Positions 1 through 64,000 of a stretch of 64,000 nucleotides of DNA are shown here, piece after piece. The position numbers were made by a program, and so were the translations under genes. The stretch lies in the NCBI GenBank assembly GCA_008632985.1, contig QPGO01000075.1:250517-314516 (forward strand). The letters run 5' to 3'. Origin of the DNA: Psammoneis japonica (lineage: Eukaryota). The notes beneath the pieces were generated by a model. The model did no database searches. It saw only the letters and a list, made by a program, of their open reading frames with translations, and had not been told where the DNA came from. How positions within the stretch are numbered: position 1 is the stretch's first letter; every line of letters starts with the position of its first letter.

Positions 1-3000
1 CCGCAACAAAGAGGGCTGTTGAGCACTGTTGCATTTGACAGAAATGTGTCGCTGCCCAAAGAACTGACAACTGTCATCCCACACCAACTGAACAAGCTGC
101 CACAGCCTGCTCAAAACATTCTCCTGCACAACAACCTTGATTTTTTCTGTCGCACAACCACACTTTTTTCTTGTTGTTCTTTTTCCACTTGCAGCCACAC
201 CCATCTTTCTTGCACACTAAACCCACAACTTCCCACCAACTCTCACAAAGACAGAAATGATCCTGGTTTTTGTGATCATGACAATTGCACTTCAAACTGT
301 TCTCAATTGCAAGTCATCATGCACTTGCTGGCTTTCTTGAGCTCCAACAGCTGCTGGCAAGCCAGAGTTGGTGGTCAGAGGTGTGGCAAACTGCACTGGG
401 GCAGTTTGCTCTTGCACAGCAGGCTTGCATCTTTTTTGCTTGACCAGAGCCCTTCAGTCATTCTGGCTTTGACCACCTCTTTTTGCTGTGGAAAAGCTCT
501 TTTGCATTTTTCTTTCATTCTCTTCCAACTTTTGCAATGATGTTCATTTTTAATTTTCTCCCTCTTGAATGGCCATGGGTGTTGTTTGCCAAGCATGGCA
601 AAATCAGCATTGATTTTTTATCTGCAACTTCAAGAAAATTGCTGCAGGCACACAGTGGCTGGCTTTGCAAGGCTGCAGACCTCCCCAACTTTGACACACA
701 CAAACAAAGATTTCACATCTCACATGACCCCAAGTCAATGAGGGACAATGCAAGGAACATTGCTGCTCATGATTTCCATTTTAGACAGCAGAGCAGCAAC
801 AGACAGAAAAAACACATGCCAGATGCAAGAAGGTGAGAGCTGCAGCTTCCTCAACCAATGCTGGAGAGAAATCTGGCCCTTCTTGCCTTCAACCCAAACA
901 GAGCCAGTGGGTGCACAAAAAGAGGCAGCTGAGCTGTGGCTTCAACACAGTGTCACCAGCACGTGCAGTTGTCCTTGTGATGAATCTGTGCCAGATCATC
1001 ACAAGTGTCAGTTGTCACAAAGCCATTTTGGCTCCATTTTGCACATCTGCACTTGTGCTGGTGGTGCATCTCATTGTGCCAGCAGTGCCCCAGTTGTTGC
1101 TGCTGATTGCAGCTCTTGGGCTGTCATTGCAATGGAAGAAAAGCTGCAAGCTCTGTTTGGGGCCAGAGGAAGCAGTCATTTGCACAAGGTAAATCAAGGT
1201 GGTGTTTTTGCCAAAAAATGAAAATTGGGTGTGCTGTGCTGTGTCATGTCCATGGGCTCAGCCTTGGGTCCATCAACTCGTGTTTTTTTTCTTCTGTTGT
1301 TGGGCAAAACAGCTGCAAACAAAGGGGCATTTCTCAGTTGTCAATCATCTTCATCACACATGCCTGTTAATTTTCTGACCCACAAAAATGTTTTTTTTAG
1401 CAAGCTTGGTTGGCTGTGCACATGTGTGCATGCAGACGAGCATTGTTGTTTGCTCCACATTGAAGTGTGTCAGTCAATTTGATCTGTGTCTAAAGGAGAC
1501 AGCATTGACTCAAAATCTGTGACATGCAAGAGTTGCTTGTGCGGGGCTTTGGTTGTTCATAAATCAAAAACAACAGCAAGCAAATGTGACTTGAAATTTG
1601 TGGAAAATGAAAGCATGGAGCAGGATGTCTCTTGCTGGGACACATTGTCTCATGCACACACACCTGCCACTTGCCCCTTTTGAGGGCTGGCAAGGCCACA
1701 TGCACAAGGTTGTCAGTGTCCTCTCTCTTGCAAGCTGAGTGAGTGAGAATGGCATGCCAGCTTTTGCACCAAGGCAGCTTGTGAACAGGGCAGCTTCTCA
1801 ACTCTGCAATGTTTTCTGCAAATGTGCTGACAAACAGTGTGCAAAACAACAAAACACACCTGACAGCAGTGCTTCTTTTGGATGACAGGGAAGAAAAACT
1901 TGTGTTGGTCACAAATGAGGGACATTTTGCATTCCCCATGGAGCCTTTTCTCAATGTTGCCCCTTTGTGTGCTGCTGCCATTTCCATTCCGGCGTGCCAC
2001 TCTGTTGGCAGGCACCACATGAATGGGCCAGTTGGCAACACTGTGATGCTCCCTGCCACTCTAGCCAGCTGGGACATGCTCCAGCCTTCGGTGGGATGAT
2101 GCTTTGTGCAATCTTGGGCACACAGAACTGCAGCAAAATTGCTGGGCAATGAACAAGCCAATGGCCAACTTCCAGAATCCCAGCCTTGCACCTGAAGCAA
2201 TCATAATTTCTGGCATGCTCAGCCACTTTGCTCACATGAGGAATCACAAAGTGACTGGCCCAATTGTTTGTTTTTCACCATTTTGATGTGTGGCATGTGG
2301 TGGGGCAAGCAAGCCAAGGAAAGCCAGCCAAGAAGCACACCGGATGCTCCTGCTTTCAATGGGTGAAGAAGATGGGATTGCCCCCTCATGGCTGTGGTGA
2401 GAGCAAACTGAGGGCAAGAAGATTGCACCAGAATTGTCAAAAGATGGGCAAATGAGTGGAAGTGCTGTCAGCTGGAAAGGAGATCAACACAAGGAAGCTG
2501 CGACAATCAGAGGGCAGCCACTTGTTCTGGGGTCATCAAAAACCAGAAAAATGGGCTTGACAGAGCAGGAGAAAGATGACTCTGGTGGGCAAGGGGTCGA
2601 ATTCGGGGCTGTGCCTTTCCCCAGGAGTGTTTGTGGTGCACCTTTTGTTCAAATTTTCATCATTTTCTGCTGAATTGCTGCAGAACTTGTCAACATTTGT
2701 TTGGACCTCTGCCACACCAGGCATTGGCTGGTGTGGGAGAGGGAACACAGAGTGGTGGCAGCAGCAGATGGCCAGAGAAGCTTTCTGGAAATGTGAGTTG
2801 CAGCTTCCTCAGCCATGGCAGGAGCAATGTTGCACACTTGCCTTGGACCCAAACCATGAAAGATTGAGCTCTGTCAGCTTCAACGCTGCTGCAGCACATT
2901 GTCCATCCTTGTGACCCTTTGTCAAGGAAAGATGGGTCACAAATGGTCGTTGCAAAGTCATTTCAGTCCCGTTGTGTTGGTCTCACAAAGTTTGAAGGCC

Positions 3001-3970
3001 ACACAAAGCATGTGGGGCCGGGAAGCAGTCGTTCATGCAATCCTGTGGAAGACAAAGAGAGATCTGCTTTGCTGAATGAGCTCAAGGCACGCATGGCATC
3101 CTCTGACATGCACAAGTTGATCCAAATTGCAGAAACAAAAAGTGTGCAACACTCTGATGCAAATCTTGCACTGTGGCATCATCTCGTCATGACAACTGAT
3201 GCTGCTCCTGAAACAGAGCCATCGACATCCTCTGCTGGTTCTTGCTGCAAGAGCTGGTCCAACAAGTGCTCTCCTTTCAGTTCTGCAAGACTCCAAAAAA
3301 GGGCCAAGGCTGGAAATCAAGTGCTTCCGGTGTTGGCCATTTCTTTGTTGCTGGTGCTGTCCATGATGTTTTTGTTTGCATCCCTGACATCTGACATGTG
3401 ACAGCAAGAATCAGAATCCCCAAGCCATTGTTGCTGGTCTGATCCGTGATGCAACTGTGACAAGTGCCAATGTTTGGTCTGCCCTTTTGGAATTGAATTG
3501 CAGATGCGGCATTGGCATTCACACAATTGTTGGGGCTGGCGCCAACAAGGCAAGGGCAAGGTTGGAGGGGGCAAGGGACAAAGTGACTTGTGCACCTCTT
3601 GAAACAGCAGCAATGCAGAACCCATCCAGCATCTACAAAGGGAATGGGGCTTGCACCAACAGAATTGATCGGCTCCCTGCCTTGCAAGATTGCCAGTGTG
3701 AGTTGCTTTGCCCACAGTTCACTGCCGACAACAGAGCCAGTGTGATTGACGACAACAGAGACATCACAATTGTTGTGGATCTCGATTTGCTTGGACTGCC
3801 TCCCGTGCCTGACATTGTCGACAGCCCAATCTGTCTTTTGGATCCATGGCACCCCCGTGATGTCCTCTGTGCTGCCAGTGTCACTGAGTCATCCAAGGAA
3901 GAGCTTTGGCACTGTGACACCTGTGCCACTGTCCTTCTCCCTGACATGCACCTGCATCCATTGAAGTGCC
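1..3970. other. TpA- and CpG-depleted hypermutated domain I (runs off the left edge; fades out around 3970-4130)
   Basis: Only about a dozen TA dinucleotides seen in ~3.9 kb, and CG is rare. ORF translations are almost Tyr-free and rich in C/H/Q/W. TA and CG return to normal from about 4130. Confidence 0.9.
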
Positions 3971-4323
3971 GGTTAATCAAGTCACACTGTGAAGGAGAAA
4001 ATCCGTCATTGGTTGGGAGTGATGACCAGGATGGGCACTGGACTCAAGGGGACATTATGAGACACTTGACTGATGGGGCTCACGAGGATGAATCTGGAGC
4101 CACGGCTGTCAAATCGTGTTTTGGTGGGATGGCATTGTACAGAGCTCATGTTTGGCTCAGTCCACAGTGTGACTATGGGATGGATTCATCTGCATTTGTT
4201 CGATATGCTAGTGAGGTTGATGGACGGGCTTGTGAGCATATTGTGTTTTACGACTGCCTCGGAAGCCATGGAGCAACATTGGCGATTCAACCCGACCTCG
4301 TCCCACTGTGGAAACGAAATTAA
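3190..4323 (+). pseudogene. CAP59/cryptococcal mannosyltransferase-like glycosyltransferase; 5' two-thirds hypermutated, 3' end intact
   Basis: Hydrophobic anchor VLPVLAISLLLVLSMMFLFASL, then (frameshifted) AIVAGLIRDA, NRIDRL, IVVDLDL, WHCDTCAT (expected form ~WYYDTYA), VKSCFGGMALYR, CEHIVF. Stop/frameshift near 3400. Start position approximate. Confidence 0.65.
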
Positions 4324-4596
4324 GGGGGAAAGTGAAGGTCTTTCTCACAACTTTGTGAATCATCAAGAGTGAGTCTTATTTATTAGTGCACAGACTGAGC
4401 CTGTGTGTAGAGTCCAAGGCTCTTTGTAGATCGATCGAGTGATGAGTTGAGCAATTAGCTGAGGCGGAGGATTTATGTATAGGTCCCGGTCTACAAGTAT
4501 GGGCAATCAAGACGAAGTGTAAAGATGCTAATATCCTTTTTTCAGGTATGCCACTAATACCGTCAATCAAAGTTGTACCAGCCGTAACCGTGTCAT

Positions 4597-5922
4597 CTAT
4601 TCTTCGCCGTCGACCACAGCAACTGGCTGACAATACAACTCTCGAACAGACTTGATTGCGTTGGTATCGACAACCTCGATACCGTACCGGTTGCCGCAGA
4701 CTGTTTGAATATCCTCGATCGCAGAATACGAGGCCTTGTTGCTCGTCTGCCAACAACTACAGACATCTGCGTGGCATTCAATACCGCTACGGACGCAAGG
4801 ACAATCGTCTCCCCAGCAACACGGTTCGTCCTGAGTGACTTGATCCAATAGAGCAATCAATTCTTGTTTGGATAGCTGAGCTTCAGGAAGTTTGTGTCGT
4901 TTCCGCAGTTCGTCCTTGACTTTGCGTTCCGTCATGTTATTTTTCTTCTTTTTCTTCTTCTTAGCGTGATGACATGAGCATCCCTGCTGTTCCGAGCCAC
5001 GAGCATTGCGTATCTGCTCCAACTCGTTACGGACATGGAGTACATCTGTAGAGGTGTAAACGTCGTTGTACTCGTAACTGTCAGCGTTGGAACCCGAGCG
5101 TGGACGTCCGGCATTGGAACTCGATCGTGTACGACCGTGCCATTGAGTTTTCTTCGGGGAATCAGGCTGACTCTTCTTTTTGGACTTTAGTTTTTCAGAA
5201 GCGTCCGTATCCGCATCGTCGGTGCTTTTGCTCGCTTCCAAGAGCAACTCCATTCTAGCTTTCTCCTCCATGATTCCAAACAGAGGATTCTTATGACTCG
5301 TTTGACCCTCGATCCTTCTCTTGTAATCATATTGCCGAGTTTCCAACACTTCTGGAACTGGCTCAGACGGAAACTTTGTTTTGAAACGCTCTTGCAATCG
5401 ACCATGGCGCTCCTGTTCAAACGCATCAATGTCGACCTTCTCGGCGGGAGGTTCGCTCGTGACTGTATCAGTCAAACCCAATGGCCACCCACCATCCGCG
5501 GGAACCACATCGGTTCCTAAACCTCGTTCATATTGACGAACCGAAACATGATCGAACGTAACACCGTGCTTCTTCTTTTTCTTTCGCTTCTTTTTTCGTT
5601 TTTTCTTCTTCTTGGAAGGAGAAGCAGGAGTAACATCGGTGATCTCGTCTGATTCAGGTATTATGATGCTTGTCTCTACTGAAGGCTTGCCACTGAGAGA
5701 CTTATCGGTTATATCGTTTGACTTTGGAATTTTCGAAGCAGATTTTGTTGTTGCTGTAGCATTCTCACGCGACTCTTCTTGCGGGGAAGTGTAATTAGCA
5801 GCGGGCGGAGACGAGCGCTCAGCGCGGATCTTCTGATGTTCGTCGTCATCATCGCTTCCTTCTGAACTGGACGTATCCAACACGAGCAGGTACGAAGCAG
5901 AAGGAGGGGGTATTCCACTCAT
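4597..5922 (-). CDS. CSRNP (cysteine/serine-rich nuclear protein)-like protein
   Basis: Long ORF with a poly-Lys NLS followed by VTFDHVSVRQYERGLGTDVVPADGGWPLGL and a C-terminal Cys cluster (ELEQIR..GCSC..CPCVRSGIECHADVCSC..CGNRYG), resembling the CSRNP domain. ATG at 5922 preferred. Confidence 0.7.
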   Translation of the reverse strand: MSGIPPPSASYLLVLDTSSSEGSDDDDEHQKIRAERSSPPAANYTSPQEESRENATATTKSASKIPKSNDITDKSLSGKPSVETSIIIPESDEITDVTPASPSKKKKKRKKKRKKKKKHGVTFDHVSVRQYERGLGTDVVPADGGWPLGLTDTVTSEPPAEKVDIDAFEQERHGRLQERFKTKFPSEPVPEVLETRQYDYKRRIEGQTSHKNPLFGIMEEKARMELLLEASKSTDDADTDASEKLKSKKKSQPDSPKKTQWHGRTRSSSNAGRPRSGSNADSYEYNDVYTSTDVLHVRNELEQIRNARGSEQQGCSCHHAKKKKKKKNNMTERKVKDELRKRHKLPEAQLSKQELIALLDQVTQDEPCCWGDDCPCVRSGIECHADVCSCWQTSNKASYSAIEDIQTVCGNRYGIEVVDTNAIKSVRELYCQPVAVVDGEE

Positions 5923-6177
5923 TGTATTAGACGATGCTTTCAAGGGATCAACGTGAAGATAACGGATACCGGACAACAATAAGCAATGCCGTCGCCATCT
6001 TCAATTTATTTCCTCCGCGTTCGTTCGAAAATGCTCTGTGCTCTGCCGGCCACGCGCGATACTGCACGCGCGCGATCGATAGCATGCCGACGACCGTGCG
6101 TCAACCGATATCTTTGGGACCGACGATGGACGATGGCACGCAACGCATTGAAAACAGCAGCTGTCTATTCAAACGCC
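5923..6177. promoter_or_regulatory. Probable bidirectional promoter between CSRNP-like and LSM7
   Basis: 255-bp CpG-rich gap between divergent start codons (5922 on -, 6178 on +). Confidence 0.5.
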
Positions 6178-6714
6178 ATGAGTAGCAACAGAGCTTCCGC
6201 TGGTAGAGGAGGTGGTCGTGGAGGCCGTGGAGGTGGCCCACCCAAGAAGGAATCCATTTTGGAATTAGCAAAGCTAATGGATGCGACGGTGCGCGTAAAA
6301 TGTTTGGGCGGCCGTGAACTGCAGGGCACGTTGCGTGGCTATGATGATTTAGTCAATCTGGTACTTGATGATTGTGATGAATTCTTGAGAGGTATGTTGC
6401 AGTGGAATCAGAAGAATATCTAGATTTCGTGTCGATGCGTTGATGCATTATATACCGTACCATAATCTGAGTTCAGATCCATCATGTGATGGATTCTTAT
6501 ACTTTTTCACTCACCATCTCTCTCGCCCGTCTCCAACCCGGTTATAGATCCAGATGATTTGCAACGAGTTACTGATACAACACGAAAACTGGGGCTTGTG
6601 GTCGTACGTGGTACTCAAGTCAGTTTGGTTTCGCCACAAGAAGGTATGGAAGAAATTGCCAATCCGTTTGCTGACCCACAACAAGAAGGCGACGAGGAAC
6701 CGGAAGCTTCATAG
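6178..6714 (+). CDS. LSM7: U6 snRNA-associated Sm-like protein LSm7 (exons 6178-6391, 6548-6714)
   Basis: KKESILELAKLMD..VRVKCLGGRELQGTLRGYDDLVNLVLDDC, GT-AG intron 6392-6547, then RKLGLVVVRGTQVSLVSPQEGMEEIANPF: canonical LSm7. Confidence 0.93.
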
Positions 6715-7353
6715 CTCTGGGGTTTGGGGTAAAGCGAATGACAGTACCTGAGGAATATATCTACGTCATGAATAGAAGAAGACGGTTGATGTTTGCGATA
6801 ATACCAATGTCAGTACGCTCTTTTTCTCAAATGGTAGCTTGTGTGTCTGGTTGGTCCTCTTTCGATGGCGTAACAATCAAACCACGGTTATCTCTCTCTC
6901 TGGTGATATGAATATGCGTTGTCATATATTGCGCCTCTTTTATCACTCCATGATAGGTGGTTCGCTATTGAAGGAATGGATCCTTCACCAATCACTCTTT
7001 AGAGGACAGTCAGTGTTCTGGGATGGACAACCAAGAGCGCCGCCTCGAGAGCATATCACACATGGACGCTGGCTTGAACCAAATAAGCTGAAAGGCAAAA
7101 ACAAACCCAGTGAGAGCGTCTTTCTCGGATTACCAGGATTGTTTCAAACACAGAAGATGATACTAAAGCGCCTCATTGTCTTATGACGATCCCCAATGAC
7201 GGCATCCCAGAAACTCGGTCCCGAACAGTCCATGAAGCATGAGGCCATGACTTGAGCTTTTTGGCAGTGCGGAAGAGCCTCACTGCCACAAAATGTTGTT
7301 CCTGAAACTGTCGCGGGTCGTGGGACCAGAAAGTTTGGTCCCCAAACTAAAGT

Positions 7354-8094
7354 ATGAATTCTCTCGCTTCATCTCCAACCAGGACCTCGACATCATTTCA
7401 TTCAATGGAAAAGACCGCTAATGAACCGATAGGTCAGAAAAGGTGCCGGAAAAGTACCGCCACCGACCTTTCAGGACGTCTGGAGCATCAGAAAGCTGCT
7501 CTTGCAGAGGCTGAGCGGCCTGTAGAAAAGCTGCGTCATGACATTATCAAGACAGAGGCAGAACTGAGAAAAGCCACATTACTCTCCCCTTCAGAAGCGC
7601 CGGTACAGCATGTGTTGGGGAGTCCGGATGTCGTGGTGAATGAGATCTTTGCGTTTCTCTCCATACCTGACCTCGGGCGTTCTGCCGCTGTCTGTCGCGA
7701 GTGGACAAGTTATGCTCGTAAGGAGCAACTCTGGGAAACTAATGCAATGAAACAGTGGCCGCATACTCCGTCCTCTGCCATATCTAACTTTTACAGCTAT
7801 TGCCGAAGTCAGGTTACACAAAAAACTTTCGAAGGGAACCTCGTTTATCCATATCACAACAAGCAGGTGAATAGCATGTATGCCAACGACGACTAATACA
7901 TTATCTACGTGTTACCGAGTATTATGGAACATACGGAGGATGGACAGCAGAGACCTGTATCTCGATGTGTAAAGTTGGACGAGTCTCTAGAAACTCAACA
8001 TGGTAAACAGGATCTCTTTTTGAGGAATCGATCTGTAACTGCCTCGATCGTTGTACACACAAGTCGGACGTTTTACAACCGCCGCTTGAGTTGA
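7354..8094 (+). pseudogene. F-box protein, copy 1 (in-frame TAA at 7894-7896, 3' part truncated)
   Basis: F-box motif VLGSPDVVVNEIFAFLSIPDLGRSAAVCREW..EQLW. Homology to the paralog at 24138 continues past the stop. Confidence 0.7.
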
Positions 8095-8480
8095 TTTGCA
8101 GCATGGATCTTTTTTCAAACTTCACCTCGCTGCATTTTTGTTGCACCAAGACGCTTGGTTTCCACAATTCTCTACTTCATAGGCTGGAACCGAATCCAAT
8201 ATATGTCGTTACACGAGCGAGTTAGCAAAGCTACAGTACAGATTTTCATTTCGATTCCCTATTATAGTCGTGTATTGATAGGCTTTCACGAGCGAGTTAG
8301 CAACGCTACAGTACAGATTTTCATTTCGATTCCCTATTATAGTCGTGTATTGATAGGCTTTCGTTTCCGTAGCGCGATTTGAGTAGTAGCCCAAAGGACA
8401 ATCCAAGCACATGTTGATGTCACTCGTCAAATCCCAGGAAGACCTCAAGAAACATTGCAAGTGTGAAGGGAATGAACAGG
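8095..8480 (-). pseudogene. Degenerate duplicate of the SWEET 3' end and its downstream region
   Basis: Aligns to ~26080-26410 (tttttcaaacttcacctcg, gagttagcaaagctacagta, catttcgattccct, gcccaaaggacaatccaagcacat, gtcaaatccca). Confidence 0.75.
8212..8361. repeat. 75-bp tandem duplication
   Basis: 8212-8286 and 8287-8361 are identical except aaag/aacg. Confidence 0.95.
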
Positions 8481-8612
8481 CGTCGACCTCGCAGCACTGC
8501 ACAAAGCTAATTATATGACCATGTGGCTAGTTTGCAAGTTAAGTCTTAGAGTAGTTAGAGATTAGTTCTTTATAAGATAGGCTTAACTATCCTTTTCCGG
8601 GGGAGTAGGTGC

Positions 8613-10079
8613 TTAGTTACAAAAATGATTGTTGTTGTTGTTGTTGATAAGTATCGGATGAATCAACCCTTTGTGCTCTTGGAAAGACCTAAAATACTTC
8701 AAAGGAGAGTGGTCGGTCAACGTGCCGAGGCAAGCCAAAAGCGGTCGTCTTTCTTGTAGAGATGCACTCTCCATCACAGTGGCAACAATATTTGATGATG
8801 CAACACTGCGTCGCAACCAAACAATCCTCCCAGCTGGAATGGTCAGAGGGGGGGAGCCATTAATGGGCTTCACCTGACACTTGGTGGCCCGCAACACAGC
8901 TTGCACCATTTCTTCCGGTGCTTCCCCAAAGCCGGTGAGGAGCTTTAATATACCCCAGTGTGACATGGTTTGTTGTTCTTGGTTAATAGCCGCAAGGCAT
9001 TTGCTCACGATGCGCCATTGGTGGAGACTGTCCGAAGTGAAACCATCTTGGCAATTTATGAAGGCAGTGATGTGAGGTTGCAAGTCCTGAACAACGTTAA
9101 CCGGATAAAATGGAGGCACAGGGCCAAAGACCACACATCGGACTGGTCGTTTTACCAGCTTCTTGCGGAGTATCATTATTGTCATAAGGATGGCAGCGGA
9201 ACCTCCCATGGAGTGCCCCGTGAGGATGAGTTCATATCCTTCATCTATGGACGAAAAGTCACCAAACGAAGATGATGTAGTGGCCTTTTTCCAAGTCTCT
9301 CGGGCCAAGTCGGTGATCCCACGGTGTGCCTGGCCACCATAGAATGGGACAGAATCCAGCTGCATGAATCTGAAATAATCTGCAATAGTATGACATCCAC
9401 GTACGACTAAAACAATTTGCCGGTGGTGGTGGTCCAGCACAACAGAATGGCTCATGTAGTCTATGTTCCTTTCATGATCCCAGTTACGTACAACAACATC
9501 TGATTCTTTGACGCCAGTTGCGTCACAGAAAACCTGTATCTGTAGTTGACATCGGCGACCCAGGCAGCATTGGAGTACACTGCCGTGCTGCTTGCTTTGA
9601 GCGGCCGATACGGCTTCCAGCCCCGCCACCATTTCACGCCCATAGATGGCACAAGAGTACTTTAGCATGCGAATAGCCTCCTCCCACGTTCCGGGTGTTT
9701 CATCCGTCAGCGAGGGTAGCTGTTCCAGCTTTGCTTCTGCTTCTGGTGAAAAGTGCAAACGCCTATGAATTCTCGCAAGAATCCGTAAGCTGAAGAGCAC
9801 GTTCCAGTGGAACAGACCGTCCTGCACTTCCTCGTAGCATCCAGAACGAACGGCATAGCTACGGATTCCGCGCCAAATTTCAGCGTTCTTCTCCAGCGCA
9901 ACCTCTTGTTGGAACTGATTCCGGAAGAATCGAAAGAAGAACAGGAGATTACATAGAGCGTGAACGATGTGATCGAGCAAACCAAGCCGGTACAGGAGGC
10001 TCTCGGTAGTTGTCAGGAGGGTTTTGCGGCAGAGCCACGTCGCCGGCAGAAGGATGATGAACAGTGCGAGAAGAGACAT
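8613..10079 (-). CDS. Class 3 lipase / diacylglycerol lipase-like protein
   Basis: 488-aa ORF with IVLVVRG, AHRG, LILTGHSMGG (GxSxG), FGPVPP and C-terminal LTDH; hydrophobic N-terminus. Confidence 0.88.
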   Translation of the reverse strand: MSLLALFIILLPATWLCRKTLLTTTESLLYRLGLLDHIVHALCNLLFFFRFFRNQFQQEVALEKNAEIWRGIRSYAVRSGCYEEVQDGLFHWNVLFSLRILARIHRRLHFSPEAEAKLEQLPSLTDETPGTWEEAIRMLKYSCAIYGREMVAGLEAVSAAQSKQHGSVLQCCLGRRCQLQIQVFCDATGVKESDVVVRNWDHERNIDYMSHSVVLDHHHRQIVLVVRGCHTIADYFRFMQLDSVPFYGGQAHRGITDLARETWKKATTSSSFGDFSSIDEGYELILTGHSMGGSAAILMTIMILRKKLVKRPVRCVVFGPVPPFYPVNVVQDLQPHITAFINCQDGFTSDSLHQWRIVSKCLAAINQEQQTMSHWGILKLLTGFGEAPEEMVQAVLRATKCQVKPINGSPPLTIPAGRIVWLRRSVASSNIVATVMESASLQERRPLLACLGTLTDHSPLKYFRSFQEHKGLIHPILINNNNNNHFCN

Positions 10080-10572
10080 TAATCACGTAAAGGGCTTCCC
10101 AGAGTTGATGGCGGTGAAGAGAGACGAGACAGTACGACGACGAAGGCGCGAACCATCATCTGGAACACGCCGTAATATGTTGACTGAAGTGATGATATCG
10201 ATTAAGACACAACTGCTTTGTGATACCGTAGATAGAAGATCGAAGGTCACAGTCAAAGACAAGCCTCGAAAAATTTGAACATGCTAAGGTTAGTCATGTA
10301 TGACGGCGCAATTTTTCGATTTTTTTGAAAAAATGATCGGACTAAATCAGCACTATTCACACATTGATATGTTAATAACTGAAATTACATAACTAAGTCT
10401 GAATATATATATTTTCACAAAGAATTTTCGTGGTTGCGCTGGTTTCGTGTTGCGCCACTTTTTATCTTTTTTATCGTGGAGACTCCATGCATTCTCCAAT
10501 CATTCTATCGGTACCGACCGTGACTTCTCATCATTTATAATTTATAACACAGTTGGATAGTGGCAGCGCGTC

Positions 10573-11400
10573 ATGTCCACCACCACCGCTCATGACGAAC
10601 GCTTTGTGCTGACGGAATGGGAACGCGCTCGCGTCCGGGATCTCAAAGACGAATGCGACAGGCAAGGGGTCGCCCACCGTTCGCTGTTTGAGCTTGCCAA
10701 GTACGTCCTCGTTGTCCAATCGAGCGTCAAGGGACACACCGAAGAGAATGAGAAAAGGAGGCTCTCGCTTGCCTTTGAACGAATCAAGGCTCGACGCGAT
10801 TGGGAAAGAAAAGTGGGAGTTGACAAAATTGACGCCGACAAGGCCCTCCGGAAATGCCCCGAGGTGGCGCCAGGCTTTTTGATTTTCGACTTCGACACCG
10901 ATCTGGAGGGTCGCAACATTATAGCATTTTCAAAGCTCCACACCAATGCCGAGTTCGTCAAAGAGCACAAGGCAGAGTCGTATGCAGCCATGCTTCACTT
11001 GTACGACCTGGCCGTCGCTGACATGTCCGTGGCACGTCGAGGCATTGCGGTAGCCGCGATGGCTCCCGAGGAGAAACAGCAAGACGAGAATATGCCCCCC
11101 AAAACGGGAACCTTGAGTTATGTTCGTTCCATGCTTGCCTTGAAGGACTTGCTGAAGCCCATTCACAATGCAAAAATCAAGTGCATATATTCCGTCGCCC
11201 CCCCTGCTTTGCGTGTTCTGTTTCAGGTGATCCTCAATATTCTTCCGCGAAAGTTGCGCGACCGTCTACAAACTTTTCCCAAGCAGGCTGATCTGGAAAA
11301 GAAGCTCCGTCGCTCCAGAAAGCAGAATCGAACATTGGAGGAATGGATTGCCGAGCAAACAGCCATTTACAATGAGACTGAGGAGAAACTGTCATTGTAA
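10573..11400 (+). CDS. CRAL-TRIO/Sec14-like hypothetical protein
   Basis: 275-aa ORF with normal codon usage; FELAKY..A..RI, DLEGRNI, ARRGI, P..IK..Y..PP..L..ILPRKLRDRL resemble diatom CRAL-TRIO-like proteins. Confidence 0.6.
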   Translation: MSTTTAHDERFVLTEWERARVRDLKDECDRQGVAHRSLFELAKYVLVVQSSVKGHTEENEKRRLSLAFERIKARRDWERKVGVDKIDADKALRKCPEVAPGFLIFDFDTDLEGRNIIAFSKLHTNAEFVKEHKAESYAAMLHLYDLAVADMSVARRGIAVAAMAPEEKQQDENMPPKTGTLSYVRSMLALKDLLKPIHNAKIKCIYSVAPPALRVLFQVILNILPRKLRDRLQTFPKQADLEKKLRRSRKQNRTLEEWIAEQTAIYNETEEKLSL

Positions 11401-11544
11401 ATGGTGCTTTCAGTGTTAGAGGTATTGGAAGGAGCTTTTCAGACGTTCCTTACTTGCAAATGGTGGTTTCAGAGATTTAGGTTGCAGAAGGAGGTTTCTA
11501 TGATGCTTTCCACCTTCAATGAAGATGCTACCACGAGATATGCA

Positions 11545-12790
11545 CATGTATGTACGATTTGAGTCACTGATTCTTGGCTTGATCTGCATGATGAAGGCGT
11601 GGAGTACAGTACTTATTATAACGCACATGACTCCAGCCTATGATAAGGCATGTCTAAATCAATTCCTCGAAATGGCTGGAGTTCAATTGCATTGGTGGAT
11701 TTTTTTAATTTCTGGAAGCCTGTGCGTCAGTGACCTGGTTCTCTCTTTTAAGCTGTAGTGGAGTAAAAAGTGCTATCAGTAGTTTTTCGAAGAGTTCCTG
11801 GATACGAGGTGCTGTGATGCTTTAGTTCGTCAAATTTTACCTTGCTGCATTTATCGAAGGTACGCCCGGTAGTAATAAAGACACCTGACATCCTCAATTC
11901 TTCACTTAGTCTAGGTTGAAACCGAACCCAGCAATTGCCTTTACATGAGTGAGTTAACAAAGCTACAGTGTGATCAAATGATTTCCATTTCGATTCCCTG
12001 CCAGTCGTGTGTTTGTAGAGCTTTTCCATCGCCATGACGCAATTTGAGTAGAACTTGTGCTGGCCCAAAGGACAATCAAAGAACATTTGGCTGACAAATG
12101 TTGATGTCATTCATGTCAAATCCCAAGACAGACCACAAGAAACAATTCATCAAAGTTGCAAGCGCCAAGGGAAGTGGAAGAATCATCCCAGCAACACTGC
12201 ACAAAGCTGATCGCATGCCCATGTGGCTGGCTTGCAAGGAAAGTTTAGAGAGTGGTCAGAGGTTTGTTCTGTGAAAGGTCAGCTTGTCTCTCTTTTCCTG
12301 TGGCTGTTGTTGCCTTGTTGCAAAAATGATTCCTGTTCTTTTTGTTCAAAGATGTTGGATGAAGGAGCACTGCTGTCTGCATGTCTGTTGTGGCTGCTCT
12401 CATTGGAAAGACCCAAATGCTTCAAAGGAGAGTGGTCAGTCAACATGCCAAGGCAAAGCAATGTCAGTCATCTTTCTTGTAGAGTTGCACTCTCCATTGC
12501 AGTGGCAACAATCTTTGACAATGCAACACTGCATTGCAACCCAAACAATCCTCCCAAAACACAGCTTGGGCACTGCACTGTTTCCACTGGCACTTCCCCA
12601 AAGCCAGTGAGGAGCTTGACCACACACCCCAGTGTGACATGGTTTGTTGTTCTTGATCAACAGCTGGAGGGCATTTGCTCATGACATGTTGTCAGCATGC
12701 ATTGTCCAAAGTGAAACCACATTGGCCATTTGTGAAGAGAAGATGGTGACAGGTTTCAAGTCTGGAGCAATGCCAGTTGGATGAAATGGA
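11545..12790. pseudogene. Mosaic duplicate: tail of ORF 25659-26081 + SWEET 3' end + lipase 3' end, increasingly hypermutated rightwards
   Basis: 11550-11700 aligns to 25935-26080; 11945-12180 to 26176-26413; 12190-12790 to ~8490-9130. Confidence 0.8.
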
Positions 12791-13499
12791 GGCACAGAGT
12801 CAAAAACCACACATCAGGCTTGCAATCTCACAAGCGCTTCTCACACATGTCAGAGGCCACAATGTGGTGGAGGTTTTTGCTCTCCTTCACAAGCTCTTTT
12901 ACATTCATTTGCCAGCCAAAGGCACAATTCCCAGCAACAGTGTTTTGCACAGTGCATTTGCATTTCATGTTTCCATTTTGGTCTTAATTGGCTTTTCTGG
13001 AAAATGACTGCTCCAAGCACATTTGCTTTTTTGCTGTGCTTTCCATTGGATTTGTTCAATTGAATTTGGTTTTGGCTTTGTCTCCCCCCCCCCCTCATGT
13101 GCCTGTGTCATTGGCACACATGTGGTGCTTCACCATGTGACATGCTGCACCTTGTTGCCCCAGCACACACCATGCACCCACATTGCCTCTTGCTTTCCCA
13201 GATTTGCACACCACCTTGCTTGCCCTGTGGTGTTTTTAGCTTTTTTTTTTCATGAGCAATTTTTTGCACATGCAACCGCATTGTCCTTGTTGTCCGAGAG
13301 ACAACATCATCCATGTCACTTTGGGAGAACTTGGTGGTGGAGCTGCAAATCTGGGCTTTGCACTGGGCAAAATGGGGAGGTGGAGGCTGGTCTGGCTGGG
13401 CTCCTTGCCTGCTCATAGATGGGTGGATGCAACAAACCACTGGTGTCACTTGAGGCCATGAAATTTAGCAGGGCACTTCAGAGCTGCCCATGAAAGAAG

Positions 13500-14050
13500 G
13501 TGACTCAGTGAGTGTGCCATGACATGTGGCATCAATGGATTGTCATTGCACGTGTTGTTCTGCTCACATTTTCATTTTGCCTGTCATGTTTTCAGCATGG
13601 ACATCTGGGACTGCAAGTGCAGAAAGCAGCCCTTCCATGCCAATGCTCTGCATGACACAAGTTCTTTGACAACAGTTGTTCATTTGGGAAATCATGTTGT
13701 GGATCTTTCAGCATCCAGCAGTTGGGTCTGAACAGGTGTGAGTGATGGATGTGCTGTGCCGGCAAAGTGTGTCTGTGCATGATTCACCATTGCAAATGAT
13801 GGCTGACCAATCTTGCCAATTGATGGAGAGAAAACTTTTCCACCAATTGACGTGGCATCAGCCAGCCATGCACAAAAGCAATGTGGTTGTTGAAGATGGC
13901 ACCTGGGCAAGTGCAAAGTCTCAGTTGCTTCAGGATGGACTCTCCAGAGAGTGTTGCTGCTCCAGATCAGAACTTGGCACAAAAGGCAAGTGGCGATTGA
14001 GAAGTTTCACATCACACATCCCCTTTTGGCACTGAGACCAAACCAGCACC
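13500..14050 (+). mobile_element. Possible decayed DDE transposase fragment
   Basis: GVSDGCAVPAK (~13735) then, frameshifted, PAMHKSNVVVEDG..AK: loosely the SDGCxxQYK...HxK...DG pattern of some eukaryotic DNA transposases. Heavily degraded. Confidence 0.3.
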
Positions 14051-17000
14051 CATTGTTCTTCTTGACCAGCTTGTGGGCAACTCTTTGTGCTGGAGGACAA
14101 CACATGTGAAACAACAGCTTTCAGTGCTGCAAGGTGACACCATCAGATTCCAGTTCATGTGAATCCAAAGCAACCTGAAGCTTTTGAGTCCTGGGGAGTT
14201 GGGCACATGCGTTGTCATCACTGAGACAGAGATTGCAAGCAAGCTCAGCCAAGTGACCTGCCATCACCAATTTCTTAGACCAAAGAGTCTTGCCAAGAAC
14301 TTTAGACTCAGAGTTGTTTTCCATTTGAGTTGAACATTGCCAAACTGTTTGTGAAAAATGTCAATGGCAGCAAACAAATTAAGAAGAGTGTGTCATTGGC
14401 ATTTTGGTTGGATTTGAGGAAACAGGAGTGGGCTGGAAGGGAAGGTGCACGTGCCTTTGTGCAGGCACAAATTCATCAACAGCTCACCACCAGCAAAGGC
14501 CATGGCAAAAATGCCATGGCAGAAGAAAAAGAAGGGTGCATCTGCCGCTGATGAGCTGCTCCCAAGTCCAAGGGTGGTGGTGGCATTGGAGCAGATGGGA
14601 GCAAGTGGAGGGCTCCAGTCTCTCAAGAAAGAAGTGGAGGAGGTGGCTTGGAAAGTGCTGTTTCCAAAAGCAAGTTCCTCACTGAGGCAGACACATGTCA
14701 AGCAGTGGAAAGGTTTCATGGTCAATGCATGAGAACACAGCTGGCAAATTCAGCAAGCAAGGCTGGGTGGAAAAGTGGAAAGACTGGGCAAAAAGAAGTG
14801 CGTTCTAAATGCAATCAACACAAAAAGGAACACCTGCACAACTGGGCCAAAAGAGGTTGAGAATGATGCTGCTGACACATCCAAAGTCATGTTGACAGAA
14901 GAACAATCTCAGGAAATGCTTGGGCAGAATCACAGTGGTGGGGTCCCAGCAAAAGAAAAAGGAGAAAGAACACAAGGAAAAAAGGCAAGAAGAAGAAGAG
15001 GGCTGAGCCCATTGAAGTGCCATTTGTGCCAACTTGGGGGACAGGACTGTCAAAAACCATTGTGGGTGAGAAATGGAAAAAAGTGTGGGTGTGGTTGTGT
15101 GACAATGCACTGAAATTTTCCAAGAGCACTGTGGTGTGCAGAAAGATGGTGGAGTCAGGACACAGTGCAAGGATGTGGAGCTGACTGCAGCAAGTGACAA
15201 GGCTCTGGGGCTGTCAACATGTTGGAAAACTGCTGCTGGAGCATTTGGAAATGCAAGGCAAGGAAGGAACAGAAGATTCAACAGGGAGATGCAGACAACG
15301 ACAAGGGAGAGAATGAGAAACCACCACAGCACAACAATCCACACAAGCCTGGCAAAACGTTGGGAATTGCAGGGAGATGCAGGAATGGAGCAATTGAAGA
15401 AGCTGCATGATGAGGTGAAGAAAGACAGGGCAAGGGATGCAGGGGTGCAGTTCAACACAGGGCACATCAACAACAAGAAGGGACAAAGCAGCTGGAAGGG
15501 CAAAAGTGTCACAACCAAGATAAAAATGGCCCAGAAGGCAGCAAAAAGCAAGCAACACTTGAGCTGTCTAGAAAGACAACAAGGACAATGCAGAAGACAA
15601 AAAAGACAAAACTGTGAAGAAGAAAACCTGAGTGATGATGATGAGGGAGACACAAACAAAACTGCAATCTGGCACAGGAAGCACCTCTTTGCTGCCATGC
15701 ATTTGCTTGCAGCAACAGCTGACAGCAAAAGCAGCAAATCAGCAAATCATTGACACTCATTTGAAGCACGCATTGCATCAGTGTCTTAAAACACAAAAAA
15801 TTAAATGAGATGTTTTGAATGCCATGATTTTGGTTCACAGATTTTGCAGGGGTGGAGGGTGAGCAACCTTGCAGGGATGAACCATGGTTGTTTCACAGCA
15901 ACTCAAGTTTTCCTCACCATGTGGAGGGGGGCAGGAGAACTCCCACAGCGTGGAAACTTTTGTCTGTCACATTCAACAAGGGTTCAACATGTGCACAACC
16001 AGCCAACTGTCATGGCACAATCTTTCAACAATGTGATGGTTGGATGATTGCTGCTCTGAGACAGGCCCAGGCAGACTCTGTTGCCTCAATGTGTGCTCAG
16101 ATGCAGCACATCACAGCTGTCATGCGGATGACAGCAGAGCCTTCCACAGAGTGTGCATTCTTGGTCTGGGACAGAAAGTCACCGCTGGACAAAGATCATG
16201 TGGTGACTTTCTTCTGGGTCTCTTGAGCCAAGCTGGCAAGCTGTTCTTTTGTCCCAAACATGCACATCCACACAATTTTGGAATTTTGGCATTTTTTTCT
16301 GGGCAAACCTGCTGGCTGCCACAAACACAACATCAGCTGTGGATGGCAAAAGCAAGAAGAGTGGCAGCTGTTTCTTGGTGTCTGGTCACCACAGCATCAC
16401 AGGGGGACTTTCCTTGTTGTCCACATCAGGTCACACAAGTTGGAAATGAAATGGAAGAGCAACTTGAGAACTTGTCTTTTGCAGTGAATGCCATCCCTCA
16501 TCCTGAAGAGCCACTGGACAACTCTTGTTTGATGATGACAAATTTGCAGTGGATGCCCCCCCCCCCCCCCCCCCAGAGGCATCAGATGACTTTCAGATGA
16601 CAAAAAAGTCAGCAATTTTGCTGCTGGTTGTCTCAAGAAAAAAGCAACGTGTCCACAACACCCATGAGGAATGAACAGCAGCATTGGCAGTTGGCAGCTT
16701 TTTTTCATGTGGATCCAGCAGAGCACAGGGACAACAACTGCATCAAGTGGTGGCTCAGCTGTCAGCTGTTTCTTGTGATGGCAGCATGACAAAGACAACT
16801 TTGGGCAAGTCTGATGAGCACAACATGTGTGTGTTTCCTTTTTTCAGGGGTTTCATGCAACCTGTGAGCAAGCACACCTGGTGTTGCCAGAAGGCAACAC
16901 TCTCCCACATTTGCTGCCTTCTTCTTCATTGGAGCAAGGCTCTTTGCATTTTGGCCACTCCTTGACACACAAAGGTTGAGAAAGACAGCCTCAAGCAGAC

Positions 17001-17439
17001 TTGATGTGCTGCATGAAAATCTTCATTGCAAGTCAGCCTGACAAAGTCACCCCCAAGCACAGCTGTTCAAGGCCAAACATTTTTGACATTTGCTGCAATC
17101 AGCAGTCAGTGCCCCAATTGAAGAGAAGCACCTGCCATTCCAAGTGACTCAAAGTTCATTGCACCAGATGAATCATGACTTTTAATGACACAGCAACAGG
17201 GCTGCTGCTTTTTGACTGCTCTGCTGAAACAAAGCAACTCTTTTGCACCCGACCCTCCTGTGATGAAGGTGTGCAGCACACACAACCACATGACAGGCAA
17301 ATGAGAGTCGGCAACAAGGAGCCAGCAGAAGCAAAACAGTGGAGGCTCTTGTTGTTGATGGAGCACCACAAATGGGCCCACATCTGCATGTGTCGACAAA
17401 GTGCACTTTTGCTGTTTGGCCATCAGAGGAGACCAGTGG

Positions 17440-17630
17440 TTGACAACACACAAAATGCTTGCAAGGGCCTCAATGCACGAGACATGGGGGAAGCAGCTGT
17501 GGCAACCTGACAGACATGTGTGCTGTTGTCAAGTGTTTGACAAAGCACAATGCTTGCAAGGGCTTCAATGCATGAGACATGGGAAGCAGCTGTGGTGGTG
17601 ACCTGGCAGACATGTGTGCAGTTGTCAATG
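17440..17630. repeat. Two imperfect ~95-bp tandem copies
   Basis: aatgcttgcaagggc[c/t]tcaatgca[c/t]gagacatggg..aagcagctgtgg..acctg[a/g]cagacatgtgtgc[t/a]gttgtcaa occurs twice. Confidence 0.8.
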
Positions 17631-20600
17631 AATGGACTCAGCTGCAATTGGCCATTTTTGAAGGATGATTTTCTCAAGATCCAAAATCTGTGATGTTTTG
17701 CAATGTTTTGAGGGGCATCCATGACTGAAGCCTGCACTGTCCCATCAAAACTTTGCAGCACCCACACCCAGCAGCAGCATCTCAGATTGGTCCGCACAAT
17801 GACAATGCCTGTGCGTGCAGCACCTGTGACCTCTTCTTGTCACACAAGGAGAAAAAGCAATGTGTTTGCAGCTGGGGTCCAAAGTGCCATGAGATCCAAG
17901 AGAGCATTTGTGCTTGAGCCAAAGTGGGCAAAGATGAGCCTTGTTCTGGGCAATTTGTGCATCTGCAACTTGGAGGAGGCAAGCTGAAGAAAGCAGAGAA
18001 ATGGAAAGAGAAGCAGCACTGGTGAACCTTGGAATGTCTTGTGATGCGCAATTGACAACTTCTTGGTTCAGATTCTTGTTGCAAGTTGTCATTGGACCAT
18101 CAGTCAACTGTGCTCTTTTGATGGTGGCAAGAAACCATCTGCACCCCTGCCCTCAGTGCTGACAATGACAGCTCTCAAGGAGGTGGGTCAACTGTTGGCA
18201 CTTTGTGAAGAAGAGTTCTGATGAGGCATGTTTTTGCTGTCCTGGTGTGCCAATGAAGTCATTGTTGACAAAGATGAGGAAGTTGCCATGCAGCATGTGC
18301 AACCAAACACTGGACAAGCACAAGGCATTTGCAAAGCTGAAGGGTGACCAAGAGAGATTCAGCCAACTTGCTCTTGGCATTTTTTTTCAATGATGGAAAA
18401 ACATTGCATGATGACAAAGAAAACAAGACTTCAAAAGCACAATGCAGTCAGAAACAATTAAAGAGAAAGCTCAAGATGCATGCCAGGAGATGTCCCTGCT
18501 GAAACAAAGCAACTGGATGAGCACACACAGGAAGTGCAAAAAGCTGAAGCATCCAATGCCAGTGCAGCTGAGCCTTCATTTGATGGCTGCAATGTTGAAG
18601 ACTTTGCTGCAGATTTTCTCAATTCAAATTCTGCCACTTGTTGTCAACTTGCACCACCCAAATGGTTCATGCTGCTGACAATTCAACAGCTTGCAAGGGA
18701 CACATTTGGGCTTCACAGTTTCAAGGAGATGAAACATTGCATCTCCTGCTTCTTTGTTGATGCACCACTTCTTGTTTCTGAAATCCATTTTGATGGAAAT
18801 GGAAGAAAACTAAAATGTGATGCAACCAATCCAATGAAATTTGAACAGCTGCTGATTGTGGAGCACGTCATGCAGTGCCGCCCAGTGTGAAAGATTGCCA
18901 GAGCTGCTTTTGGCATGTCACATTGATGTCCAGTGAAGAGACATGTTAAAAATGGGCACCACAGTTCTTTTGATTCTCCTGATGCTGCACGATCGCTTTG
19001 ATGGAAGTGTTGGACAGGTTTGCTGAAAGGCTGCTTGACTTGGCAGCTTTTCTTTTTGACAGAAAAGACACTCCTGCAGAAACAAGGTGCAAAGACAATG
19101 CTGCAGGTTCCACACAAGCCAGCTTAAAAAAGCACTGTTTGTCAAGTGCAGTTTGTGAACTTTGTCACAGCATGCGCACTCTCACATGAGCACAATTGGG
19201 TGCACAGAGCTTGAGTGGATGAGGACAAATTGGCAGCATTGACTGGTGAGTGCAGAGAAGAGACACCAGTGCAATGGTGAAAGACCATGCTGTGCATGAC
19301 CTGCACTGCAGTGTGCCAAAGCACATTGGACAGCACTTGATGATTTGGAAGTTGGAGATTGGCTCAGTGCTTTGGTTGAATCAATTGATCCAGTGAAGTT
19401 AGATGGCAAAAAGGAAAATGGCACAATGAACCACATTTGGGTTGGAGCTGTTGAACATTCTCAAGAGTCTGGAAACAGCCTCATCAACCACACAAGCACA
19501 CACAGCCAAGATGTTGAATGCTCTGAAGAGTTTGACAGCAATGACTCTTGCAGCACTGGTCATGAGTTCAACTGGACAGAGACATGAGTGTTGGCTGGGG
19601 TGAAAAAGAATTCTTGCAACAACATCCTCTGCAGAATTCAGCAACCCTGACAGCAATGGTGAGGAGTTTCAAAGTGTGAGCACGTTCTTCTTGAGTGCAA
19701 ACAATGGCTCAACAAAAGAACTGAGAGAGTTGAAAAAGTAAAAAAGCTCAAAGATGCCAAAGTTGACAAGGTTGTGCTGCTTGTCTGTGAAGACCAGGCC
19801 TTGCAAAAAGCTCAAAATGAAAAGGTGCTGGCTTGCTCACTGCAAAATGATCCACATGCAGAGTCATTTCTTCAGCAACTTGAGCTGTTTGAGAGGCTCC
19901 CCAAGCTGCATGACTTGAAGGCCAACCCCGCCAGCAAAGCATGGCAAGTGCCTGCTTTGAAATGACAAAAGAGCATTGCTGGGATCTTCTCTGCTGGATT
20001 TGAAGCAAACTGACTCAGCCACACTGCAAAATGTGCAACCCAGAGTCACCTCTGGAAGTCCACTTGTGCCTGCACAAAATCCTGCCAAACAGCTTGGCGA
20101 CAAAGGTTTTGAGAAGGCAGAGCACCATTTTCTGCATTTCAATTGAGCACATGTGCCTCAAGTCTTGCAGCTGTGAACAGCCAGACAATGCAACACAAGC
20201 TTGAACTTTGACTTGGAGACAAGAAGGACATTTGCAGGGTGTGGCACCCAAGGAAGTGACTTTTTCTCAGTTCATTGCTGTGAATGGTCTCAGTGATGAC
20301 ATCTGATGCAATGATTTTACCAGTGCTGTTCCATGCATGTGGGAATGGGGCAGTCAGAAATGAACCTTGGCTTGCCACTCTGGTGGTCATGGGCTGACAG
20401 CAGTCTTCTTCCTCTCATCTGTTGGAACTGAGAATTGAGCAATGACTGAAAACAGTTGTCCACATTTTTTGGAGCTGGTTCATCTGTGGTGGTCACTTTC
20501 TGTTTCTTGCTGCTGTGCTTTGCTTTCTCTTGCACCACCATTGGTTCCGTCAAGAGTGTCACTTTGTCAATTGGAGATGGGGGCATTGTTTTTCAAAAGT

Positions 20601-20639
20601 GTCTCTGTTGGCATGATGCTGCATTTGGCAGAACATGAA

Positions 20640-22420
20640 AAGTGCTGCAAGAGGAGCATGTGCAAACACACTGCTTGTCCATTGTGGCATCAAGAGTGGC
20701 ATGAAAAAGGGTGTGACAAAAATTGTTTTGCATTGGTGTTGAAGCCCAAGCACAGCATGTGTGACCTTCTTGTGTCTTTTTTTGCTCCGCTGATTGCAGA
20801 TTTGATGACACTGCTTCTGTCTTCATGGATGGAATGCAACAAAGTTTGAACAGCCACACCAAACTGCCCTTGGCAAGCATCTTTTGCAGATGCAAAAGTT
20901 CATTGCAGCACTGGGCAAACTGCCACCTTGCTGCAGCAAAAAACCTCATTCAAGGTCATGTTCATTGCCTTTTTGGTGGAATTTCTTAACCAAACTTGGA
21001 AGCATTGAATCAAGCTCCACACAATCACAACAACAACTGTGGTCCCAACCCGTGGTTTTGTTTGCCAGCATCACAACCTTGTGAACCATCCATTTTCCAA
21101 TTTGCAGTGAGATTTTCTCCAGCTCTGGGGCTTTTTTTGTTGACATTGATCTTCTCACAGCCAACTCCAATTCCAACTGATCACCAGCAACAGGGCAGCT
21201 GAGTTGAACAGACATGACCCCAACACTGCAACACATGAGTTTGCACACATGGAATGGGCATGGCTTTGAAATCAAGCCAAGCACACAAAGGGGTGGCTCC
21301 TTCCCAACAAATTGCTCATTGTTGGATGCACTGCACAAAGGGGCCAAAAATTTCTTGCTCAATGGCTCACCTTTTTAAAAAGGCTCAATGACCCTTCAAA
21401 CTGCCATGACATCCAGCAGTCTGTGACAGCATCAGAGAATGACTCAACAGGGTTGAAGCCAACGACACTTCCCCAAGACAAAATGTGACAGTCTCCTGCA
21501 TTTCCTTCCAGTGGATTCAGTCAAACAAGATCATCATTTTTGTCAAGGACTGGGCAGTGCATGAACAGCACCACAGACTTGTCAAAGTTCTCAGTGCACA
21601 GTGCAGCCCACTGTGGGTTTGCAGCCTGTTGAAATGCTTTCTTGATTGCTTTTGCTGCAGTGTGTCTCCACCAGACCAATCTGTGCCAGCCAGCCTTGAA
21701 AGAATGCTCTTGAAGATTCTTTGAAACCCCATGTTTTTCATTTGCATTGGCTGCAGTCTGAGCCAAGAAGATTTGTCATTGCCATCCAGTGTTTGAAGTC
21801 ATGAGCACTGATGGGACAACTGGCAGGCAACAAGTCCTCCTTTCACACACTTTCCATGCACCAAACTGTGTGTCAACCTCAGAACAAACAACTTTGCCCC
21901 CCTGGAATGACAGCATCACCTTCTTTGTCCATCACAACACCATCAGTGCAACCATCTGCCTTCATTTTGACAAGTTGGTGCTCAGCCTCATGCGCACCAT
22001 GAGTTCACTCTGGACTCCATTGCACCAAGCACAGGTGCCACACTGGCAATTGATTGACACCTGGCAAAGTGTTGCACAGATCCCTTGCTCTTTGCAATGA
22101 TTGGTGTTGGTCAACCTCAGCAATGATGTTGCTGGCTTTGCCTTTCTGCGTGCACTTGTCCACCCATGCCTCTGCTTTTTAATCTTGTTGTTTTGTGCAG
22201 CCCTTGCTGCGCTCTTTGCTGGATGCCTTGCCCCATCAAAAACACAAAAGGAGACACCCCAGCTGAGACAAGCTTGTGGTGCACACAGACTTGACAGCTC
22301 CCAACAAACTCTTTGGCAGCTGTGGTGGCTGTGACAGGAGATGCTGCATTTGTGCAGGCACACCGATGTGTTGATCCCAGCTCTTTTTGGACTGGCCTCA
22401 ACAAGTGATGCAAACTGCAC
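20640..22420 (-). pseudogene. Decayed XPG/FEN1/EXO1-family nuclease followed by a SWIM-like Zn finger (probably TE-borne)
   Basis: In order on the minus strand, across frameshifts: GINTSVCLHK (22349-22378), FCVFDGARHPAK (22214-22249), GAHEAEHQLVKM..DG..DGVV..GDAVI.GG (~22000-21890), LLGSDC (21753-21770, H3TH LLGxDY), PFSCHS*CHNGQAVCLHML (20655-20713). Confidence 0.65.
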
Positions 22421-24137
22421 TTTGTTGACATTGCCAAGGGCTTTGGCCCATGGGTCACCAATTTCTGTTGGAGGGCATTTGTCCCACAATTTTGGGAAGC
22501 TGCTCCTGGTGTTGGTCTTGCTGAACTCCCTGCACCCAGTCTTCAGCCAGAAAGGAGCAACTGACCGGATCTTCTCAGATGCTTTGGACATTGTTGAGGT
22601 CATTTTTTCTGTGCTGTTTGACCCCTCATCTTCTGGCTGACAGGCTCCACAATCATCACATCAATGTCCCAGGCACCGGCAAGAGAGGCTCATGTTGTGG
22701 CTTGTTGTTTCCCTGCCTTTTGTTGGTGACAGGAGTCACTCTGTCCCGTGTCATGCATCCAAGCTTTTGGTTTCTCAAGAAACTTGCAAATGCTGTCTCA
22801 GAGACTCCAGTGCTGTCTGCACTTGGTCTCTTCAATTGCTTTGGCTGGTGCGCCAAACAATGGTCGAGGAAGTGTCACCTGCCTCACAATTGTTGAACCC
22901 TTTCATCCAGCCACACAGCTCACGAGCTTTGCTGGATGTGCTTGGAACAATTCCAGCAGTGCAAAGTCAAGAACAAGCAACCCTTGAGGCATTTCAAGGC
23001 ATCTCCTTCATTTCAGATTGGGCGCGAGTCATGTTTCATGCAGTGTTCTTGAGTGGTTTGGACGAAATGGCAAATGGCCCATGTTGCTCCGGCCGCTGAT
23101 GCCAGCAACCATGAGGATGGTGCAGCACACATGTGAAAGCCCATTGACTGGTGGCACCTTGCTCCAGAGCATGAAGGGCCCCACTGGTGCTGCAAAGAGC
23201 CCACAATCACAGGCTGTCCATGACCAATTGCAGCATTCCAAAATGTGTTTGTTCTGTTGATCATGTGCAACAGCTTTGAGCTTTTCAAAGTCCAACCAGC
23301 TGGCAAGCCATGATGTGGAATCACTGTTTTCTCTCTGCGTGCAGTGGCAGAATTCTTTTCAATGTCCCCAACACATCCAGAGCACAGCCACATCATTTTC
23401 TTGGTCTTCAACCCTCGCAGATTTTCTGCCAGAGAGAGAGCTCAAGTCTCATGACACATCTCTTGAACATCAACACCAGCAGGTGGATGGCCAAAGCCAA
23501 AGCAATTCATTCCAGCCTCTTCAAAAGCAGCCTCAGCCAACACAATGAAAGAGGTGGCAATGAGGTCAACAAGCAACGAGTCTTCCCCTGGAGATCCCAT
23601 GTGTGGAACGAGAGCAAGATCCATTGAGGGTGACGTTGACTGGGCCTTCTGCAGTGCTGCCTTTTTTACCAGAAGATGCTCCCAGCCACCTTGCTCGTGC
23701 AACATTTGCAACTTCACATGATTGATGCTTGTAAAACATGTGGATGCATGACCAAGCTGTTGCAAAGCAGAGTCTGCACCCCGGTGCTTCCTGGCCCTTT
23801 TCTGCTGCGAGCAGCACCAAGCAAAAGCAACAAACTTCTCTCTAGAAAAGAGGGAAAGAGGGGGATGGAGAGAGGGCATGAAGCACAAGTGGAGTGCTTT
23901 AGAAAAGGAACAGGTCAAGATTTCAAGACTTGAGAATGTCCATGAATTCATCATGTGCCGAAGCCATGCCAACGAAAATGATTGCTGTGTTGAAATAAAA
24001 TGACGCATCCTGCCGGGCGAAAGACAGGTGGTGCGATGCTGACCGGCGCACGCAGCATCATGCCGCCCATGATGGTGTCACAGTTTATCGCGTTGCTGCA
24101 TCATCATCGTCCCTGAACAACAGCACGGCATCATGTC

Positions 24138-24945
24138 ATGGCAGAGCGTTGCTCAATCGAAAAGGCCGCTGATGGATCTGCAGGTCAGAAGAGGTGCAGG
24201 AAAAATGCCACCGCTGACCTTTCAGAACGTCTGCAGCATCAGAAAGCTGCTCTTGCAGAGGCTGAGCGGTGCGTCAAAAAGCTGCGTCATGACATTGTCA
24301 AGACAGAGGCAGAGCTGAGAAAAGCCACATTGCTCTCCCCTTCAGAAGCGCCGGCACAGCATGTGTTGGGGAGTCCGGATGTCGTGGTGAATGAGATCTT
24401 TGCGTTTCTCTCCACACCTGACCTCGGGCGTTCTGCTGCTGTCTGTCGCGAGTGGACAAGTTGTGCTCGTAAGGAGCAACTCTGGGAAACTAATGCAATG
24501 AAAAAGTGGCCGCATGCTCCGTCCTCTGCCATGTCCAACTTTTGCAGCTGTTGCCAAAGTCAGGTCACACAAAAAACTTTCGAAGGGGACCTCACTCACC
24601 CACATTGCAACAAGCAGGTGAACAGCAAGTTTGCCAACGACGAGCACTACATTCTCTACGAGCTGCCGCATGTTATGGAAGACACAGAGGATGGACAACA
24701 GAGACATGCACCTCGATGTGCAAAGTTGGATGAGTCCATTGAAGTTCTACCTGGTGATCAGCATCAGTTTGAAGAGTCGATCTGCAACTGCCTCAATCGT
24801 TGTACACACCAGTCGGCCTTTTTGCAACTGCCGCTTGAATTGATTTGCAGCTCCTTTCCAGCATGTGAACTTCTCCAGAGATTCAGGGAACTCAAGATGT
24901 CCATTCTTCGGAAGTCGGACGGCAAAATGGCACTGATCTCGCGCA
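24138..24945 (+). pseudogene. F-box protein, copy 2, TpA-hypermutated and interrupted near 24946
   Basis: Near-identical to 7430-8100 but with Y->C/H, I->V, V->A, I->T, T->A changes at TA sites. Confidence 0.8.
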
Positions 24946-25658
24946 CGTGTGCGCGGTTATTAGACTGTGTAGGCGTGTGTGCGTGTGTGAGGTGTAAGTA
25001 GAATATACGTAGAATTACTACTGATGAGTTGACAGGCGGTGGATTTTCCGCCGGTACACAATCTACGCGGTCTACATGGAACATAAATTTATGTCTGTCT
25101 CTGAGGATTTTACATATCATTAACATTTCTTTGGTCTTTAAAATATACATACCCAAATTCAAAAAAGTGAGGAACACCCCGAAACACATTTTAGAATCTG
25201 AATAAAAAAAATTTCTATTTAACGGTCCGAACAGAGTCGCCCCGAAGCGCTTCTCAAAATATCCTCATATTGTATATAGTAAAACATCTACTATTACCAA
25301 AACAGAGTCACTATCGGATAAATAGATCCCGTGTTCTTCGCGCGCAAACAACACGATAACGCACAACAACACCATGGCGAGAAACGCGAACGCCGTCCCC
25401 TCATCTACAAGTTGGGAATACGAGATACTATTGAAGTGGTTGGACAATATGTATGCGCTGTATTCATGGGTCAAGTTGGGTTTCTTCTCGTTGCTTGTTG
25501 TTGCGTCATTTTACTACGTTTTGACCCACGCCGTGTTCTTCGCTTTGTTGCTTCTGCTCGCGCGCCACCAACAGCTCTTCCTGCAGGGTATGGCTAGTTG
25601 CTCATCACATCGAACCCAAACGTGCGCGACCAACTAGCCCTACCCCGGCTAACTCATA

Positions 25659-26081
25659 ATGGACCCTGGCAGCCAACGATATGAAACGGATGTGATGGAC
25701 GACATGCATCCTGAAGATGTTATCCGTCAGGGATACTACCAATACCTGAGAGATATACCCAACTTTTTAGACAGGAGGCACGAAACATCCATTGGAGAGA
25801 AGTTGCCACTTGGATTACGAGCCAAAGCTGCTTTGCAGTTTCCCTTTGACCGCGAATTCGTGGGAGGACGTCCAGTCGGCGAGCTAGGAGTTGATAGAGC
25901 GTTTACTTGGCCTCATCGAGATGATCTCATACAGGTACGCTTCGAGTCACTGATTCTTGGTTTTGATCTGCATGCTGAAGACACGGAGGATTTTTACAGT
26001 TATAGGATGCACATGACTCCAGCCTATGATAAGACGTGTCTAAATCAATTCCTCGAAATGGCTGGTGTTGAATGGCATTGA
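25659..26081 (+). CDS. Hypothetical ORF, possibly the detached C-terminal part of the F-box gene
   Basis: 140-aa ORF with normal composition. Its tail is duplicated at 11550-11700, and the sequence just after it follows F-box copy 1 at ~8100. Confidence 0.4.
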   Translation: MDPGSQRYETDVMDDMHPEDVIRQGYYQYLRDIPNFLDRRHETSIGEKLPLGLRAKAALQFPFDREFVGGRPVGELGVDRAFTWPHRDDLIQVRFESLILGFDLHAEDTEDFYSYRMHMTPAYDKTCLNQFLEMAGVEWH

Positions 26082-26235
26082 TGGATCGTTTTTCAAACTT
26101 CACCTCGATATTTATTGCACCAAGACACTTGATTCCTCAATTCTCTATATACTGTAGGTTGCACTGAATGCAATACATGGGTGAGTTAGCAAAGCTACAG
26201 TATAATCAAATAATGATTTCCATTTCGATTCCCTA

Positions 26236-27023
26236 CTAGTCATGTATTGGTAGAGCTTTTCCGTCGCCATAACGCAATTTGAGTAGAACTTGTGCTAGCC
26301 CAAAGGACAATCCAAGCACATTTGGAAGATAAATGTTGATATCATTCATGTCAAATCCCAAGACAGACCACAAGAAACAATTCATCACAGTTGCAAGCGT
26401 GAAGGGAAGTGGAATCGACTTTGCAGATTTCGTTTCCAATACTATCCTCAATGCTGCCAAGGGGCTCGCAAAGAGGGCGATACAAAAGGCTACCCCCATT
26501 GTTCCTAGAATAGTCGATGCTTGACCAGCAGGAAACATCAAACTAATAGCAATCACCAAGCACATGATGGCAACGACTGCACGTGTGTGCTGAGCAATCG
26601 ATCCAGGAAACGTTGGAGACGACTTGGGCGCGAATCTTGCAAAGCCGAAAAAGTAATAGAGCCCAAGAATCACACCTCCCATGTTACAAGACCAAATCTT
26701 GGGTTCCTGCTTCAACACGCCTGCGACAACAACAGAAAAAGAACGAGTTGATTTCAAATTGTGATATAGAAGGCCCGATGCAAAAACTAGTCTCTCTTCC
26801 TACCATACACAGTCCAAATAAAGGCATTGGAGATCATACTCGAATATGGCAAGAGGGGCAAATCTCCAACAGATTTTTCTTTTGCTATGTTGCGAATTGT
26901 GGGAATGGGTGACATAGACACAGCGATACTCGCCCATGGTGCAAGACTTCCACATATCGTCACCCAGGTAGCGGGCGATGCTTTCATGACCGCCGCAGCT
27001 CCCGCTGCTTCGGCAGGACTCAT
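26236..27023 (-). CDS. SWEET/MtN3 sugar transporter (exons 27023-26804, 26720-26236)
   Basis: SPIPTIRNIAKEKSVGDLPLLPYSSMISNAFIWTVYG, 83-nt GT-AG intron, second MtN3 repeat FASPLAALRIVLETKSAKSIPLPF..NCFLW..DINIYLPNVLG. Confidence 0.92.
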
Positions 27024-27555
27024 GAATGTTGTTGAAAAGATTGGAGAATACGCAAGTACAAGAAATAGAGCGACAATGTTGCCTGACTTCCCATTTCCAA
27101 GCCAACCGCCTGACACGATGCGAAGACTGATGACTGAAGATCGCTGGAGCGTGTCCGTTTGTCGGAATTCTGAAAAGATCGCGGTTTTTGTGGCCGCGCC
27201 GTTCAAAATCCTTCGTCCGCTGCTTGTCGTGTTTCGGAAAACACGACCAATTTGTCGCGCTAAATTTTTCGATATTTTGGCAATCGAAGCGCCGGGTCAA
27301 CTCAAAATTCCAAAAAATAATCGACGCCTCATTCATTTCCCTGCATCGACCAAAGGCGTAAGGAATTCGTGATCCAACCAGGAATTAACAACATGATGTC
27401 GATCCTGCCTGCGACTGAATCAGTCGAGACCCTAATTCGCGACGCTTTGCTCACGAACTCACAGCGCGTCTCAAAAATAAAAAAATCAATCGCGTTACTT
27501 ATCTGCGAAAAACTAGTAGAGTTACTTTTTATCATCAAAGATTCAAGCTAGAACA

Positions 27556-29478
27556 ATGGTTTTCGGAAAATGTTTACCACCACTCATCCTGCTGTTATGG
27601 ATGAAATGCTCTGGCGCTGAAAACACAATAACTTGTACGAGCAAGATACCACGTTCGCAACAAATGCATCACGACAAGGCCGGTTTCACATCAAGAAAAG
27701 TCAATGTGGACATTACCTTTGATGATGACGACCTCGCGGTCATGCCGTCAATTACATTTCAAGGTCTCGATGGAGTTCACCCAGTGTTGTTCCGAAAGTC
27801 TTCGAATCTTAGACTGTCTACATTCCGATCGTCTACAACCTCGTGGTTTGGCGACATTGAAGGAAGCAGATCAGGATCCGCAACTATTGTCAAATCGCAA
27901 AATGGTGATTATGCAGCGTCGTTTTCTATTGATGATGTTGTGTATCAAATGAACTCGCTTCCGAACGGGACAGTCACAATGAATGTCGTAAACGCCGCAG
28001 ACTTTCCTGACGAAGAACACGAAGGGGATACGTATGAAGAGAATTCCTCGATAGGAACAGCGAAAAATGCACACCCGGAAGATGCGCACATTGGAGTCAA
28101 TGAAGTTGGCGATCGTCCCCATCAGCGACTGCTGAGTCATGAAAAGAAACTGAGAGGCAATGACAAAGCCAACAAGAAAGAGGGAGTTCAAACTACTCGC
28201 AAGCTCCTCGGGACGACCGAAGTAGACGTTCTTGTCATTTACACGCAAAATGCAATGTGCGCCGAAGCAGGTGAATCTCCTGGATGCTCTTCAAGCAACA
28301 AGGGACCGATCGAGAGTCTTATAAACCTGGCCGAGGCGGAAACCAACGGAGCGTTTCAGGCCTCTGGCATTTCAACAAGGATCAACGTCGTTGCCAAGCA
28401 CCTCGATACAAGCGGGTTCAATGAACTCAACGGAGATTTCAGATATTCTCTCGACGCTCTGAGATTTTCTGGCGGGCAGCTAAGTTACGTTGAGGATCTA
28501 CGAGATGAAGTCAATGCAGACCTTGTCGCGATGATTATAGACCAGAGCGGTTCGTGCGGTAGGGGATTGATCAATGGTCCCTACAGTGTCACTGCAAGAT
28601 CCTGTGCAACTGGGTATTACAGTTTCGGCCATGAGCTAGCGCATGGCTTTGGTTGCCACCACGATAGAAACAATTCTCAACAAACACAAGCTTTTGCACA
28701 TGGATGGCAAGATCCTCAAGGACGTTTTCGTTCCATAATGGCCTACAACTGCCCCGGCAGTTGTCCTCGAGTTCAGCGCTTTTCAGCCCCAGACGTCAGC
28801 TATAGAGGCAATCCAATTGGCGATGCCTCAAATGATTGTGCCAGGAGAATAGATGAAAGATCTCCCACGGTAGCCAGCTGGAGAACCGCAAGCAACAGCA
28901 ATAGCACCGGGACGTGTTCCGACAGCCCAAGCGGTTGGTACGATAGCGACGGCTCGCCCTTCAATTGCGCCTGGTATGCTCAAGATGACAATTGTGCAAA
29001 ACATGGCGATTCCTTTAGAAACTTCAGAAAAACAGCCAATGAAGCCTGTTGCAGCTGTGGCGGAGGTATCGGTTCTTCGTCGGGAACTGAAAGCGGCAAC
29101 AATCAAGGCACATGCTCCAATAGCCCGCAAGGTTGGCACGATAGTGACGGGGAAACGTACGATTGTGATTGGTACTCGCAAGGTATCCGATGTCAGCAGT
29201 ATGGAGATTCCTACGCGAATTTTGGAGCAACCGCAAATCAGGCATGCTGCAGTTGCGGTGGAGGTAGCTCAACTTCAACCTCCGACATTCCCATGCTTCG
29301 CACTTCATCGACGTCTACTTGTACCGACATTCCCGATTGGCATGACTCCGAGAACGAGACATTTGATTGCAGATGGTACGCCCAAGGCGACAACTGCGAA
29401 CGGTTTGGTGATGGCTTTGCCAACATGAACCATACTGCGAAAGAAGCTTGTTGCAAATGCGGCGGAGGCACCTACTGA
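27556..29478 (+). CDS. Secreted reprolysin-like (metzincin) zinc metalloprotease with three C-terminal Cys-rich repeats
   Basis: Signal peptide; VDVLVIYT; HELAHGFGCHHD zinc motif; SIMAY Met-turn; 3x C.D.P.GW.DS....C.WY.Q...C...GD.....TA..ACC.CGGG. Confidence 0.9.
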   Translation: MVFGKCLPPLILLLWMKCSGAENTITCTSKIPRSQQMHHDKAGFTSRKVNVDITFDDDDLAVMPSITFQGLDGVHPVLFRKSSNLRLSTFRSSTTSWFGDIEGSRSGSATIVKSQNGDYAASFSIDDVVYQMNSLPNGTVTMNVVNAADFPDEEHEGDTYEENSSIGTAKNAHPEDAHIGVNEVGDRPHQRLLSHEKKLRGNDKANKKEGVQTTRKLLGTTEVDVLVIYTQNAMCAEAGESPGCSSSNKGPIESLINLAEAETNGAFQASGISTRINVVAKHLDTSGFNELNGDFRYSLDALRFSGGQLSYVEDLRDEVNADLVAMIIDQSGSCGRGLINGPYSVTARSCATGYYSFGHELAHGFGCHHDRNNSQQTQAFAHGWQDPQGRFRSIMAYNCPGSCPRVQRFSAPDVSYRGNPIGDASNDCARRIDERSPTVASWRTASNSNSTGTCSDSPSGWYDSDGSPFNCAWYAQDDNCAKHGDSFRNFRKTANEACCSCGGGIGSSSGTESGNNQGTCSNSPQGWHDSDGETYDCDWYSQGIRCQQYGDSYANFGATANQACCSCGGGSSTSTSDIPMLRTSSTSTCTDIPDWHDSENETFDCRWYAQGDNCERFGDGFANMNHTAKEACCKCGGGTY

Positions 29479-29821
29479 TTTCCCTTTCAAGGGAGATGCC
29501 TCGTCGCAAATCATTTTAGAAACCAAATACACATGATAGAACATTTTGATTCACACACAAAGCTTCTTCAAGACAATCGCCTCCACTCTAGCTCTAGAGA
29601 GGCCTCTCTATTCTCTATCGGTAGTAGCAGCTACCATCCTTCTCCATGTTCCAGTGTGCGTGTGTCTGTATTGCCAAAGTCCCGTCGTTTCCGACATTCT
29701 AGTCGCGATGTTGATTCTTGACTGACCCATCAGTAAACGCCGACGCGTATGCAAGGCGCGAATGGAAACGCGGATAGATACGGTACCGTAGTAGGTGAGT
29801 CGTGAGATAAACCTTTCAACA

Positions 29822-30367
29822 ATGCCAAGGCCTCATTTTTTCATCATCGAAACTTCCATCATGCATTTCAACAAGCAGTTAGAATTGCTAGCCCTCCTTC
29901 TACGGAGGCCAACAAGCCATGACGATGCCCTTGTATGCAACAGCAAGGTCTCGAGTCTACCCAGTGGCTGCGACCGTCAAAGTCTCTCCTCGAAGATTAT
30001 GAGTGGCGACAACCTGGCAAGATTCTTTGCCGTCATGACAATTGAGAGTCTTGTTACCAGAGAACCTGCCAGTGACCTTGCAAAGCCAGAAGATCGCCCA
30101 CGGCATGAAGACTCACACGAATATCGAAGCTCAACCATGGAGTCCAATCGGTCGCAAAGTCAAGGCTGTTTTTCAGGGTACTTCAACATCAATGCCTCCT
30201 CATATCAACTTGTCGCAGAAAGAAATGAGACCTTTACCGCAAAGTATGCAGTCAGCTATAGCGATCACAATCCTCGAGAGGAGTGCAATGAAGAAGGGTG
30301 TGATGATTCACCCATGCTTGGCTCTAGAGATGCCCATCCGGGACTTATCCATGTATACTTTGAATAA
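29822..30367 (+). CDS. Hypothetical protein
   Basis: ORF of ~180 aa in normal-composition DNA; no motif recognised. Confidence 0.3.
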   Translation: MPRPHFFIIETSIMHFNKQLELLALLLRRPTSHDDALVCNSKVSSLPSGCDRQSLSSKIMSGDNLARFFAVMTIESLVTREPASDLAKPEDRPRHEDSHEYRSSTMESNRSQSQGCFSGYFNINASSYQLVAERNETFTAKYAVSYSDHNPREECNEEGCDDSPMLGSRDAHPGLIHVYFE

Positions 30368-31030
30368 CCACTTCTGCGGCCGAAGAAGCCTAACTCTAAT
30401 AGACTAGATACGCATCGCGTTCACCACTTGATCGTTGGAGATTGGGTGGATGGGGGGCGCTTCCAATCCAGCTCTTCCGTAAGTCCACCGTATTAGCATA
30501 GCGACGGGACCAGCGATACCTCTCCACTTTGACTGCGCCACGTGTTTTGCTTTTGCTTCATTCTCAAGACTGGTGATGGGATTTATGCAATGCTCATTTT
30601 TGTTGCGGCCGATGCGACAACGTTACCGGTACATGGGTCGATCTCAAATATGCGAGCTTCTTGCATCGCATCGACACGCTGTGCTCTGGAGCCATTGCTG
30701 ACGTTCTGTGTCAACCTGTCAAAGCTATTGCAACCGACTCTGCCTGCTGATCGTATCTTCCACCGTCAACTACAGTGACAACTGTACGGATATCGACATT
30801 CAGGATTCATTGTTGAACGGTTCGGCCTCATTCATCATAATGCTGGATTCCGCATCTATCATCATCGTCTTCCTTTTTTGTTTCAGCTTCTGTTGATGAT
30901 GCTGTCCGTCCGCCATCCGCAAGATGAGAAAGATCCGAGATCCTCGGTATAATTTTATGTAGGATTCTACGTAGCGTACTTCCGACGTTCGCCGCACCAC
31001 CTCATTTTCTTTCTCATCTCTCATCTCGCC

Positions 31031-32840
31031 ATGGCGCAACGCCGTTGGTTCTCTTCCTCCAGCGCCCTTGTGGCTGCTATGTTCGCTACGCTGTTCGTAT
31101 CAGCACATTCGTATCCCGAAAGCGATCGCATTGAAGCTCTTCCTGGCCATGATAAGCCTCTTCCGTCGAAATGGTACTCTGGGTATCTCGACTACAAGTT
31201 GCCAGACAATCGTGTTGTTCACACGCATTATGTTTACGTTGAAAAACCAGAGAAAAGCAAAGATGAAACTGACACTGCACGAGATGATATCGCAAGTTCG
31301 ACTCGTCGTCGAGTCAAGCAAGAGGAGTCGTCTGACAACGATACCTCGCCGCTCATTTTCTGGTCAAACGGAGGACCGGGCGCATCGTCCTTGTTTGGAT
31401 TACTGACAGAGATTGGTCCTTTTTCGTTGAACGATCTTTCACTGGAAACACATGAATGCAATCGCACGGGTATTCCCACCTTGTTTGAAAATGTTGCGGG
31501 GAGCTGGAACTCGCTGGGGTCACTCCTCATTTTTGATGCTCCAGCTCCGGTTGGCTATTCCTATTGCGACGACAAGGCCAGCGGCGATGGGCTTTCCTGT
31601 GGTGGTTGGGATGACGACTCATCCACCATCAACAATTATTATGCTCTTCTGGCTTTCTACAAAAAGTTTCCTGAGTTGAAAACAAATCCACTCTACTTGA
31701 CGGGAGAGAGTTATGCAGGAATTTATATCCCGTCCTTGGCTCGCATCATTCTAGAAAACCAGGCCAGAAACGAGGATTCCAACGAGGGCAATGAGGACGT
31801 GCCAAGTAATGAAATTAATCTCAAAGGATTCGCTGTAGGCGATGGCTGTGTTGGAACTGAAGTGAATTGCGGAGCGGAGGCGCCGCTCTTTAACCTCCTA
31901 TTCTTTGCGGGACACGGGCAGATCTCCATAAAGGAGTATGGCAAAGTCATGGAGACGTGCACCCTGGACGAACTAATGGTTCCCGGACATGCAATCTCAC
32001 CCAACTGTGCTGACATCTTGAACCAAGCCAGAAAGCAAATTGGCGGTTTCTACGAGTACTCGCTCTATGATGATTGTACCTACCGGAACGGGCTTTTACG
32101 CAAAAAGGCGTCTCGCAGCGGTTCGGCTTTGCGTAGCGGAAGCACGGGGTTGCCATCTGGTGCTCTCAACGGCTACGTATGCGGGGGTGGCATTGCTCTA
32201 GAGGAGTATGTTCGCCATGCTTCCGTCAAGCAAGCCATGCATGTCCCACCCGATAGTTACTTTTTCGACGGAGACAACGGAGTCGGATTCAACTACACTC
32301 CAACCGAACGCAATCTCATGCCATTTTATTATGATGTTGCAAAGGGCAAGTACAATTCCCATTCCGTTTACATCAAGGTCTTGGTGTATAACGGGGATGT
32401 GGATCCCTCCATTAATTCACTCGTTGCGCAGAATTGGACTAGTCATTTGGGACTTGAGGAAACAGAATCATGGAGACCCTGGACTTTGGATGCTTGCCGA
32501 CGCATGGGGGGATACGTCACGCGTTATGAAGGTGCTTTTGACTTTTTAACCATTCGTGGAGCGGGGTAAGTTGAATGTCATGAGGGATATGCAAGTCGAG
32601 ATTGTGCACTTCTCGTGCTCACATTTTCGTTTTGCCCTTGTCGGGGCTGCCGCAGACACATGGTAAGGAACACAATACAGTGTGGTGCTCCACGGTAGAA
32701 GTCAATCATTTACCTGTTTCTTCCCTTGTATGCCACAGGTCCCTACATACAAGCCAGAGTCGTCACTTGCGTTTCTCAGTGCGTGGATCAACGATGAGCC
32801 CTACCCATACTTTGATCCCACTTGCACTCAACCACGGTAG
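31031..32840 (+). CDS. Serine carboxypeptidase, family S10 (exons 31031-32565, 32656-32662, 32739-32840)
   Basis: Signal peptide; YSGYL, WSNGGPGASS, PAPVGYSY, LTGESYAG, VLVYNGDVD. Splicing restores FLTIRGAGHMVPTYKP. Confidence 0.93.
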
Positions 32841-33315
32841 TCTAGATCCACTGCAAGGGATCAATGATAAGAGGTGACAGTGTTGAATCGTTCAAACAAT
32901 TTACCCTCTAAAACTAGAGCAGAGAGCTGTAGTACTGAAGAAATCAAACAAAGCAGGTTACCATCTTTGTTTTCGAATTGTGTCGTGGCACCTTCTAATT
33001 TCAAAATTGGCTGTGCAGTTTACAATGATGTGAGTACAGTAATTATTGCAACGACAAAATCCAATCGTGATTTTCATAAGTGTGGTAGTTCAACTTACGT
33101 TAAGTTCTCATTGCCTAAACAGGTTATGTATTGCCTTGTACTATGTATCTTGTGCCGTGATGTTATTTTGCACCGCACCTTCACGCGAGGTGTCACGCGT
33201 TGTGTCACACGCGGTTCAGAGTTCAGCGATTCATTCGCCGCATTATTTACTTTAGCTACTCCTACGACTATCTTCCCGAGCCTTGCCGCATTCAAACTGC
33301 GATCGTCGTGTAGAC

Positions 33316-35171
33316 ATGATCCGAAAGCTAATCAGCAAGAGGAAAACTGCGAGGCAAGGTAAACCGGGAAACGCAGCCGGGTTCCCCAAAGAATCAGCCC
33401 TTCCAACAACTGCTGATGAAAAACGAGCTTCGAAGCGTGACTCCTTCGTGGACATTACTGAACGCAAGGACTTGAACAACATTATCGCTGCGCGTGAGCC
33501 ATTTACCAGCGACCTGGATGCATACGACTCGTACGTCGGGCGGCTGAAGCACGGGGTTAATCGTTCGTCCATGTCATCTCCATTCAACGAAGCCGTGTGG
33601 TCTCATGTTCGAGAGTGTTTGACACACGCGAATCCAGTTGGATTCCATGAACTCAAGGAGGGCAGTTGTGAAATGAAAACAAGTCAAGATGTGATGGCAG
33701 TTGTCACAAAGTGCGACAACTTCCGCCATCTAATGCCTATCTTTCCAAACCTCCTCGCCGAGAAATGTGGCGTAACCCTGCAAGACGTTCTTACCGAACT
33801 CTTCTATGCAACCTCGATTGGATTGGTGGATATGGTTTGGTCGCCCGATTGCGAACGCTGTGGTATGTACTGCTTTCAATAGCCCAATTACTGTGCTTTT
33901 ATGATCGTCCCGTTCATTTATGAAGCGTCCTTTTCATACCTTACTGTTTATTACTGTTTTTTCTCATAGGTGGCAGCGTCTGTCAAGCCAACAATGTTGG
34001 TGACCTTCCCTCTGAGGCTTACTGCAAAGGATGCGGCCTTAGAAACCGGGTTGAATACCTTGACAACGTCAAGGTGTATTTCGTTTTCAACCAAGAAGTG
34101 TTCTACCTTCCCGTCACCAACTTTGAGTGTCCCCACTCTTCCATTCGTGGACCGCATATGGTGTTCTTAGGTTGCGCTTTTCCAACTGCTACCAAATCTG
34201 GCTTCAGTTATTTGTTTGGAGCCGATACAGATCAGTCCCACCCAATGCTGAAGAAAGGTGTATACAGGGTGATTTGTTCATATTCATCGGTAGACTGCTA
34301 CCTCGACGTTGCCGCCGACGCCAGCCCGAACGACGACAAGATCAACAAAGTACTCAAAGTCTCACAGATGCAACGACTCGAAGTTGGAGCAAAGCAGAAT
34401 CGTATTGAAATTCCTCATGGAAAAGTGCGTCTGGATTTTGTATGTGACACCAGCACAACCTTCTTTCCGTTCTGCCTTACTGACGTTGACGACGAGATTG
34501 CGTACCGCCTTCCTGATGACGAACGCAAGCCCTTCACGTCGGCTTCACAATGCATCCATCACCCTTGCTTCAAGCACTTGTTCGAGCGGCAAACTGTGAG
34601 CGACGCCTCGTCCTTCACTGTCAAGCGTGTGACTCTAGTCTTTACAGACGTTGTCGGAAGCACAGCGTTGTACGAAGCTTGCGGAGATGGTCCAGCACTT
34701 GATACTGTTAAACAGCACTTCAAAGTACTGTTTACAGCATTCGCTAAATCAGGTCGCGTGGTAAAGACAGTTGGTGATTGTGTCATGGCGGCATTCACGA
34801 ACGGTGAAGCCGCGATCCGCGCTGTGGCGAAGGGCCTGAAAGACATGGAGACACGCTGTTTGCTTCCAAACGGTGAGCCCTTGTCTATTCGCATTGGGAT
34901 GCATGCTGGACCCACCTTGATGGTTGCATTGAATGGAATTAATGATTACTTTGGCTCTACGGTGAATGTCGCTGCTCGTGTGGAAAGTAAAGCCGGAGCC
35001 AAGGAATGCCTGGTCACTGACGATGTGTTTTCGGAACCTGGCGCAAAGGATGCCTTTGACGAATTAACATCCAAGGAATTCACGCACTCACGTGACGTAG
35101 CACTTGAATTGAAAGGGGTTGATCACATTGTGCATGCAAAAGGCTTCAAGGTGACATCCATGGACAAATGA
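33316..35171 (+). CDS. Class III nucleotidyl (probably adenylate) cyclase with DUF5939-like N-terminal region (exons 33316-33862, 33970-35171)
   Basis: Spliced W..DCERCGG..L..AYCKGC..DNVKVYF; catalytic VFTDVVGST, VKTVGDCVMA, RIGMHAG, DYFGSTVNVAARVES (Lys/Asp pair suggests ATP specificity). Confidence 0.88.
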
Positions 35172-35199
35172 ATCGGGCTTTGTTCAATCACAGTCACCG

Positions 35200-35690
35200 T
35201 TTCTCTCTCTCTCTCTCTAGACAGAGCACCTGCCGAATTAGCTGGCTAGAGAGCAGTGATGTATGTGGGTTTATATAGGGAATTACAGCACCATCAAAGA
35301 AGTGTACCGGCAGCTCAAGACACTGCACAGTTTTCGTAGATGTTGCGTTTTCCTCCGACGGACGACGGGAGCTAGTCCTAACTCTCTCTCTACCAGAGAG
35401 TAGAGAGTAGGTCTAGGGCCCTGACTAGCTAGCTAGAGAAAAGTACTACTCTCTCTACAGTACTACTACTAGTGGTAGCTACCGGTAGAGAGAGTAGAGT
35501 GTAGCCCTAGACTCTCTAATCTACTACCAGTTGAGAGTACCGGCGTAGAGTTGAGAGCACCGGTAGAGGGTAGAGTAGAGTAGTAGAATAGAGTTTAGGG
35601 CTTTGAGTCTATCCAACGCGCGTTGCCCGTGATGCATGCTTTCTTCACCTCGCTTTCGCGCGCATCCAAGGGATTATAGGGCCTACACTC
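35200..35690. repeat. CTAG/TAGAG/TACT-rich low-complexity tract
   Basis: ctagctagctag, tactactact, gtagagtagagtagtagaatagag and (ct)n runs. Confidence 0.75.
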
Positions 35691-35873
35691 TAAAGTCTGG
35701 GAGTACAGTAAACGGAAGACAAGCAGACTCTTAGTACATTTTCTACGTAGGAAAGCTTCCGGGTTCTTCCCTACCGTCGTGTTGAATTCTGAGTCACGAT
35801 TGCTGATTCGTGGGTAGAAATAGTCTGAAATCTGTCCTTTTGACGACGAAACAACACGGTGAAGTATGGGGCA

Positions 35874-36036
35874 CCATGGCGCTCTCCGGACGCCATTTTC
35901 TCAAAATCTAGTGGGGCGCACGACTGCGTCTCGACCGTAATTAAGCTTAATAGAGAAACTTATGCCTGTACGGCCATGAGACGCTTTCACGCGCCCCATT
36001 AGATTTCGAGAATATTGCGTCCAAAGAGCGCCATGG
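35874..36036. repeat. 163-bp imperfect palindrome
   Basis: Arms 35874-35919 and 35991-36036 match 40/46 as reverse complements; further inner pairs gcgtctc/gagacgc and ccgta/tacgg. Confidence 0.9.
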
Positions 36037-36171
36037 TTTGAAGTGTTTTTGGTTGTTTTCTGACTCCTCCGTCTACGTAGAAACACAGTATAGTTCTACA
36101 TAAATTTCAAATTTTGATCTTCGGTTCGACTCAGATCACTTTGGGATACAGGCTGCCGACAACACCACACC

Positions 36172-37190
36172 ATGGGCAAGCAAAAGCAGCTACATCCAGC
36201 TAAGGCTTCGGCCCATGCCGCCATGTATTTACTGTTTGCTGCACTTGCAGAAGAAATAACATGCAAGTGGTTTACAGCAAAAGAAATCAAGCAGTTGCTC
36301 GTTCATGGAGGTGCCTCCGAGAAACTTCGAGAGGAAGACATCAGCGATGCTTTTGGTGGTGGCAAGTGCAAGCACTGCTTCGAGTCACGTAGATGGGGAA
36401 AAGACCATGATGCACATTTCAGAGGGGCAATGCACAACCAGAACAAATCCACTCCAGCCAACGAGCGGCATGTTGGGTGTTCCACTGAAGATGTCGCTTC
36501 TGTCATTCCGAGAACACATTTTAAGGATGAGCAATGTCGTGACTCGCTCGTCAGTGTTGAAACTTATTTGAGTGAAAGAGAAGATTTAGAATCTGGGAAA
36601 AGGAAAGCTGTTGTTGGAAAAGGAACACCAGCGCCTGCGACCAAGAAGAACGTGCGGGTGGTTTCTCCTGCCGAGTTTGACTCTGGCAGCAACAAGCAGT
36701 GCCGAGGCTGGTCTGGTGACAAGCACAATGCGTTGCTGCAGCAAAGTCTCAGAGCACACTTTGAGAATAAAATGGACATGAAAAATCCGTCCTTTCCTGA
36801 TGAGCTGCCTTTGCCAGAAGCCTGCATGGCATGCCAAGTGCGCCAAGGAGGGCAAGTGTCTGTGCCTTGCCAAGGTGAGCCAAGACGCAAATGAAAAACA
36901 ATTTGAAAATGACCATCAGAATGTTGGCGGTCACGACAAGCCCCATCAACTGCATTGTCAGAGAGGAGTGGCTGCCTCCGCATTTTTGAGAATGGAAAAC
37001 ACAGAGAAGAGCAACTGCTCTGGTTCAAAAAACAATGAACAGCCTGCCAAGGCTTCATTGAATGAGTTGCGACGAGCGGGAAGTCGCAAAAAACAGGCAC
37101 TGGGTGTGCCGTTGTAATTGACATTGTTGACACACATGCCATTGTTGACGCACCACCTGTGTGCTTTGACTCTGTGTCCCTCATTCTGTG
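36172..37190 (+). pseudogene. Degraded ORF of a putative mobile element (unknown product)
   Basis: 240-aa ORF with a frameshifted continuation (36800-37117); Tyr nearly absent after the first 20 codons. Confidence 0.4.
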
Positions 37191-38770
37191 AAGGAACCTC
37201 GCTTTCTCTTGTTGCTGGCCGATGCTGCCACAGCCGTCACATGCTTCCGCGTCGACAGAGACGCCCCATTGGCTTTTTGCTGTGATTGCATTTTCCAAAT
37301 TACGTCTCGGCATCTCATGTTGCCATGCTTGGCAAGAATGATGCCATGCACCTCGGTCTGCAGAGTGTCTCTTTCAGAATCAGTTTCGTCGGATGGAATG
37401 CAGTTTTCAAAGAGTTGTTTTAACTCAGCGCTCCGTTCAACGACGGCAAAGACTTGCTGGAAAAATGAATCTTTGAAATGAATGGCAACGTGCACTGTCA
37501 AATTCAAAGCATGCAAGGCCTCCATGTGACAAATGAATTGAAAGCAAGCAGGACCGACTCAAACAAGTGAATTCTTTTGAATCTCTTTTACGTCAACAAT
37601 GTCAGTTTCAACGCCCTTGCGGTCCAAGTCAGAGCGCAGACGATTGAATGAAACAAACTTTTCAATTGCAACTTTGCGCCTTGCTGCCTTTTGCTTGGCA
37701 AGTGAAAAGAGAGTCCAACCGGATGCAAAGTACACTGCACCCTTGGACCCACAAAGCACGTCGGCAACGTCCTCCTCGTTGACTCGTTCAATGAGAATTG
37801 ACGTCCCGTCTTCATTCTTGCCAAGAGACTTCACTGCAGCAGTCCAGTTTGATTCAATGAATTTGTCAAGTTGCCGGAACCAAATGCACAACACATTGTC
37901 ATCGGCATTGGTCGCGACACGGTTTTCTCGCAAGATGTCCACACAGTCCTTGGCAAATGTGAGACGAGTGTCCACCACTTTGTTGACCTGGAGCAGAATT
38001 CTCTTGTGAAGAGCAGTTCATGATGCATCTGTCATTGCGTCTGCAAACAAGTCTGTGAGTTCCTTGATCCGTCTCTGGATGCGGCCGAGCATTGGACGAA
38101 GCTCTTCAGCTTTGCCAAGTGCAGAATCAAAAACATCACGGCAGGAAATGAATGCTCCTGATTTTGTTTCCTTGTGAAAATCACAGTGACCACTGCAATG
38201 TTCCTTGACATTCAGGAAAGCAGCTTTGCAAACATTGCTGCAGTTAATTTTCTTCCAGGCATTTCGGAGCAAGGTGGTTCTATCAACATCACACACAATC
38301 CGTGACACGACGCCAAGGTCATCTTTGTACTCCTTCCAAAGACGAGATGCTTGGCTCCTCTTTTCAAGCTCAAGCCCATCAAGAAACTTGTCACATTCTT
38401 TGTCCTTGTTGAGATGGGGCATGTGCGCATCAACAGACCAGAGTCCAGCTTGAACGCGGGCGGCGAAAAAGGCGCACAAAGCCACCTTGATAGAATCGCT
38501 CGATCGAGGTAGAATTTCTTCTGCAGCGTCCATCTCAGCACCACTGGCTTCCTCTCCCAAATTCAATTGTGATGCATCAGTCACTGAGTTGTCACAGTCC
38601 CTGTGTCCTCAATTTCGTCCTGGTCTGGCCTTAAGAGTGACTCGTCACGACCGTCGTCAGGAATGTCTTTGCTGCTGATGGCAGATTGCACCCCGCTTGG
38701 AAATTCCAGGTTGACGGTGTCAGCATCAGCAACCCCACCAAACCAACAGTCATTGCTTGCAGATGACATA
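37181..38770 (-). pseudogene. Degraded ORF of a putative mobile element, convergent with ORF 36172
   Basis: Protein-like pieces 38584-38018, 37978-37559 and 37525-37181 broken by stops/frameshifts (e.g. GAVYFASGWTLFSL). Confidence 0.45.
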
Positions 38771-38814
38771 ATTCATTTACATGTTGATGTGATTTCGAAT
38801 CGCACAATGCCGGC

Positions 38815-38845
<31 letters not shown>

Positions 38846-38889
38846 CGGTGCAGCAACGGTGCCTCTACTCTAGCTCTAGAGACACAACG

Positions 38890-39058
38890 CCTTGTGTGCA
38901 ACAGAGGTGCATAAATCGTCTCGTCTGTTGTCGCCCGCGTGCAACGCACGAACGACCGATGACTCATCGTTTTGTCGTTCGTGCGCGCGCTGAGTGTGCG
39001 AATGCGCGTGTGCGAACGACAACAGACGATTTATGCACCTCTGGTGTGCATGCAAGGA
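38890..39058. repeat. Nested palindrome / hairpin
   Basis: 38902-38933 and 39017-39043 are reverse complements apart from a 5-nt duplication; inner perfect pair gcacgaacgac/gtcgttcgtgc. Confidence 0.88.
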
Positions 39059-39311
39059 GCGCAGCGAGGCTTTGTGTGAGTGTGTGTCATAAGATTTTGG
39101 CGTGTGTGTGGTGACCTGCCAAACACAAAATTCCACACGACGATAGGCGGTCTGTCCAACAATACGTTACTCCCGCATCCCTGAGCAGTGAGCAGCAATG
39201 AGCAGAATTCGCCAAAATGGTGAACTGAACGCCCCGGTCACCGGTGTTTTTGATTGACCTCTGGAGGCTTACAGCTAGGAATGGGTACCAGAAAGACTGT
39301 TTCGAGACACA

Positions 39312-40295
39312 ATGGGTGCCTCTTGTTCAAAGAAATACGATGCATTCGTTCGTATAAGTCAAGATGACTCCATACTCTTGTCGAAACTAAACGACGATCT
39401 CTTGGCACTAATCCTGTCGTTTTGTGCCACGGCTCCTCAACGGGAGACTGTCATGGATTCCTTACAGATCGATAAGTCTTTCGTTCCAGACAGAATGAAG
39501 TTGAGGATGAGGCTGAATTTCAAATACCAAGGTGGGACCTCCACACTCACTCATGAATTGCCGAGGGTGTGCTTCCGATTCAAACAAGTTTGTTATACTT
39601 CCGATTTGTTGTGGACCGATGCGTTAGCAAGATCAATGTTGATCGAGGAGTGGAATTTGAAAAGATTACTTGAGATATGGGAGTGCACAGAACTGATGCG
39701 ACTACTGCCCAACCACGATGATGAAACAGAAGAAACGCAGGTAACACTTGACGATATGAAGCAGAATATGCGAAGCTTGTGTCTAGAGCTTTCGGCTGTT
39801 TTGTCATCCAGAAAAGGCGAACAACTACCGCACATCATTAGTATTGCACGATACTTATACAAGGAACTGTGGATGAAGGAAACTTCGACTCTACCGGCCT
39901 ACTTTTCGGACGCAAGGCTCCCCGCTCTTGCTCGACCAAACGCAATTATCAATGCGAGTTTTATCCCGCTCGGCGATCCAATGGCTTTGCGCATGAGCGA
40001 ACCCAAGTATCGAATCATGGTTCGTGAGCTTGTGGAGGGACGACCTTCTTCGGAGTTGGGTGCAAGAAATGCCCTGACAAAGCCTCATCCCAAGTTTCTG
40101 TTTGTCCCACCTGCATTCCCGGCCGTGTGCGACCCACATGCCTATGTGATGTGTATCAAGCAATGCAGAATTAATTTTGACGAATCTGCTGATGTAGTGG
40201 CTGTGCCGGTTCAACTGAAAACGATTGTATCGACAGTAGAAAGGCCCGACAGTGAAGGCTTATGCGACGTTACAGTTGTCAGGCCCGCTGGCTGA
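39312..40295 (+). CDS. F-box-like protein with LON substrate-binding-like C-terminal region
   Basis: LSKLNDDLLALILSF..LPRVCFRFKQVC..DLLW (F-box-like with insertion); MALRMSEPKYRIMVRELV resembles LON-N LxxFEPRY; possible N-terminal acylation (MGASCS). Confidence 0.65.
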   Translation: MGASCSKKYDAFVRISQDDSILLSKLNDDLLALILSFCATAPQRETVMDSLQIDKSFVPDRMKLRMRLNFKYQGGTSTLTHELPRVCFRFKQVCYTSDLLWTDALARSMLIEEWNLKRLLEIWECTELMRLLPNHDDETEETQVTLDDMKQNMRSLCLELSAVLSSRKGEQLPHIISIARYLYKELWMKETSTLPAYFSDARLPALARPNAIINASFIPLGDPMALRMSEPKYRIMVRELVEGRPSSELGARNALTKPHPKFLFVPPAFPAVCDPHAYVMCIKQCRINFDESADVVAVPVQLKTIVSTVERPDSEGLCDVTVVRPAG

Positions 40296-41167
40296 TTACG
40301 CCGTATTTGAGCTATGTTTTTTCTGCACTGGGCGCTCTCGACGAAGTCGCATGCTCCCAGGTGTCATTTTAGGCGGAGTGTTTACAGTGCCAGAATTAGT
40401 TTTCGGCAAGTTTCTGACTTGCTGCGCCATGCTGGCCGTCACTACGTTGATCCTCTCCCGCTGCCAACCCGTGATTAAAATATTGGATCGCATTCCACTA
40501 CATACTGCTCTGTGTTTATGTTTGCTGTTTCTTTGACCTAACAAGCCATCTGGGGTGCAGGGTAAAAGAGTGGCACAGACAGAGGGTTGTTACTATCCAT
40601 TGTTGACCTGGTTCCGTGCCCATTTATGCCAGAGGAATCAATCTTCCAACCAACGAATTGGAGCTGTTTGGATGTTTATGATGAACGGGACGGGCTATGA
40701 TTAACTTTGTAGGAGACGAGTGCGCCTCAGGCCGTTCACTTTGGATTGCTACAACCACATTAGATGCCAAGAACTTCAATTGATATGCCTTACCGTCTTC
40801 TCATTGTACTACTAGTGTATTATTCGTAGTTGGGAGATGAAGGATTATGTTTGCGCCTACCAAATAAATGTGTCATGCGGCGCCTTCCTATCCTGCCCAC
40901 AAAGAAATTCTGTCCGTCATCATCGCTTTCTCCAAGTCAAATTTTGGCGCGAAGCAAAAAATCATCTATCCAGATATTCAGCCATTAAAGTGTCGATACT
41001 CTCCTCTCTTCCTGCGTGTGTGCGATCTTATTGATTTTTCGCTTCTGCGCCGATGTCGCTGTCATTCTTTTGCGGTTGGTGTGTTGTTGCAGCAGTTAAA
41101 GTTCTGAAGCATTGCTACGGTATCAAGCTGTAAGGATTCGGGCGACGTTCTGAAACAGACGTCAACC

Positions 41168-44100
41168 ATGCAAGAGGAGAAGAAGGACGCTGGCGTTTAC
41201 AAGCAAATCTACCCGATTGGAACCAAGTTTACCAAGGTGTTTGGAGCGCGTGGATACGAAGGTGAGGTTGAATCATTTGATGAACATGATGGGTGGTATC
41301 ACGTACTATACGAAGACGGTGATCAGGAAGATCTCCCCGAAGAAGAGCTCAAGCAGCTGCTTGAATCTCCCCCTAAAGCTGCAAAGCGCAAGAAGAAACA
41401 GTCGACTCGTTTAAGCATCGAAGACGATGACAGCGACGATGATTCTCCACCGCCCAAGAAGAAGAAGAACAAGACCGGCTCCAAGCGTAAGAAGGCTGAA
41501 GCGAAACGCAAGAGGAAGAAGGATGAGACGTCTCCCATTGAAAGTGAAGCTCCTTCACCGGACGAACAAGCCACCGAAGGAACGAGAAGTCTCCGTGCTC
41601 GAAAGGCTGTCGACTACTCTCTTAACCACGACGAACACGAGTTTACCGATAGCCATGACGAAGAGTCGGAAGAAGAAGAAAAAGTCGTCAAGCCCAAGGC
41701 TACCAAATCGAAAGCTCGTGGCAAGCCCAAGCCAGACGACTCGGACGATGAATCAGCATCCTTCAGTGAAGCGAGCTCCTCGTCAGAAGAAGAAGACTTC
41801 GACAGCGATTCTGATGTTGAGGAAAAGAAGCCAGCTGCCAAGAAGAAGGGAGAGAAGAAGTCTGCTCGAGCTGCTGCCAAGGCTGGCTCGAGCACAACGA
41901 AGAAGCAAGGCGGAAAGAAGATGTACGACTCGTTTGAGCCACTTAACGCTCCGCATTACTGTAGCTTATCTCGTGAGGAGATACGCGAGCAGAAGGAATT
42001 TCTCGATCCCTGTGGTATGGAGTGCTCAGACGAGATTGTCGAACGACTTGTCGGCGAACAAGTCGATAAAGTCGGAGGACTGCTGAAACGAGCTTGGGAA
42101 AACAACGATTATGGAAGCGAAGGAAATCCTTTGCAACTAGGAACAGCATGCTCTGGAACCGACGCGCCGGCGCTTGCGTTGACCATTGTACAAGAACAGC
42201 TCGAGCAACGAGGTCTCGCTGATTTGTTCCGTCAGACGCATCAGTTCTCCTGTGAAGTCGAACCCTTCAAGCAAGGTACGGCTCATTTCAATAAAGGAAT
42301 ACCTTGACTTGAATCAGCGATTTTCTCATGCCTTTCGTTCATTTTCATTGTCACAGGTTATCTTGAGAGAAACTTTGACTCGACGTTGTACCCGGACATC
42401 ACCAAGCTTTCTGACGACACGCCGTTGGATGTTTACGGACAGCAGAAACCAATACCTCCTTTCAACATGATTGTTGCAGGAACCTCGTGTAAGAACTTTA
42501 GTATGCTGAGATCGAAGCGACGCATCGACATTGAGGACAAGGGATGCTCTGGCGAAACATTCCTTGCAGCTGTTGAGCTTCTCATCAAGGAAAAGCCGAA
42601 AATGGCCATATTCGAAAACGTTACGAACGCGCCATGGGTAAGCGTGTCTAGAAGTGCTTTTGCTATTGAATGATTAAAATGCTGTCAGGATATATACGTC
42701 TCACTGAGTTTCATCTTTGTGACAACAGATGAAAATGCAAGAATACATACGCGGTCGCGTTAAGCTGTCTGAATGCGCAAGCACCAAAGCTATCAAAGAG
42801 AACAAGGACAAAAACAAAGATCTGACCTTTGCTCTGGATGACGACAAAATTGTTGTTGACTTTGTCCCTGCCGTCTATGGGATTCGCGCTGGTGCCGTTG
42901 TCGCAGGATTTCTACGCCCTGGCGAAAAGGAGCTGAATGAAATCACAATGAAAGGCAAAACTTGTACTCTGACAGCCCTCATGAAGGAGAATGGTATTTC
43001 GAAAGCGAAAGACACTCTCGTCTTTGAAACAAGCTGTACGTATTGTACAGAAATTATTAAAGTTGACACCAAGGCTTTTGGGTTGCCTCAGAATCGAGAA
43101 AGGATTTACATGTTCGTGTGGCAGCCGGACGACGGTGATGTCGACGATGATCTGGGTCAATACTGGAAGGAGGTTGTACGATTCCTTCAGTCGCCTTTAC
43201 GCCACTCGCTTCCTTCGTTCATCTTACAAGATGACCATGATGTACGACTGGTTACACTTTTGTATTGCTTAGCTTCAACTTGCTGATGGACATGGCTGAC
43301 ATTGTCGCTTTTTTGTATTTAGATTATCAGAGTCTTTCGTGAAGCACTCCGAGGTCCACCGGGGCGGCAAACGGCTCGTGGGGTTACGCAGGAGCCTGAT
43401 TTTTGGTGAGTGATGCTAGTGAACTACAGCCTCTTCTTAAACATTTTCTCGACATTATCTCTCACCTCTTAAAAATAAAAAGGACTTCCGCGAGCGCCAA
43501 TCTTCCTCATAATAAGACGATTCGCAAAAAGATCGGGATGGAAGATCGTGCACGCTTTCTCACCAACTGGGAAGCTTACGGGAAGAAGCAAGTTCCGCCT
43601 CATTTCTGGCTCGAGTATGTGAAGTGCATCGATCAGCGGCGGACCGATCTTCTGGATATTCTTTACGCGTCGGCGTTGCGAGATGCCGAAGCACACGACT
43701 CCAACTTTGCATCTTTCTACTGGAATACCAGTCAGAATGCCTCAAAGGAGAAGCATCGCTATGCTACTGCGGGTATAGCTGGATGTATCACGCCAGGTAG
43801 ATTCTAATTTCGGATGTCCACGCTCACGGGTTGTCTCGCGACTCACCTTGTCTGCAATTCTATTCTTTTCGTCAAAGGCGGAGACTTTGTTATTCCAAGC
43901 CAGGGAAGAGCCCTACTTGGTTGCGAGAAGCTAATGATTCAAGGAATACCGTACTTCCGCTTGGCTCTCGGAAATGAGACAGAGGTTCAGCTTGGCGATC
44001 TGGCTGGCAATGCAATGAGTCTTACCGTGGTTTGTGCTACTATGTTGGCCGCAATCTCATGCAGGCAGCTACGTAGGGAGACTCTTGAATCGAAGCATAA

Positions 44101-47100
44101 AGATGCAAGAAGCGTTTTGGAGAAGACAGCTTTATTGGAGGGATTCGAGAAGTATACTTCTTGGACAAGAATGGTTGCGACGCAAGAAGCTCGTTGCAGC
44201 TCTCCCGTCCCAATGATGCTTACGCCTGCTACTACGCTGTTTCGTGAGCTGGCGTCTCTCGCGCCAGCGGCTGTTAAGTCGTCAATTTGGTGCACGTGCG
44301 AAACGAGTGGCAGCAACTCTCTTTCTGGACAATTTCTTCAATGTCGGGTTTGTAGAGTGTCGTGTTGTCGCAACTGTATCAGCGCAACCGTAGGATATAA
44401 CCTCACAACCCACGACACCGTCGACGTCGAAATATCGGAAGAAGATCACGGTTTGATTGGCTTTCAATCACAGCTTCGACAGATTGTACCACCGACTCTT
44501 GTCTTTGGAAAGAAGGGGATAGACGAAATCGCAGGGCTCAATGGAGACGAACACCGTGTCACTGGATTGTCCAACTACGTCTTTTGTTTGCACCGAATCA
44601 AGCGAGACCGTAGAAAGTGGTTGATAATCTATTATGCAAGAGACAACCATGGAATCGGAGAGGCCGTTGCGGAATTCCGAATCTCAGTAGGCGAGCTTCG
44701 ATGTGAAGAAGTTGCGAGTTGTGAAAAAAAAATAGTTGACATTGGAATGAGAGGAGAATTGACGTCTTATTTCCCGTCGCGTACAACTCCTCTCGTGTAT
44801 GGCCCTCTTGATGCTTGTGCTATGGTCACTGTGCACCACCAAGGATCAAAGGATGTTGAATGGAAAGCAAGGGCAGAAGACACAGTCATCTCGAGCATGC
44901 GTCTCGAAGGGGAAGGGCGAACCGATTCGCCACGAGTGGAGGCCGGCCTCACAGACGTTGCGTCTGAGTCTCTTTGCGCCGCCAGCAAGACGAACAGAAA
45001 GGCGAAGCATTTTAAGACTGCTAAAGAGCGAGGCGAGGAACGACGATGGTTGTTCCCTAAGCTATGGAAGACGTGGCCCGAGAAAATCCACCTCGAAGCT
45101 CAAGGTGAGGCCAATAGGCTAGCTGGAACTTACGAGCGCGCCCCCTGCCGCCAGACCACGAATCAGTCCGCGTTGTGGATTAGGAAAGAAAGTGAAGAAA
45201 ACGATAAGGAACCGTCCTTGTATATTTTGATCAGGCCGAATGTGACCAGGGTTGGGCCTGACGTTGCTGTTGTGTCGGAATCTGCATCACACGAAGACAC
45301 CTCTTCGATATTAGCAGTGTTGCCTGAAGATTGGCAACCATCTGACGCATTGGACGCTGAATATCAGGATGTTAGCAATGCTTGCCTCAAGAACTGGGAA
45401 CCTATTACCATGGAGTGCAGCATTCCGTCAACAGAGATCAGGGTGCGTTCGCCGCAAGATCCTTTGGAGGTTCTCCTCGAGGTCAGCGGGTTAAGCCCGA
45501 CCGATGTGGCTTTGCTCTGTCGGAACAATACCACCAAGGAAAATCGCGTAAGGCTCGGAGTATCGACCGGGCAGAAGGCGCAGCAAACGATTCGAGTGTT
45601 CAATTCTTTGTGCGTGTCGCCCATCCTACAGCGTGCAGCTCAATCAGGATTGAAGTATGATATCACTCCGGATGCTCCCTGGACTCCAATAGCGCCTTCG
45701 GACCCAGCTGTTCCTTTTGGCTGCTGCACTACGACAGTTCCTGTTCGCCCGAAAGAGAATTGGTACTACGACAATGAACGCAGCATCTGGGACAGGCGGG
45801 CTGAACCTGGAGCTTCTCGAAGGTACTATCTACAGCTCGAATCCGCGCCTCAGCCTTTTCAGATGTGGTTGGATAAGAACGCCGGTGCGCTCAGTGTTGA
45901 GTGCTACCCGGAAGTTCTCGCGCATCGTGCTGCTGGGCAACTCATTGGAGGTCGTGGAGGAAACATGCAGGATGAAGTCGCTGTTAATTTTCGATTGTTG
46001 GATCTGGCACAGCAACGTGATCCAGTGATCAGTCCATTTAAGGTCAGCAATTGTGACGACGAGACGGCGCTTTTTGTTGAGCTCAAGGGGGATCACAAAT
46101 TGTACGAAAGGCAGCAAAAAGTCGTCTCCAAGATGGTTGCTATCGAAGACTCGAAGACGACCTTCAACGAGATTGAAATGAGTGAGCAAGAGATGCCTGG
46201 TTCGACTGGCTTGAGCTTGATTGCAAAAGCTTCCCGCGATAGGAAATTGTCTGGCGGTGTTATTGCTGACGCTATTGGGAGTGGGAAGACTGTCATCTCT
46301 ATCGCGATGATTGTCAAAGGCCTCGCCAAGGCCCGCAAGTCACGTGCGTTCCCTAACCAAAGTGGTGCAAGCCTCGTTGTTGTCCCTCCGGGGTTGATCG
46401 ACCAATGGGCGTCGGAAATAGAGAAGTTTAGTACCGGTATTGTGGTCGTCAAGATTTACGACTTTAAAGGCCTTCAAGATTTCTCTGTAAAGGACATTGT
46501 AGAAGCCGATGTCGTGATTGTTCCGGTGAACATTTTGGAGTCAAAGGGCTATCTCGAGTGTGTTGTAAAGAAGGCGGGACTTAACATCGGCGATGTGTCG
46601 GATCTCAAACTTCCGCGGTGTGCAGGCCAGAGAGAGACCCTTGGAGCGTTAGGAGTTTGGATTCCGGCAACGTCGACGGACCCTTATGCGGGTGGAAACA
46701 GCCCATTAAACCAGAAGCGAAGAAATCAGTCGGCATATTATACGCATACGTACCTTTCAAGTGTCTACGCTCTTCGTGACAAGGACTTTGGACCCTCACA
46801 GAAGGGAGTGCCTTTGGAATTCTTTGAATGGGAGAGGATTTTTGTCGATGAGATCCATGAAAGCCTCTGCACCACGAAAGCTGAAGTCGACGCAAAAAGT
46901 ATCTTCAAGGAAAAGAATCGTCGAGTCGGGAGAGAACTACTTGGTCTAACGCAAAAGGACATTCGTCGTAGACCATTACTGTTTCGAAAGGCAATCTACG
47001 GGTTGACCGGTACGCCCTTGTTGGATTCTTCGAGTAGAGTGATTGAGCTTGCGAACCTGATGGGTGGTACATACCTTGTTGGAATGTCGTCGCACTGGAG

Positions 47101-47986
47101 AAAGCTTGAACGTGAGAGCTGCCGCGACATTTTTCTTCACAACTACCTGGAGCCCAAGCAGAGTAGAGAGGTGCGACAAAGTGTCTATGCAAAGTGCCAA
47201 GAGTATCTAACCACCGCTTGCTGTCGCAATAAGACTGGGGAGGAAATGGACGGCATTGAGCTAGTCCATCACCATTGTGTAGTCAGCATGACGGAGGAAC
47301 AAGGCAAATTGTACTTGGAGAGTCAGAAAGGCATCTCTTCGGATAAGCGAAGCTTTGACATCAAGCCTGGTGACTTTGACGTTACTGCGGGTCACGATAT
47401 CAGCACGTTCCTTATGCAGAACGCCAAGCTGGAATGCCGTGGGACCGAGCTTATTCGAATAGTGAAGAGTATTCTCGCGAGAAAAGGCGACGAACATACA
47501 AAAATTATTGTCTTTGCTGACGGCAGCATTGGAGCTGGCCTAGCGGCTCGTCGTGCCTTGGATAAGTCGGGACTCGGCTGCACATATCTTGACATCAACG
47601 ATTCGGTGGAGACAAAGAACAAGAAGATTGCGTGGTATCAACGAGGGGATGCCACAAACGAAGACAAACAAAGGCCTCGTGTGTTAGTGCTTCACTTTGA
47701 GCATGCGGCTGGACTAAACCTTCAGACGGAATGCCACGACATGATTCTTTTTTCACCCCTTTACATTGGAGAGGGAGGCGCAACCAGCGATGCAGTCTCG
47801 GATGCCAGCACGGAACAGCAGGCCATTGGGAGAGTGTTTAGACCCGGACAGAGGAGCCTGGTTGTGAATCTCTTCAGGATTGAAGTTCGTGGTCCCAATG
47901 ATGAAGAGTGCCTTGATGGTCAGCTAATTCGCCGAAACACGGACAAGGAGACGATCGCAATGGCAATCAATGCTGGGGATGAGTGA
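41168..47986 (+). CDS. DNMT5: DNMT5-family C5-cytosine DNA methyltransferase with N-terminal Tudor-like domain and C-terminal SNF2 ATPase (exons 41168-42275, 42357-42637, 42729-43241, 43323-43405, 43483-43796, 43878-47986)
   Basis: Five GT-AG introns give a continuous frame. Tudor-like KVFGARGYEGEV..WYHVLYEDGDQEDL. MTase motifs GTACSGTDAP, SCEVEPFKQGYLERNF, AGTSCKNFS (SC catalytic), IFENV, GLPQNRER, CITPGG, DLAGNAMS. Cys cluster CTCE..CRVC..CCRNC. SNF2 motifs GGVIADAIGSGKT, DEIHE, LTGTP, QAIGRVFRPGQ. Confidence 0.93.
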
Positions 47987-48109
47987 AGATAATGTGGTGC
48001 TTGCTCTATTATTTGTTATTAGCTATTGTTGGTCTGTGAAGCGTTTCATTCAAGCTGGTTTGACGACTAAGAGATTAGTTAACCTCACCCAACACCATTG
48101 ACTCCTCAT

Positions 48110-48350
48110 TTACCAGGTAGCTATGTTCCCTTCTGTAGCTAGGTAGAGAGCCGAGAGTGCTGTCGCTCGCTCTCTCACCACTCTACTAGAGGTGGTAGAC
48201 TAGCTAGAGGGCCCTCTAGCTAGCGAGAGTACTACTGGTAGTATGTAGCTAGGACTTAGGACTCTCCCTCGCTCTTTGCCTACCGTACTGAATAGTCTCT
48301 TATTAGAGAGCTCCAGGTACTTGATATTCCTAGCTCTCTTGGAAGGAGAT
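48110..48350. repeat. CTAG/TAGAG/TACT-rich low-complexity tract
   Basis: gactagctagagggccctctagctagcgagagtactactggtagta; same vocabulary as 35380-35600. Confidence 0.7.
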
Positions 48351-48650
48351 AGAAGCAGCTATGGATGGATCTATCTTCTACCGTATGTCGTCTCCGCTCA
48401 CGTTTTTACGCTACATACGGTACCGGTACGTCGGTGACCCGCCCACCCGCCCGAAATCCGAAATTACATCGGTCTGTAGGTTGTACGGTAAACAAGAAAG
48501 AAACCCGGAAATGGGCTGCTATAGTACCGTGTACAGTGGTACCGTATGATGTGCGTCGCACTTGCAATGGCCTCTCGCCCGCCGCGACTGTCAAGGCAAG
48601 GTCGAGGAAGAAGGGCTTCAAACTGCACGACAAAGACGAGACCATAAGAC

Positions 48651-49683
48651 TATGATTTCAGTGGAAGAACACGAAGAGCTCATAAGTTTGGAGCGTAAGC
48701 GGTATGCGGAAATGCACAATCACTTGACGATGCGGGTGCACCAGCTTCATGCCGCTGTGGAGGAAGAAAAGAGGCGCAGCCAGAGCATATTGGAGAGTGA
48801 ACGCTCTCGAATGGAACTTGAATTTGAGATGCAACGACAAGACATAACAAGAAATTGGGAAGAAGAGCGAGAGAGTCTCTTGGCAGAAACTACGAGATTA
48901 GAAACAGAGTTGTCAAAGGAGCAAGCGAAACACAGAACATTCAAGGCGAGGCAGCAAAATACCAAGAAAAGAAAGCTAGCTCCACAACAGGAGCAAAATG
49001 CGCAAGAGGATACCGTGCCCAAAGTACCTACTGTAGCCTTGAATGCTCACGGGAAACTCAACAAGCACGATCTCAAGTGGAAGTCAAGTTTTGAACAATT
49101 GCAAGCGTTTCATGCAAAGCACGGACACAGCGACGTCCCCATGTACTTTCCAAAGGACAAACGAGACTCGGATGAATGGAGGCTATCAAGATGGGTCTGC
49201 GCCCAAAGAACTCAACACCGTAAGCTACGTGAAGGTAAGACGTGTTATATTACGCCGGAGCGCATTCAACTACTGAACGGCCTCGATTTCAAGTGGCAAA
49301 TCACCACAACCTCGACTGGAAAGCCTATGTCGGCAACTCGAGTGCCATGGAACAAACGAATGGAGCAATTGAAGGCCTATCGTATGAAGTACGGGAATGT
49401 TCATGTGCCACAGAGTTACAGCGAGAATGGATTGGGCGATTTTGTGATGAGGATGAGACGCGAATACACACTCGGGACGCTGCGGCAAGAGAGAATCGAC
49501 GAGCTCAACGCAATGAACTTTCGATGGAGAAAGGTGTACAATAACATCAATAAGGATGTTCCGTCTGAGTATAAGCAGCATCAACTAAAACAACAGCAGC
49601 AGCAGCAACAACAACAGAAACCAAGTGATGATGCTGTCGAATCGGTGGCCGAGAGCAATAAAGATGATTCTTCGTCCCAGTAG
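48651..49683 (+). CDS. Coiled-coil protein with two helicase-associated (HA) domains
   Basis: WKSSFEQLQAFHAKHGHSDVP..LSRWVCAQR..ITPERIQLLNGLDFKW and WNKRMEQLKAYRMKYGNVHVP..ERIDELNAMNFRW; poly-Q tail. First ATG at 48651. Confidence 0.88.
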
Positions 49684-49782
49684 AGTAAGTACTTGTAGGT
49701 GTCGCTAGCTAGCTACTAGAGAGGGACTGTCGAGGTCAAAAGATAGCCATACAGTCCGCTACTAGTAGACTAAGTTGTTTAT

Positions 49783-52700
49783 TTATAGAGCTACACAAGT
49801 CCCAGAAATCACTCCAGAGTTGATGTCGCAACAGGCAGTGTCGTTGCAGCAGACTTGGCAACAGCTACAATTGATTTCCGGCGGGTGCAGGCAGTCAGCA
49901 AACAATTGACTTGGGACGTTGCCGTCGCAAAAGGAGCTCAAATTACCGGTAATGTCATTCCCAAATAGCCAGAAAACATCTGCAGTGGTGGCATTGAAGG
50001 CATCCGGGGTGAGAGTGACGGAATCAGAATTGTGTTGAGCGCATGAAGAACATAATGTCCGAAACGTACCAAGCTGTGGGAGCAGAGCCAAGTTGGAAGG
50101 GACCGTGCTACTTAGTGAGTTATTATGGACCCAAAGCTCTTGTAAACTGGAGCAGCTAGCCAACTGCTTGGGCATGCTGTTAGTCAGATTGTTACCATCC
50201 AGATAGAGGAAAGCAAGATCTGTCAATCTGCCCAGCTCTGATGGAATGGCTCCAACTAGTCCGTTGTCCCTCAATATCAAACCTTTGAGGTTTGAATATT
50301 AACCCGTGGCTTCTGGGATGGTCCCAACAAGTCGGTTACTCCCCAATAAGACGTACTGTAATGCTTTTGAGGGTGTGTGAGAAAAGAAATCGTCCAGGTT
50401 TCCTGTAAGGCTGTTGTTGTTTGCGGAAAATACAAGTAACGAGTCTTGATCGGCAGAGAAACGAGGAAGAAATCCGCTCAATTGGTTGTCGTTCAGCATG
50501 ACCTTTTCCAAGGCCGGGCAGTTCTTCAGTTCTGGTATGGTTCCGATAAGCCGATTTTGATTAAGTTGGAAATTCTTGAGGTCGGCCATGAGGCCTATCT
50601 CCGAAGGAACGCTGCCGGTGACTAAATTATTGGACATCGTGAACTCAAGGAGTGCGGTGAAGTTGCCAATGGATGGTGGTATTCTTCCAGTGAGTCGTCG
50701 GTTGTCATCCAGATGAAGATATTGTAGTGTCGCCGATGGCAGCGATGTAATGAAACGCCCGATGTCTCCGGATAAGCTGTTGTTCCCAGCATCAAATCCC
50801 ATTAACTTTCCTGCGTTCGCGGAGAAGTCCGGAAGTGTTGAATTCAGAAAGTTGTCTTTCAAAACAACAGACCACAACGAAGGAAGATCTGCTATGGCCT
50901 GAGGTATGCTGCCCGCAATATTGTTTTTCGACAAGTCGAGAATTCTAAGGTTCGCGCAACGCCCGAGTTCAGTTGGTATCGCACCTGAGAATGAGTTGCC
51001 ACCAATCACTAAGGATGAAAGGTCTTTTAATCGACCGAGCTCTGTGGGCATAGTCCCGCTCATGAAACGATTATTCTCCGCCACCAAATAGATCAACTTC
51101 GTCAACTTTCCGATATCCGTAACGAGGGAGCCTGTCAGCGAATTTCCGTCCACGAACAAATGTGTCAAGTTGACACGCTCTCCAATTCCTCGAGGCAAGC
51201 TTCCGCTAAAAGCGTTATTCCCAAGACTAATACGCTCTAGAGAGTGTGGCGTAGCGAGAAGGAAGCGATCGAGTCGGCCCGACAAGGCGTTGTTACCTGC
51301 CCAGACATGTAACAAGTGCCCTTGATTAGCAGAAAAATCAGGGAGTGTGCCGTTTAAGTCATTGTTGTCAACAAGCAACGTCTCAAGAAAAGGCAAGTTG
51401 CCAATGTGTTGCGGGACCGTTCCCGTAAGCTTATTATCGCCCAAAAGGATAGAAGTGATGTTTGTCATTGCGGCGAGTTGAGTTGGTATACTCCCCGTAA
51501 GAGAATTTGCATCGGCTTTGAGAACCTCCAAGTCTGACAAAAGTCCAATTTCCGTTGGAATTGTCAATGTAAAATTATTAGCATTCACGTGCAGCATCTT
51601 GAGGTTTGTGAACTCTCCAATTGAGCTGGGGAGAATGCCAGTCAACATGTTCTCGGACAAAAGCAGGGTTCTCAGGGTGCGCGGCGCGGTAGCAAAAAAT
51701 CGCGTAACAGAGCCAGAAATGCGATTCGACTCTAGCCCGAGCTCTTCGAGACGGTCATGGTCGTTGGAAAAGACGGGTAGCGTTCCTGTGAATCTGTTGA
51801 ATCCAAGCGCCAGCCTAGCGAAATTCGGCATTTCGGTCAATGACAAGGCGAGATTCCCCTGCAAGTCGTTGCCTCGCAAATCCAAAACACGGAGATTAAA
51901 AGCCCGCGCCACAAGGGGTAGCATATTTGTGAGTGTATTGCCCGCAAGATGAAGTTCTTCAAGACTCGTCAAGCTAAAAAGGGAGCCAGGGAGATTGCCA
52001 CTCAATTTGCATAGCGTGCAATCGAAAGAAATTAGATTGGATAGTTTCTCAAAGTTGGAAGGAATGGCTCCCACGATCTCATTTCCGCCCAACCACAAGT
52101 GCGCAATATTGGACAGGGAGAAGATAGAGTCTGGAATCGTTCCTGTCAGTTGGTTGACATAGAAATCAACGTGCGCCAATTTCGACATGCCGCCAATGGA
52201 AGAAGGAATGGGTCCTTGTAGTGAATTGTTTCCCATGGCAATTGTCTCGAGCTCTTCCAAATGGATGATCTCCTCCTGAATCAATCCGGCTAAGTTGTTC
52301 GACTCTGTTGTGCAAGGATTACCGTATATAATGGACCAGATGAAAGTACAAAGATGCGAGTTAAGGTGTCGATTTCCAGATACCCCCCTCAAAGATTCAA
52401 GATGTGATTGTACTCACCGAGCTTGATTTTAGATATAAGTCCTTCATCATTACAAAATACACCATTGTCGGATCCAGCATTCCACTCGCACACACTAGAC
52501 CCGGACAGAAACGAAAATTGAGCATTCCATTTCTTTCCGCTTGTCATAAAATGCAATAGCGCAACAACATAGCGTTGCTGAATTTCGGCTGCTGCATGCG
52601 TGTTTGGATGAAGAGCGGCAGTGTCATTCCAAGCAAGCCACATGGCTGCTTCGTACTGTGGAGTTGAAGCATCCGAGAATGGTTTTTCTCCTGACACGGG

Positions 52701-53696
52701 TGACAAAACTTGCACAAACTCTTCCGGGACGGTAAGAGGCTGATCCGGATCCGGCTTGATGAGAGTCAGAGTCAAAACCAAAACAATTCCAATAAGGAGA
52801 AGGGCAATGCCTGAGACAACAATCATTAGCTTTCTGTTTTTGAGCGAAAAGAACTTGTCGGGTGGCATGATATCGGCTACCGGGGCTTCTTCAATCATTT
52901 GATTCCATGCTTCTTCTTTCACATCGCTTTCGCTCCGAGCCACCTTGGAAGCATAGACTTGGGTTTCCTGTGACTCTTCATCTACTTGGAGCATGGGCGC
53001 CCTTGCACTGTCTTCAACTCCAACGTCTTGGACGTCCATGGCAATATCATCCTCGGCACGTGCGTCGATGCCTCCAAACCCTTCCACTCGAAAGGCTCCG
53101 GGTTGATCTTGTCGTTCTTCCCTAGAGAGCAACGTTGTTTCTCCCGGATTTCCTTCATCCTCTTCTGGAACACTGGCTAGCCTCGCCGCTTCTGCCTTGG
53201 CGAAATTCTTGCTGTTCTTCCAGCGTGTTCTCGCGTCTGGCTCATCGATAACAATCGGATAGCACTTCTTCTTATTGTTTGGTCCAGAAGCTGCTAGTTT
53301 CTTTTCCTCGATGTGCTTTTCGTTCTTGTATGGCGACTGCGTAGACAGCAGAATCTCATCAGATGGAAAATCCCTTTCATTTTCCTCCATGTGCTGCTCC
53401 TTCTTTCGATGCGAGGATAGCGGAATCTCGTGCACGGCACATTTCTCACCGTACTTGTGTGTCGATGCCTTTTTCTTTTCCAAAAGCATATCGTCGTCCT
53501 CGTCAGTAGAGCAAGAATACCTTGTTTCCGGAAGCTCTTGCGCAAAGTCTTGGTCCGTGGAAGAGTGTCGCTTGGGCATGACTACTGGAGCTATCGGTTC
53601 CGTGTCCTCTCTCTGAGGTCGGCCCACCGTTGGTCGCCTTGCGACATGATGATTATGATTCGCAACTCGGGCTTGACTTGTGTTTTCGCTATTCAT
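49783..53696 (-). pseudogene. Type-II membrane LRR receptor-like protein, copy 1 (exons 53696-52418, 52304-50070, 49979-49783) with premature TAA at 50301-50299
   Basis: Disordered N-terminus with PGAFRV, TM helix, PQYEAAMWL/QRYVVALLHF/CEW cap, about 30 plant-type LRRs, C-terminal ADC..CSCC..CC. In-frame TAA where the paralog has AAA (Lys). Confidence 0.82.
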
Positions 53697-54199
53697 GATG
53701 GTCTTGTAGAATCAGAAGTGACTTATTGAAAGATTTTCAAATACTGTATGCTCTTTATGCGGGTTTGCCTCGTGATGGACGAGTTCGGGTTGCAGATTGG
53801 AGCGGTGTTCGGGAATTGGTGTCGCGCTTCCATCGCATCATCTTTCATGGTCACGTTTCTCATACTTCTGATTCTCATGGAAGCAAACAAGTCCCAAAAT
53901 GGCCGAGGGGGTGCATAAACCAAGCCAAGACATGATGATTCTTCACAAAAAAGTACAAAGTTAAAAAAAGATGACAACGGCGATGGCATCATGCCTCGTT
54001 TGCATTTATCATGTGCCAGCGACGCACGATGCACGATCGGCGATGGATGTCAGTCGTGACTCGTGACTAAGAGCAAATAAATAAAATCTGAGCCACGAGT
54101 GACGTCACCGAAATGATGTTTCCGCGCGCGCGCATGCTTGTCCGTCTGGACCGTCCGCTTCCCCCTCATTTCCCGTTCACCGTGAAAAAAACATCTGAA

Positions 54200-57100
54200 C
54201 CTGTGCCCTCCGGTGCTCTATCTGGCCCCCCCAGCTCAAGGTGCGCGCAGATCGTCTTCGACTGGGTTCGCAGTGCCGCAGAGCATTGTGGAAGTTGGTT
54301 GGACGTTCCACGGATGGTCGCGACTTGTGGTCGTTCGTGAGGGCAGATGTCTGTGTGTGTCCGTCCGTGCATGCGGTGTGCTTTTGCAGAGAGCAGAAAT
54401 GAGTCACTTGGGAAATGTGCAGCAATGTGGCAGTTGGACAAACACGTGATGACACCGCCACCCACCTGCTGTTGCACGTTGTCAAGGAATGTTTTTTGCT
54501 TGCACCTGGAGCTTGGGCGGTCATTTCATTGGCGACACTTCATGTGTCTCAGCATTTTGTTTGGCAACATCAGAGCTGCTTTTTTTTGCAACGGAGCAGC
54601 ACAAGCTCTTGTCATTTTTGCCCTGCGCACTTTTGTTTTTGCCCACCATTCTCATTTTGGAGAGGTGCCACCCGGCCTGCACACGGCGGACATTTTCAAT
54701 CACGTGATGAGCGCAGCAAAAAACAGATGGCGCAGCAAATTGTGTCATTGGCTCAGCGCTGGTGAGCTGCCGTTTGTTGATGGACAATGCAAGGAGGTGG
54801 TGTGACTTCCCGCGGAGGTCAGCTGGGATTCAGCTTTGTTTTGGGTGCACTTTGCAGCTCCCATTTGATGGACATGAGCAACACCTCAACCAGCAGCTTT
54901 GTTGATGTCAGTGGAGGGAAAGGTCATCCTGCTGTCATCATGCACAGATTGACTTGTTGTCCCAAAGAAAAACCGTTTGGCGCATTGAGCCGTCCCCTGA
55001 GTGCACGAGGAAGGAAGAAATTGGGCAAAGAAAATGCAACAACATGTCCATTGTCAGTTTCTGCTCAAACATTGAAGATTGCGGTGAGCCGCAAAGTTGG
55101 AGAACAGCAAAAAGAGCTGCCAAAAAGGAGGGGGTGGTGGCACCACAAAGCTGCTGCACTGGAGAGCAAGAAGCAGAGTCAACAAAAAAAGAGCAAAGCC
55201 AACAAAAGTGGGAAGGTCAAGAGCTTTTAACATCTGCTTTGAAGGCTTGCAAAGTCATTGGGTTCTGTGATGAAGTTGCGTCCATTGAAATCTTTGGTTG
55301 AGGAGAGTTGTCATTGTCTCAAAGGTTGTGAGAAAAACAGCTGTGATTGCACTGTGCTTCATGTCTGACAGACTCACATGGTGTTTCAGATTTCATTCAA
55401 CAGGTCATCTGAGCTCAACAAGCACACATTGCAGGCACATGTGCCAGCAGAGACTGGCATGATTTGAGGGATTCAGTCACACTCTTCTTTGCAAAGGGAG
55501 GAAGCACGGCAATGTTCCCTCAATTTTGTGGTGGCAGAATTGGAAGGAGGTGAAAGAGTGATCTTGGGTGAGAACAGCGTGTCCACTCAGTTGGCTGTGT
55601 TGTGTGGAATTGCATGAAGACCAGCTTGCAATGTTGTGCAAAGCTGCAAGTGTGCACATTGACAGCGTGCGGCAACTCTGCCATGTGCAAACATTTTGAA
55701 GCTTCTTGCTGCTGGCAGCACACCCACTGTGGTTTTTGGTCATGATCATCTTTGGAGTGGGCACCCCAAAGGGGACCCCGCACCACTCTGAAGCTTGCTT
55801 GGTGCACAACATCCAAAGTGTTTGTTTTTGGTTCAGTGCACAGTGCAGTGAGTTCATTTCTGGAGTGCAGCCCAGCACTGCTCTCAAAATGTTGGGCCAC
55901 TGTGGTTTGAAAAAATGTCGAGCAACCTTGGGGTTTTGTTGTGCCCAATTTGGACCTGTGTTGGTGTGGCTTTTTCTGACAATCAAAGACAAGTGAGGCA
56001 GAGTGATGAAAGAATCACCAACCAATCTCAAGCTGAGCAAATTGCCAGCTCTGTTGAGGTGAAGACCTGGTCCAGCACAACCATTTTGGCCTTGTTTTTG
56101 TCACAGATTTCTCTTGCTTTTGAACCCACAGGAGTTGGGTTTTCATGATCATGTTCATTTGGAGCATTGCAAAGGAGCACATGGCCCTCCTTTTTTGAGA
56201 GTCAGTGTGGTTGTCCCAACACAGCATGGCTTGTTTGGGCATCAACCTTCATTGTTTGTTTGAATGGCTTGTTTTTGGTGATGGGTTGGTGTTTGGTGTG
56301 CCCACAATCCTCGTCAAAGCAGCTGGGATGAGCCTTGCTTTAACAAAGCTTTCTTTTCTGCCAATGGTCTGGTGTTTCTGCAAAGTGTGTCTTGATGCCA
56401 GAACAGAAGGCTTCAACATGTGGATCTCTTTTTTGCCTCCTGCAGAAAAGTTGATGAAGGCAAATCGAGTGCCACGTGTTGTTGTGCTTTTTGCCCTGTT
56501 GGCTTTTTGGGAGGGCACTTGGTGGGTGGCGTCACTTCAGCAGGCACATCTTTGCATCATGTGGTTTTGTTCCACCGCTTGGTCCTCCATTTTTTTGTTT
56601 TTTGTTTTGTTGCTTGTTCTGTGACCTCTTTTTTCTCTCAAATCATTTTTTCCATGACCAAATTGTGAGGTTGCTGGTTTGCACACTTTTGATTCAATGT
56701 TTGTTGCAGGAGAACAACAGAGCCTGCATTTTTGCTTTTGGTTTGGCACAGTCATCTCTGTTTCTTGGTTGAGAAGCAATGAGGAGAAACAAATTTGGTG
56801 CTTTGACAGCTTTGTGAGTCAACACTTTGAGCTGTCAAGTGGCTCATCAAACAAGCACATTGATGAGTTTGGAACAATTTTGCCAAAGTGCCTAGATTGC
56901 AAATTTCTCAAGAAGACCACTCAAGACAAATCAGCAAAGAACCAAACTTCCCTTCTCACAGCATGCAAAGTCATCCATGATGGCAGACATTGAGCTCACA
57001 CACTTGGCGTGCCAGCTCTTGTTGACCCGCCAACTCAACAATGTCGTTGCAAGTTTTGCTGTCTGCAGGAACTTTTGTCAAGTTGTTTTCTCACAAAGTG

Positions 57101-58310
57101 TGTGAAGCATGGAGTCCTCAAGAAGAGAGTCAGAGCTGGAAAATGTGGGTGGCAGCTGTTGTGGTTGTTTTGCTCAACAATGCCGGGATTGTCAAAGTCA
57201 CAGAGTGCATGGAGCCTTTGTGAAGAAAGTTAAAGCTGGAAAATGTGGTGGCTGTTGTGGCTGTTTTGCCCAACATCAAGCATCCCATGGAAAAAGCAGC
57301 ACATTGGGAGCAGCACTTGAAAATGGCAACTTCATTCAGCCAGGGATGTTGGTCAATGCAAAGTGTCAGAAGTTGGCATCTGCTGCTCCTTGTGATCACC
57401 TGCTCCATTTTGTGGGTTTGGCTCATCCAGGTGCACTTAAAACACAGCAAGGTGAGCCCAAGCAGAAAGCCATGGACTTGCAAGATTGGTCTGTGGCATC
57501 AGAGTCAGGCCCATGTTTTTAACCCCCAAGCTGGTGAACATGCATGCCAGCCCAAAGTTGGGACAAGCATGTCAACATTGGAGCCAACCACACGTTGATG
57601 CCAGCAAGTTTGGGTTTTGGTCCAGGACATTGAGCCTTGCCTCCATTTTCATGATTTTGTGAAGACTTCTCTGACAAAGTCTTTTTGCATGCATGGCCAA
57701 TCCATCAACATGGCCAACAGGTGAGGGTTTGTTGCATTGTTTTGTGTTGTGACAGGTCCAAAGTTGGAAGCAAAGCTGTGAGCTGCAAAAGCGAGCACAC
57801 AAAATGAAGGTGTGTTTTTCACCTGCATTCCAAGTTTTGCTGTGGAGGTGAGTGATGTTCCCAAATGTCTTTGTGCCAGGAGCTTTGTCAACATGGGAAT
57901 GCAGTTGTCTTGAACAGCCAAGCACTTCTTCACAGAATCCAACAGGTCTGCAGTTCACAGCTGGGGTGAGACATTGCTTGTTGGCTGAAGGTCTGAAATC
58001 TAAGGAAGTGTCTGGAGCCTTGTGCCATGCATCAGCAGTGGTTGGGCAGTTGTCAGCTGGTGTGGCCAAAGGAGGCAAAACACAGGATGTCTCTTTTGTG
58101 GAAGGAGACAGGCAGAAGCCACCAAGGAAGAAAACAATCACTTGCCCTCTTGAGGCAACAAGGATTTTTTTCAAAAAGCAAGACAAACCTTGCTTCTGCT
58201 GCTCTCAAAGTTGTGTCTAAAGCCCCTGCTGTGAGAACCCAGCCAAGCAAGACAGCTGGAAAAGCCACTTTGAAAAAGGTCAACAACCACAAAGCTGGAG
58301 ACTTTCGCGG
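54200..58310. mobile_element. Hypermutated domain IV: ~4.1-kb decayed TE-like block between the two duplicated units
   Basis: TA nearly absent; CG falls away after ~55100; no counterpart after the second LRR unit; sharp right junction into the HA gene copy. No transposase motif identified. Confidence 0.55.
57120..57280. repeat. Two imperfect direct copies (~100-bp period)
   Basis: agctggaaaatgtgg..gctgttgtgg[t/c]tgttttgc[t/c]caaca occurs twice. Confidence 0.65.
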
Positions 58311-58742
58311 TGGGTATGCTCCCAAAGGACTCAGCACCGTAAGCTACGTGAAGGTAAGACGTGTTATATTACGCCGGAGCGCATTCAACTACTGAACGGC
58401 CTCGATTTCAAGTGGCAAATCACCACAACCTCGACTGGAAAGCCCATGTCGGCAACTCGAGTGCCATGGAACAAACGAATGGAGCAATTGAAGGCCTATC
58501 GTATGAAGTACGGGAATGTTCATGTGCCACAGAGTTACAGCGAGAATGGATTGGGCGATTTTGTGATGAGGATGAGACGCGAATACACACTTGGGACGCT
58601 GCGGCAAGAGAGAATCGACGAGCTCAACACAATGAATTTTCGATGGAGAAAGGTGTACAATAACATCAATAAGGATGTTCCGTCTGAGTATAAGCAGCAT
58701 CAACTAAAACAACAGCAGCAGCTTGTAGGTGACGCTAGCTAG
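58311..58742 (+). pseudogene. 5'-truncated copy of the HA-domain gene
   Basis: Starts mid first HA domain; ~90-bp deletion removes the original C-terminus and stop. Confidence 0.85.
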
Positions 58743-58812
58743 CTACTAGAGAGGGACTGTCGAGGTCAAAAGATAGCCATACAGTCCGCTACTAGCAGAC
58801 TAAGTTGTTTAT

Positions 58813-61800
58813 TTATAGAGCTACACAAGTCCCAGAAATCACTCCAGAGTTCATGTCGCAACAGGCAGTGTCGTTGCAGCAGACTTGGCAACAGCTACAA
58901 TTGATTTCCGGCGGGTGCAGGCAGTCTGCAATCAAATGACTTGGGACATTGCCGTCGCAAAAGGAGCTCAAATTACCGGTAATATTATTCCCAAATAGCC
59001 AGAAATCATCTGCAGTGGTGGCATTGAAGGCATCCGGGGTGAGAGTGACGAAATCAGAATAGTGTTGAGGCAAGAAGAACATATTATCCGAAACGTACCA
59101 AGCTGTGGGAGCAGAGCCAAGTTGGTAGGGATCGTGCCAGTAAGTGAATTATTATGGACCCAAAGCTTTTGTAAACTCGAGCAGCTAGCCAACTCCTTCG
59201 GCATGCTGTTAGCCAGATTGTTATTATCCAGATAGAGGAAATCAAGATCAGTCAATCTGCCCAGCTCTGATGGAATGCCTCCAACTAGTTCATTGTCCCT
59301 CAACATCAAGCCCTTGAGGTTTGAATATTTGCCAATGGCTTTTGGGATGGTCCCAACAAGTCGGTTGGTCCCCAAAAAGACGTACTGTAGTGCTTTTGAG
59401 GGCGTTTGAGAAAAGAAATCATCCAGGTTCCCTGAAAGGCTATTGTTGCCTGCGGAAAATCCAAGTAACGAGTCTTGATCGGCAGAGAAACGAGGAAGCG
59501 GCCCACTCAATTGGTTGTGGTTCAGCAGGACCATTTCCAGGGCCGGGCAGTTCTTCAGCTCTGGTATGGTCCCGACAAGCTGATTTTGATCAAGTTCGAA
59601 ATTCTTGAGGTCGGCCATGAGGCCTATCTCCGAAGGAACGCTGCCGCTGACTAAGTTTCTGGACATTGTGAACTTGAGGAGTGCGGTGAAGTTGCCAATG
59701 GACGGTGGTATGCTTCCAGTGACTCGTCGGTTGTCATCCAGCTGTAGATATCGTAGTGTCGCCGATGGAAGCGATGTAATGAAGCGCTCGATGTCCCCAT
59801 TTAAACTATTGTTCCTAGCATCAAATCCGATTAACCCTTCGTTAGCGGAGAAGTCCGGAAGAGTTGAATTCAGAAAGTTGTCTTTCAAAACCACAGACCA
59901 CAACAACGGAAGATCTGCAATGGCCTGAGGTATGCTCCCCACAATATTGTTTTTCGACAAGTCAAGAATTTTGAGGTTCGCGCAACGCCCGAGTTCCGTC
60001 GGTATCGCACCTGAGAATGAGTTGCCACCAATCACTAAGAATGAAAGGTCCTTCAATCGACCTAGCTCAGTGGGCACAGTCCCGGTCATGAATTGGTTAT
60101 TCTCCACCACCAAATAGATCAACTTCGTCAACTTCCCGATATCCGTAACGAGGGAGCCTGTCAGCGAATTTTCGCCCAAGTACAAATGTGTCAAGTTGAC
60201 ACAATCTCCAATTGCTCGAGGCAAGTTTCCACTAAAAGAGTTATTCCCAAGATTGATGCGCTCTATAGAGTCTGGGGCAGCGAAAAGGAAGCGATCGAGT
60301 CGGCCCGACAAGGCGTTGTTGTTTGCCCAAACTTGTTTCAAGTGCCCTTGGTTAGCTGAAAAATCAGGGAGTGTGCCGTTTATGCCGTTGTTGTCAACAA
60401 ACAACGTCTCAAGGAAAGGCAAGTTGCCAACGTGTTGCGAGATAGTTCCCGTAAGTTTATTATCGGATAAAAGGATCGAAGTGACGTTTGTAAGGGCCCC
60501 GAGTTGAGTCGGTATACTCCCCGCAAGAGAATTTGCATCGGCTTTGAGAACCTCCAAGTCTGACAAAAGTCCAATTTCCGTTGGAATTGTCGATGTAAAA
60601 TTGTTTGCGTTTACGTGGAGGATCTTGAGGTTAGTGAACTCTCCAATTGAGCTGGGGAGAATGCCAGTCAACATGTTCTCAGACAAAAGCAGGGCTCTCA
60701 GGGTGCGCGGCGCGTTAGCAAAGAATCGTGTAGCAGAGCCAGAAATACGATTCGCCTCCAGCCCGAACTCTTCGAGGCGGTCATGATCGTTGGAAAAGAC
60801 AGGTAGCGTTCCTGTGAATCTGTTGAATCCAAGCGCCAGCTTAGCGAAATTCGGCATTTCAGTCAAGGGCAAGGCGAGATTGCCCTGCAAGTCGTTGTTT
60901 CGCAGATCCAAAACGCGGAGATTAAAAGCCAACGACACCATGGGTAGCATGCTTGTGAGTGCATTGCCCGCAAGATGAAGTTCTTCAAGACTCGTCAAGC
61001 TAAAAATAGAGTCAGGGAGATTGCCGCTCAATTTGCATTGCGTGCAATCGAAAGAAACTAGATGGGATAGTTTCTCAAACTTGGGTGGAATGGTTCCCAC
61101 GATCTCATTCCCGCCCAACCACAACTGCGCAACATTGGACAGGGATTCGATAGAATCTGGAATCGTTCCTGTCAGTTGGTTGATGTAAAAATCAACGTGC
61201 GCCAATTTAGACATGCCGCCAATGGAAGGAGGAATGGGTCCTTGGAGTGAATTGTTTCCAATGGCTATTGTCTCGAGCTCTTCCAAATGGACGATCTCCT
61301 CTTGCAGCACTCCGGCTAAGTTGTTCGACTCTGTCGTCCAAGGATTAAAAATGATACCGTAGCCGATACGCAGGTTTACAGATTAAGTTGAGGTGTCGAT
61401 TTCTAGATAACCCCATCAAAAATTCAAGAGTGATTGTACTCACCGAGCTTGATTTTAGATACAAGTCCTTCATCATTACAAAATACACCATTGTCGGATC
61501 CATCATTCCACTCGCAAACACTAGACCCGGACAGAAACGAAAATTGATCATTCCAGTTCTTTCCGTTTGTCATAAAATGCAATAGCGCAACAACATAGCG
61601 TTGCTGGATTTCGGCTGCTGCATGCGTGTTTGGATGAAGAGCGGCGGTGTCGTTCCAAGTAAGCCACATGGCTGATTCGTACTGTGGAGTTGAAGCATCC
61701 GAGAATGGTTCTTCTCCTGACACGGGTGACAGAACTTGCACGAACTCATCCGGAAGGGAAAGAGGCTGATCCGGATCCGGCTTGATGAGAGTCAGAGTCA

Positions 61801-62722
61801 AAACCATAACGATTCCAATAACGAGAAGGGCAATGCCTGAGACCACAATCATTAGCTTTCTGTTTTTGATCGAGCAGAACTTGTCGGGTGGCATGATATC
61901 GGCTACCGGGGCTTCTTCAATCACGCGATTCTTTTCTTCTTCTCGCACATCGCTTTCGCTCCGAGCCACCTTGGCTGCAATGACAAGGGTTTCCTGTGAC
62001 TCTTCATCTACTTGGAGCATGGGCGCCCTTGCGCGGTCTTCAACTCCAACGTCTTGGACGTCCATGGCAATATCATCCTCGGCACGTGCCTCGACGCCTC
62101 CAAACCCTTCCACTCGAAAGGCTCCGGGTTGATCTTGTTGTTCTTCCCTAGAGAGCAACGTTGTTTCTCCCGGTCTTCCTTCATCCTCTTCTGGAACACT
62201 GGCTAGCCTCGCCGCTTCTGCCTCGGCGAAATTCTTGCTGTTCTTCCAGCGTGTTCTCGCGTCTGGCTCATCGATAACAATCGGATAGCACTTCTTCTTA
62301 TTGTTTGGTCCAGAAGCTGCTAGTTTCTTTTCCTCGATGTGCTTTTCGTTCTTGTATGGCGACTGCGTAGAAAGCAGAATCTCATCAGATGGAAAATCTT
62401 TTTCATTTTCCTCCATGTGCTGCTCCTTCTTTCGATACGAGGACAGCGGAATCTCGTGAACGGAACATTTCTCACCGTACTTGTGTGTTGATGCCTTTTT
62501 CTTTTCCAAAAGTATATCGTCGTCCTCGTCAGTAGAGCAAGAATACCTTGTTTCCGGAAGCTCTTGCGCAAAGTCTTGGTCCGTGGAAGAGTGTCGCTTG
62601 GGCATGACTACTGGAGCTATCGGTTCCGTGTCCTCTCTCTGGGGTCGGCCCACCGTTGGTCGCCTTGCGACATGATGATTATGATTCGCAACTTGGGCTT
62701 GACTTGTGTTTTCGCTATTCAT
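58813..62722 (-). CDS. Type-II membrane LRR receptor-like protein, copy 2, intact (exons 62722-61444, 61330-59099, 59009-58813)
   Basis: Same architecture and intron positions as copy 1; open through KAIGKYSNLKG to the Cys-rich C-terminus. Confidence 0.9.
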
Positions 62723-63544
62723 GATTATCTCGGGAGAATCAGAAGTGACTTATTGAAAGATTTCAAATATGCTCTTTATGCGGGTTTGCCTCGTGATGGA
62801 CGAGTTCGGGTTGCAGACTGGGGAGCGGTGTTCGGGAATTGGTGTCGCGCTTCCATCGCATCATCTTTCATGGTCACGTTTCTCATACTTCTGATTCTCA
62901 TGGAAGCAAACAAGTCCCAAAATGGCCGAGGGGGTGCATAAACCAAGCCAAGACATGATGATTCTTCACAAAAAAGTACAAAGTTAAAAAAAGATGGCAA
63001 CGGAAACGTTTGCATCATCATCATTCATCATGCCACATCATGGCCGCGGCAAGAAGACGCACGATGCAGTCGTGACTTACTCGAATCTGAGCCACGAGTG
63101 ACGTCACTGTACTGTATGCGTAAAAATGTGTATGTACTACGCCTGTCTGTGCATCCGTCCCCTTCATTTCCGCGTTTTCAACGTTTCAGGCTCGCTCCTT
63201 TATCTCATCTGCCCCAGCAAGCAAAGTCATCAAGCTCAAAGCTACTGTAGCTCTACTTATTTTGGACGCAATAAAATTCTTTTGACTAGAAGGAATGACA
63301 ACCTCGCATCGTCGATCAGAAGGAGCAAACACACAAAAAGACATGCTACAATCAACAGCGAAATACAAACTAGAGTAGTGCGCGTCTCTCTATAGACTTG
63401 GGCACACAAGGTACGGTCATGTTTGACGTGACATAATTAGTGCAAGAACAAGATTTATATAAAGTAATGTCTAAGTAAGCTGTAAAAAAATCGATCTTTT
63501 GAACCCATTCCTCAAAATCAATTCGAATTCCAATCCAGAACTCC

Positions 63545-64000
63545 CTATAAGACCATTCGGCCCATTCCGTCCGTGGTCGCCGGCAAGACTTGCGGCCCAT
63601 CCAATCGTTGCATAGCTCTATTACTAGTCAAATTGGAAGAATACAATCGAATAGCACTCTGAATCGGACAATGGCCAACTGGACAGGCACACTTGTTCTG
63701 AACCACCAAATCGGCACACTCGTCACAGAGACACGCATGACCACATGGAATGAGAGCATGCGACACTTGCCGAGTGCCACACTCGACACAGGGTTGAATG
63801 CGTGACTCGTGTGGAATCCACAACGTCATGGGCGGAGTGCCCTGCACTCCCGATCCCACCACGACACGCCATCCCATGGACGGCGGCAACTCGTTCTTTT
63901 CACCCGTCGCCATGGCCGCATACAAATCCGTATCGTATCTGGTTCCCGGAGCGTGCTGTTTGGAACAAATCGATAGATACCACCGACTCGACTTGTCCGA
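63545..64000 (-). CDS. C-terminal part of a RING-finger protein (5' end probably outside the window)
   Basis: CVEC..ALIPCGHACLCDECA..CPVGHCPI..AIRLY, a C3HC4-like RING with an atypical last ligand pair. Confidence 0.7.
   Translation of the reverse strand, partial: SDKSSRWYLSICSKQHAPGTRYDTDLYAAMATGEKNELPPSMGWRVVVGSGVQGTPPMTLWIPHESRIQPCVECGTRQVSHALIPCGHACLCDECADLVVQNKCACPVGHCPIQSAIRLYSSNLTSNRAMQRLDGPQVLPATTDGMGRMVL

Follow-up and report, generated by a model that had tools for sequence, protein, structure and literature searches.

Four TpA-depleted domains in a diatom genome and their probable origin in A:T→G:C transitions confined to TpA

Hardly any natural example is known in which chromosomal DNA undergoes targeted A:T→G:C editing. 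The closest described system, a TpA hypermutation that affects integrated viral DNA, comes from Bigelowiella natans (Mettrop et al., April 2026, bioRxiv 10.64898/2026.01.13.699255). There, direct measurement in mutation-accumulation lines recorded 231 mutations across two viral insertions, of which 230, every one at TpA, were A→G or T→C. Genome-wide, 124 clusters poor in TpA and rich in CpA and TpG were found; ADAT2-like adenine deamination was proposed as the agent (bioRxiv 10.64898/2026.01.13.699255). We found no report of TpA hypermutation in diatoms in the literature, this 2026 preprint being the sole report of the process that we found. The first-pass annotation of the locus described here knew of no such case in diatoms, which stood, but the process itself had already been reported in B. 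natans.

The locus is a 64-kb window, by which we mean the whole stretch analysed (64,000 nucleotides of contig QPGO01000075.1 of the diatom Psammoneis japonica). TpA depletion in four stretches of this window (D1 to D4, Table 1) is real, extreme and confined to these regions. The pooled domain cores (18,392 bp) contain 48 TpA compared with 747 expected at background density, an observed/expected ratio (o/e) of 0.04. Strand-symmetrised o/e values for TA, CG and CA/TG were 0.04, 0.10 and 1.83 in these cores, 0.07, 0.62 and 1.61 in the pooled zones in which only TA is depleted (4,424 bp), and 0.60, 0.99 and 1.14 in the pooled background (39,704 bp). From the pooled domain counts, TpA/ApT is ~0.05 and (CpA+TpG)/(ApC+GpT) ~2.0, while the GC content is the same in domains and background (0.472 vs 0.478). 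In 1-kb bins the TA o/e was 0.03-0.07 at 1-4000, 0.00-0.08 at 12001-24000 and 0.01-0.04 at 55001-58000, compared with 0.42-1.02 in flanking bins. The longest runs free of TA measure 1487, 1430, 1381, 1276, 1113 and 1009 bp, the background having 0.041 TA per bp. The domains are discrete, with edges sharp to ~100-400 bp, and TpA depletion is coupled to CpA+TpG enrichment: 85 of the 255 500-bp segments of the window combine a TA o/e below 0.2 with a TG/CA value above 1.5. For comparison, we used 79 metagenome loci (338 kb) around relatives of a window gene, on contigs that are gene-rich and mostly short. Among these, only 2 of 1234 500-bp segments had TA below 0.2, neither with TG/CA above 1.5, and no comparable TpA-poor domain was present. 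The first-pass annotation had estimated about 30 TA in 12700-24000, and the count bears this out (33 TpA in 12001-24000, where base composition predicts 821). Its four domains are likewise genuine and region-confined, with edges that had to be corrected to those in Table 1. The CpG loss that it described was found in D1, D2 and D4, over a narrower extent than the TpA loss, but not in D3.

Table 1. Coordinates of TpA-poor domains, decayed copies and reference genes in the window
Feature	Position	Strand	Remarks
D1, TpA-poor	1 to ~3974	.	Truncated by window start; TA o/e 0.03-0.07
D1, CpG loss	1 to ~3445		TpA-only margin 3445-3974
D2, TpA-poor, 12.7 kb	~11965/12049 to 24648	.	TpA edges
D2 core, TpA and CpG both lost	~12040/12210 to ~23959		TpA-only margin 23959-24648
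D3, TpA-poor	~36273/36390 to 38769/39144	.	TA o/e 0.07-0.28; CpG o/e ~0.8
D4, TpA-poor	~54082/54219 to 58218/58315	.	TpA edges
D4, CpG and TpA loss	~55090 to 58306		TpA-only part 54219-55090
SWEET 3' fragment and lipase 3' part, decayed host copy in D2	11944-12845
Lipase fragment, decayed host copy in D2	16134-16239
5' two-thirds of F-box copy B, decayed host copy in D2	24117-24648
F-box copy A, TA-containing, normal	7398-8102	+	F-box Pfam in ORF 7351-7893; reference for copy B
F-box copy B, mutated	24149-24851		Duplicate of copy A
Lipase_3 gene and 3' flank, intact	8287-10082	-	ORF 8613-10082, Pfam; reference for mutated copy
Third, normal copy of D2 left-edge segment	26122-26414	+	Used for three-way polarisation
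SWEET gene	26239-27296	-	Its 3' part is the third copy segment 26122-26414
DNMT5 gene, complete, outside mutated DNA	41108-47986	+	Tudor, C5-methyltransferase motifs, SNF2 ATPase; 2-3 short introns

Recognisable content of the domains is sparse. In D2, Pfam searches returned only the F-box besides a weak MtN3_slv trace. D1 shows no homology to the rest of the window, and neither its read-through frames nor those of D4 contain a Pfam domain. D3 holds a minus-strand frame of ~475 codons (37181-38608), interrupted by two TGA, for which no relatives were detectable. An LRR gene unit is present in two tandem copies, and D4 exactly fills the space between them; a comparison that tolerated transitions still revealed no homology of D4 to this flanking unit. 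Across all four domains, 60 read-through frames yielded no TE or viral Pfam domain, and the earlier description of this chromatin as TE-rich was not borne out. Since a high-copy, polymorphic 720-bp element adjoining D2 is not depleted in TpA, repetitiveness alone is not the trigger.

An unmutated counterpart exists for ~1.9 kb of the ~23 kb of domain sequence, in the form of the F-box, lipase and SWEET copies. For the remainder, composition alone suggests that the ancestral TpA content was probably normal. In the three-copy alignment, six sites are TG or CA in the domain copy but TA in each of the other two, and the reverse was never seen. The intact and mutated lipase copies were compared with 20 homologues. 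Tyr283 (TAT→TGC in the mutated copy) is Tyr in 20/20; Tyr463 (TAT→CAT) is Tyr in 15 and His in none; Tyr326 is Tyr in 7 and His in 2. Among the codons that differ, the homologues side with the intact copy at 48 and at 22 with the mutated copy, which carries four stops and shows Tyr→Cys/His and CGA→TGA as coding effects. By this outgroup check, in which the three-copy alignment and the homologues agree with the earlier proposal, TA is the ancestral state and TG/CA is derived.

The duplicates also reveal what was changed. Over 415 bp of the F-box pair, 14 of 18 TA became TG or CA, the conversion that the first-pass annotation had noticed in internal duplicates; two were kept, two changed otherwise and none changed in reverse, compared with 14 differences at 337 non-TA sites. 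Its suggestion that A→G change depends on a 5' T also withstood measurement: A→G per A was 0.42 at TpA (maximum 0.5) and 0.06-0.07 at ApA, CpA and GpA, and in the older lipase pair it was 0.34 at TpA and 0.11-0.14 in other contexts. At the TpA sites of the young F-box edge we counted 18 A→G, one A→C and one A→T. In the lipase pair, none of the 124 TG/CA of the intact copy is TA in the mutated copy, whereas transitions occurred at 85 of 647 other sites; double changes between TG and CA, seen at 12 of the 124, are as expected if a new TA or CG was quickly resolved. TG and CA outcomes are interleaved along the copy pairs. Only one copy of each duplicate was mutated, the normal copies (7398-8102, 8287-9167 and 26122-26414) being untouched, and the mutation edge at 24648 falls inside the duplicated F-box segment.

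The TA that survive in the domains are not a random sample. They lie in NTAA/TTAN in 56 of 68 cases, compared with 616 of 1613 in the background (p 3e-13), TTAA making up 22/68 and 63/1613, respectively, and none lies in ATAT or ATAC. Concordantly, TAT was edited at 20 of 30 sites in the copy pairs, compared with 7/22 to 10/24 in the other three contexts. This 3'-neighbour effect is an enzyme-like context, and we count it in favour of the explanation preferred below. An equilibrium estimate places TpA loss at ~44 times and CpG loss at ~20 times the ordinary transition rate.

CpG loss in the cores is as expected from deamination of 5-methylcytosine (5mC), judging by the lipase pair, in which 26 of 33 CpG became CA or TG and C→T reached 0.42 at CpG compared with 0.11-0.19 elsewhere. 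The organism was confirmed to be a diatom, as the first-pass annotation had taken it to be, and it encodes the CpG methylation enzyme invoked here: a complete DNMT5 gene lies in the window. A tblastn search aligned it with a relative of 2190 aa carrying PF00145, PF00176 and PF21743, covering residues 166-2190 at 60-73% identity. Pfam detected SNF2 and Tudor in the window ORFs of the gene, and the translation of 42128-42727 contains stretches that we take to be C5-methyltransferase motifs, an ENV-type box among them. 5mC-driven CpG decay as the source of the whole signature was nevertheless rejected, because D3, the margins and the F-box copy lost TpA with no accompanying CpG loss; the last of these kept 18 of its 20 CpG. 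TpA loss extends 0.5-1 kb past CpG loss, the CpG o/e of TpA-only zones is 0.62-0.8, and D3 shows TpA loss alone; two separate processes must therefore have acted, as the first-pass annotation had supposed.

We consider that the domains most likely arose in place, by a region-confined TpA-specific A:T→G:C process of the B. natans kind (probability about 0.8). The transitions would have acted repeatedly or over a long time until TpA was almost gone, each TA giving way to TG or to CA with similar frequency, according to the strand struck. In older cores, CpG would also have decayed to TG/CA through 5mC deamination, the TpA process being faster, reaching 0.5-1 kb further and able to act without CpG loss. 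As to the agent, a TadA/ADAT2-type deaminase that converts DNA adenine to hypoxanthine, already put forward by the first-pass annotation, is still the best candidate, although as a best guess it falls somewhat short of even odds. The target of wobble-adenosine deaminases, A34, invariably has U33 on its 5' side, a natural UA context. Pfam found no deaminase domain in the window ORFs of at least 130 aa outside the domains. Targeting may depend on chromatin whose state labels DNA as silenced or foreign, and the function may be irreversible inactivation of the DNA so labelled; the domains, as described above, gave no TE or viral domain that would identify such a target.

Among the alternatives, the best survivor places the initial damage on thymine. 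The T of TpA in marked chromatin would be the substrate of a TET/JBP-type dioxygenase, and T→C would follow as the oxidation product, 5-hydroxymethyl- or 5-formyluracil, mispairs with G or is repaired in an error-prone manner; the domain targeting would be the same and the chemistry different. TA is palindromic and TA→CA on one strand is TA→TG on the other, so the strand cannot be assigned and the sequence fits both chemistries equally; TG and CA are indeed equally frequent in the cores (2099 each), with interleaved outcomes. Oxidised thymines give rise to A:T→G:C mutations, and a preference for TpA has been ascribed to the 5hmU of dinoflagellates; a literature search returned no paper joining hydroxymethyluracil, dinoflagellates and TpA. 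However, no TET/JBP-type enzyme was seen in the window, and a modified T alone reads as T in polymerase-based sequencing, so that true mutations would still be required. The B. natans study, for its part, proposes adenine deamination, also without proof (bioRxiv 10.64898/2026.01.13.699255). On balance we regard the thymine route as unlikely.

Far less probable are two further readings. The first, also listed by the first-pass annotation, is Pol-eta-type error-prone repair that methylated chromatin would trigger through its 5mC or U:G lesions. Pol eta makes A→G at WA motifs, the cores lost both CpG and TpA, and DNMT5 is present; the fit is nonetheless poor, as A→G is not raised at ApA (0.06 vs 0.42 at TpA), transversions at the TpA of the F-box edge are rare (2 vs 18 A→G), and TpA loss extends to sequence with intact CpG, namely D3, the margins and the F-box copy. 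The composition could instead be intrinsic to foreign DNA, such as an integrated virus with its own avoidance of CpG and TpA, and would then owe nothing to mutation after integration. Most of the domain sequence indeed lacks a homologue or a Pfam domain, D4 is a discrete block between two gene copies, and viral avoidance of CpG and UpA is described in parts of the literature, albeit at levels that an o/e of 0.04 far undercuts. Such an origin is very hard to reconcile with the host lipase, SWEET and F-box segments inside the domains, which show the same conversions, polarised by outgroups, and with an edge that passes through a duplicated host gene.

The weakest alternative, an error of sequencing, base-calling or polishing where bases are modified, could draw only on the fact that a single run of unrecorded platform (X1) contains this sequence and may be the source of the assembly, hence not an independent sample, and it is scarcely credible given that ordinary transitions, transversions and indels are present in the older mutated copies too, with consistent coding consequences, and that Logan contigs, assembled independently of the window assembly from the accurate reads of X1, reproduce D2 with 0-3 differences per 1-3 kb, like the flank, at depth 58-68 (55 in the flank). 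The domain sequence is not an assembly or polishing artefact. None of the six differences between contigs and window in D2 or at its right edge (12000-24700) is at TA, and there is thus no sign of a process active today.

A bolder reading, which we regard as possible but rather doubtful, is that an ancient chromatin-guided DNA base editor, common to diatoms and chlorarachniophytes as distant SAR lineages, irreversibly rewrites TpA in silencing-marked DNA. If true, such an editor would outpace cytosine-methylation decay, reach beyond it and encroach on adjacent host genes, where it would turn Tyr codons into Cys or His and remove two of the three stop codons; it would rank with RIP and APOBEC as a third kind of mutational genome defence in eukaryotes. 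A natural enzyme editing TpA in double-stranded DNA would interest base-editing technology. Occurrence in a diatom would bring the process near genetically tractable relatives, which can be transformed and in which DNMT5 can be mutated, and the sharp domain edges, the 3'-neighbour preference of the agent and the loss of TpA before CpG are testable handles. There are practical consequences for annotation as well. Because GC content is unchanged, scans based on GC or on RIP indices overlook such domains; the scarcity of TAA and TAG produces long false ORFs in them, and homology searches fail there unless transitions are tolerated.

Compared with known systems, the domains share with RIP of ascomycete fungi the region-wise saturation with transitions, the destruction of coding capacity and the ability to leak into neighbours. 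RIP, however, converts CpA to TpA and raises TpA, whereas here TpA is destroyed (o/e 0.04) and GC content does not change. RIP was rejected on its direction, which is opposite by the third copy and the 20 outgroups, and on the single copy hit per duplicate and the edge inside a duplicate, which also speak against the RIP-like trigger implied by the first-pass annotation. With 5mC decay the cores share CpG→TpG/CpA and an encoded DNMT5, but A:T→G:C at TpA is beyond the chemistry of that process, and TpA loss is wider and faster. ADAR-type A-to-I editing of RNA likewise produces A→G. ADARs act on dsRNA of viral or repeat origin with a graded preference, whereas here chromosomal DNA was changed in place, nearly exclusively at TpA, on both strands in interleaved order and with sharp edges inside host gene copies; ADARs are, to our knowledge, confined to animals. 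Their preference is for a 5' U, according to work cited in a passage of the B. natans preprint (bioRxiv 10.64898/2026.01.13.699255).

The resemblance to B. natans itself is closest: A:T→G:C transitions confined to TpA and giving TpG/CpA, restricted to particular genomic regions, with clusters poor in TpA and rich in CpA and TpG as the long-term signature. The differences are the host, a stramenopile diatom instead of a rhizarian; the near-complete depletion (o/e 0.04, compared with a Rho of 0.45 in the NCLDV region of B. natans); the presence of host gene copies among the sequences hit, with no recognisable viral or TE genes; the additional CpG loss in the cores, the term CpG having no occurrence in the preprint text; and the 3'-neighbour effect, the preprint text containing no trinucleotide analysis. 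The evidence here is purely comparative, where the B. natans study observed mutations de novo. The same signature in a diatom would mean either that the process has a long history and a wide distribution in the SAR supergroup or that it evolved repeatedly, and the present case looks like a second, distant lineage with TpA hypermutation, here at saturation.

The first-pass annotation had noted by eye a scarcity of TpA in D2, one of four TpA-depleted domains of the window (D1-D4), and had ascribed it to a second, region-targeted mutagenic pathway that converts TpA to TpG or CpA. Counting in 1-kb bins bore out the scarcity, which is stronger than the estimate by eye: 33 TpA were found in positions 12001-24000, where 821 are expected from base composition (observed/expected ratio, o/e, of 0.00-0.08 per bin). 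Bins 1-4000 and 55001-58000 are depleted in the same manner, and the o/e in the flanking bins is 0.42-1.02. The cores, i.e. the parts of the domains lacking both TpA and CpG, contain 48 TA vs 747 predicted at background density (0.041 TA per bp), and the longest TA-free runs extend over 1009-1487 bp. The GC content of the domains is not shifted, because the losses of TpA and CpG offset each other in GC terms. A TA o/e below 0.2 combined with a TG/CA o/e above 1.5 occurs in 85 out of 255 500-bp windows of the stretch. In a control set of 79 metagenome loci around relatives of the window's carboxypeptidase (338,504 bp; a weak comparison, as the contigs are mostly short and gene-rich), 2 out of 1234 windows had TA below 0.2, and none of these had TG/CA above 1.5.

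Dinucleotide composition (o/e, pooled over both strands) of cores, TpA-only zones (domain margins and D3, CpG kept) and background
Compartment	Length (bp)	TA	CG	CA/TG	GC
Cores	18,392	0.04	0.10	1.83	0.472
TpA-only zones	4,424	0.07	0.62	1.61	0.501
Background	39,704	0.60	0.99	1.14	0.478

Coordinates of the features discussed in the text
Feature	Position	Strand	Remark
D1	1-3974
D2	11965-24648
D3	36390-38769
D4	54219-58306
F-box copy A (normal)	7398-8102		pair alignment; stops at 181 aa
F-box copy B (domain)	24149-24851		pair alignment
F-box copy B, open frame	24117-25001	+	294 aa
Tandem duplication, 75 bp	8209-8358		97% identity; F-box/lipase spacer
Lipase, normal copy	8287-9167		older pair
Lipase, domain copy	11944-12845		older pair
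ORF inside domain	3388-4323	+
ORF inside domain	14805-15746	-
D2 segment of high word depth	13003-13669
Mobile element candidate, 720 bp	24935-25656		13-nt inverted ends 24939-24951 / 25617-25629
SWEET (MtN3_slv) sugar transporter gene	26239-27296	-	two ORF pieces
Inverted repeat, 60 nt	35873-35932 / 35978-36037
D3 frame	37181-38608	-	~475 codons, 2 TGA
DNMT5 gene, complete	41108-47986	+	Tudor, C5-methyltransferase motifs, SNF2 ATPase; 2-3 short introns; between D3 and D4
ORF with SNF2 region of DNMT5	43808-47986
Tandem LRR unit 1	49177-54165		92-97% identity to unit 2
Tandem LRR unit 2	58296-63165

Two bins, 35001-36000 and 48001-49000, have an unusually high TpA content (o/e ~1.0) and low CA/TG (0.91-0.93); the former lies directly left of D3 and contains the 60-nt inverted repeat. 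The ORFs found inside the domains have translations rich in Cys, His, Gln and Trp. Long chance open frames (e.g. 313 aa) arise there because TA-depleted DNA is nearly devoid of TAA and TAG, and gene callers will over-predict in such domains.

The losses of TpA and CpG do not have the same footprint. CpG returns to its normal level at ~23959 near the right edge of D2, with TA still absent up to 24648; on the left side of D4, TA is lost from 54219 and CpG only from ~55090; and the two edges on the right side of D1 are ~500 bp apart. D3 has a TpA o/e of 0.07-0.28 and retains CpG (o/e ~0.8), and most TA are gone from the domain copy of the F-box gene, where CpG is kept (20 in the normal copy, 18 in the domain copy). 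These differences set the TpA process apart from CpG decay: it is faster, wider in reach and able to proceed without CpG loss, in support of the proposed second pathway.

The direction of the changes could be read from the window itself, where normal counterparts of three D2 segments (F-box, lipase and the SWEET 3' segment) are present. In the best-preserved 415 bp of the F-box pair, the domain copy has TG or CA at 14 of the 18 TA positions of the normal copy, keeps TA at two and differs in another way at two; no reverse change was found, and other sites differ at 14/337. A three-copy alignment at the left edge of D2 has six sites with TG/CA in the domain copy and TA in both normal copies, and none of the reverse type. 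As an outgroup test, 20 homologues of the intact lipase were aligned to both lipase copies. Tyr283 (TAT to TGC in the mutated copy) is Y in 20/20 homologues. At Tyr463 (TAT to CAT), 15 homologues have Y and none has H; at Tyr326, seven have Y and two have H; and at Ile342 (ATA to ACA), five have I and one has T. The stops at Arg315 and Arg446 of the mutated copy come from CGA to TGA, and among the differing codons 48 side with the intact copy and 22 with the mutated one. Both the copy comparisons and the outgroups therefore indicate that TA and CG are ancestral and TG/CA derived, so that the proposed direction holds. F-box copy B retains its open frame and an F-box Pfam match with residues altered by TpA editing (e.g. 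Tyr to Cys/His, Ile to Thr/Met); a gene reached by spreading hypermutation is not necessarily killed at once.

In the lipase pair, A to G occurs at 0.34 at TpA vs 0.11-0.14 elsewhere and C to T at 0.42 at CpG vs 0.11-0.19 elsewhere, and transitions affect 85/647 sites outside TA and CG. Among the 124 TG/CA in the intact lipase, not one corresponds to a TA in its mutated counterpart, and 12 show the double change TG to CA or CA to TG, as expected if a new TA or CG quickly resolves to either product. The core counts (TA 48, CG 103, TG+CA 4198) give, in a simple equilibrium estimate, losses of TpA and CpG at ~44x and ~20x the ordinary transition rate. The persistence in the lipase pair and this estimate argue that the TpA process lasted or recurred. 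There is no sign of present activity: few differences separate the window from the contigs of run X1 (the sequencing run containing it) in D2; none is at TA, and two are CpG transitions.

Surviving TA are biased in context: 56 out of 68 lie in NTAA/TTAN vs 616/1613 in the background (Fisher p 3e-13), 22/68 vs 63/1613 in TTAA, and none in ATAT or ATAC. These counts fit a per-strand effect of the 3' neighbour, in which TA before A would be most resistant and TA before a pyrimidine least. Editing in the pairs, counted by strand-context in small numbers, was 20/30 for TAT, 10/24 for TAA, 7/22 for TAC and 7/22 for TAG. The TG and CA outcomes are equally frequent (2099 each) and interleaved along the sequence; a manual count revealed no obvious strand-coordinated stretches (8 runs in 18 events vs ~10 expected). 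Such a sequence preference points to an enzyme rather than diffuse chemistry. Adenine deamination is our tentative choice (probability about 0.4). Thymine oxidation, which the sequence does not discriminate from adenine deamination, seems improbable; a literature search on it found no paper on 5hmU at TpA in dinoflagellates. Repair of the Pol-eta type, listed in the first-pass annotation as a candidate, is disfavoured: in the F-box pair, with both strands counted, A to G per adenine is 0.42 after T (ceiling 0.5) vs 0.06-0.07 after A, C or G. Rates of A to G that do not depend on a 5' T had been named beforehand as one of the possible refutations of the proposed pathway, which withstands it.

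An assembly, polishing or noisy base-calling artefact is unlikely, since contigs built independently from X1 span D2 in 1-3 kb pieces with 0-3 differences each, at word depths of 58-68 vs 55 in single-copy flank, which indicates accurate reads, albeit from one sample and maybe from the assembly's source. X1 is the only public run with the stretch (0.97 of sampled words present); X2 and X3, other runs of its sample, contain next to no sampled words, X2 contigs covering flank bins only and X3 contigs none, and no RNA run is listed among those containing the stretch. The D2 segment of high word depth has a summed X1 depth of 334 vs 65-110 elsewhere in D2 and 55 in the flank, and several contigs link positions of D2 that lie far apart. 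Other places in the genome may contain relatives of some D2 segments.

No TE or viral Pfam domains were detected in 60 frames read with X at TGA, only the F-box and a weak SWEET trace. The D3 frame had no relatives among 8000 scored candidates, and no LTR/TIR terminal repeats of the domains were found. Purine/pyrimidine-recoded BLAST and transition-tolerant Smith-Waterman comparisons with shuffled controls found the domains unrelated to one another and to the LRR unit, which argues against their being decayed copies of either; the only homologies recovered were to lipase, SWEET and F-box. D2 includes the decayed middle copy of a partly triplicated F-box/SWEET/lipase locus plus ~10 kb of other DNA, and the SWEET 3' part is duplicated at its left edge, where a weak MtN3_slv trace remains. 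D4 occupies exactly the spacer between the tandem LRR units, each with a gene for an LRR protein, an ORF of 440 aa that belongs to no known family, and a portion of an HA-domain ORF. The mutation edge runs through the duplicated F-box segment, and the normal copies of the duplicated segments are unmutated, pointing to a domain as the trigger, presumably through the state of its chromatin, rather than to duplication.

Directly beside D2 lies a 720-bp element of normal TpA content, with a word depth of up to ~6500 vs 55 in the flank (about 100-fold). One X1 contig and one X2 contig lack it, joining 24935 straight to 25656; the element is probably MITE-like, mobile and polymorphic.

The expectation of a diatom DNMT5 was confirmed by a complete gene within the window. 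It aligns with residues 166-2190 of its closest relative (2190 aa) at 60-73% identity; over the SNF2 region, relatives reach 76-80% and named diatom DNMT5 proteins 55-62% (Seminavis, Fragilariopsis, Cylindrotheca, Thalassiosira, Nitzschia, Mayamaea). The cores have lost CpG in the way that deamination of 5mC would predict. The window genes are those of an intron-poor eukaryote (HA-domain, LRR, F-box, SWEET, lipase, carboxypeptidase). The best matches of the carboxypeptidase have 58-60% identity, diatoms and Parmales 50-52% and a chlorarachniophyte 45%; by these matches the source is a diatom with no close sequenced relative in the collections searched, and the low chlorarachniophyte identity sets it apart from Bigelowiella.

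The analogy with RIP drawn in the first-pass annotation holds for the outcome and fails for the trigger: RIP is triggered by duplication, whereas the TpA process here would be triggered by a domain, with its edge inside a duplicate and the other copies spared. According to the accessible text of one source, some diatoms have a RID-like DNMT4 with no known function (PMC9998398); in that of a P. tricornutum mutation-accumulation paper, CG is the most mutable dinucleotide, and neither TpA nor hypermutation is mentioned (PMC6604790). This kind of process is already described, although a full-text literature search returned one relevant work, a preprint dealing with a single distantly related alga (Mettrop et al., bioRxiv 10.64898/2026.01.13.699255), and none on diatoms. 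In Bigelowiella natans mutation-accumulation lines, two integrated viral regions mutate ~1000x the rest of the genome, in some lines only; 230 out of 231 changes are A to G or T to C, all of these on TpA. The genome contains 124 clusters of TpA-poor, CpA+TpG-rich windows, and an ADAT2-like adenine deaminase was proposed without proof. Diatoms, CpG and trinucleotide analysis are absent from the preprint's text. To what is known from that system, the window contributes a host from another lineage (a diatom), an end-state at saturation, the relation to CpG decay, spread into host genes and the 3'-context.

Follow-up and report, generated by a model that had tools for sequence, protein, structure and literature searches.

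Described systems closest to the locus

Hardly anything is known of natural DNA hypermutation from A:T to G:C, which is described in one 2026 preprint on an unrelated alga, the accessible text of which names no enzyme. In mutation-accumulation lines of Bigelowiella natans, 231 new mutations were recorded in two integrated viral regions (giant-virus and virophage DNA), and all but one were A>G/T>C (210/211 and 20/20), all on TpA according to the authors (Mettrop et al., bioRxiv 2026, 10.64898/2026.01.13.699255). The process is described as ongoing and episodic with a rate raised ~1000-fold in these lines, the viral region was extended by ~21 kb on the basis of mutation rate, and the long-term signature is TpA depletion with CpA and TpG enrichment (Rho 0.45 in the viral region) (10.64898/2026.01.13.699255). 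The window (the whole stretch of 64,000 nucleotides that was analysed) contains four tracts, domains I to IV, in which the observed/expected ratio (o/e) of TA is 0.00-0.09 versus 0.4-1.0 outside. As in Bigelowiella, so far as the accessible account goes, the changes are only A>G/T>C, at TpA only, giving TpG/CpA in local tracts, and there too the mutated tract reaches beyond annotated foreign DNA. At this locus the restriction to A>G/T>C at TpA was found in the TA-only zones (F-box gene and SWEET tail), and discrete tracts with normal neighbours were seen in the o/e scan, in the step at the left edge, and in a control pair of duplicates. The two cases differ in that the genome here is stramenopile- or diatom-like by its gene content, of a different supergroup; that TA is near saturation (o/e ~0.05 versus Rho 0.45); that the loss comes together with CpG erasure but can be told apart from it in space, CpG erasure being absent from the accessible text of the preprint; that duplicated host genes are rewritten with a base-sharp edge; that an extended preference is seen, strongest at ATA/TAT and least at TTA/TAA; and that mutations were recorded there in real time, whereas ours are inferred from one assembly and the contigs of one sample. 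The diatom-like label is drawn from the small number of introns, a GC content of 47%, and one ORF with an HA domain, a domain abundant in diatoms.

RIP in Neurospora and other ascomycetes makes TpA from CpA, is triggered by duplication, mutates both copies, and requires cytosine methyltransferase homologues of the RID/DIM-2 kind. Like RIP, the process here is a local hypermutation by transitions at specific dinucleotides, which inactivates gene copies next to unaffected neighbours, but the direction is opposite: C>T at CpA creating TpA is absent from the mutated copies (0 TG/CA>TA versus 42-52 TA>TG/CA). Nor are both copies mutated, since copies A and C and a 4.8-kb pair of duplicates are untouched and only the tract-resident copy is affected. 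ADAR hyper-editing of double-stranded RNA derived from repeats likewise changes A>G and favours sites preceded by U on the 5' side; its target is RNA, whereas here the DNA itself is changed within a continuous genomic homology block. Decay of CpG in methylated repeats would account for the CG>TG/CA half of the core signature, with 18/20 lipase CG converted, core CG at 6.0 versus 56.6 per kb in normal DNA, and a TG/CA surplus, but it leaves unexplained the loss of TA and the TA-only zones in which CG is kept. In diatoms, 5-methylcytosine marks transposons; Phaeodactylum that has lost DNMT5a shows depleted methylation and de-repressed young transposons (PMC9998398). A full-text literature search, with preprint supplements outside its scope, returned this signature only in the Bigelowiella preprint and nothing for diatoms; a candidate paper, PMC9258296, was irrelevant in its accessible part. 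The locus adds points that are missing from the accessible preprint text: matched before-and-after copies of ordinary genes that fix the direction, evidence of targeting by place rather than repeat recognition, the sharpness of the stop, the separation from CpG decay, and the first extended target motif. Such constraints are needed for seeking the enzyme and the recruiting mark.

Mutated and unmutated gene copies

Table 1. Features of the window used in the comparison (positions of the window; a dot marks features without a strand).
Feature	Position	Strand	Remarks
Copy A	7402..10082	.	F-box gene, SWEET-tail fragment and open lipase ORF; unmutated references
Copy B, unmutated part	11534..11964	.	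Block 11534-11706 (homologue of 25917-26092) and block 11878-11964 (homologue of 26122-26199)
Domain II	11965..24935	.	Almost no TA over the whole tract; almost no CG between ~12200 and 23955
Copy B, SWEET C-terminal fragment (TA-only shoulder in domain II)	11965..12179	-	9/11 TA>TG/CA, 4/5 CG kept
Copy B, lipase 3' flank and C-terminal pseudogene piece	12180..12815	-	Corresponds to residues 316-489 in the intact protein; loss of both TA and CG
Copy B, second lipase piece	16109..16240	-	Residues 255-303, GHSMGG region; 3.3 kb deeper
Right TA-only shoulder with F-box copy C	23955..24935	+	F-box homology 24153-24851; ORF 24117-25001
720-bp element	24936..25655	.	13-nt terminal inverted repeats; TA-normal; exactly at right TA edge
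Copy C, SWEET last exon and 3' flank	26122..26799	-	Unmutated reference; MtN3_slv match
Control duplicate D (LRR genes)	49177..53992	.	Unmutated partner of 58296-63018
Control duplicate E	58296..63018	.	Left end coincides with domain IV right edge

Both SWEET exons at the intact locus C match MtN3_slv (Pfam; 26236-26799 and the upstream ORF 26787-27296), and a contig of run X2, which has a transcript-like look, skips 83 bases (CT..AC) at 26720-26802, the intron on the minus strand. Run X2 gives no cover over 11670-23675, which is uninformative on silencing. The SWEET tail of copy A spans 8130-8515 and includes a 75-bp stretch duplicated in tandem (8212-8362); the intact lipase is an open minus-strand ORF (8613-10082) with a Lipase_3 match (Pfam). 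A 170-bp insert separates the two unmutated blocks in copy B only.

The SWEET tail of copy B (11878-12179) was aligned with locus C (26122-26414; 84.6% identity), and all of the substitutions listed in the preliminary description, about nine TA conversions, are present. Within the domain (copy B from 11965), the 11 TA of locus C appear as TG (seven), CA (two), or TA (two, at 12016 and 12049), and an unfiltered MAFFT recount again gave nine converted and two kept. TA conversion was thus 9/11 inside the domain compared to 0/6 outside (p=0.0023). TA-context transitions were in excess, as the preliminary description requires: 9/22 per base versus 1/174 for the background (p=5e-9). The destruction of the stop codon is also confirmed, since CTA>CCA at 26236-26238 of locus C corresponds to TAG>TGG on the coding strand in copy B; the coding effects of the TA loss are stop>Trp, Tyr>Cys, and Tyr>His. 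The third copy, said to keep TA outside the domain, has the state of C at seven of the nine converted sites, that of B at one, and a gap at one, so that the derived state is in B at 7/8 informative sites. By three-way parsimony, 13 changes fall on the B branch, seven of them TA>TG/CA, and TA-context bases are 22 of ~215 (p=1e-4). This polarity would be reversed only if A and C were sisters, which is argued against by B and C being the closest pair (84.6% versus 71-73% for the other pairs) and by the SWEET-tail/lipase junction being common to A and B and absent from C.

The lipase piece at 12180-12815 shows both changes, as had been described, and the strings quoted for it align as stated. Unfiltered counts for TA were 17 converted to TG/CA, one kept, 13 other, and none reverse; for CG, 18 of 20 reference sites were converted, none kept, and two other. 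After filtering, the counts were 12 converted, two kept, and none reverse for TA and 12 converted and one kept for CG. Copy B of the lipase carries stops and frameshifts (tblastn), and since the unmutated copies are open ORFs with Pfam matches, copy B is the derived one. Tyr462, invariant in 6/6 aligned lipases, has been replaced by His in copy B, the result of TA>TG at 12418. The second lipase piece lies on the same strand and in the same order (tblastn, 22/50 identical, E 0.001 in an 11.5-kb database), with 69% nucleotide identity over 162 aligned bases, TA>TG twice, and CG>TG/CA four times; its local score in purine/pyrimidine coding was 78 against a maximum of 57 among shuffles that used a longer query. 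Because this piece lies 3.3 kb deeper, that gene copy is interrupted by an insertion at 12816-16108. Rightward of 16240, the purine/pyrimidine search for more of lipase copy B scored 44, not above the shuffles (maximum 57).

A second mutated pair, not in the preliminary description, is the F-box gene, in which TA is lost and most CG is kept. Comparison of F-box copy C with copy A (7402-8102) gave 21 TA>TG/CA, five kept, and none reverse (26, six, and none unfiltered), whereas 24 CG were kept and nine lost, with two reverse changes. The 21 TA conversions compare to 18 background transitions in 483 sites. The stop codon TAA of copy A (7894-7896) is CAA in the domain copy, which lengthens the ORF from 181 to 294 amino acids. 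Such tracts also matter for annotation: they conceal dead gene copies, and with TAA and TAG stops gone, long spurious ORFs arise.

These comparisons support the domain copies as derived, with TA and, deeper in, CG lost in place, and the direction claimed earlier, TpA loss in the domain copies, holds on the strength of the 7/8 sites and of Tyr462. The opposite polarity, in which the domain copies keep the ancestral state and TA was introduced outside by a process resembling RIP (CpA/TpG>TpA), draws on the symmetry of pairwise TA versus TG/CA differences taken alone. It is refuted by the three-way alignment and the invariant Tyr462, would have RIP create stops in what are open ORFs with Pfam matches, and requires ancestral genes with a TA o/e of ~0.05; we give it almost no weight.

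Edges of the tract and the two footprints

The unmutated part of copy B has normal TA density up to 11964, and of its 15 aligned TA sites 11 are intact and two converted; its leftmost block (11534-11706; six of eight TA kept, one converted) is hardly altered, as had been noted. After filtering, conversion rises from 0/6 up to 11964 (five kept) to 9/11 across the five bases 11964-11969. The preliminary description had proposed an intensity that grades over a few hundred bases; for TA this does not hold, the change being a step, and a positional grading survives only in that CG loss begins ~200 bp further in than TA loss. The TA edge at 11964/11969 falls inside one continuous homology block (11878-12179 = 26122-26414), and the TA loss therefore happened in place. 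On the right, TA loss stops where the F-box homology block ends and where the 720-bp element is inserted, and so that edge alone is no proof of positional targeting. The element is of high copy number (word depth up to 6556 versus ~55-70 in the flanks) and polymorphic for presence, contigs of runs X1 and X2 joining 24935 to 25656.

Per-kb scans of domain II gave TA o/e of 0.00-0.08 and CG o/e of 0.05-0.25, with change points for TA at 12050 (support 11965-12105) and 24955 and for CG at 12040 and 23955. The change points of domain IV were 54085 (TA) and 54815 (CG) on the left and 58315 (TA) and 58305 (CG) on the right. Change-point analysis placed domain III at 36275-38765, with TA loss and no CG loss. 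Domain I has the opposite order on its right side, where CG (change point 4430) gives the outer limit and TA (4135) the inner one. The TpA footprint is the wider one: at three edges it exceeds the CpG-depleted core by 0.2 to 1.0 kb, and in domain III it stands alone. In the TA-only zones, CG is largely kept (42 per kb versus 57 in normal DNA). CG conversion was 1/5 in 11965-12179 compared to 16/16 from 12331 on (filtered, 1/5 versus 9/9, p=0.005). Pure kinetics, with TA fast and CG slow, was rejected as the sole cause of TA-only zones, because the fraction of CG lost, 1/5 and 9/35 in those zones, rises to 16/16 with only a doubling of the background divergence, for which a constant rate predicts ~44% (p ~2e-6).

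The control pair D/E (4.8 kb, 92% identity) lies outside the domains and is unmutated, with symmetric changes: 127 TA kept with 23 changed in D>E versus 13 in E>D, and 202 CG kept with 23 versus 22. We conclude that duplication is not the trigger. In each mutated pair only one copy is affected, and the high-copy 720-bp element is TA-normal. Both edges of domain IV lie within ~100 bp of D/E duplicate ends, and at domain IV the tract could be sequence-defined.

We also considered whether the tracts arise from sequencing. Modified bases are typically miscalled as A>G and C>T, and because the tracts are probably methylated, 5mC or 6mA misread as T or G by a signal-based sequencer would give the observed kinds of change. 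However, contigs of run X1 built from exact 31-letter words at depth 55-80 reproduce domain II with its edge, which noisy reads would hardly do; run X1 may be the assembly's own sample. One such contig spans 8333-12136 across the left edge with five differences, and among the six sites at which X1 contigs differ from the window inside the domain, none is in TA context. Every site is consistently TG or CA, and the same copies hold indels, frameshifts, and 5-11% other divergence. A base-calling or assembly artefact is accordingly highly improbable.

In the cores, the deficit of TA (37.7 per kb) and CG (50.6) adds up to 88.3 per kb and is balanced by a TG+CA surplus of 87.4, with TG at 114.4 and CA at 114.3 per kb; the second-order shifts are AT -12, GC +13.5, TC -16, TT +15, GA -15, and AA +9. 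Both the balance and these shifts are as predicted for converted host-like DNA. They argue against the cores being DNA of viral or other foreign origin whose TA and CG were low on arrival, with secondary mutation confined to a few hundred host bases at the edges. Most of the core has neither an unmutated comparator in the window nor a family match, as that explanation would have it, but a host lipase piece with the same changes lies 4.2 kb inside the domain and the edge pieces show the process operating at this locus, which makes it very unlikely. The identifiable pieces within the tracts are host gene copies. Pfam searches of 145 ORFs (at least 80 amino acids) of the four domains gave no family above the cut-off (Dynein_light, E 0.004, was below it), and a six-frame read-through of 12816-24103 with X at stops likewise gave none (DUF2459, E 0.036, below cut-off). 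HMMER with the 196-residue ORF of domain III returned eight weak matches (best E 8.5e-6, none at or below 1e-10), one of which carries a Pfam family, in a different part of the protein. Two tandem-repeat arrays were found in the whole window, none inside the domains.

Candidate processes

We take domain II to be a positional tract in which a TpA-directed A:T>G:C mutator and CpG decay, both ending in TG/CA, have acted, with a probability of about 70%. The tract, which in this reading is set by chromosomal position rather than by sequence likeness, holds a spare SWEET tail and lipase locus, split by the 3.3-kb insertion, and a spare F-box gene at its other end; these spare copies were changed where they lie, and the sister copies outside were left untouched. 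The first process would be a strong, TpA-restricted mutator that acts on either strand with equal chance and stops within a few bases. The second, CpG>TpG/CpA, would most simply be deamination of 5-methylcytosine in the core, methylation there being probable only. The core itself is assumed to be silenced foreign or transposon DNA.

The sequence context was examined at surviving and mutated sites. ATA/TAT are hardest affected and TTA/TAA spared: in the cores of domains II and IV (72 half-sites of 36 surviving TA), the preceding base is T in 65% and A in 3%, compared to 21% and 27% in normal DNA, and among the 73 surviving TA of all four domains it is T in 53% and A in 8%. In the mutated pairs, A was changed in 28/46 cases with a following pyrimidine and in 13/36 with a purine (p=0.045). 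The outcomes in the F-box pair were 10 TG and 11 CA in 11 runs, versus 11.5 expected, and this hand count gave no strand-coordinated clustering of TG versus CA outcomes in that pair. TA loss reached ~82% at a background divergence of 4.6-6.0%, from which simple arithmetic gives a TpA rate increase of at least ~30-fold.

These values bear on whether a mutator is needed at all. Fragile TpA and CpG steps, poorly or with bias repaired in compact, untranscribed chromatin, might suffice: CpG decay in methylated DNA is a process of that kind, the tracts have no genes recognisable by Pfam, and TA is under-represented already in the normal DNA of the window (o/e 0.4-0.7). Such passive decay is hard to reconcile with the extent of TA loss at so low a divergence, the five-base edge, the extended sequence preference, and an outcome made up exclusively of transitions to G:C, contrary to the usual GC>AT bias. 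In Bigelowiella, moreover, the process was on in only 11/15 lines, which the authors read as regulated (10.64898/2026.01.13.699255, accessible text). We consider passive decay quite unlikely and infer that a dedicated enzyme is responsible for the TpA loss.

Of the possible chemistries we favour, tentatively and at less than even odds, the one put forward for Bigelowiella: a TadA/ADAT2-like deaminase, drawn to silent chromatin, would turn adenine in DNA into hypoxanthine. Because TA is self-complementary, deamination of A and chemistry directed at T give identical data. If the T of TpA were modified, for example to 5-hydroxymethyluracil by a TET/JBP-type enzyme, and mispaired with G, the resulting T>C would give TpA>CpA and TpA>TpG as mirror images, and all of our counts fit this equally well. 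According to older literature, 5-hydroxymethyluracil in dinoflagellate DNA prefers TpA, which lends the thymine route some appeal; the only proposal published for this signature, as far as the accessible text goes, is A deamination, and we regard modification of thymine as rather unlikely.

More speculatively, and in our estimate doubtful, adenine deamination may be the work of a stramenopile TpA editor guided by chromatin, a genome defence opposite to RIP and SAR-wide. Such an editor would deaminate TpA throughout silenced tracts, best at ATA/TAT and GTA/TAC, with no need of duplication and with base-sharp limits, spreading over host genes that lie in the tract; it would be distinct from, and wider than, CpG methylation and, if shared with Rhizaria, would represent an ancient SAR-wide immunity. 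If true, a natural adenine editor of double-stranded DNA acting on chromosomes would interest the base-editing field.

Tracts depleted in TA and CG

The DNA is eukaryotic in character, with long, intron-poor open reading frames, a GC content of 44-53% per kilobase, and genes for class-3 lipase, SWEET transporter, F-box, LRR, SNF2, and helicase-associated-domain proteins. Change-point fits for TA and CG delimited four tracts (domains I-IV) that are nearly without TA, three of which are also nearly without CG. Observed/expected ratios in the tracts were 0.00-0.09 for TA, 0.05-0.27 for CG, and 1.5-2.1 for TG and CA; in the rest of the window they were 0.4-1.0 for TA and 0.6-1.4 for CG. The TA and CG limits were variously arranged. 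Zones depleted in TA alone extend for about 1 kb at the right end of domain II and, similarly, for 0.7 kb on the left side of domain IV; domain III is of this kind along its whole length. Domain I shows the reverse order at its right edge, with partial CG depletion, and the two limits coincide on the right of domain IV.

Features of the window; tract limits are change-point fits
Feature	Position	CG-poor	Content
Tract I	1-4135 (TA-poor)	to 4430	
Tract II	11965/12050-24955 (TA-poor)	about 12040-23955	
Tract III	36275-38765 (TA-poor)	no CG loss	
Tract IV	54085-58315 (TA-poor)	54815-58305	
Copy A	7402-10082		F-box gene, SWEET C-terminal fragment with 75-bp tandem duplication, lipase
Copy B	11534-12815		spans left edge of domain II
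Further lipase B piece	16109-16240		strand as rest of lipase B; amino acids 255-303, GHSMGG region
Copy C	24153-26800		second F-box gene copy and SWEET gene
Transposon-like element	24936-25655		720 bp
D/E duplicates	49177-53992, 58296-63018		LRR genes

Contigs of exact 31-letter words from sequencing run X1 (depth 55-80) reproduced domain II, and one of 3804 bases covered 8333-12136, across the left edge, with 5 differences. Domain II and its flanks had similar depth, indicating that the domain is essentially single copy. The contigs count against modified bases having been miscalled by a signal-based method, but they do not confirm the tract independently; run X1, whose library type is not on record, may be the source of the window assembly. 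Positions 13004-13670, with an X1 word depth of 334 versus about 60-80 around them, seem to be the sole part of the domain II core repeated in the genome.

Domain III has lost TA and retains CG at about 40 per kb. For a 196-aa ORF on its minus strand (38021-38608), 8 weakly related proteins of unknown function were found (best E 8.5e-6), and a hand count gave only 1 Tyr versus 9 Cys and 6 His. This ORF appears to be a gene from an uncharacterised family that was overrun recently. Just to the left of this domain, 35401-35600 lies at the opposite compositional extreme, with 31 TA in 200 bases and very few TG/CA.

Direction of change and the left edge of domain II

Self-comparison of the window and alignments identified three related loci, copies A, B, and C. 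The copy A lipase ORF (488 aa, minus strand) is open; the copy C SWEET gene has an MtN3_slv match in both exons, and its intron (83 bases, CT..AC) is skipped by a transcript-like contig. Copy B comprises a C-like flank and SWEET tail followed, as in A, by the lipase 3' flank and C-terminal 174 codons, and its lipase part now carries stops and frameshifts. The further lipase piece identifies 12816-16108 as an insertion into lipase copy B and places host-derived sequence at least 4.2 kb into domain II; no more lipase was found to the right of 16240. This 3.3-kb insertion, for which no family match was found, interrupts copy B of the lipase between codons 303 and 316; part of it is purine-rich, with AT skew reaching 0.31 at 14-16 kb.

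All substitutions listed for copy B in the preliminary description were present in alignments to C and A, and the SWEET stop codon was found as TGG and two tyrosines as Cys and His. The excess of TA-context transitions in the domain copy was far above chance, both for TA conversion inside versus outside domain II (p=0.0023) and for TA-context versus background transitions per base (p=5e-9).

Site outcomes in paired copies (filtered and unfiltered are two site counts)
Comparison	Site	To TG/CA	Kept	Other	Reverse
SWEET tail in domain, 11965-12179, C>B	TA	9/11 (7 TG, 2 CA)	2	0	0
SWEET tail in domain, 11965-12179, C>B	CG	1/5	4		
Copy B outside domain, filtered	TA	0/6	5	1	
Copy B outside domain, unfiltered	TA	2/15	11	2	2
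Copy B outside domain, unfiltered	CG	3/7	3		
Lipase part, 12180-12815, A>B	TA	17	1	13	0
Lipase part, 12180-12815, A>B	CG	18	0	2	
F-box pair	TA	21	5	3	0
F-box pair, unfiltered	TA	26	6	4	0
F-box pair	CG	9 (lost)	24		2

Copies B and C differ at 21 positions in 11941-12179, 9 of them within TA of copy C. Copy A agrees with C at 7 of those 9 sites, at 5 of them in both of its tandem sub-copies, and with B at one; the remaining site is gapped in A. Thirteen changes were polarised to the B branch, including 7 TA losses (p=1e-4, with TA context taken as about a tenth of bases). This polarity would fail only if A and C were sister copies, against which B and C are the closest pair and the lipase junction is common to A and B. 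Lipase Tyr462, invariant in 6 of 6 aligned proteins (the lipase of this window and five related database proteins, 25-47% identity), is His in copy B through TA>TG at 12418. A RIP-like reading with reverse polarity is therefore excluded by the copy A states and the invariant Tyr462, and the proposed direction, TA lost in the domain copy, stands.

The graded intensity over a few hundred bases suggested earlier was not borne out for TA, where conversion sets in abruptly, as a step: the TA at 11955 and 11964 are the last to be kept, those at 11969 and 11971 the first to be converted, and from there on 9 of 11 were converted. Because this edge lies inside a single continuous homology block (11878-12179 = 26122-26414), we conclude that the mutations arose in place in the chromosome and were not carried in by a copied or reverse-transcribed piece. 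CG was retained at 4/5 sites in 11965-12179, 0/4 in 12180-12330, and 0/16 from 12331 on, which sets the CG edge roughly 200 bp deeper than that of TA.

Right edge, core, and control duplicate

At the right end, the F-box copy in domain II (24153-24851) was compared with copy A at a background divergence of 6.0%. The outcomes comprised 10 TG and 11 CA, in 11 runs versus 11.5 expected (hand count), and strand-coordinated clusters of TG versus CA were absent from this pair; these results indicate that both strands were mutated at random. The TAA stop of copy A is CAA in the domain copy, whose ORF consequently reaches 294 aa, compared with 181 aa in A. The resulting false F-box ORF (24117-25001) extends into the adjoining transposon, and such erasure of TAA/TAG stops, yielding long false ORFs, can mislead gene prediction in these tracts.

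The 720-bp element, exactly at the right TA edge, is high-copy (word depth up to 6556 versus about 55-70 for single-copy sequence) with 13-nt terminal inverted repeats. It is missing from some X1 and X2 contigs (joint 24935>25656) and present in others, and its TA and CG are normal despite the adjoining TA-free zone. The element probably represents a young and active non-autonomous transposon that either arrived once the mutation had taken place or escapes it. A 1180-base contig from X2, a transcript-like run, matches the copy A F-box with 39 differences and then copy C downstream sequence without the element (7465-7993, 24755-24935, 25656-25967); it represents a further paralogue or divergent allele and a possible extra outgroup for the F-box pair.

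Unmutated counterparts cover only a minor part of domain II, and no protein families were detectable in its core. Across three cores, missing TA (37.7 per kb) and missing CG (50.6) sum to 88.3, and the TG+CA surplus is 87.4 per kb, with TG at 114.4 and CA at 114.3 per kb. The second-order shifts (AT and TC/GA down, GC and TT/AA up) match prediction from conversions in ATA/TAT, GTA/TAC, and TCG/CGA. The mass balance and these shifts argue that the core was once ordinary DNA. The base preceding surviving TA in the cores of II and IV (36 sites) was T at 65% of half-sites and A at 3%, versus 21% and 27% in normal DNA; for all four tracts (73 sites) the values were 53% and 8%. Bases flanking TG within the tracts did not account for this bias. 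In the paired data, A was mutated before a pyrimidine in 28/46 cases and before a purine in 13/36 (p=0.045). Together, survivor flanks and paired data point to ATA/TAT as the best substrate and TTA/TAA as the worst.

The D/E duplicates, 4.8 kb each and 92% identical, lie on both sides of domain IV and served as a control. They kept 127 TA, with changes of 23 versus 13 by direction (p=0.13), and 202 CG, with 23 versus 22, at a background divergence (4.7%) matching that of the mutated pairs. Duplication as such is thus not the trigger; in mutated pairs only the copy inside a tract is affected. The tract is most likely set by position. The process is not RIP, as tests for both the direction of RIP and its duplication trigger were negative. 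The inner ends of the direct D/E duplication fall within about 100 bp of both domain IV edges, and domain IV fills the D-E spacer exactly.

Mechanism

Most likely, two processes with a common end product acted: a TpA-specific A:T>G:C mutator and CpG decay. The mutator would have eliminated some four fifths of TA over the time in which other sites diverged by 5-6%; arithmetic from the F-box counts and divergence gives roughly 30-fold per base as a lower bound on its strength. CpG decay would be restricted to a smaller core region. Kinetics alone do not explain the TA-only zones, as CG loss goes from about a quarter to all sites with only a doubling of background divergence. The tract may be a silent-chromatin domain seeded by whatever entered lipase copy B; the TpA mutator would then follow a mark extending beyond cytosine methylation.

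In the natural tRNA substrate of TadA/ADAT2, U33 precedes the edited A34, which fits the TpA context. Adenine deamination by a TadA/ADAT2-like enzyme is proposed for the TpA signature in a preprint on Bigelowiella natans (10.64898/2026.01.13.699255), the sole description found in a full-text literature search for this signature. Thymine-directed chemistry could act instead, the two being indistinguishable from sequence alone. The preprint describes 231 new mutations across two integrated viral regions; 210 of 211 in one region and 20 of 20 in the other were A>G or T>C, and its authors place these all on TpA (10.64898/2026.01.13.699255). Relative to that system, the present case lies in another lineage and differs in its near-saturation, sharp edge, extended motif, rewriting of host gene copies, and additional CpG erasure that is separable from TpA loss.

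Follow-up and report, generated by a model that had tools for sequence, protein, structure and literature searches.

Probable region-bound TpA hypermutation in one copy of a duplicated F-box gene

Why do two copies of one F-box gene differ mostly at TpA steps, and almost always in the same direction? The pair lies in a 64,000-base stretch of DNA, which we call the window. The first-pass annotation had counted 15 differences between the copies, 11 of them at TpA, two at CpG and two of other kinds. A gapless pairwise alignment of 7530-7836 with 24281-24587 (307 bases, 15 mismatches) returned the same total and the same split, and the eleven TA to TG/CA words that had been listed came out identical on re-alignment. 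Eleven positions have TA in copy 1 and TG or CA in copy 2; two (7686 and 7805) have CG in copy 1 and TG or CA in copy 2; the remaining two (copy 1/copy 2) are A/G at 7563 and C/A at 7753. Copy 1 has 13 TA and 16 CG steps over this stretch, compared with 2 and 14 in copy 2. The 11 mismatches lie within TA steps of copy 1 that cover just 26 of the 307 positions (binomial p = 1.6e-9), and clustering of the differences on TA steps by chance is excluded. All of the TA differences run the same way (11:0, p = 0.001), and TA was changed far more often than CG (11/13 vs. 2/16; Fisher p = 1.5e-4). The consequence described for the protein, SYARK..FYSYCR becoming SCARK..FCSCCQ, can be seen in the two open reading frames (ORFs).

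The duplicated F-box segment extends well beyond this stretch, pairing 7398-8102 with 24149-24851 (703 bases aligned, 92 mismatches). Across its full length, TA in copy 1 faces TG or CA in copy 2 at 26 sites and the opposite arrangement at none (p = 3e-8), while CG in copy 1 faces TG or CA at nine sites and the opposite at two. Where the purine/pyrimidine pattern of a copy 1 TA step was kept (n = 32), copy 2 has CA at 13 sites, TG at 13 and TA at six; the 13 TG and 13 CA products show that both strands were affected. By comparison, 26 of the 35 CG steps of copy 1 are still CG in copy 2, and nine were converted. The claim that TpA conversion is further along than CpG decay in copy 2 therefore holds over all 703 bases (26/32 vs. 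9/35). The conversions show an even distribution over copy 2, with no gradient.

The F-box identity of the pair was borne out by an F-box-like Pfam match in copy 2 (E = 8.8e-9, above the cut-off), with scores of 35.5 bits for PF12937 (cut-off 24.3) and 29.2 bits for PF00646 (cut-off 20.5). The reading frame of copy 1 is broken by a TAA stop (7894-7896) and shifts near 8017. Copy 2 has kept its frame and its conserved cysteines, although conserved Y, I and V residues have been replaced; after codon 266 it is interrupted by a 720-bp insert whose summed depth (2400-5300 vs. 55-65) is 40-90 times that of single-copy DNA. The C-terminal part beyond the insert ends in CLNQFLEMAGVEWH, which agrees with the outgroup proteins at their C-termini. 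A word-indexed protein search found no close relatives of the pair, and an exhaustive protein search found 13 F-box homologues, all of them distant. Two other ORFs in the window, at 10561-11400 and at 39279-40295 (F-box-like_2), were considered as further copies of the gene and rejected on comparison. Coordinates of the features discussed here are collected in Table 1.

Table 1. Depleted domains, gene copies and reference segments in the window (o/e, observed/expected dinucleotide frequency)
Feature	Position	Strand	Remarks
Depleted domain 1, core	1-3650	.	Continues beyond the window edge; TpA o/e 0.05, CpG 0.12; TA-only fringe 3651-3973
F-box copy 1, N-terminal part	7354-8102	+	TA-normal, o/e 0.70; pseudogene
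Intact class-3 lipase gene (Pfam Lipase_3)	8613-10079	-	TA- and CG-normal reference
Depleted domain 2, left fringe	11965-12249	.	TA drops after 11964, CG after ~12040-12212; 8 derived TA>TG/CA
Depleted domain 2, core	12250-23960	.	TpA o/e 0.04, CpG 0.09, TG/CA 1.85; single-copy depth
Decayed lipase copy in domain 2 core	12415-12840	-	Further piece 16149-16239
Depleted domain 2, start of right fringe	23961-24137	.	CpG normal from ~24004; TpA still low
F-box copy 2, N-terminal part	24138-24935	+	Fringe of depleted domain 2; 7 TA, o/e 0.15; 33 CG, o/e 0.63
High-copy insert, 720 bp	24936-25655	.	Splits copy 2 frame; 53 TA, o/e 0.95
F-box copy 2, C-terminal part	25656-26081	+	TA-normal, o/e 0.69
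TpA-only depleted region, 2.5 kb	36250-38750	.	TpA o/e 0.11, CpG 0.68; 18 TA
Control tandem duplicate, 4.8 kb	49177-53992 vs. 58296-63018	.	~92-97% identity; ordinary symmetric substitution spectrum
Depleted domain 3, fringe	54220-54815	.	TA-only: 0 TA, CG o/e 0.76
Depleted domain 3, core	54816-58250	.	TA o/e 0.03, CG 0.13

The loss of TpA is not peculiar to the pair. In 1-kb bins, TpA and CpG fall to an o/e of 0.0-0.1 and TG/CA rises to 1.8-2.0 in three places: 1-4000, 12001-24000 and 55001-58000. Pooled, the depleted DNA (18,352 bases) has o/e values of 0.03 for TA, 0.11 for CG, 1.89 for CA and 1.79 for TG, compared with 0.60, 0.99, 1.13 and 1.15 in the pooled normal DNA (39,753 bases). The third of these domains (54220-58250) sits between two tandem LRR units.

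The two depletions are nested. At the right edge of domain 2, CpG density recovers at ~23960-24004 and TpA remains rare until 24958. At the other edges, the limits of TpA and CpG loss are 3974 vs. ~3650, 54220 vs. ~54815 and 11965 vs. ~12040-12212, and they are equal at 58250-58300. TpA loss thus reaches at least as far as CpG loss at every edge in the window, leaving TpA-only fringes of 0.1-0.9 kb around the cores, and no CpG-only depleted region was found anywhere in the 64,000 bases. The bases at 23961-24137 lie upstream of the duplicated segment and are nevertheless TpA-depleted, so that the depletion runs continuously from the core into copy 2 and is not confined to the duplicate. On its other side it stops ~20 bases or less from the left junction of the 720-bp insert, inside what was formerly a single reading frame; in a contig of a third F-box copy, described below, 24935 is joined straight to 25656, without the insert. 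The border may have been set by the insert, or the insert may have landed where a border already lay.

Searches of the depleted DNA for recognisable content returned little. No Pfam family was found among its ORFs of at least 200 aa, nor among the 120 longest of its 179 ORFs of at least 70 aa, and a protein search with one ORF from the TA-only region found no homologue. A self-comparison of the window in purine/pyrimidine code gave only the pairs already known; none of the LTR type appeared, and the three domains did not resemble one another. Copies of host genes (F-box and lipase) are clearly among the affected DNA, and no viral or transposon protein was recognised there.

The lipase pair offers a view from inside a core. 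In the decayed copy, TA has given way to TG or CA at 24 of 30 steps and CG at 28 of 31 relative to the intact gene, and the motif PFY, shared by the intact lipase and its homologue P0001, reads PFH. Double flips between CA and TG account for 11 of 109 steps in this pair, compared with 2 of 621 in the control duplicate. The share of flips roughly matches the frequency of transitions at non-YR sites in the lipase pair (11.8%) and is about what would be expected if each newly formed TA or CG were quickly pushed on. From this we infer a long-running process rather than a single burst; the flips are the one indirect sign in the window that activity continued.

The process consists solely of transitions at YpR steps and treats both strands alike. 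Copy 2 of the F-box gene has taken 1.67 hits per TA step vs. 0.30 per CG step, while transitions at non-YR sites of the pair stand at 6.7% for both lineages together. Per site, TA has thus changed at ~25 times the background rate, as an average over the history of a pair that is ~10% diverged elsewhere. The first-pass annotation had read the differences as TpA conversion in copy 2 and had judged a slow by-product of composition drift unlikely. Direction and composition support the first part; on the second, the averaged ~25-fold rate is consistent with bursts as well as with steady action. Conversion in the pairs showed no flanking preference (RTAY 19/23, mixed 30/41, YTAR 11/14). Among the 49 TA steps left in the cores, however, 36 are YTAR and none RTAY, compared with 18% and 30% in normal DNA; this excess of YTAR may reflect fresh C>T arrivals at pyrimidine-C-A sites. 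Errors of the Pol-eta type at WA motifs were set aside, since AA steps show no rise over background.

Taken with the position of copy 2, these observations make it likely, in our judgement, that its N-terminal 0.8 kb is collateral damage of a region-bound, strand-symmetric hypermutation acting on DNA and turning TpA into TpG or CpA (A:T to G:C). As we picture it, kilobase-scale cores would lose nearly all of their TpA and CpG, and a surrounding fringe of 0.1-0.9 kb would lose TpA alone. Copy 2 would lie in such a fringe, with its TA steps hit and its CG steps mostly spared, and copy 1, outside any domain, would have kept its TA. New TA or CG steps arising in a core would be pushed on to the other product, which would yield the double flips between CA and TG. 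The TpA changes could come from deamination of adenine in a T-A context within silenced chromatin, with an enzyme of the ADAT2/TadA kind as the leading candidate; we offer this adenine-deaminase step tentatively, as a possibility that we would not bet on. For the CpG part, ordinary deamination of 5-methylcytosine in a putatively methylated core would be the simplest account. CpG loss in the cores would reflect either two overlapping processes or one different, broader process.

The closest precedent comes from a mutation accumulation experiment with Bigelowiella natans. According to the preprint text, two integrated viral regions, both silent and single-copy, received 231 of the 302 nuclear mutations, and 230 of these 231 were A>G or T>C changes, all of those on TpA (Mettrop et al., bioRxiv 10.64898/2026.01.13.699255). 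The same text gives a regional rate of ~1000 times the baseline, reached in some lines only, and 124 clusters of TpA-poor, CpA+TpG-rich windows in the genome; its authors propose an ADAT2-like adenine deaminase and cite work on the ADAT2 of amphioxus and trypanosome, which acts on both bases (bioRxiv 10.64898/2026.01.13.699255). As far as that account goes, the likeness to our window is close: A:T to G:C change at TpA giving TpG and CpA on both strands, kilobase-scale single-copy regions set in otherwise ordinary DNA, TpA-poor and CpA+TpG-rich clusters, and many affected ORFs without annotation. We therefore infer, by analogy, that the TpA part in the window would be the same process.

There are differences from the B. 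natans preprint as well. Depletion in the window is near-total (o/e 0.03-0.05), whereas the B. natans clusters were defined by a cut-off of <=0.43 and its NCLDV region stands at 0.45. The cores described here are CpG-poor as well (o/e 0.09-0.13); the main text of the preprint does not mention CpG. B. natans showed almost no GC to AT change, a pattern from which our cores depart and which the copy 2 fringe nearly fits (CG 9 vs. 2). The targets reported there are viral; here, copies of host genes are hit. Finally, the 1000-fold rate was measured de novo, while the excess of ~25-fold in the F-box pair is averaged over the age of the pair and is far lower.

The window is not from the B. natans reference and probably belongs to another lineage, a diatom-like alga, judging from its sequence. 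Its best lipase protein match has 49% identity, and none of its proteins is present in the protein collection searched. Its genes are long uninterrupted ORFs, poor in introns; B. natans genes are intron-rich. The protein clusters nearest to the window's proteins are mostly from diatoms, a weak lead.

Could the same regional footprint have arisen passively? Two marks bound to chromatin, 5-methylcytosine at CpG and a mark on T or A at TpA, might decay through deamination or mispairing, with no dedicated mutator or defence system. TpA and CpG are both palindromic, as maintenance marks require, and such marks would suit the sharp, nested borders of the two depletions as well as the steady action to which the double flips between CA and TG point. 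Moreover, five of the six differences between the window and contigs assembled from reads of run X1 within 12.2-24.9 kb touch a CpG. The averaged TA excess of ~25-fold is of the order seen in methyl-CpG decay. Against this, we know of no base mark at TpA in these lineages. The mutations in B. natans, as the preprint text describes them, came in bursts and in a subset of lines only, to which an activity that is switched on and off is better suited (bioRxiv 10.64898/2026.01.13.699255). The window by itself fits either account, and we regard passive decay of two marks as distinctly improbable.

A second alternative reverses the direction of change. If a process like classical RIP had acted after the duplication, copy 1 would have gained TpA from CpA and TpG through C-to-T changes, and copy 2 would be the ancestral form; two copies alone leave this undecided. 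Diatoms do possess RID-related DNMT4 genes, for enzymes whose function is not known (as stated in passages of PMC9998398). We polarised the differences by four routes: outgroup proteins, a third F-box copy, a three-way alignment and the lipase pair. All four support TA as the ancestral state, and the first three place a change from TA to TG/CA in copy 2.

The protein outgroups were the best six of the 13 homologues, and all are distant: identity is 33-37% in the four nearest and 28-31% in the remaining two. At the motif LVYPH, Y is present in all four outgroups and in copy 1, and copy 2 has H (TAT to CAC). At the second Y of FYSYC, all six outgroups have F or Y and copy 2 has C; at EYYL, the Y of the outgroups faces CAC in copy 2 and TAA in copy 1. 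At FLS[I/T]PDLG, four of six outgroups have V, where copy 1 has I and copy 2 T. Two GTA (V) codons are GCA in copy 2 and face I/L or aromatic residues in outgroups, and an ATA (I) codon is ATG in copy 2 and faces V, L or I. At the codon following PY/PH (CA/TG), the only outgroup with a residue has C, as in copy 2. In the tally over TA codons, six clear and three weak cases side with copy 1 and one is against it, namely the PY/PH codon, at which outgroups have H like copy 2.

Read contigs of runs X1 and X2 contain the third F-box copy. At 7563, 7753 and 7785 it departs from copy 1 and agrees with copy 2, and it shows no listed difference from copy 1 at the ten other TA sites or the two CG sites. 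Its state is firm at 7546, 7581, 7604, 7712 and 7765, which lie inside X1 contigs at a depth of 55-59 with neighbouring differences listed; at the remaining TA and CG sites it comes from one X2 contig, for which 19 of 39 differences are listed, all of them up to 7837. The third copy thus appears to keep TA at up to 10 of the 11 sites. One site in the dinucleotide tally of the first-pass annotation needs correcting: at 7785 (tctaa>tccaa) the third copy carries C, and the difference is better explained by TA arising in copy 1 or by a parallel change. Third copies or orthologues with TG or CA at the TpA sites, named in that annotation as the finding that would speak for a gain in copy 1, were not seen at most sites; 7785 and the PY/PH codon are the exceptions, and these two, which resemble TA gains, are the sole hints of that kind.

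Parsimony gave the same answer for a segment that occurs three times in the window (8100-8480, 11860-12270 and 26075-26420). The branch at the domain edge carries eight TA>TG/CA changes and no reverse change, compared with none and one on the sister branch in normal DNA. Composition also speaks against TA gain: copy 1 is at the norm of the window (TA o/e 0.70 vs. 0.60), while copy 2 is five-fold lower, at 0.15, and adjoins a domain at 0.04.

What the process in the window shares with fungal RIP, in Neurospora and others, is that it is restricted to transitions, symmetric between strands and bound to regions; RIP also ruins sequence and leaks into neighbouring genes, and the process here is alike in this. 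The chemistry is opposite. RIP turns CpA into TpA and raises AT, whereas here TpA is destroyed (o/e 0.03) and GC content is unchanged (47.3% in depleted vs. 47.8% in normal DNA), and A:T to G:C changes are beyond the reach of a cytosine deaminase or methyltransferase. The trigger differs as well. RIP is set off by duplications of at least a few hundred bases, yet the 4.8-kb tandem duplicate, the high-copy insert and copy 1 were left untouched. In a 4283-base piece of the tandem pair (49177-53985 vs. 58296-63008), differences are balanced in direction (TA 22:15, CG 21:24). This pair and the insert escaped and the cores are single-copy, which shows that duplication does not trigger the process: TpA loss can occur without it and need not follow from it. 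With outgroups and third copy agreeing with copy 1 at most sites and other duplicates intact, a RIP-like gain of TA in copy 1 seems very unlikely.

We hold it just as doubtful that the TA and CG steps are present in the DNA and were miscalled in sequencing or assembly. Base modifications do cause systematic miscalls on some long-read platforms, and no platform is recorded for run X1. An independent word-based assembly of X1, a run which may itself be the source data of the window's assembly, nevertheless reproduced 12410-24181 at an even depth of 55-68 and in contigs of up to 315 kb, departing from the window by 0-3 differences in each 1-3 kb. Word depth, which was computed for 7000-26500, is 58-115 across 12.2-24.6 kb (one bin at 346), compared with 55-65 in the flanking genes. 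Miscalls would not be expected to give paralogue pairs with ordinary divergence, indels and double flips between CA and TG, nor borders that fall at an insertion junction. Selection or compositional drift, such as UpA avoidance in expressed genes or codon usage, could draw on the mild TpA shortage across the window (o/e 0.60) and has next to no plausibility given o/e values of 0.03-0.15 with sharp kilobase-scale borders in DNA without recognisable genes, the loss of conserved Y, I and V residues in copy 2, and a C-terminal part of copy 2 that is normal, which places the border inside one reading frame.

The preferred reading, region-bound TpA hypermutation with CpG loss nested inside it, also differs from two other known routes to dinucleotide loss. 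Very-short-patch repair bias depletes CTAG in E. coli, with a net change of TpA to CpA or TpG through the handling of T:G mismatches. That bias is bacterial, concerns one tetranucleotide and acts genome-wide, unlike the process here, which converted TpA in every flanking context. Methylation-driven decay resembles the cores, where CpG has given way to TpG and CpA (o/e ~0.1) and where differences from the read assembly fall at CpG; it leaves the loss of TpA unaccounted for, and CpG is largely intact in copy 2. Diatom transposons are CpG-methylated, according to passages of PMC9998398.

Our literature search on joint loss of TpA and CpG found nothing, and on TpA hypermutation it found only the B. 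natans preprint. The first account of a process confined to A:T to G:C changes at TpA dates from 2026 and concerns a single chlorarachniophyte, studied through mutation accumulation; the window is, by analogy, probably a further instance of it in a different algal lineage. It would present the long-term footprint of that process, more complete than in B. natans and damaging ordinary host genes beside the target. To the B. natans picture it would add CpG loss nested within the TpA loss, host gene copies that were damaged, and a border that falls on an insertion junction. Within the window the nesting follows a rule, with TA-only fringes and one TA-only region and never the reverse. The sharp border, the nesting and the independence from duplication would offer a way into the question of targeting, by chromatin domain or by sequence homology, and joint TpA and CpG o/e would be a simple genomic marker for finding it in other genomes.

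A bolder reading, which we think unlikely, is that one chromatin-guided system erases both self-complementary YpR steps in silenced DNA, acting on the adenine of TpA and the cytosine of CpG, for example through a dual-base, ADAT2-like deaminase. Its TpA activity would reach further than its CpG activity and would have been halted at the repeat insertion. If such a single system exists, TpA hypermutation would extend well beyond chlorarachniophytes, as a genome-defence mutator widespread among SAR algae that also reshapes neighbouring host genes.

Within the three cores that have lost nearly all TpA and CpG (1-3650, 12250-23960 and 54816-58250), 49 TpA dinucleotides remain, of which 36 occur in a YTAR context (18 of them as TTAA) and none in RTAY, compared with 18% YTAR and 30% RTAY in normal DNA. 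This bias was not seen in the paralogue pairs, where, unlike among the TpA left in the cores, conversion showed no preference for YTAR or RTAY.

In F-box copy 2, whose N-terminal part is TpA-depleted, the depletion ends at the left junction of an insert (Table) that has a normal TA level and interrupts the frame between ..KMAL and IMDPG... The insert spans exactly 240 codons, and its termini are AT..TC rather than GT..AG. Its summed contig depth was 2400-5300 vs. 55-65, and it is therefore a high-copy repeat. The right border of the spacer between the tandem LRR gene units (54220-58250), a domain depleted in both TpA and CpG, coincides with where the second unit starts; the duplicated units themselves exhibit an ordinary substitution spectrum.

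Features of the window, with the evidence used.
Feature	Window positions	Size or identity	Basis
Insert, high-copy repeat	24936-25655	720 bp	summed contig depth
Tandem LRR gene units	49177-53992 and 58296-63018	92-97% identical	
TpA-only depleted region	36250-38750	2.5 kb	dinucleotide o/e

F-box copy 1, which is TA-normal, carries an in-frame TAA at 7894-7896 (Y in distant homologues) and a frame shift at about 8017, and has no C-terminal exon; pieces of the F-box C-terminal exon and downstream segment lie at 8103-8472, 11504-11706 and 11878-12179. Shortly 3' of this copy is a direct tandem repeat of 79 bases (8209-8287 / 8284-8362; 97% identical).

The TpA-only region contains 18 TA (observed/expected 0.11; CpG 0.68). 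Long ORFs overlap there on both strands; the region matched no Pfam family, and no homologue was found for the one ORF searched.

In the 12-kb depleted domain, the decayed lipase copy is split into two pieces (12415-12840 and 16149-16239) separated by 3.3 kb of core, and thus either an insertion into this copy or a rearrangement has occurred. At 14001-16000 the plus strand has a strong purine skew (GC skew 0.17, AT skew 0.27), and pseudo-ORFs are rich in lysine and glutamate. Contigs assembled from sequencing run X1 differ from the window at 14320, 14801, 15299, 19305, 22567 and 24670. Five of these six differences make or remove a CpG, as if CpG sites in the domain were still polymorphic or still mutating.
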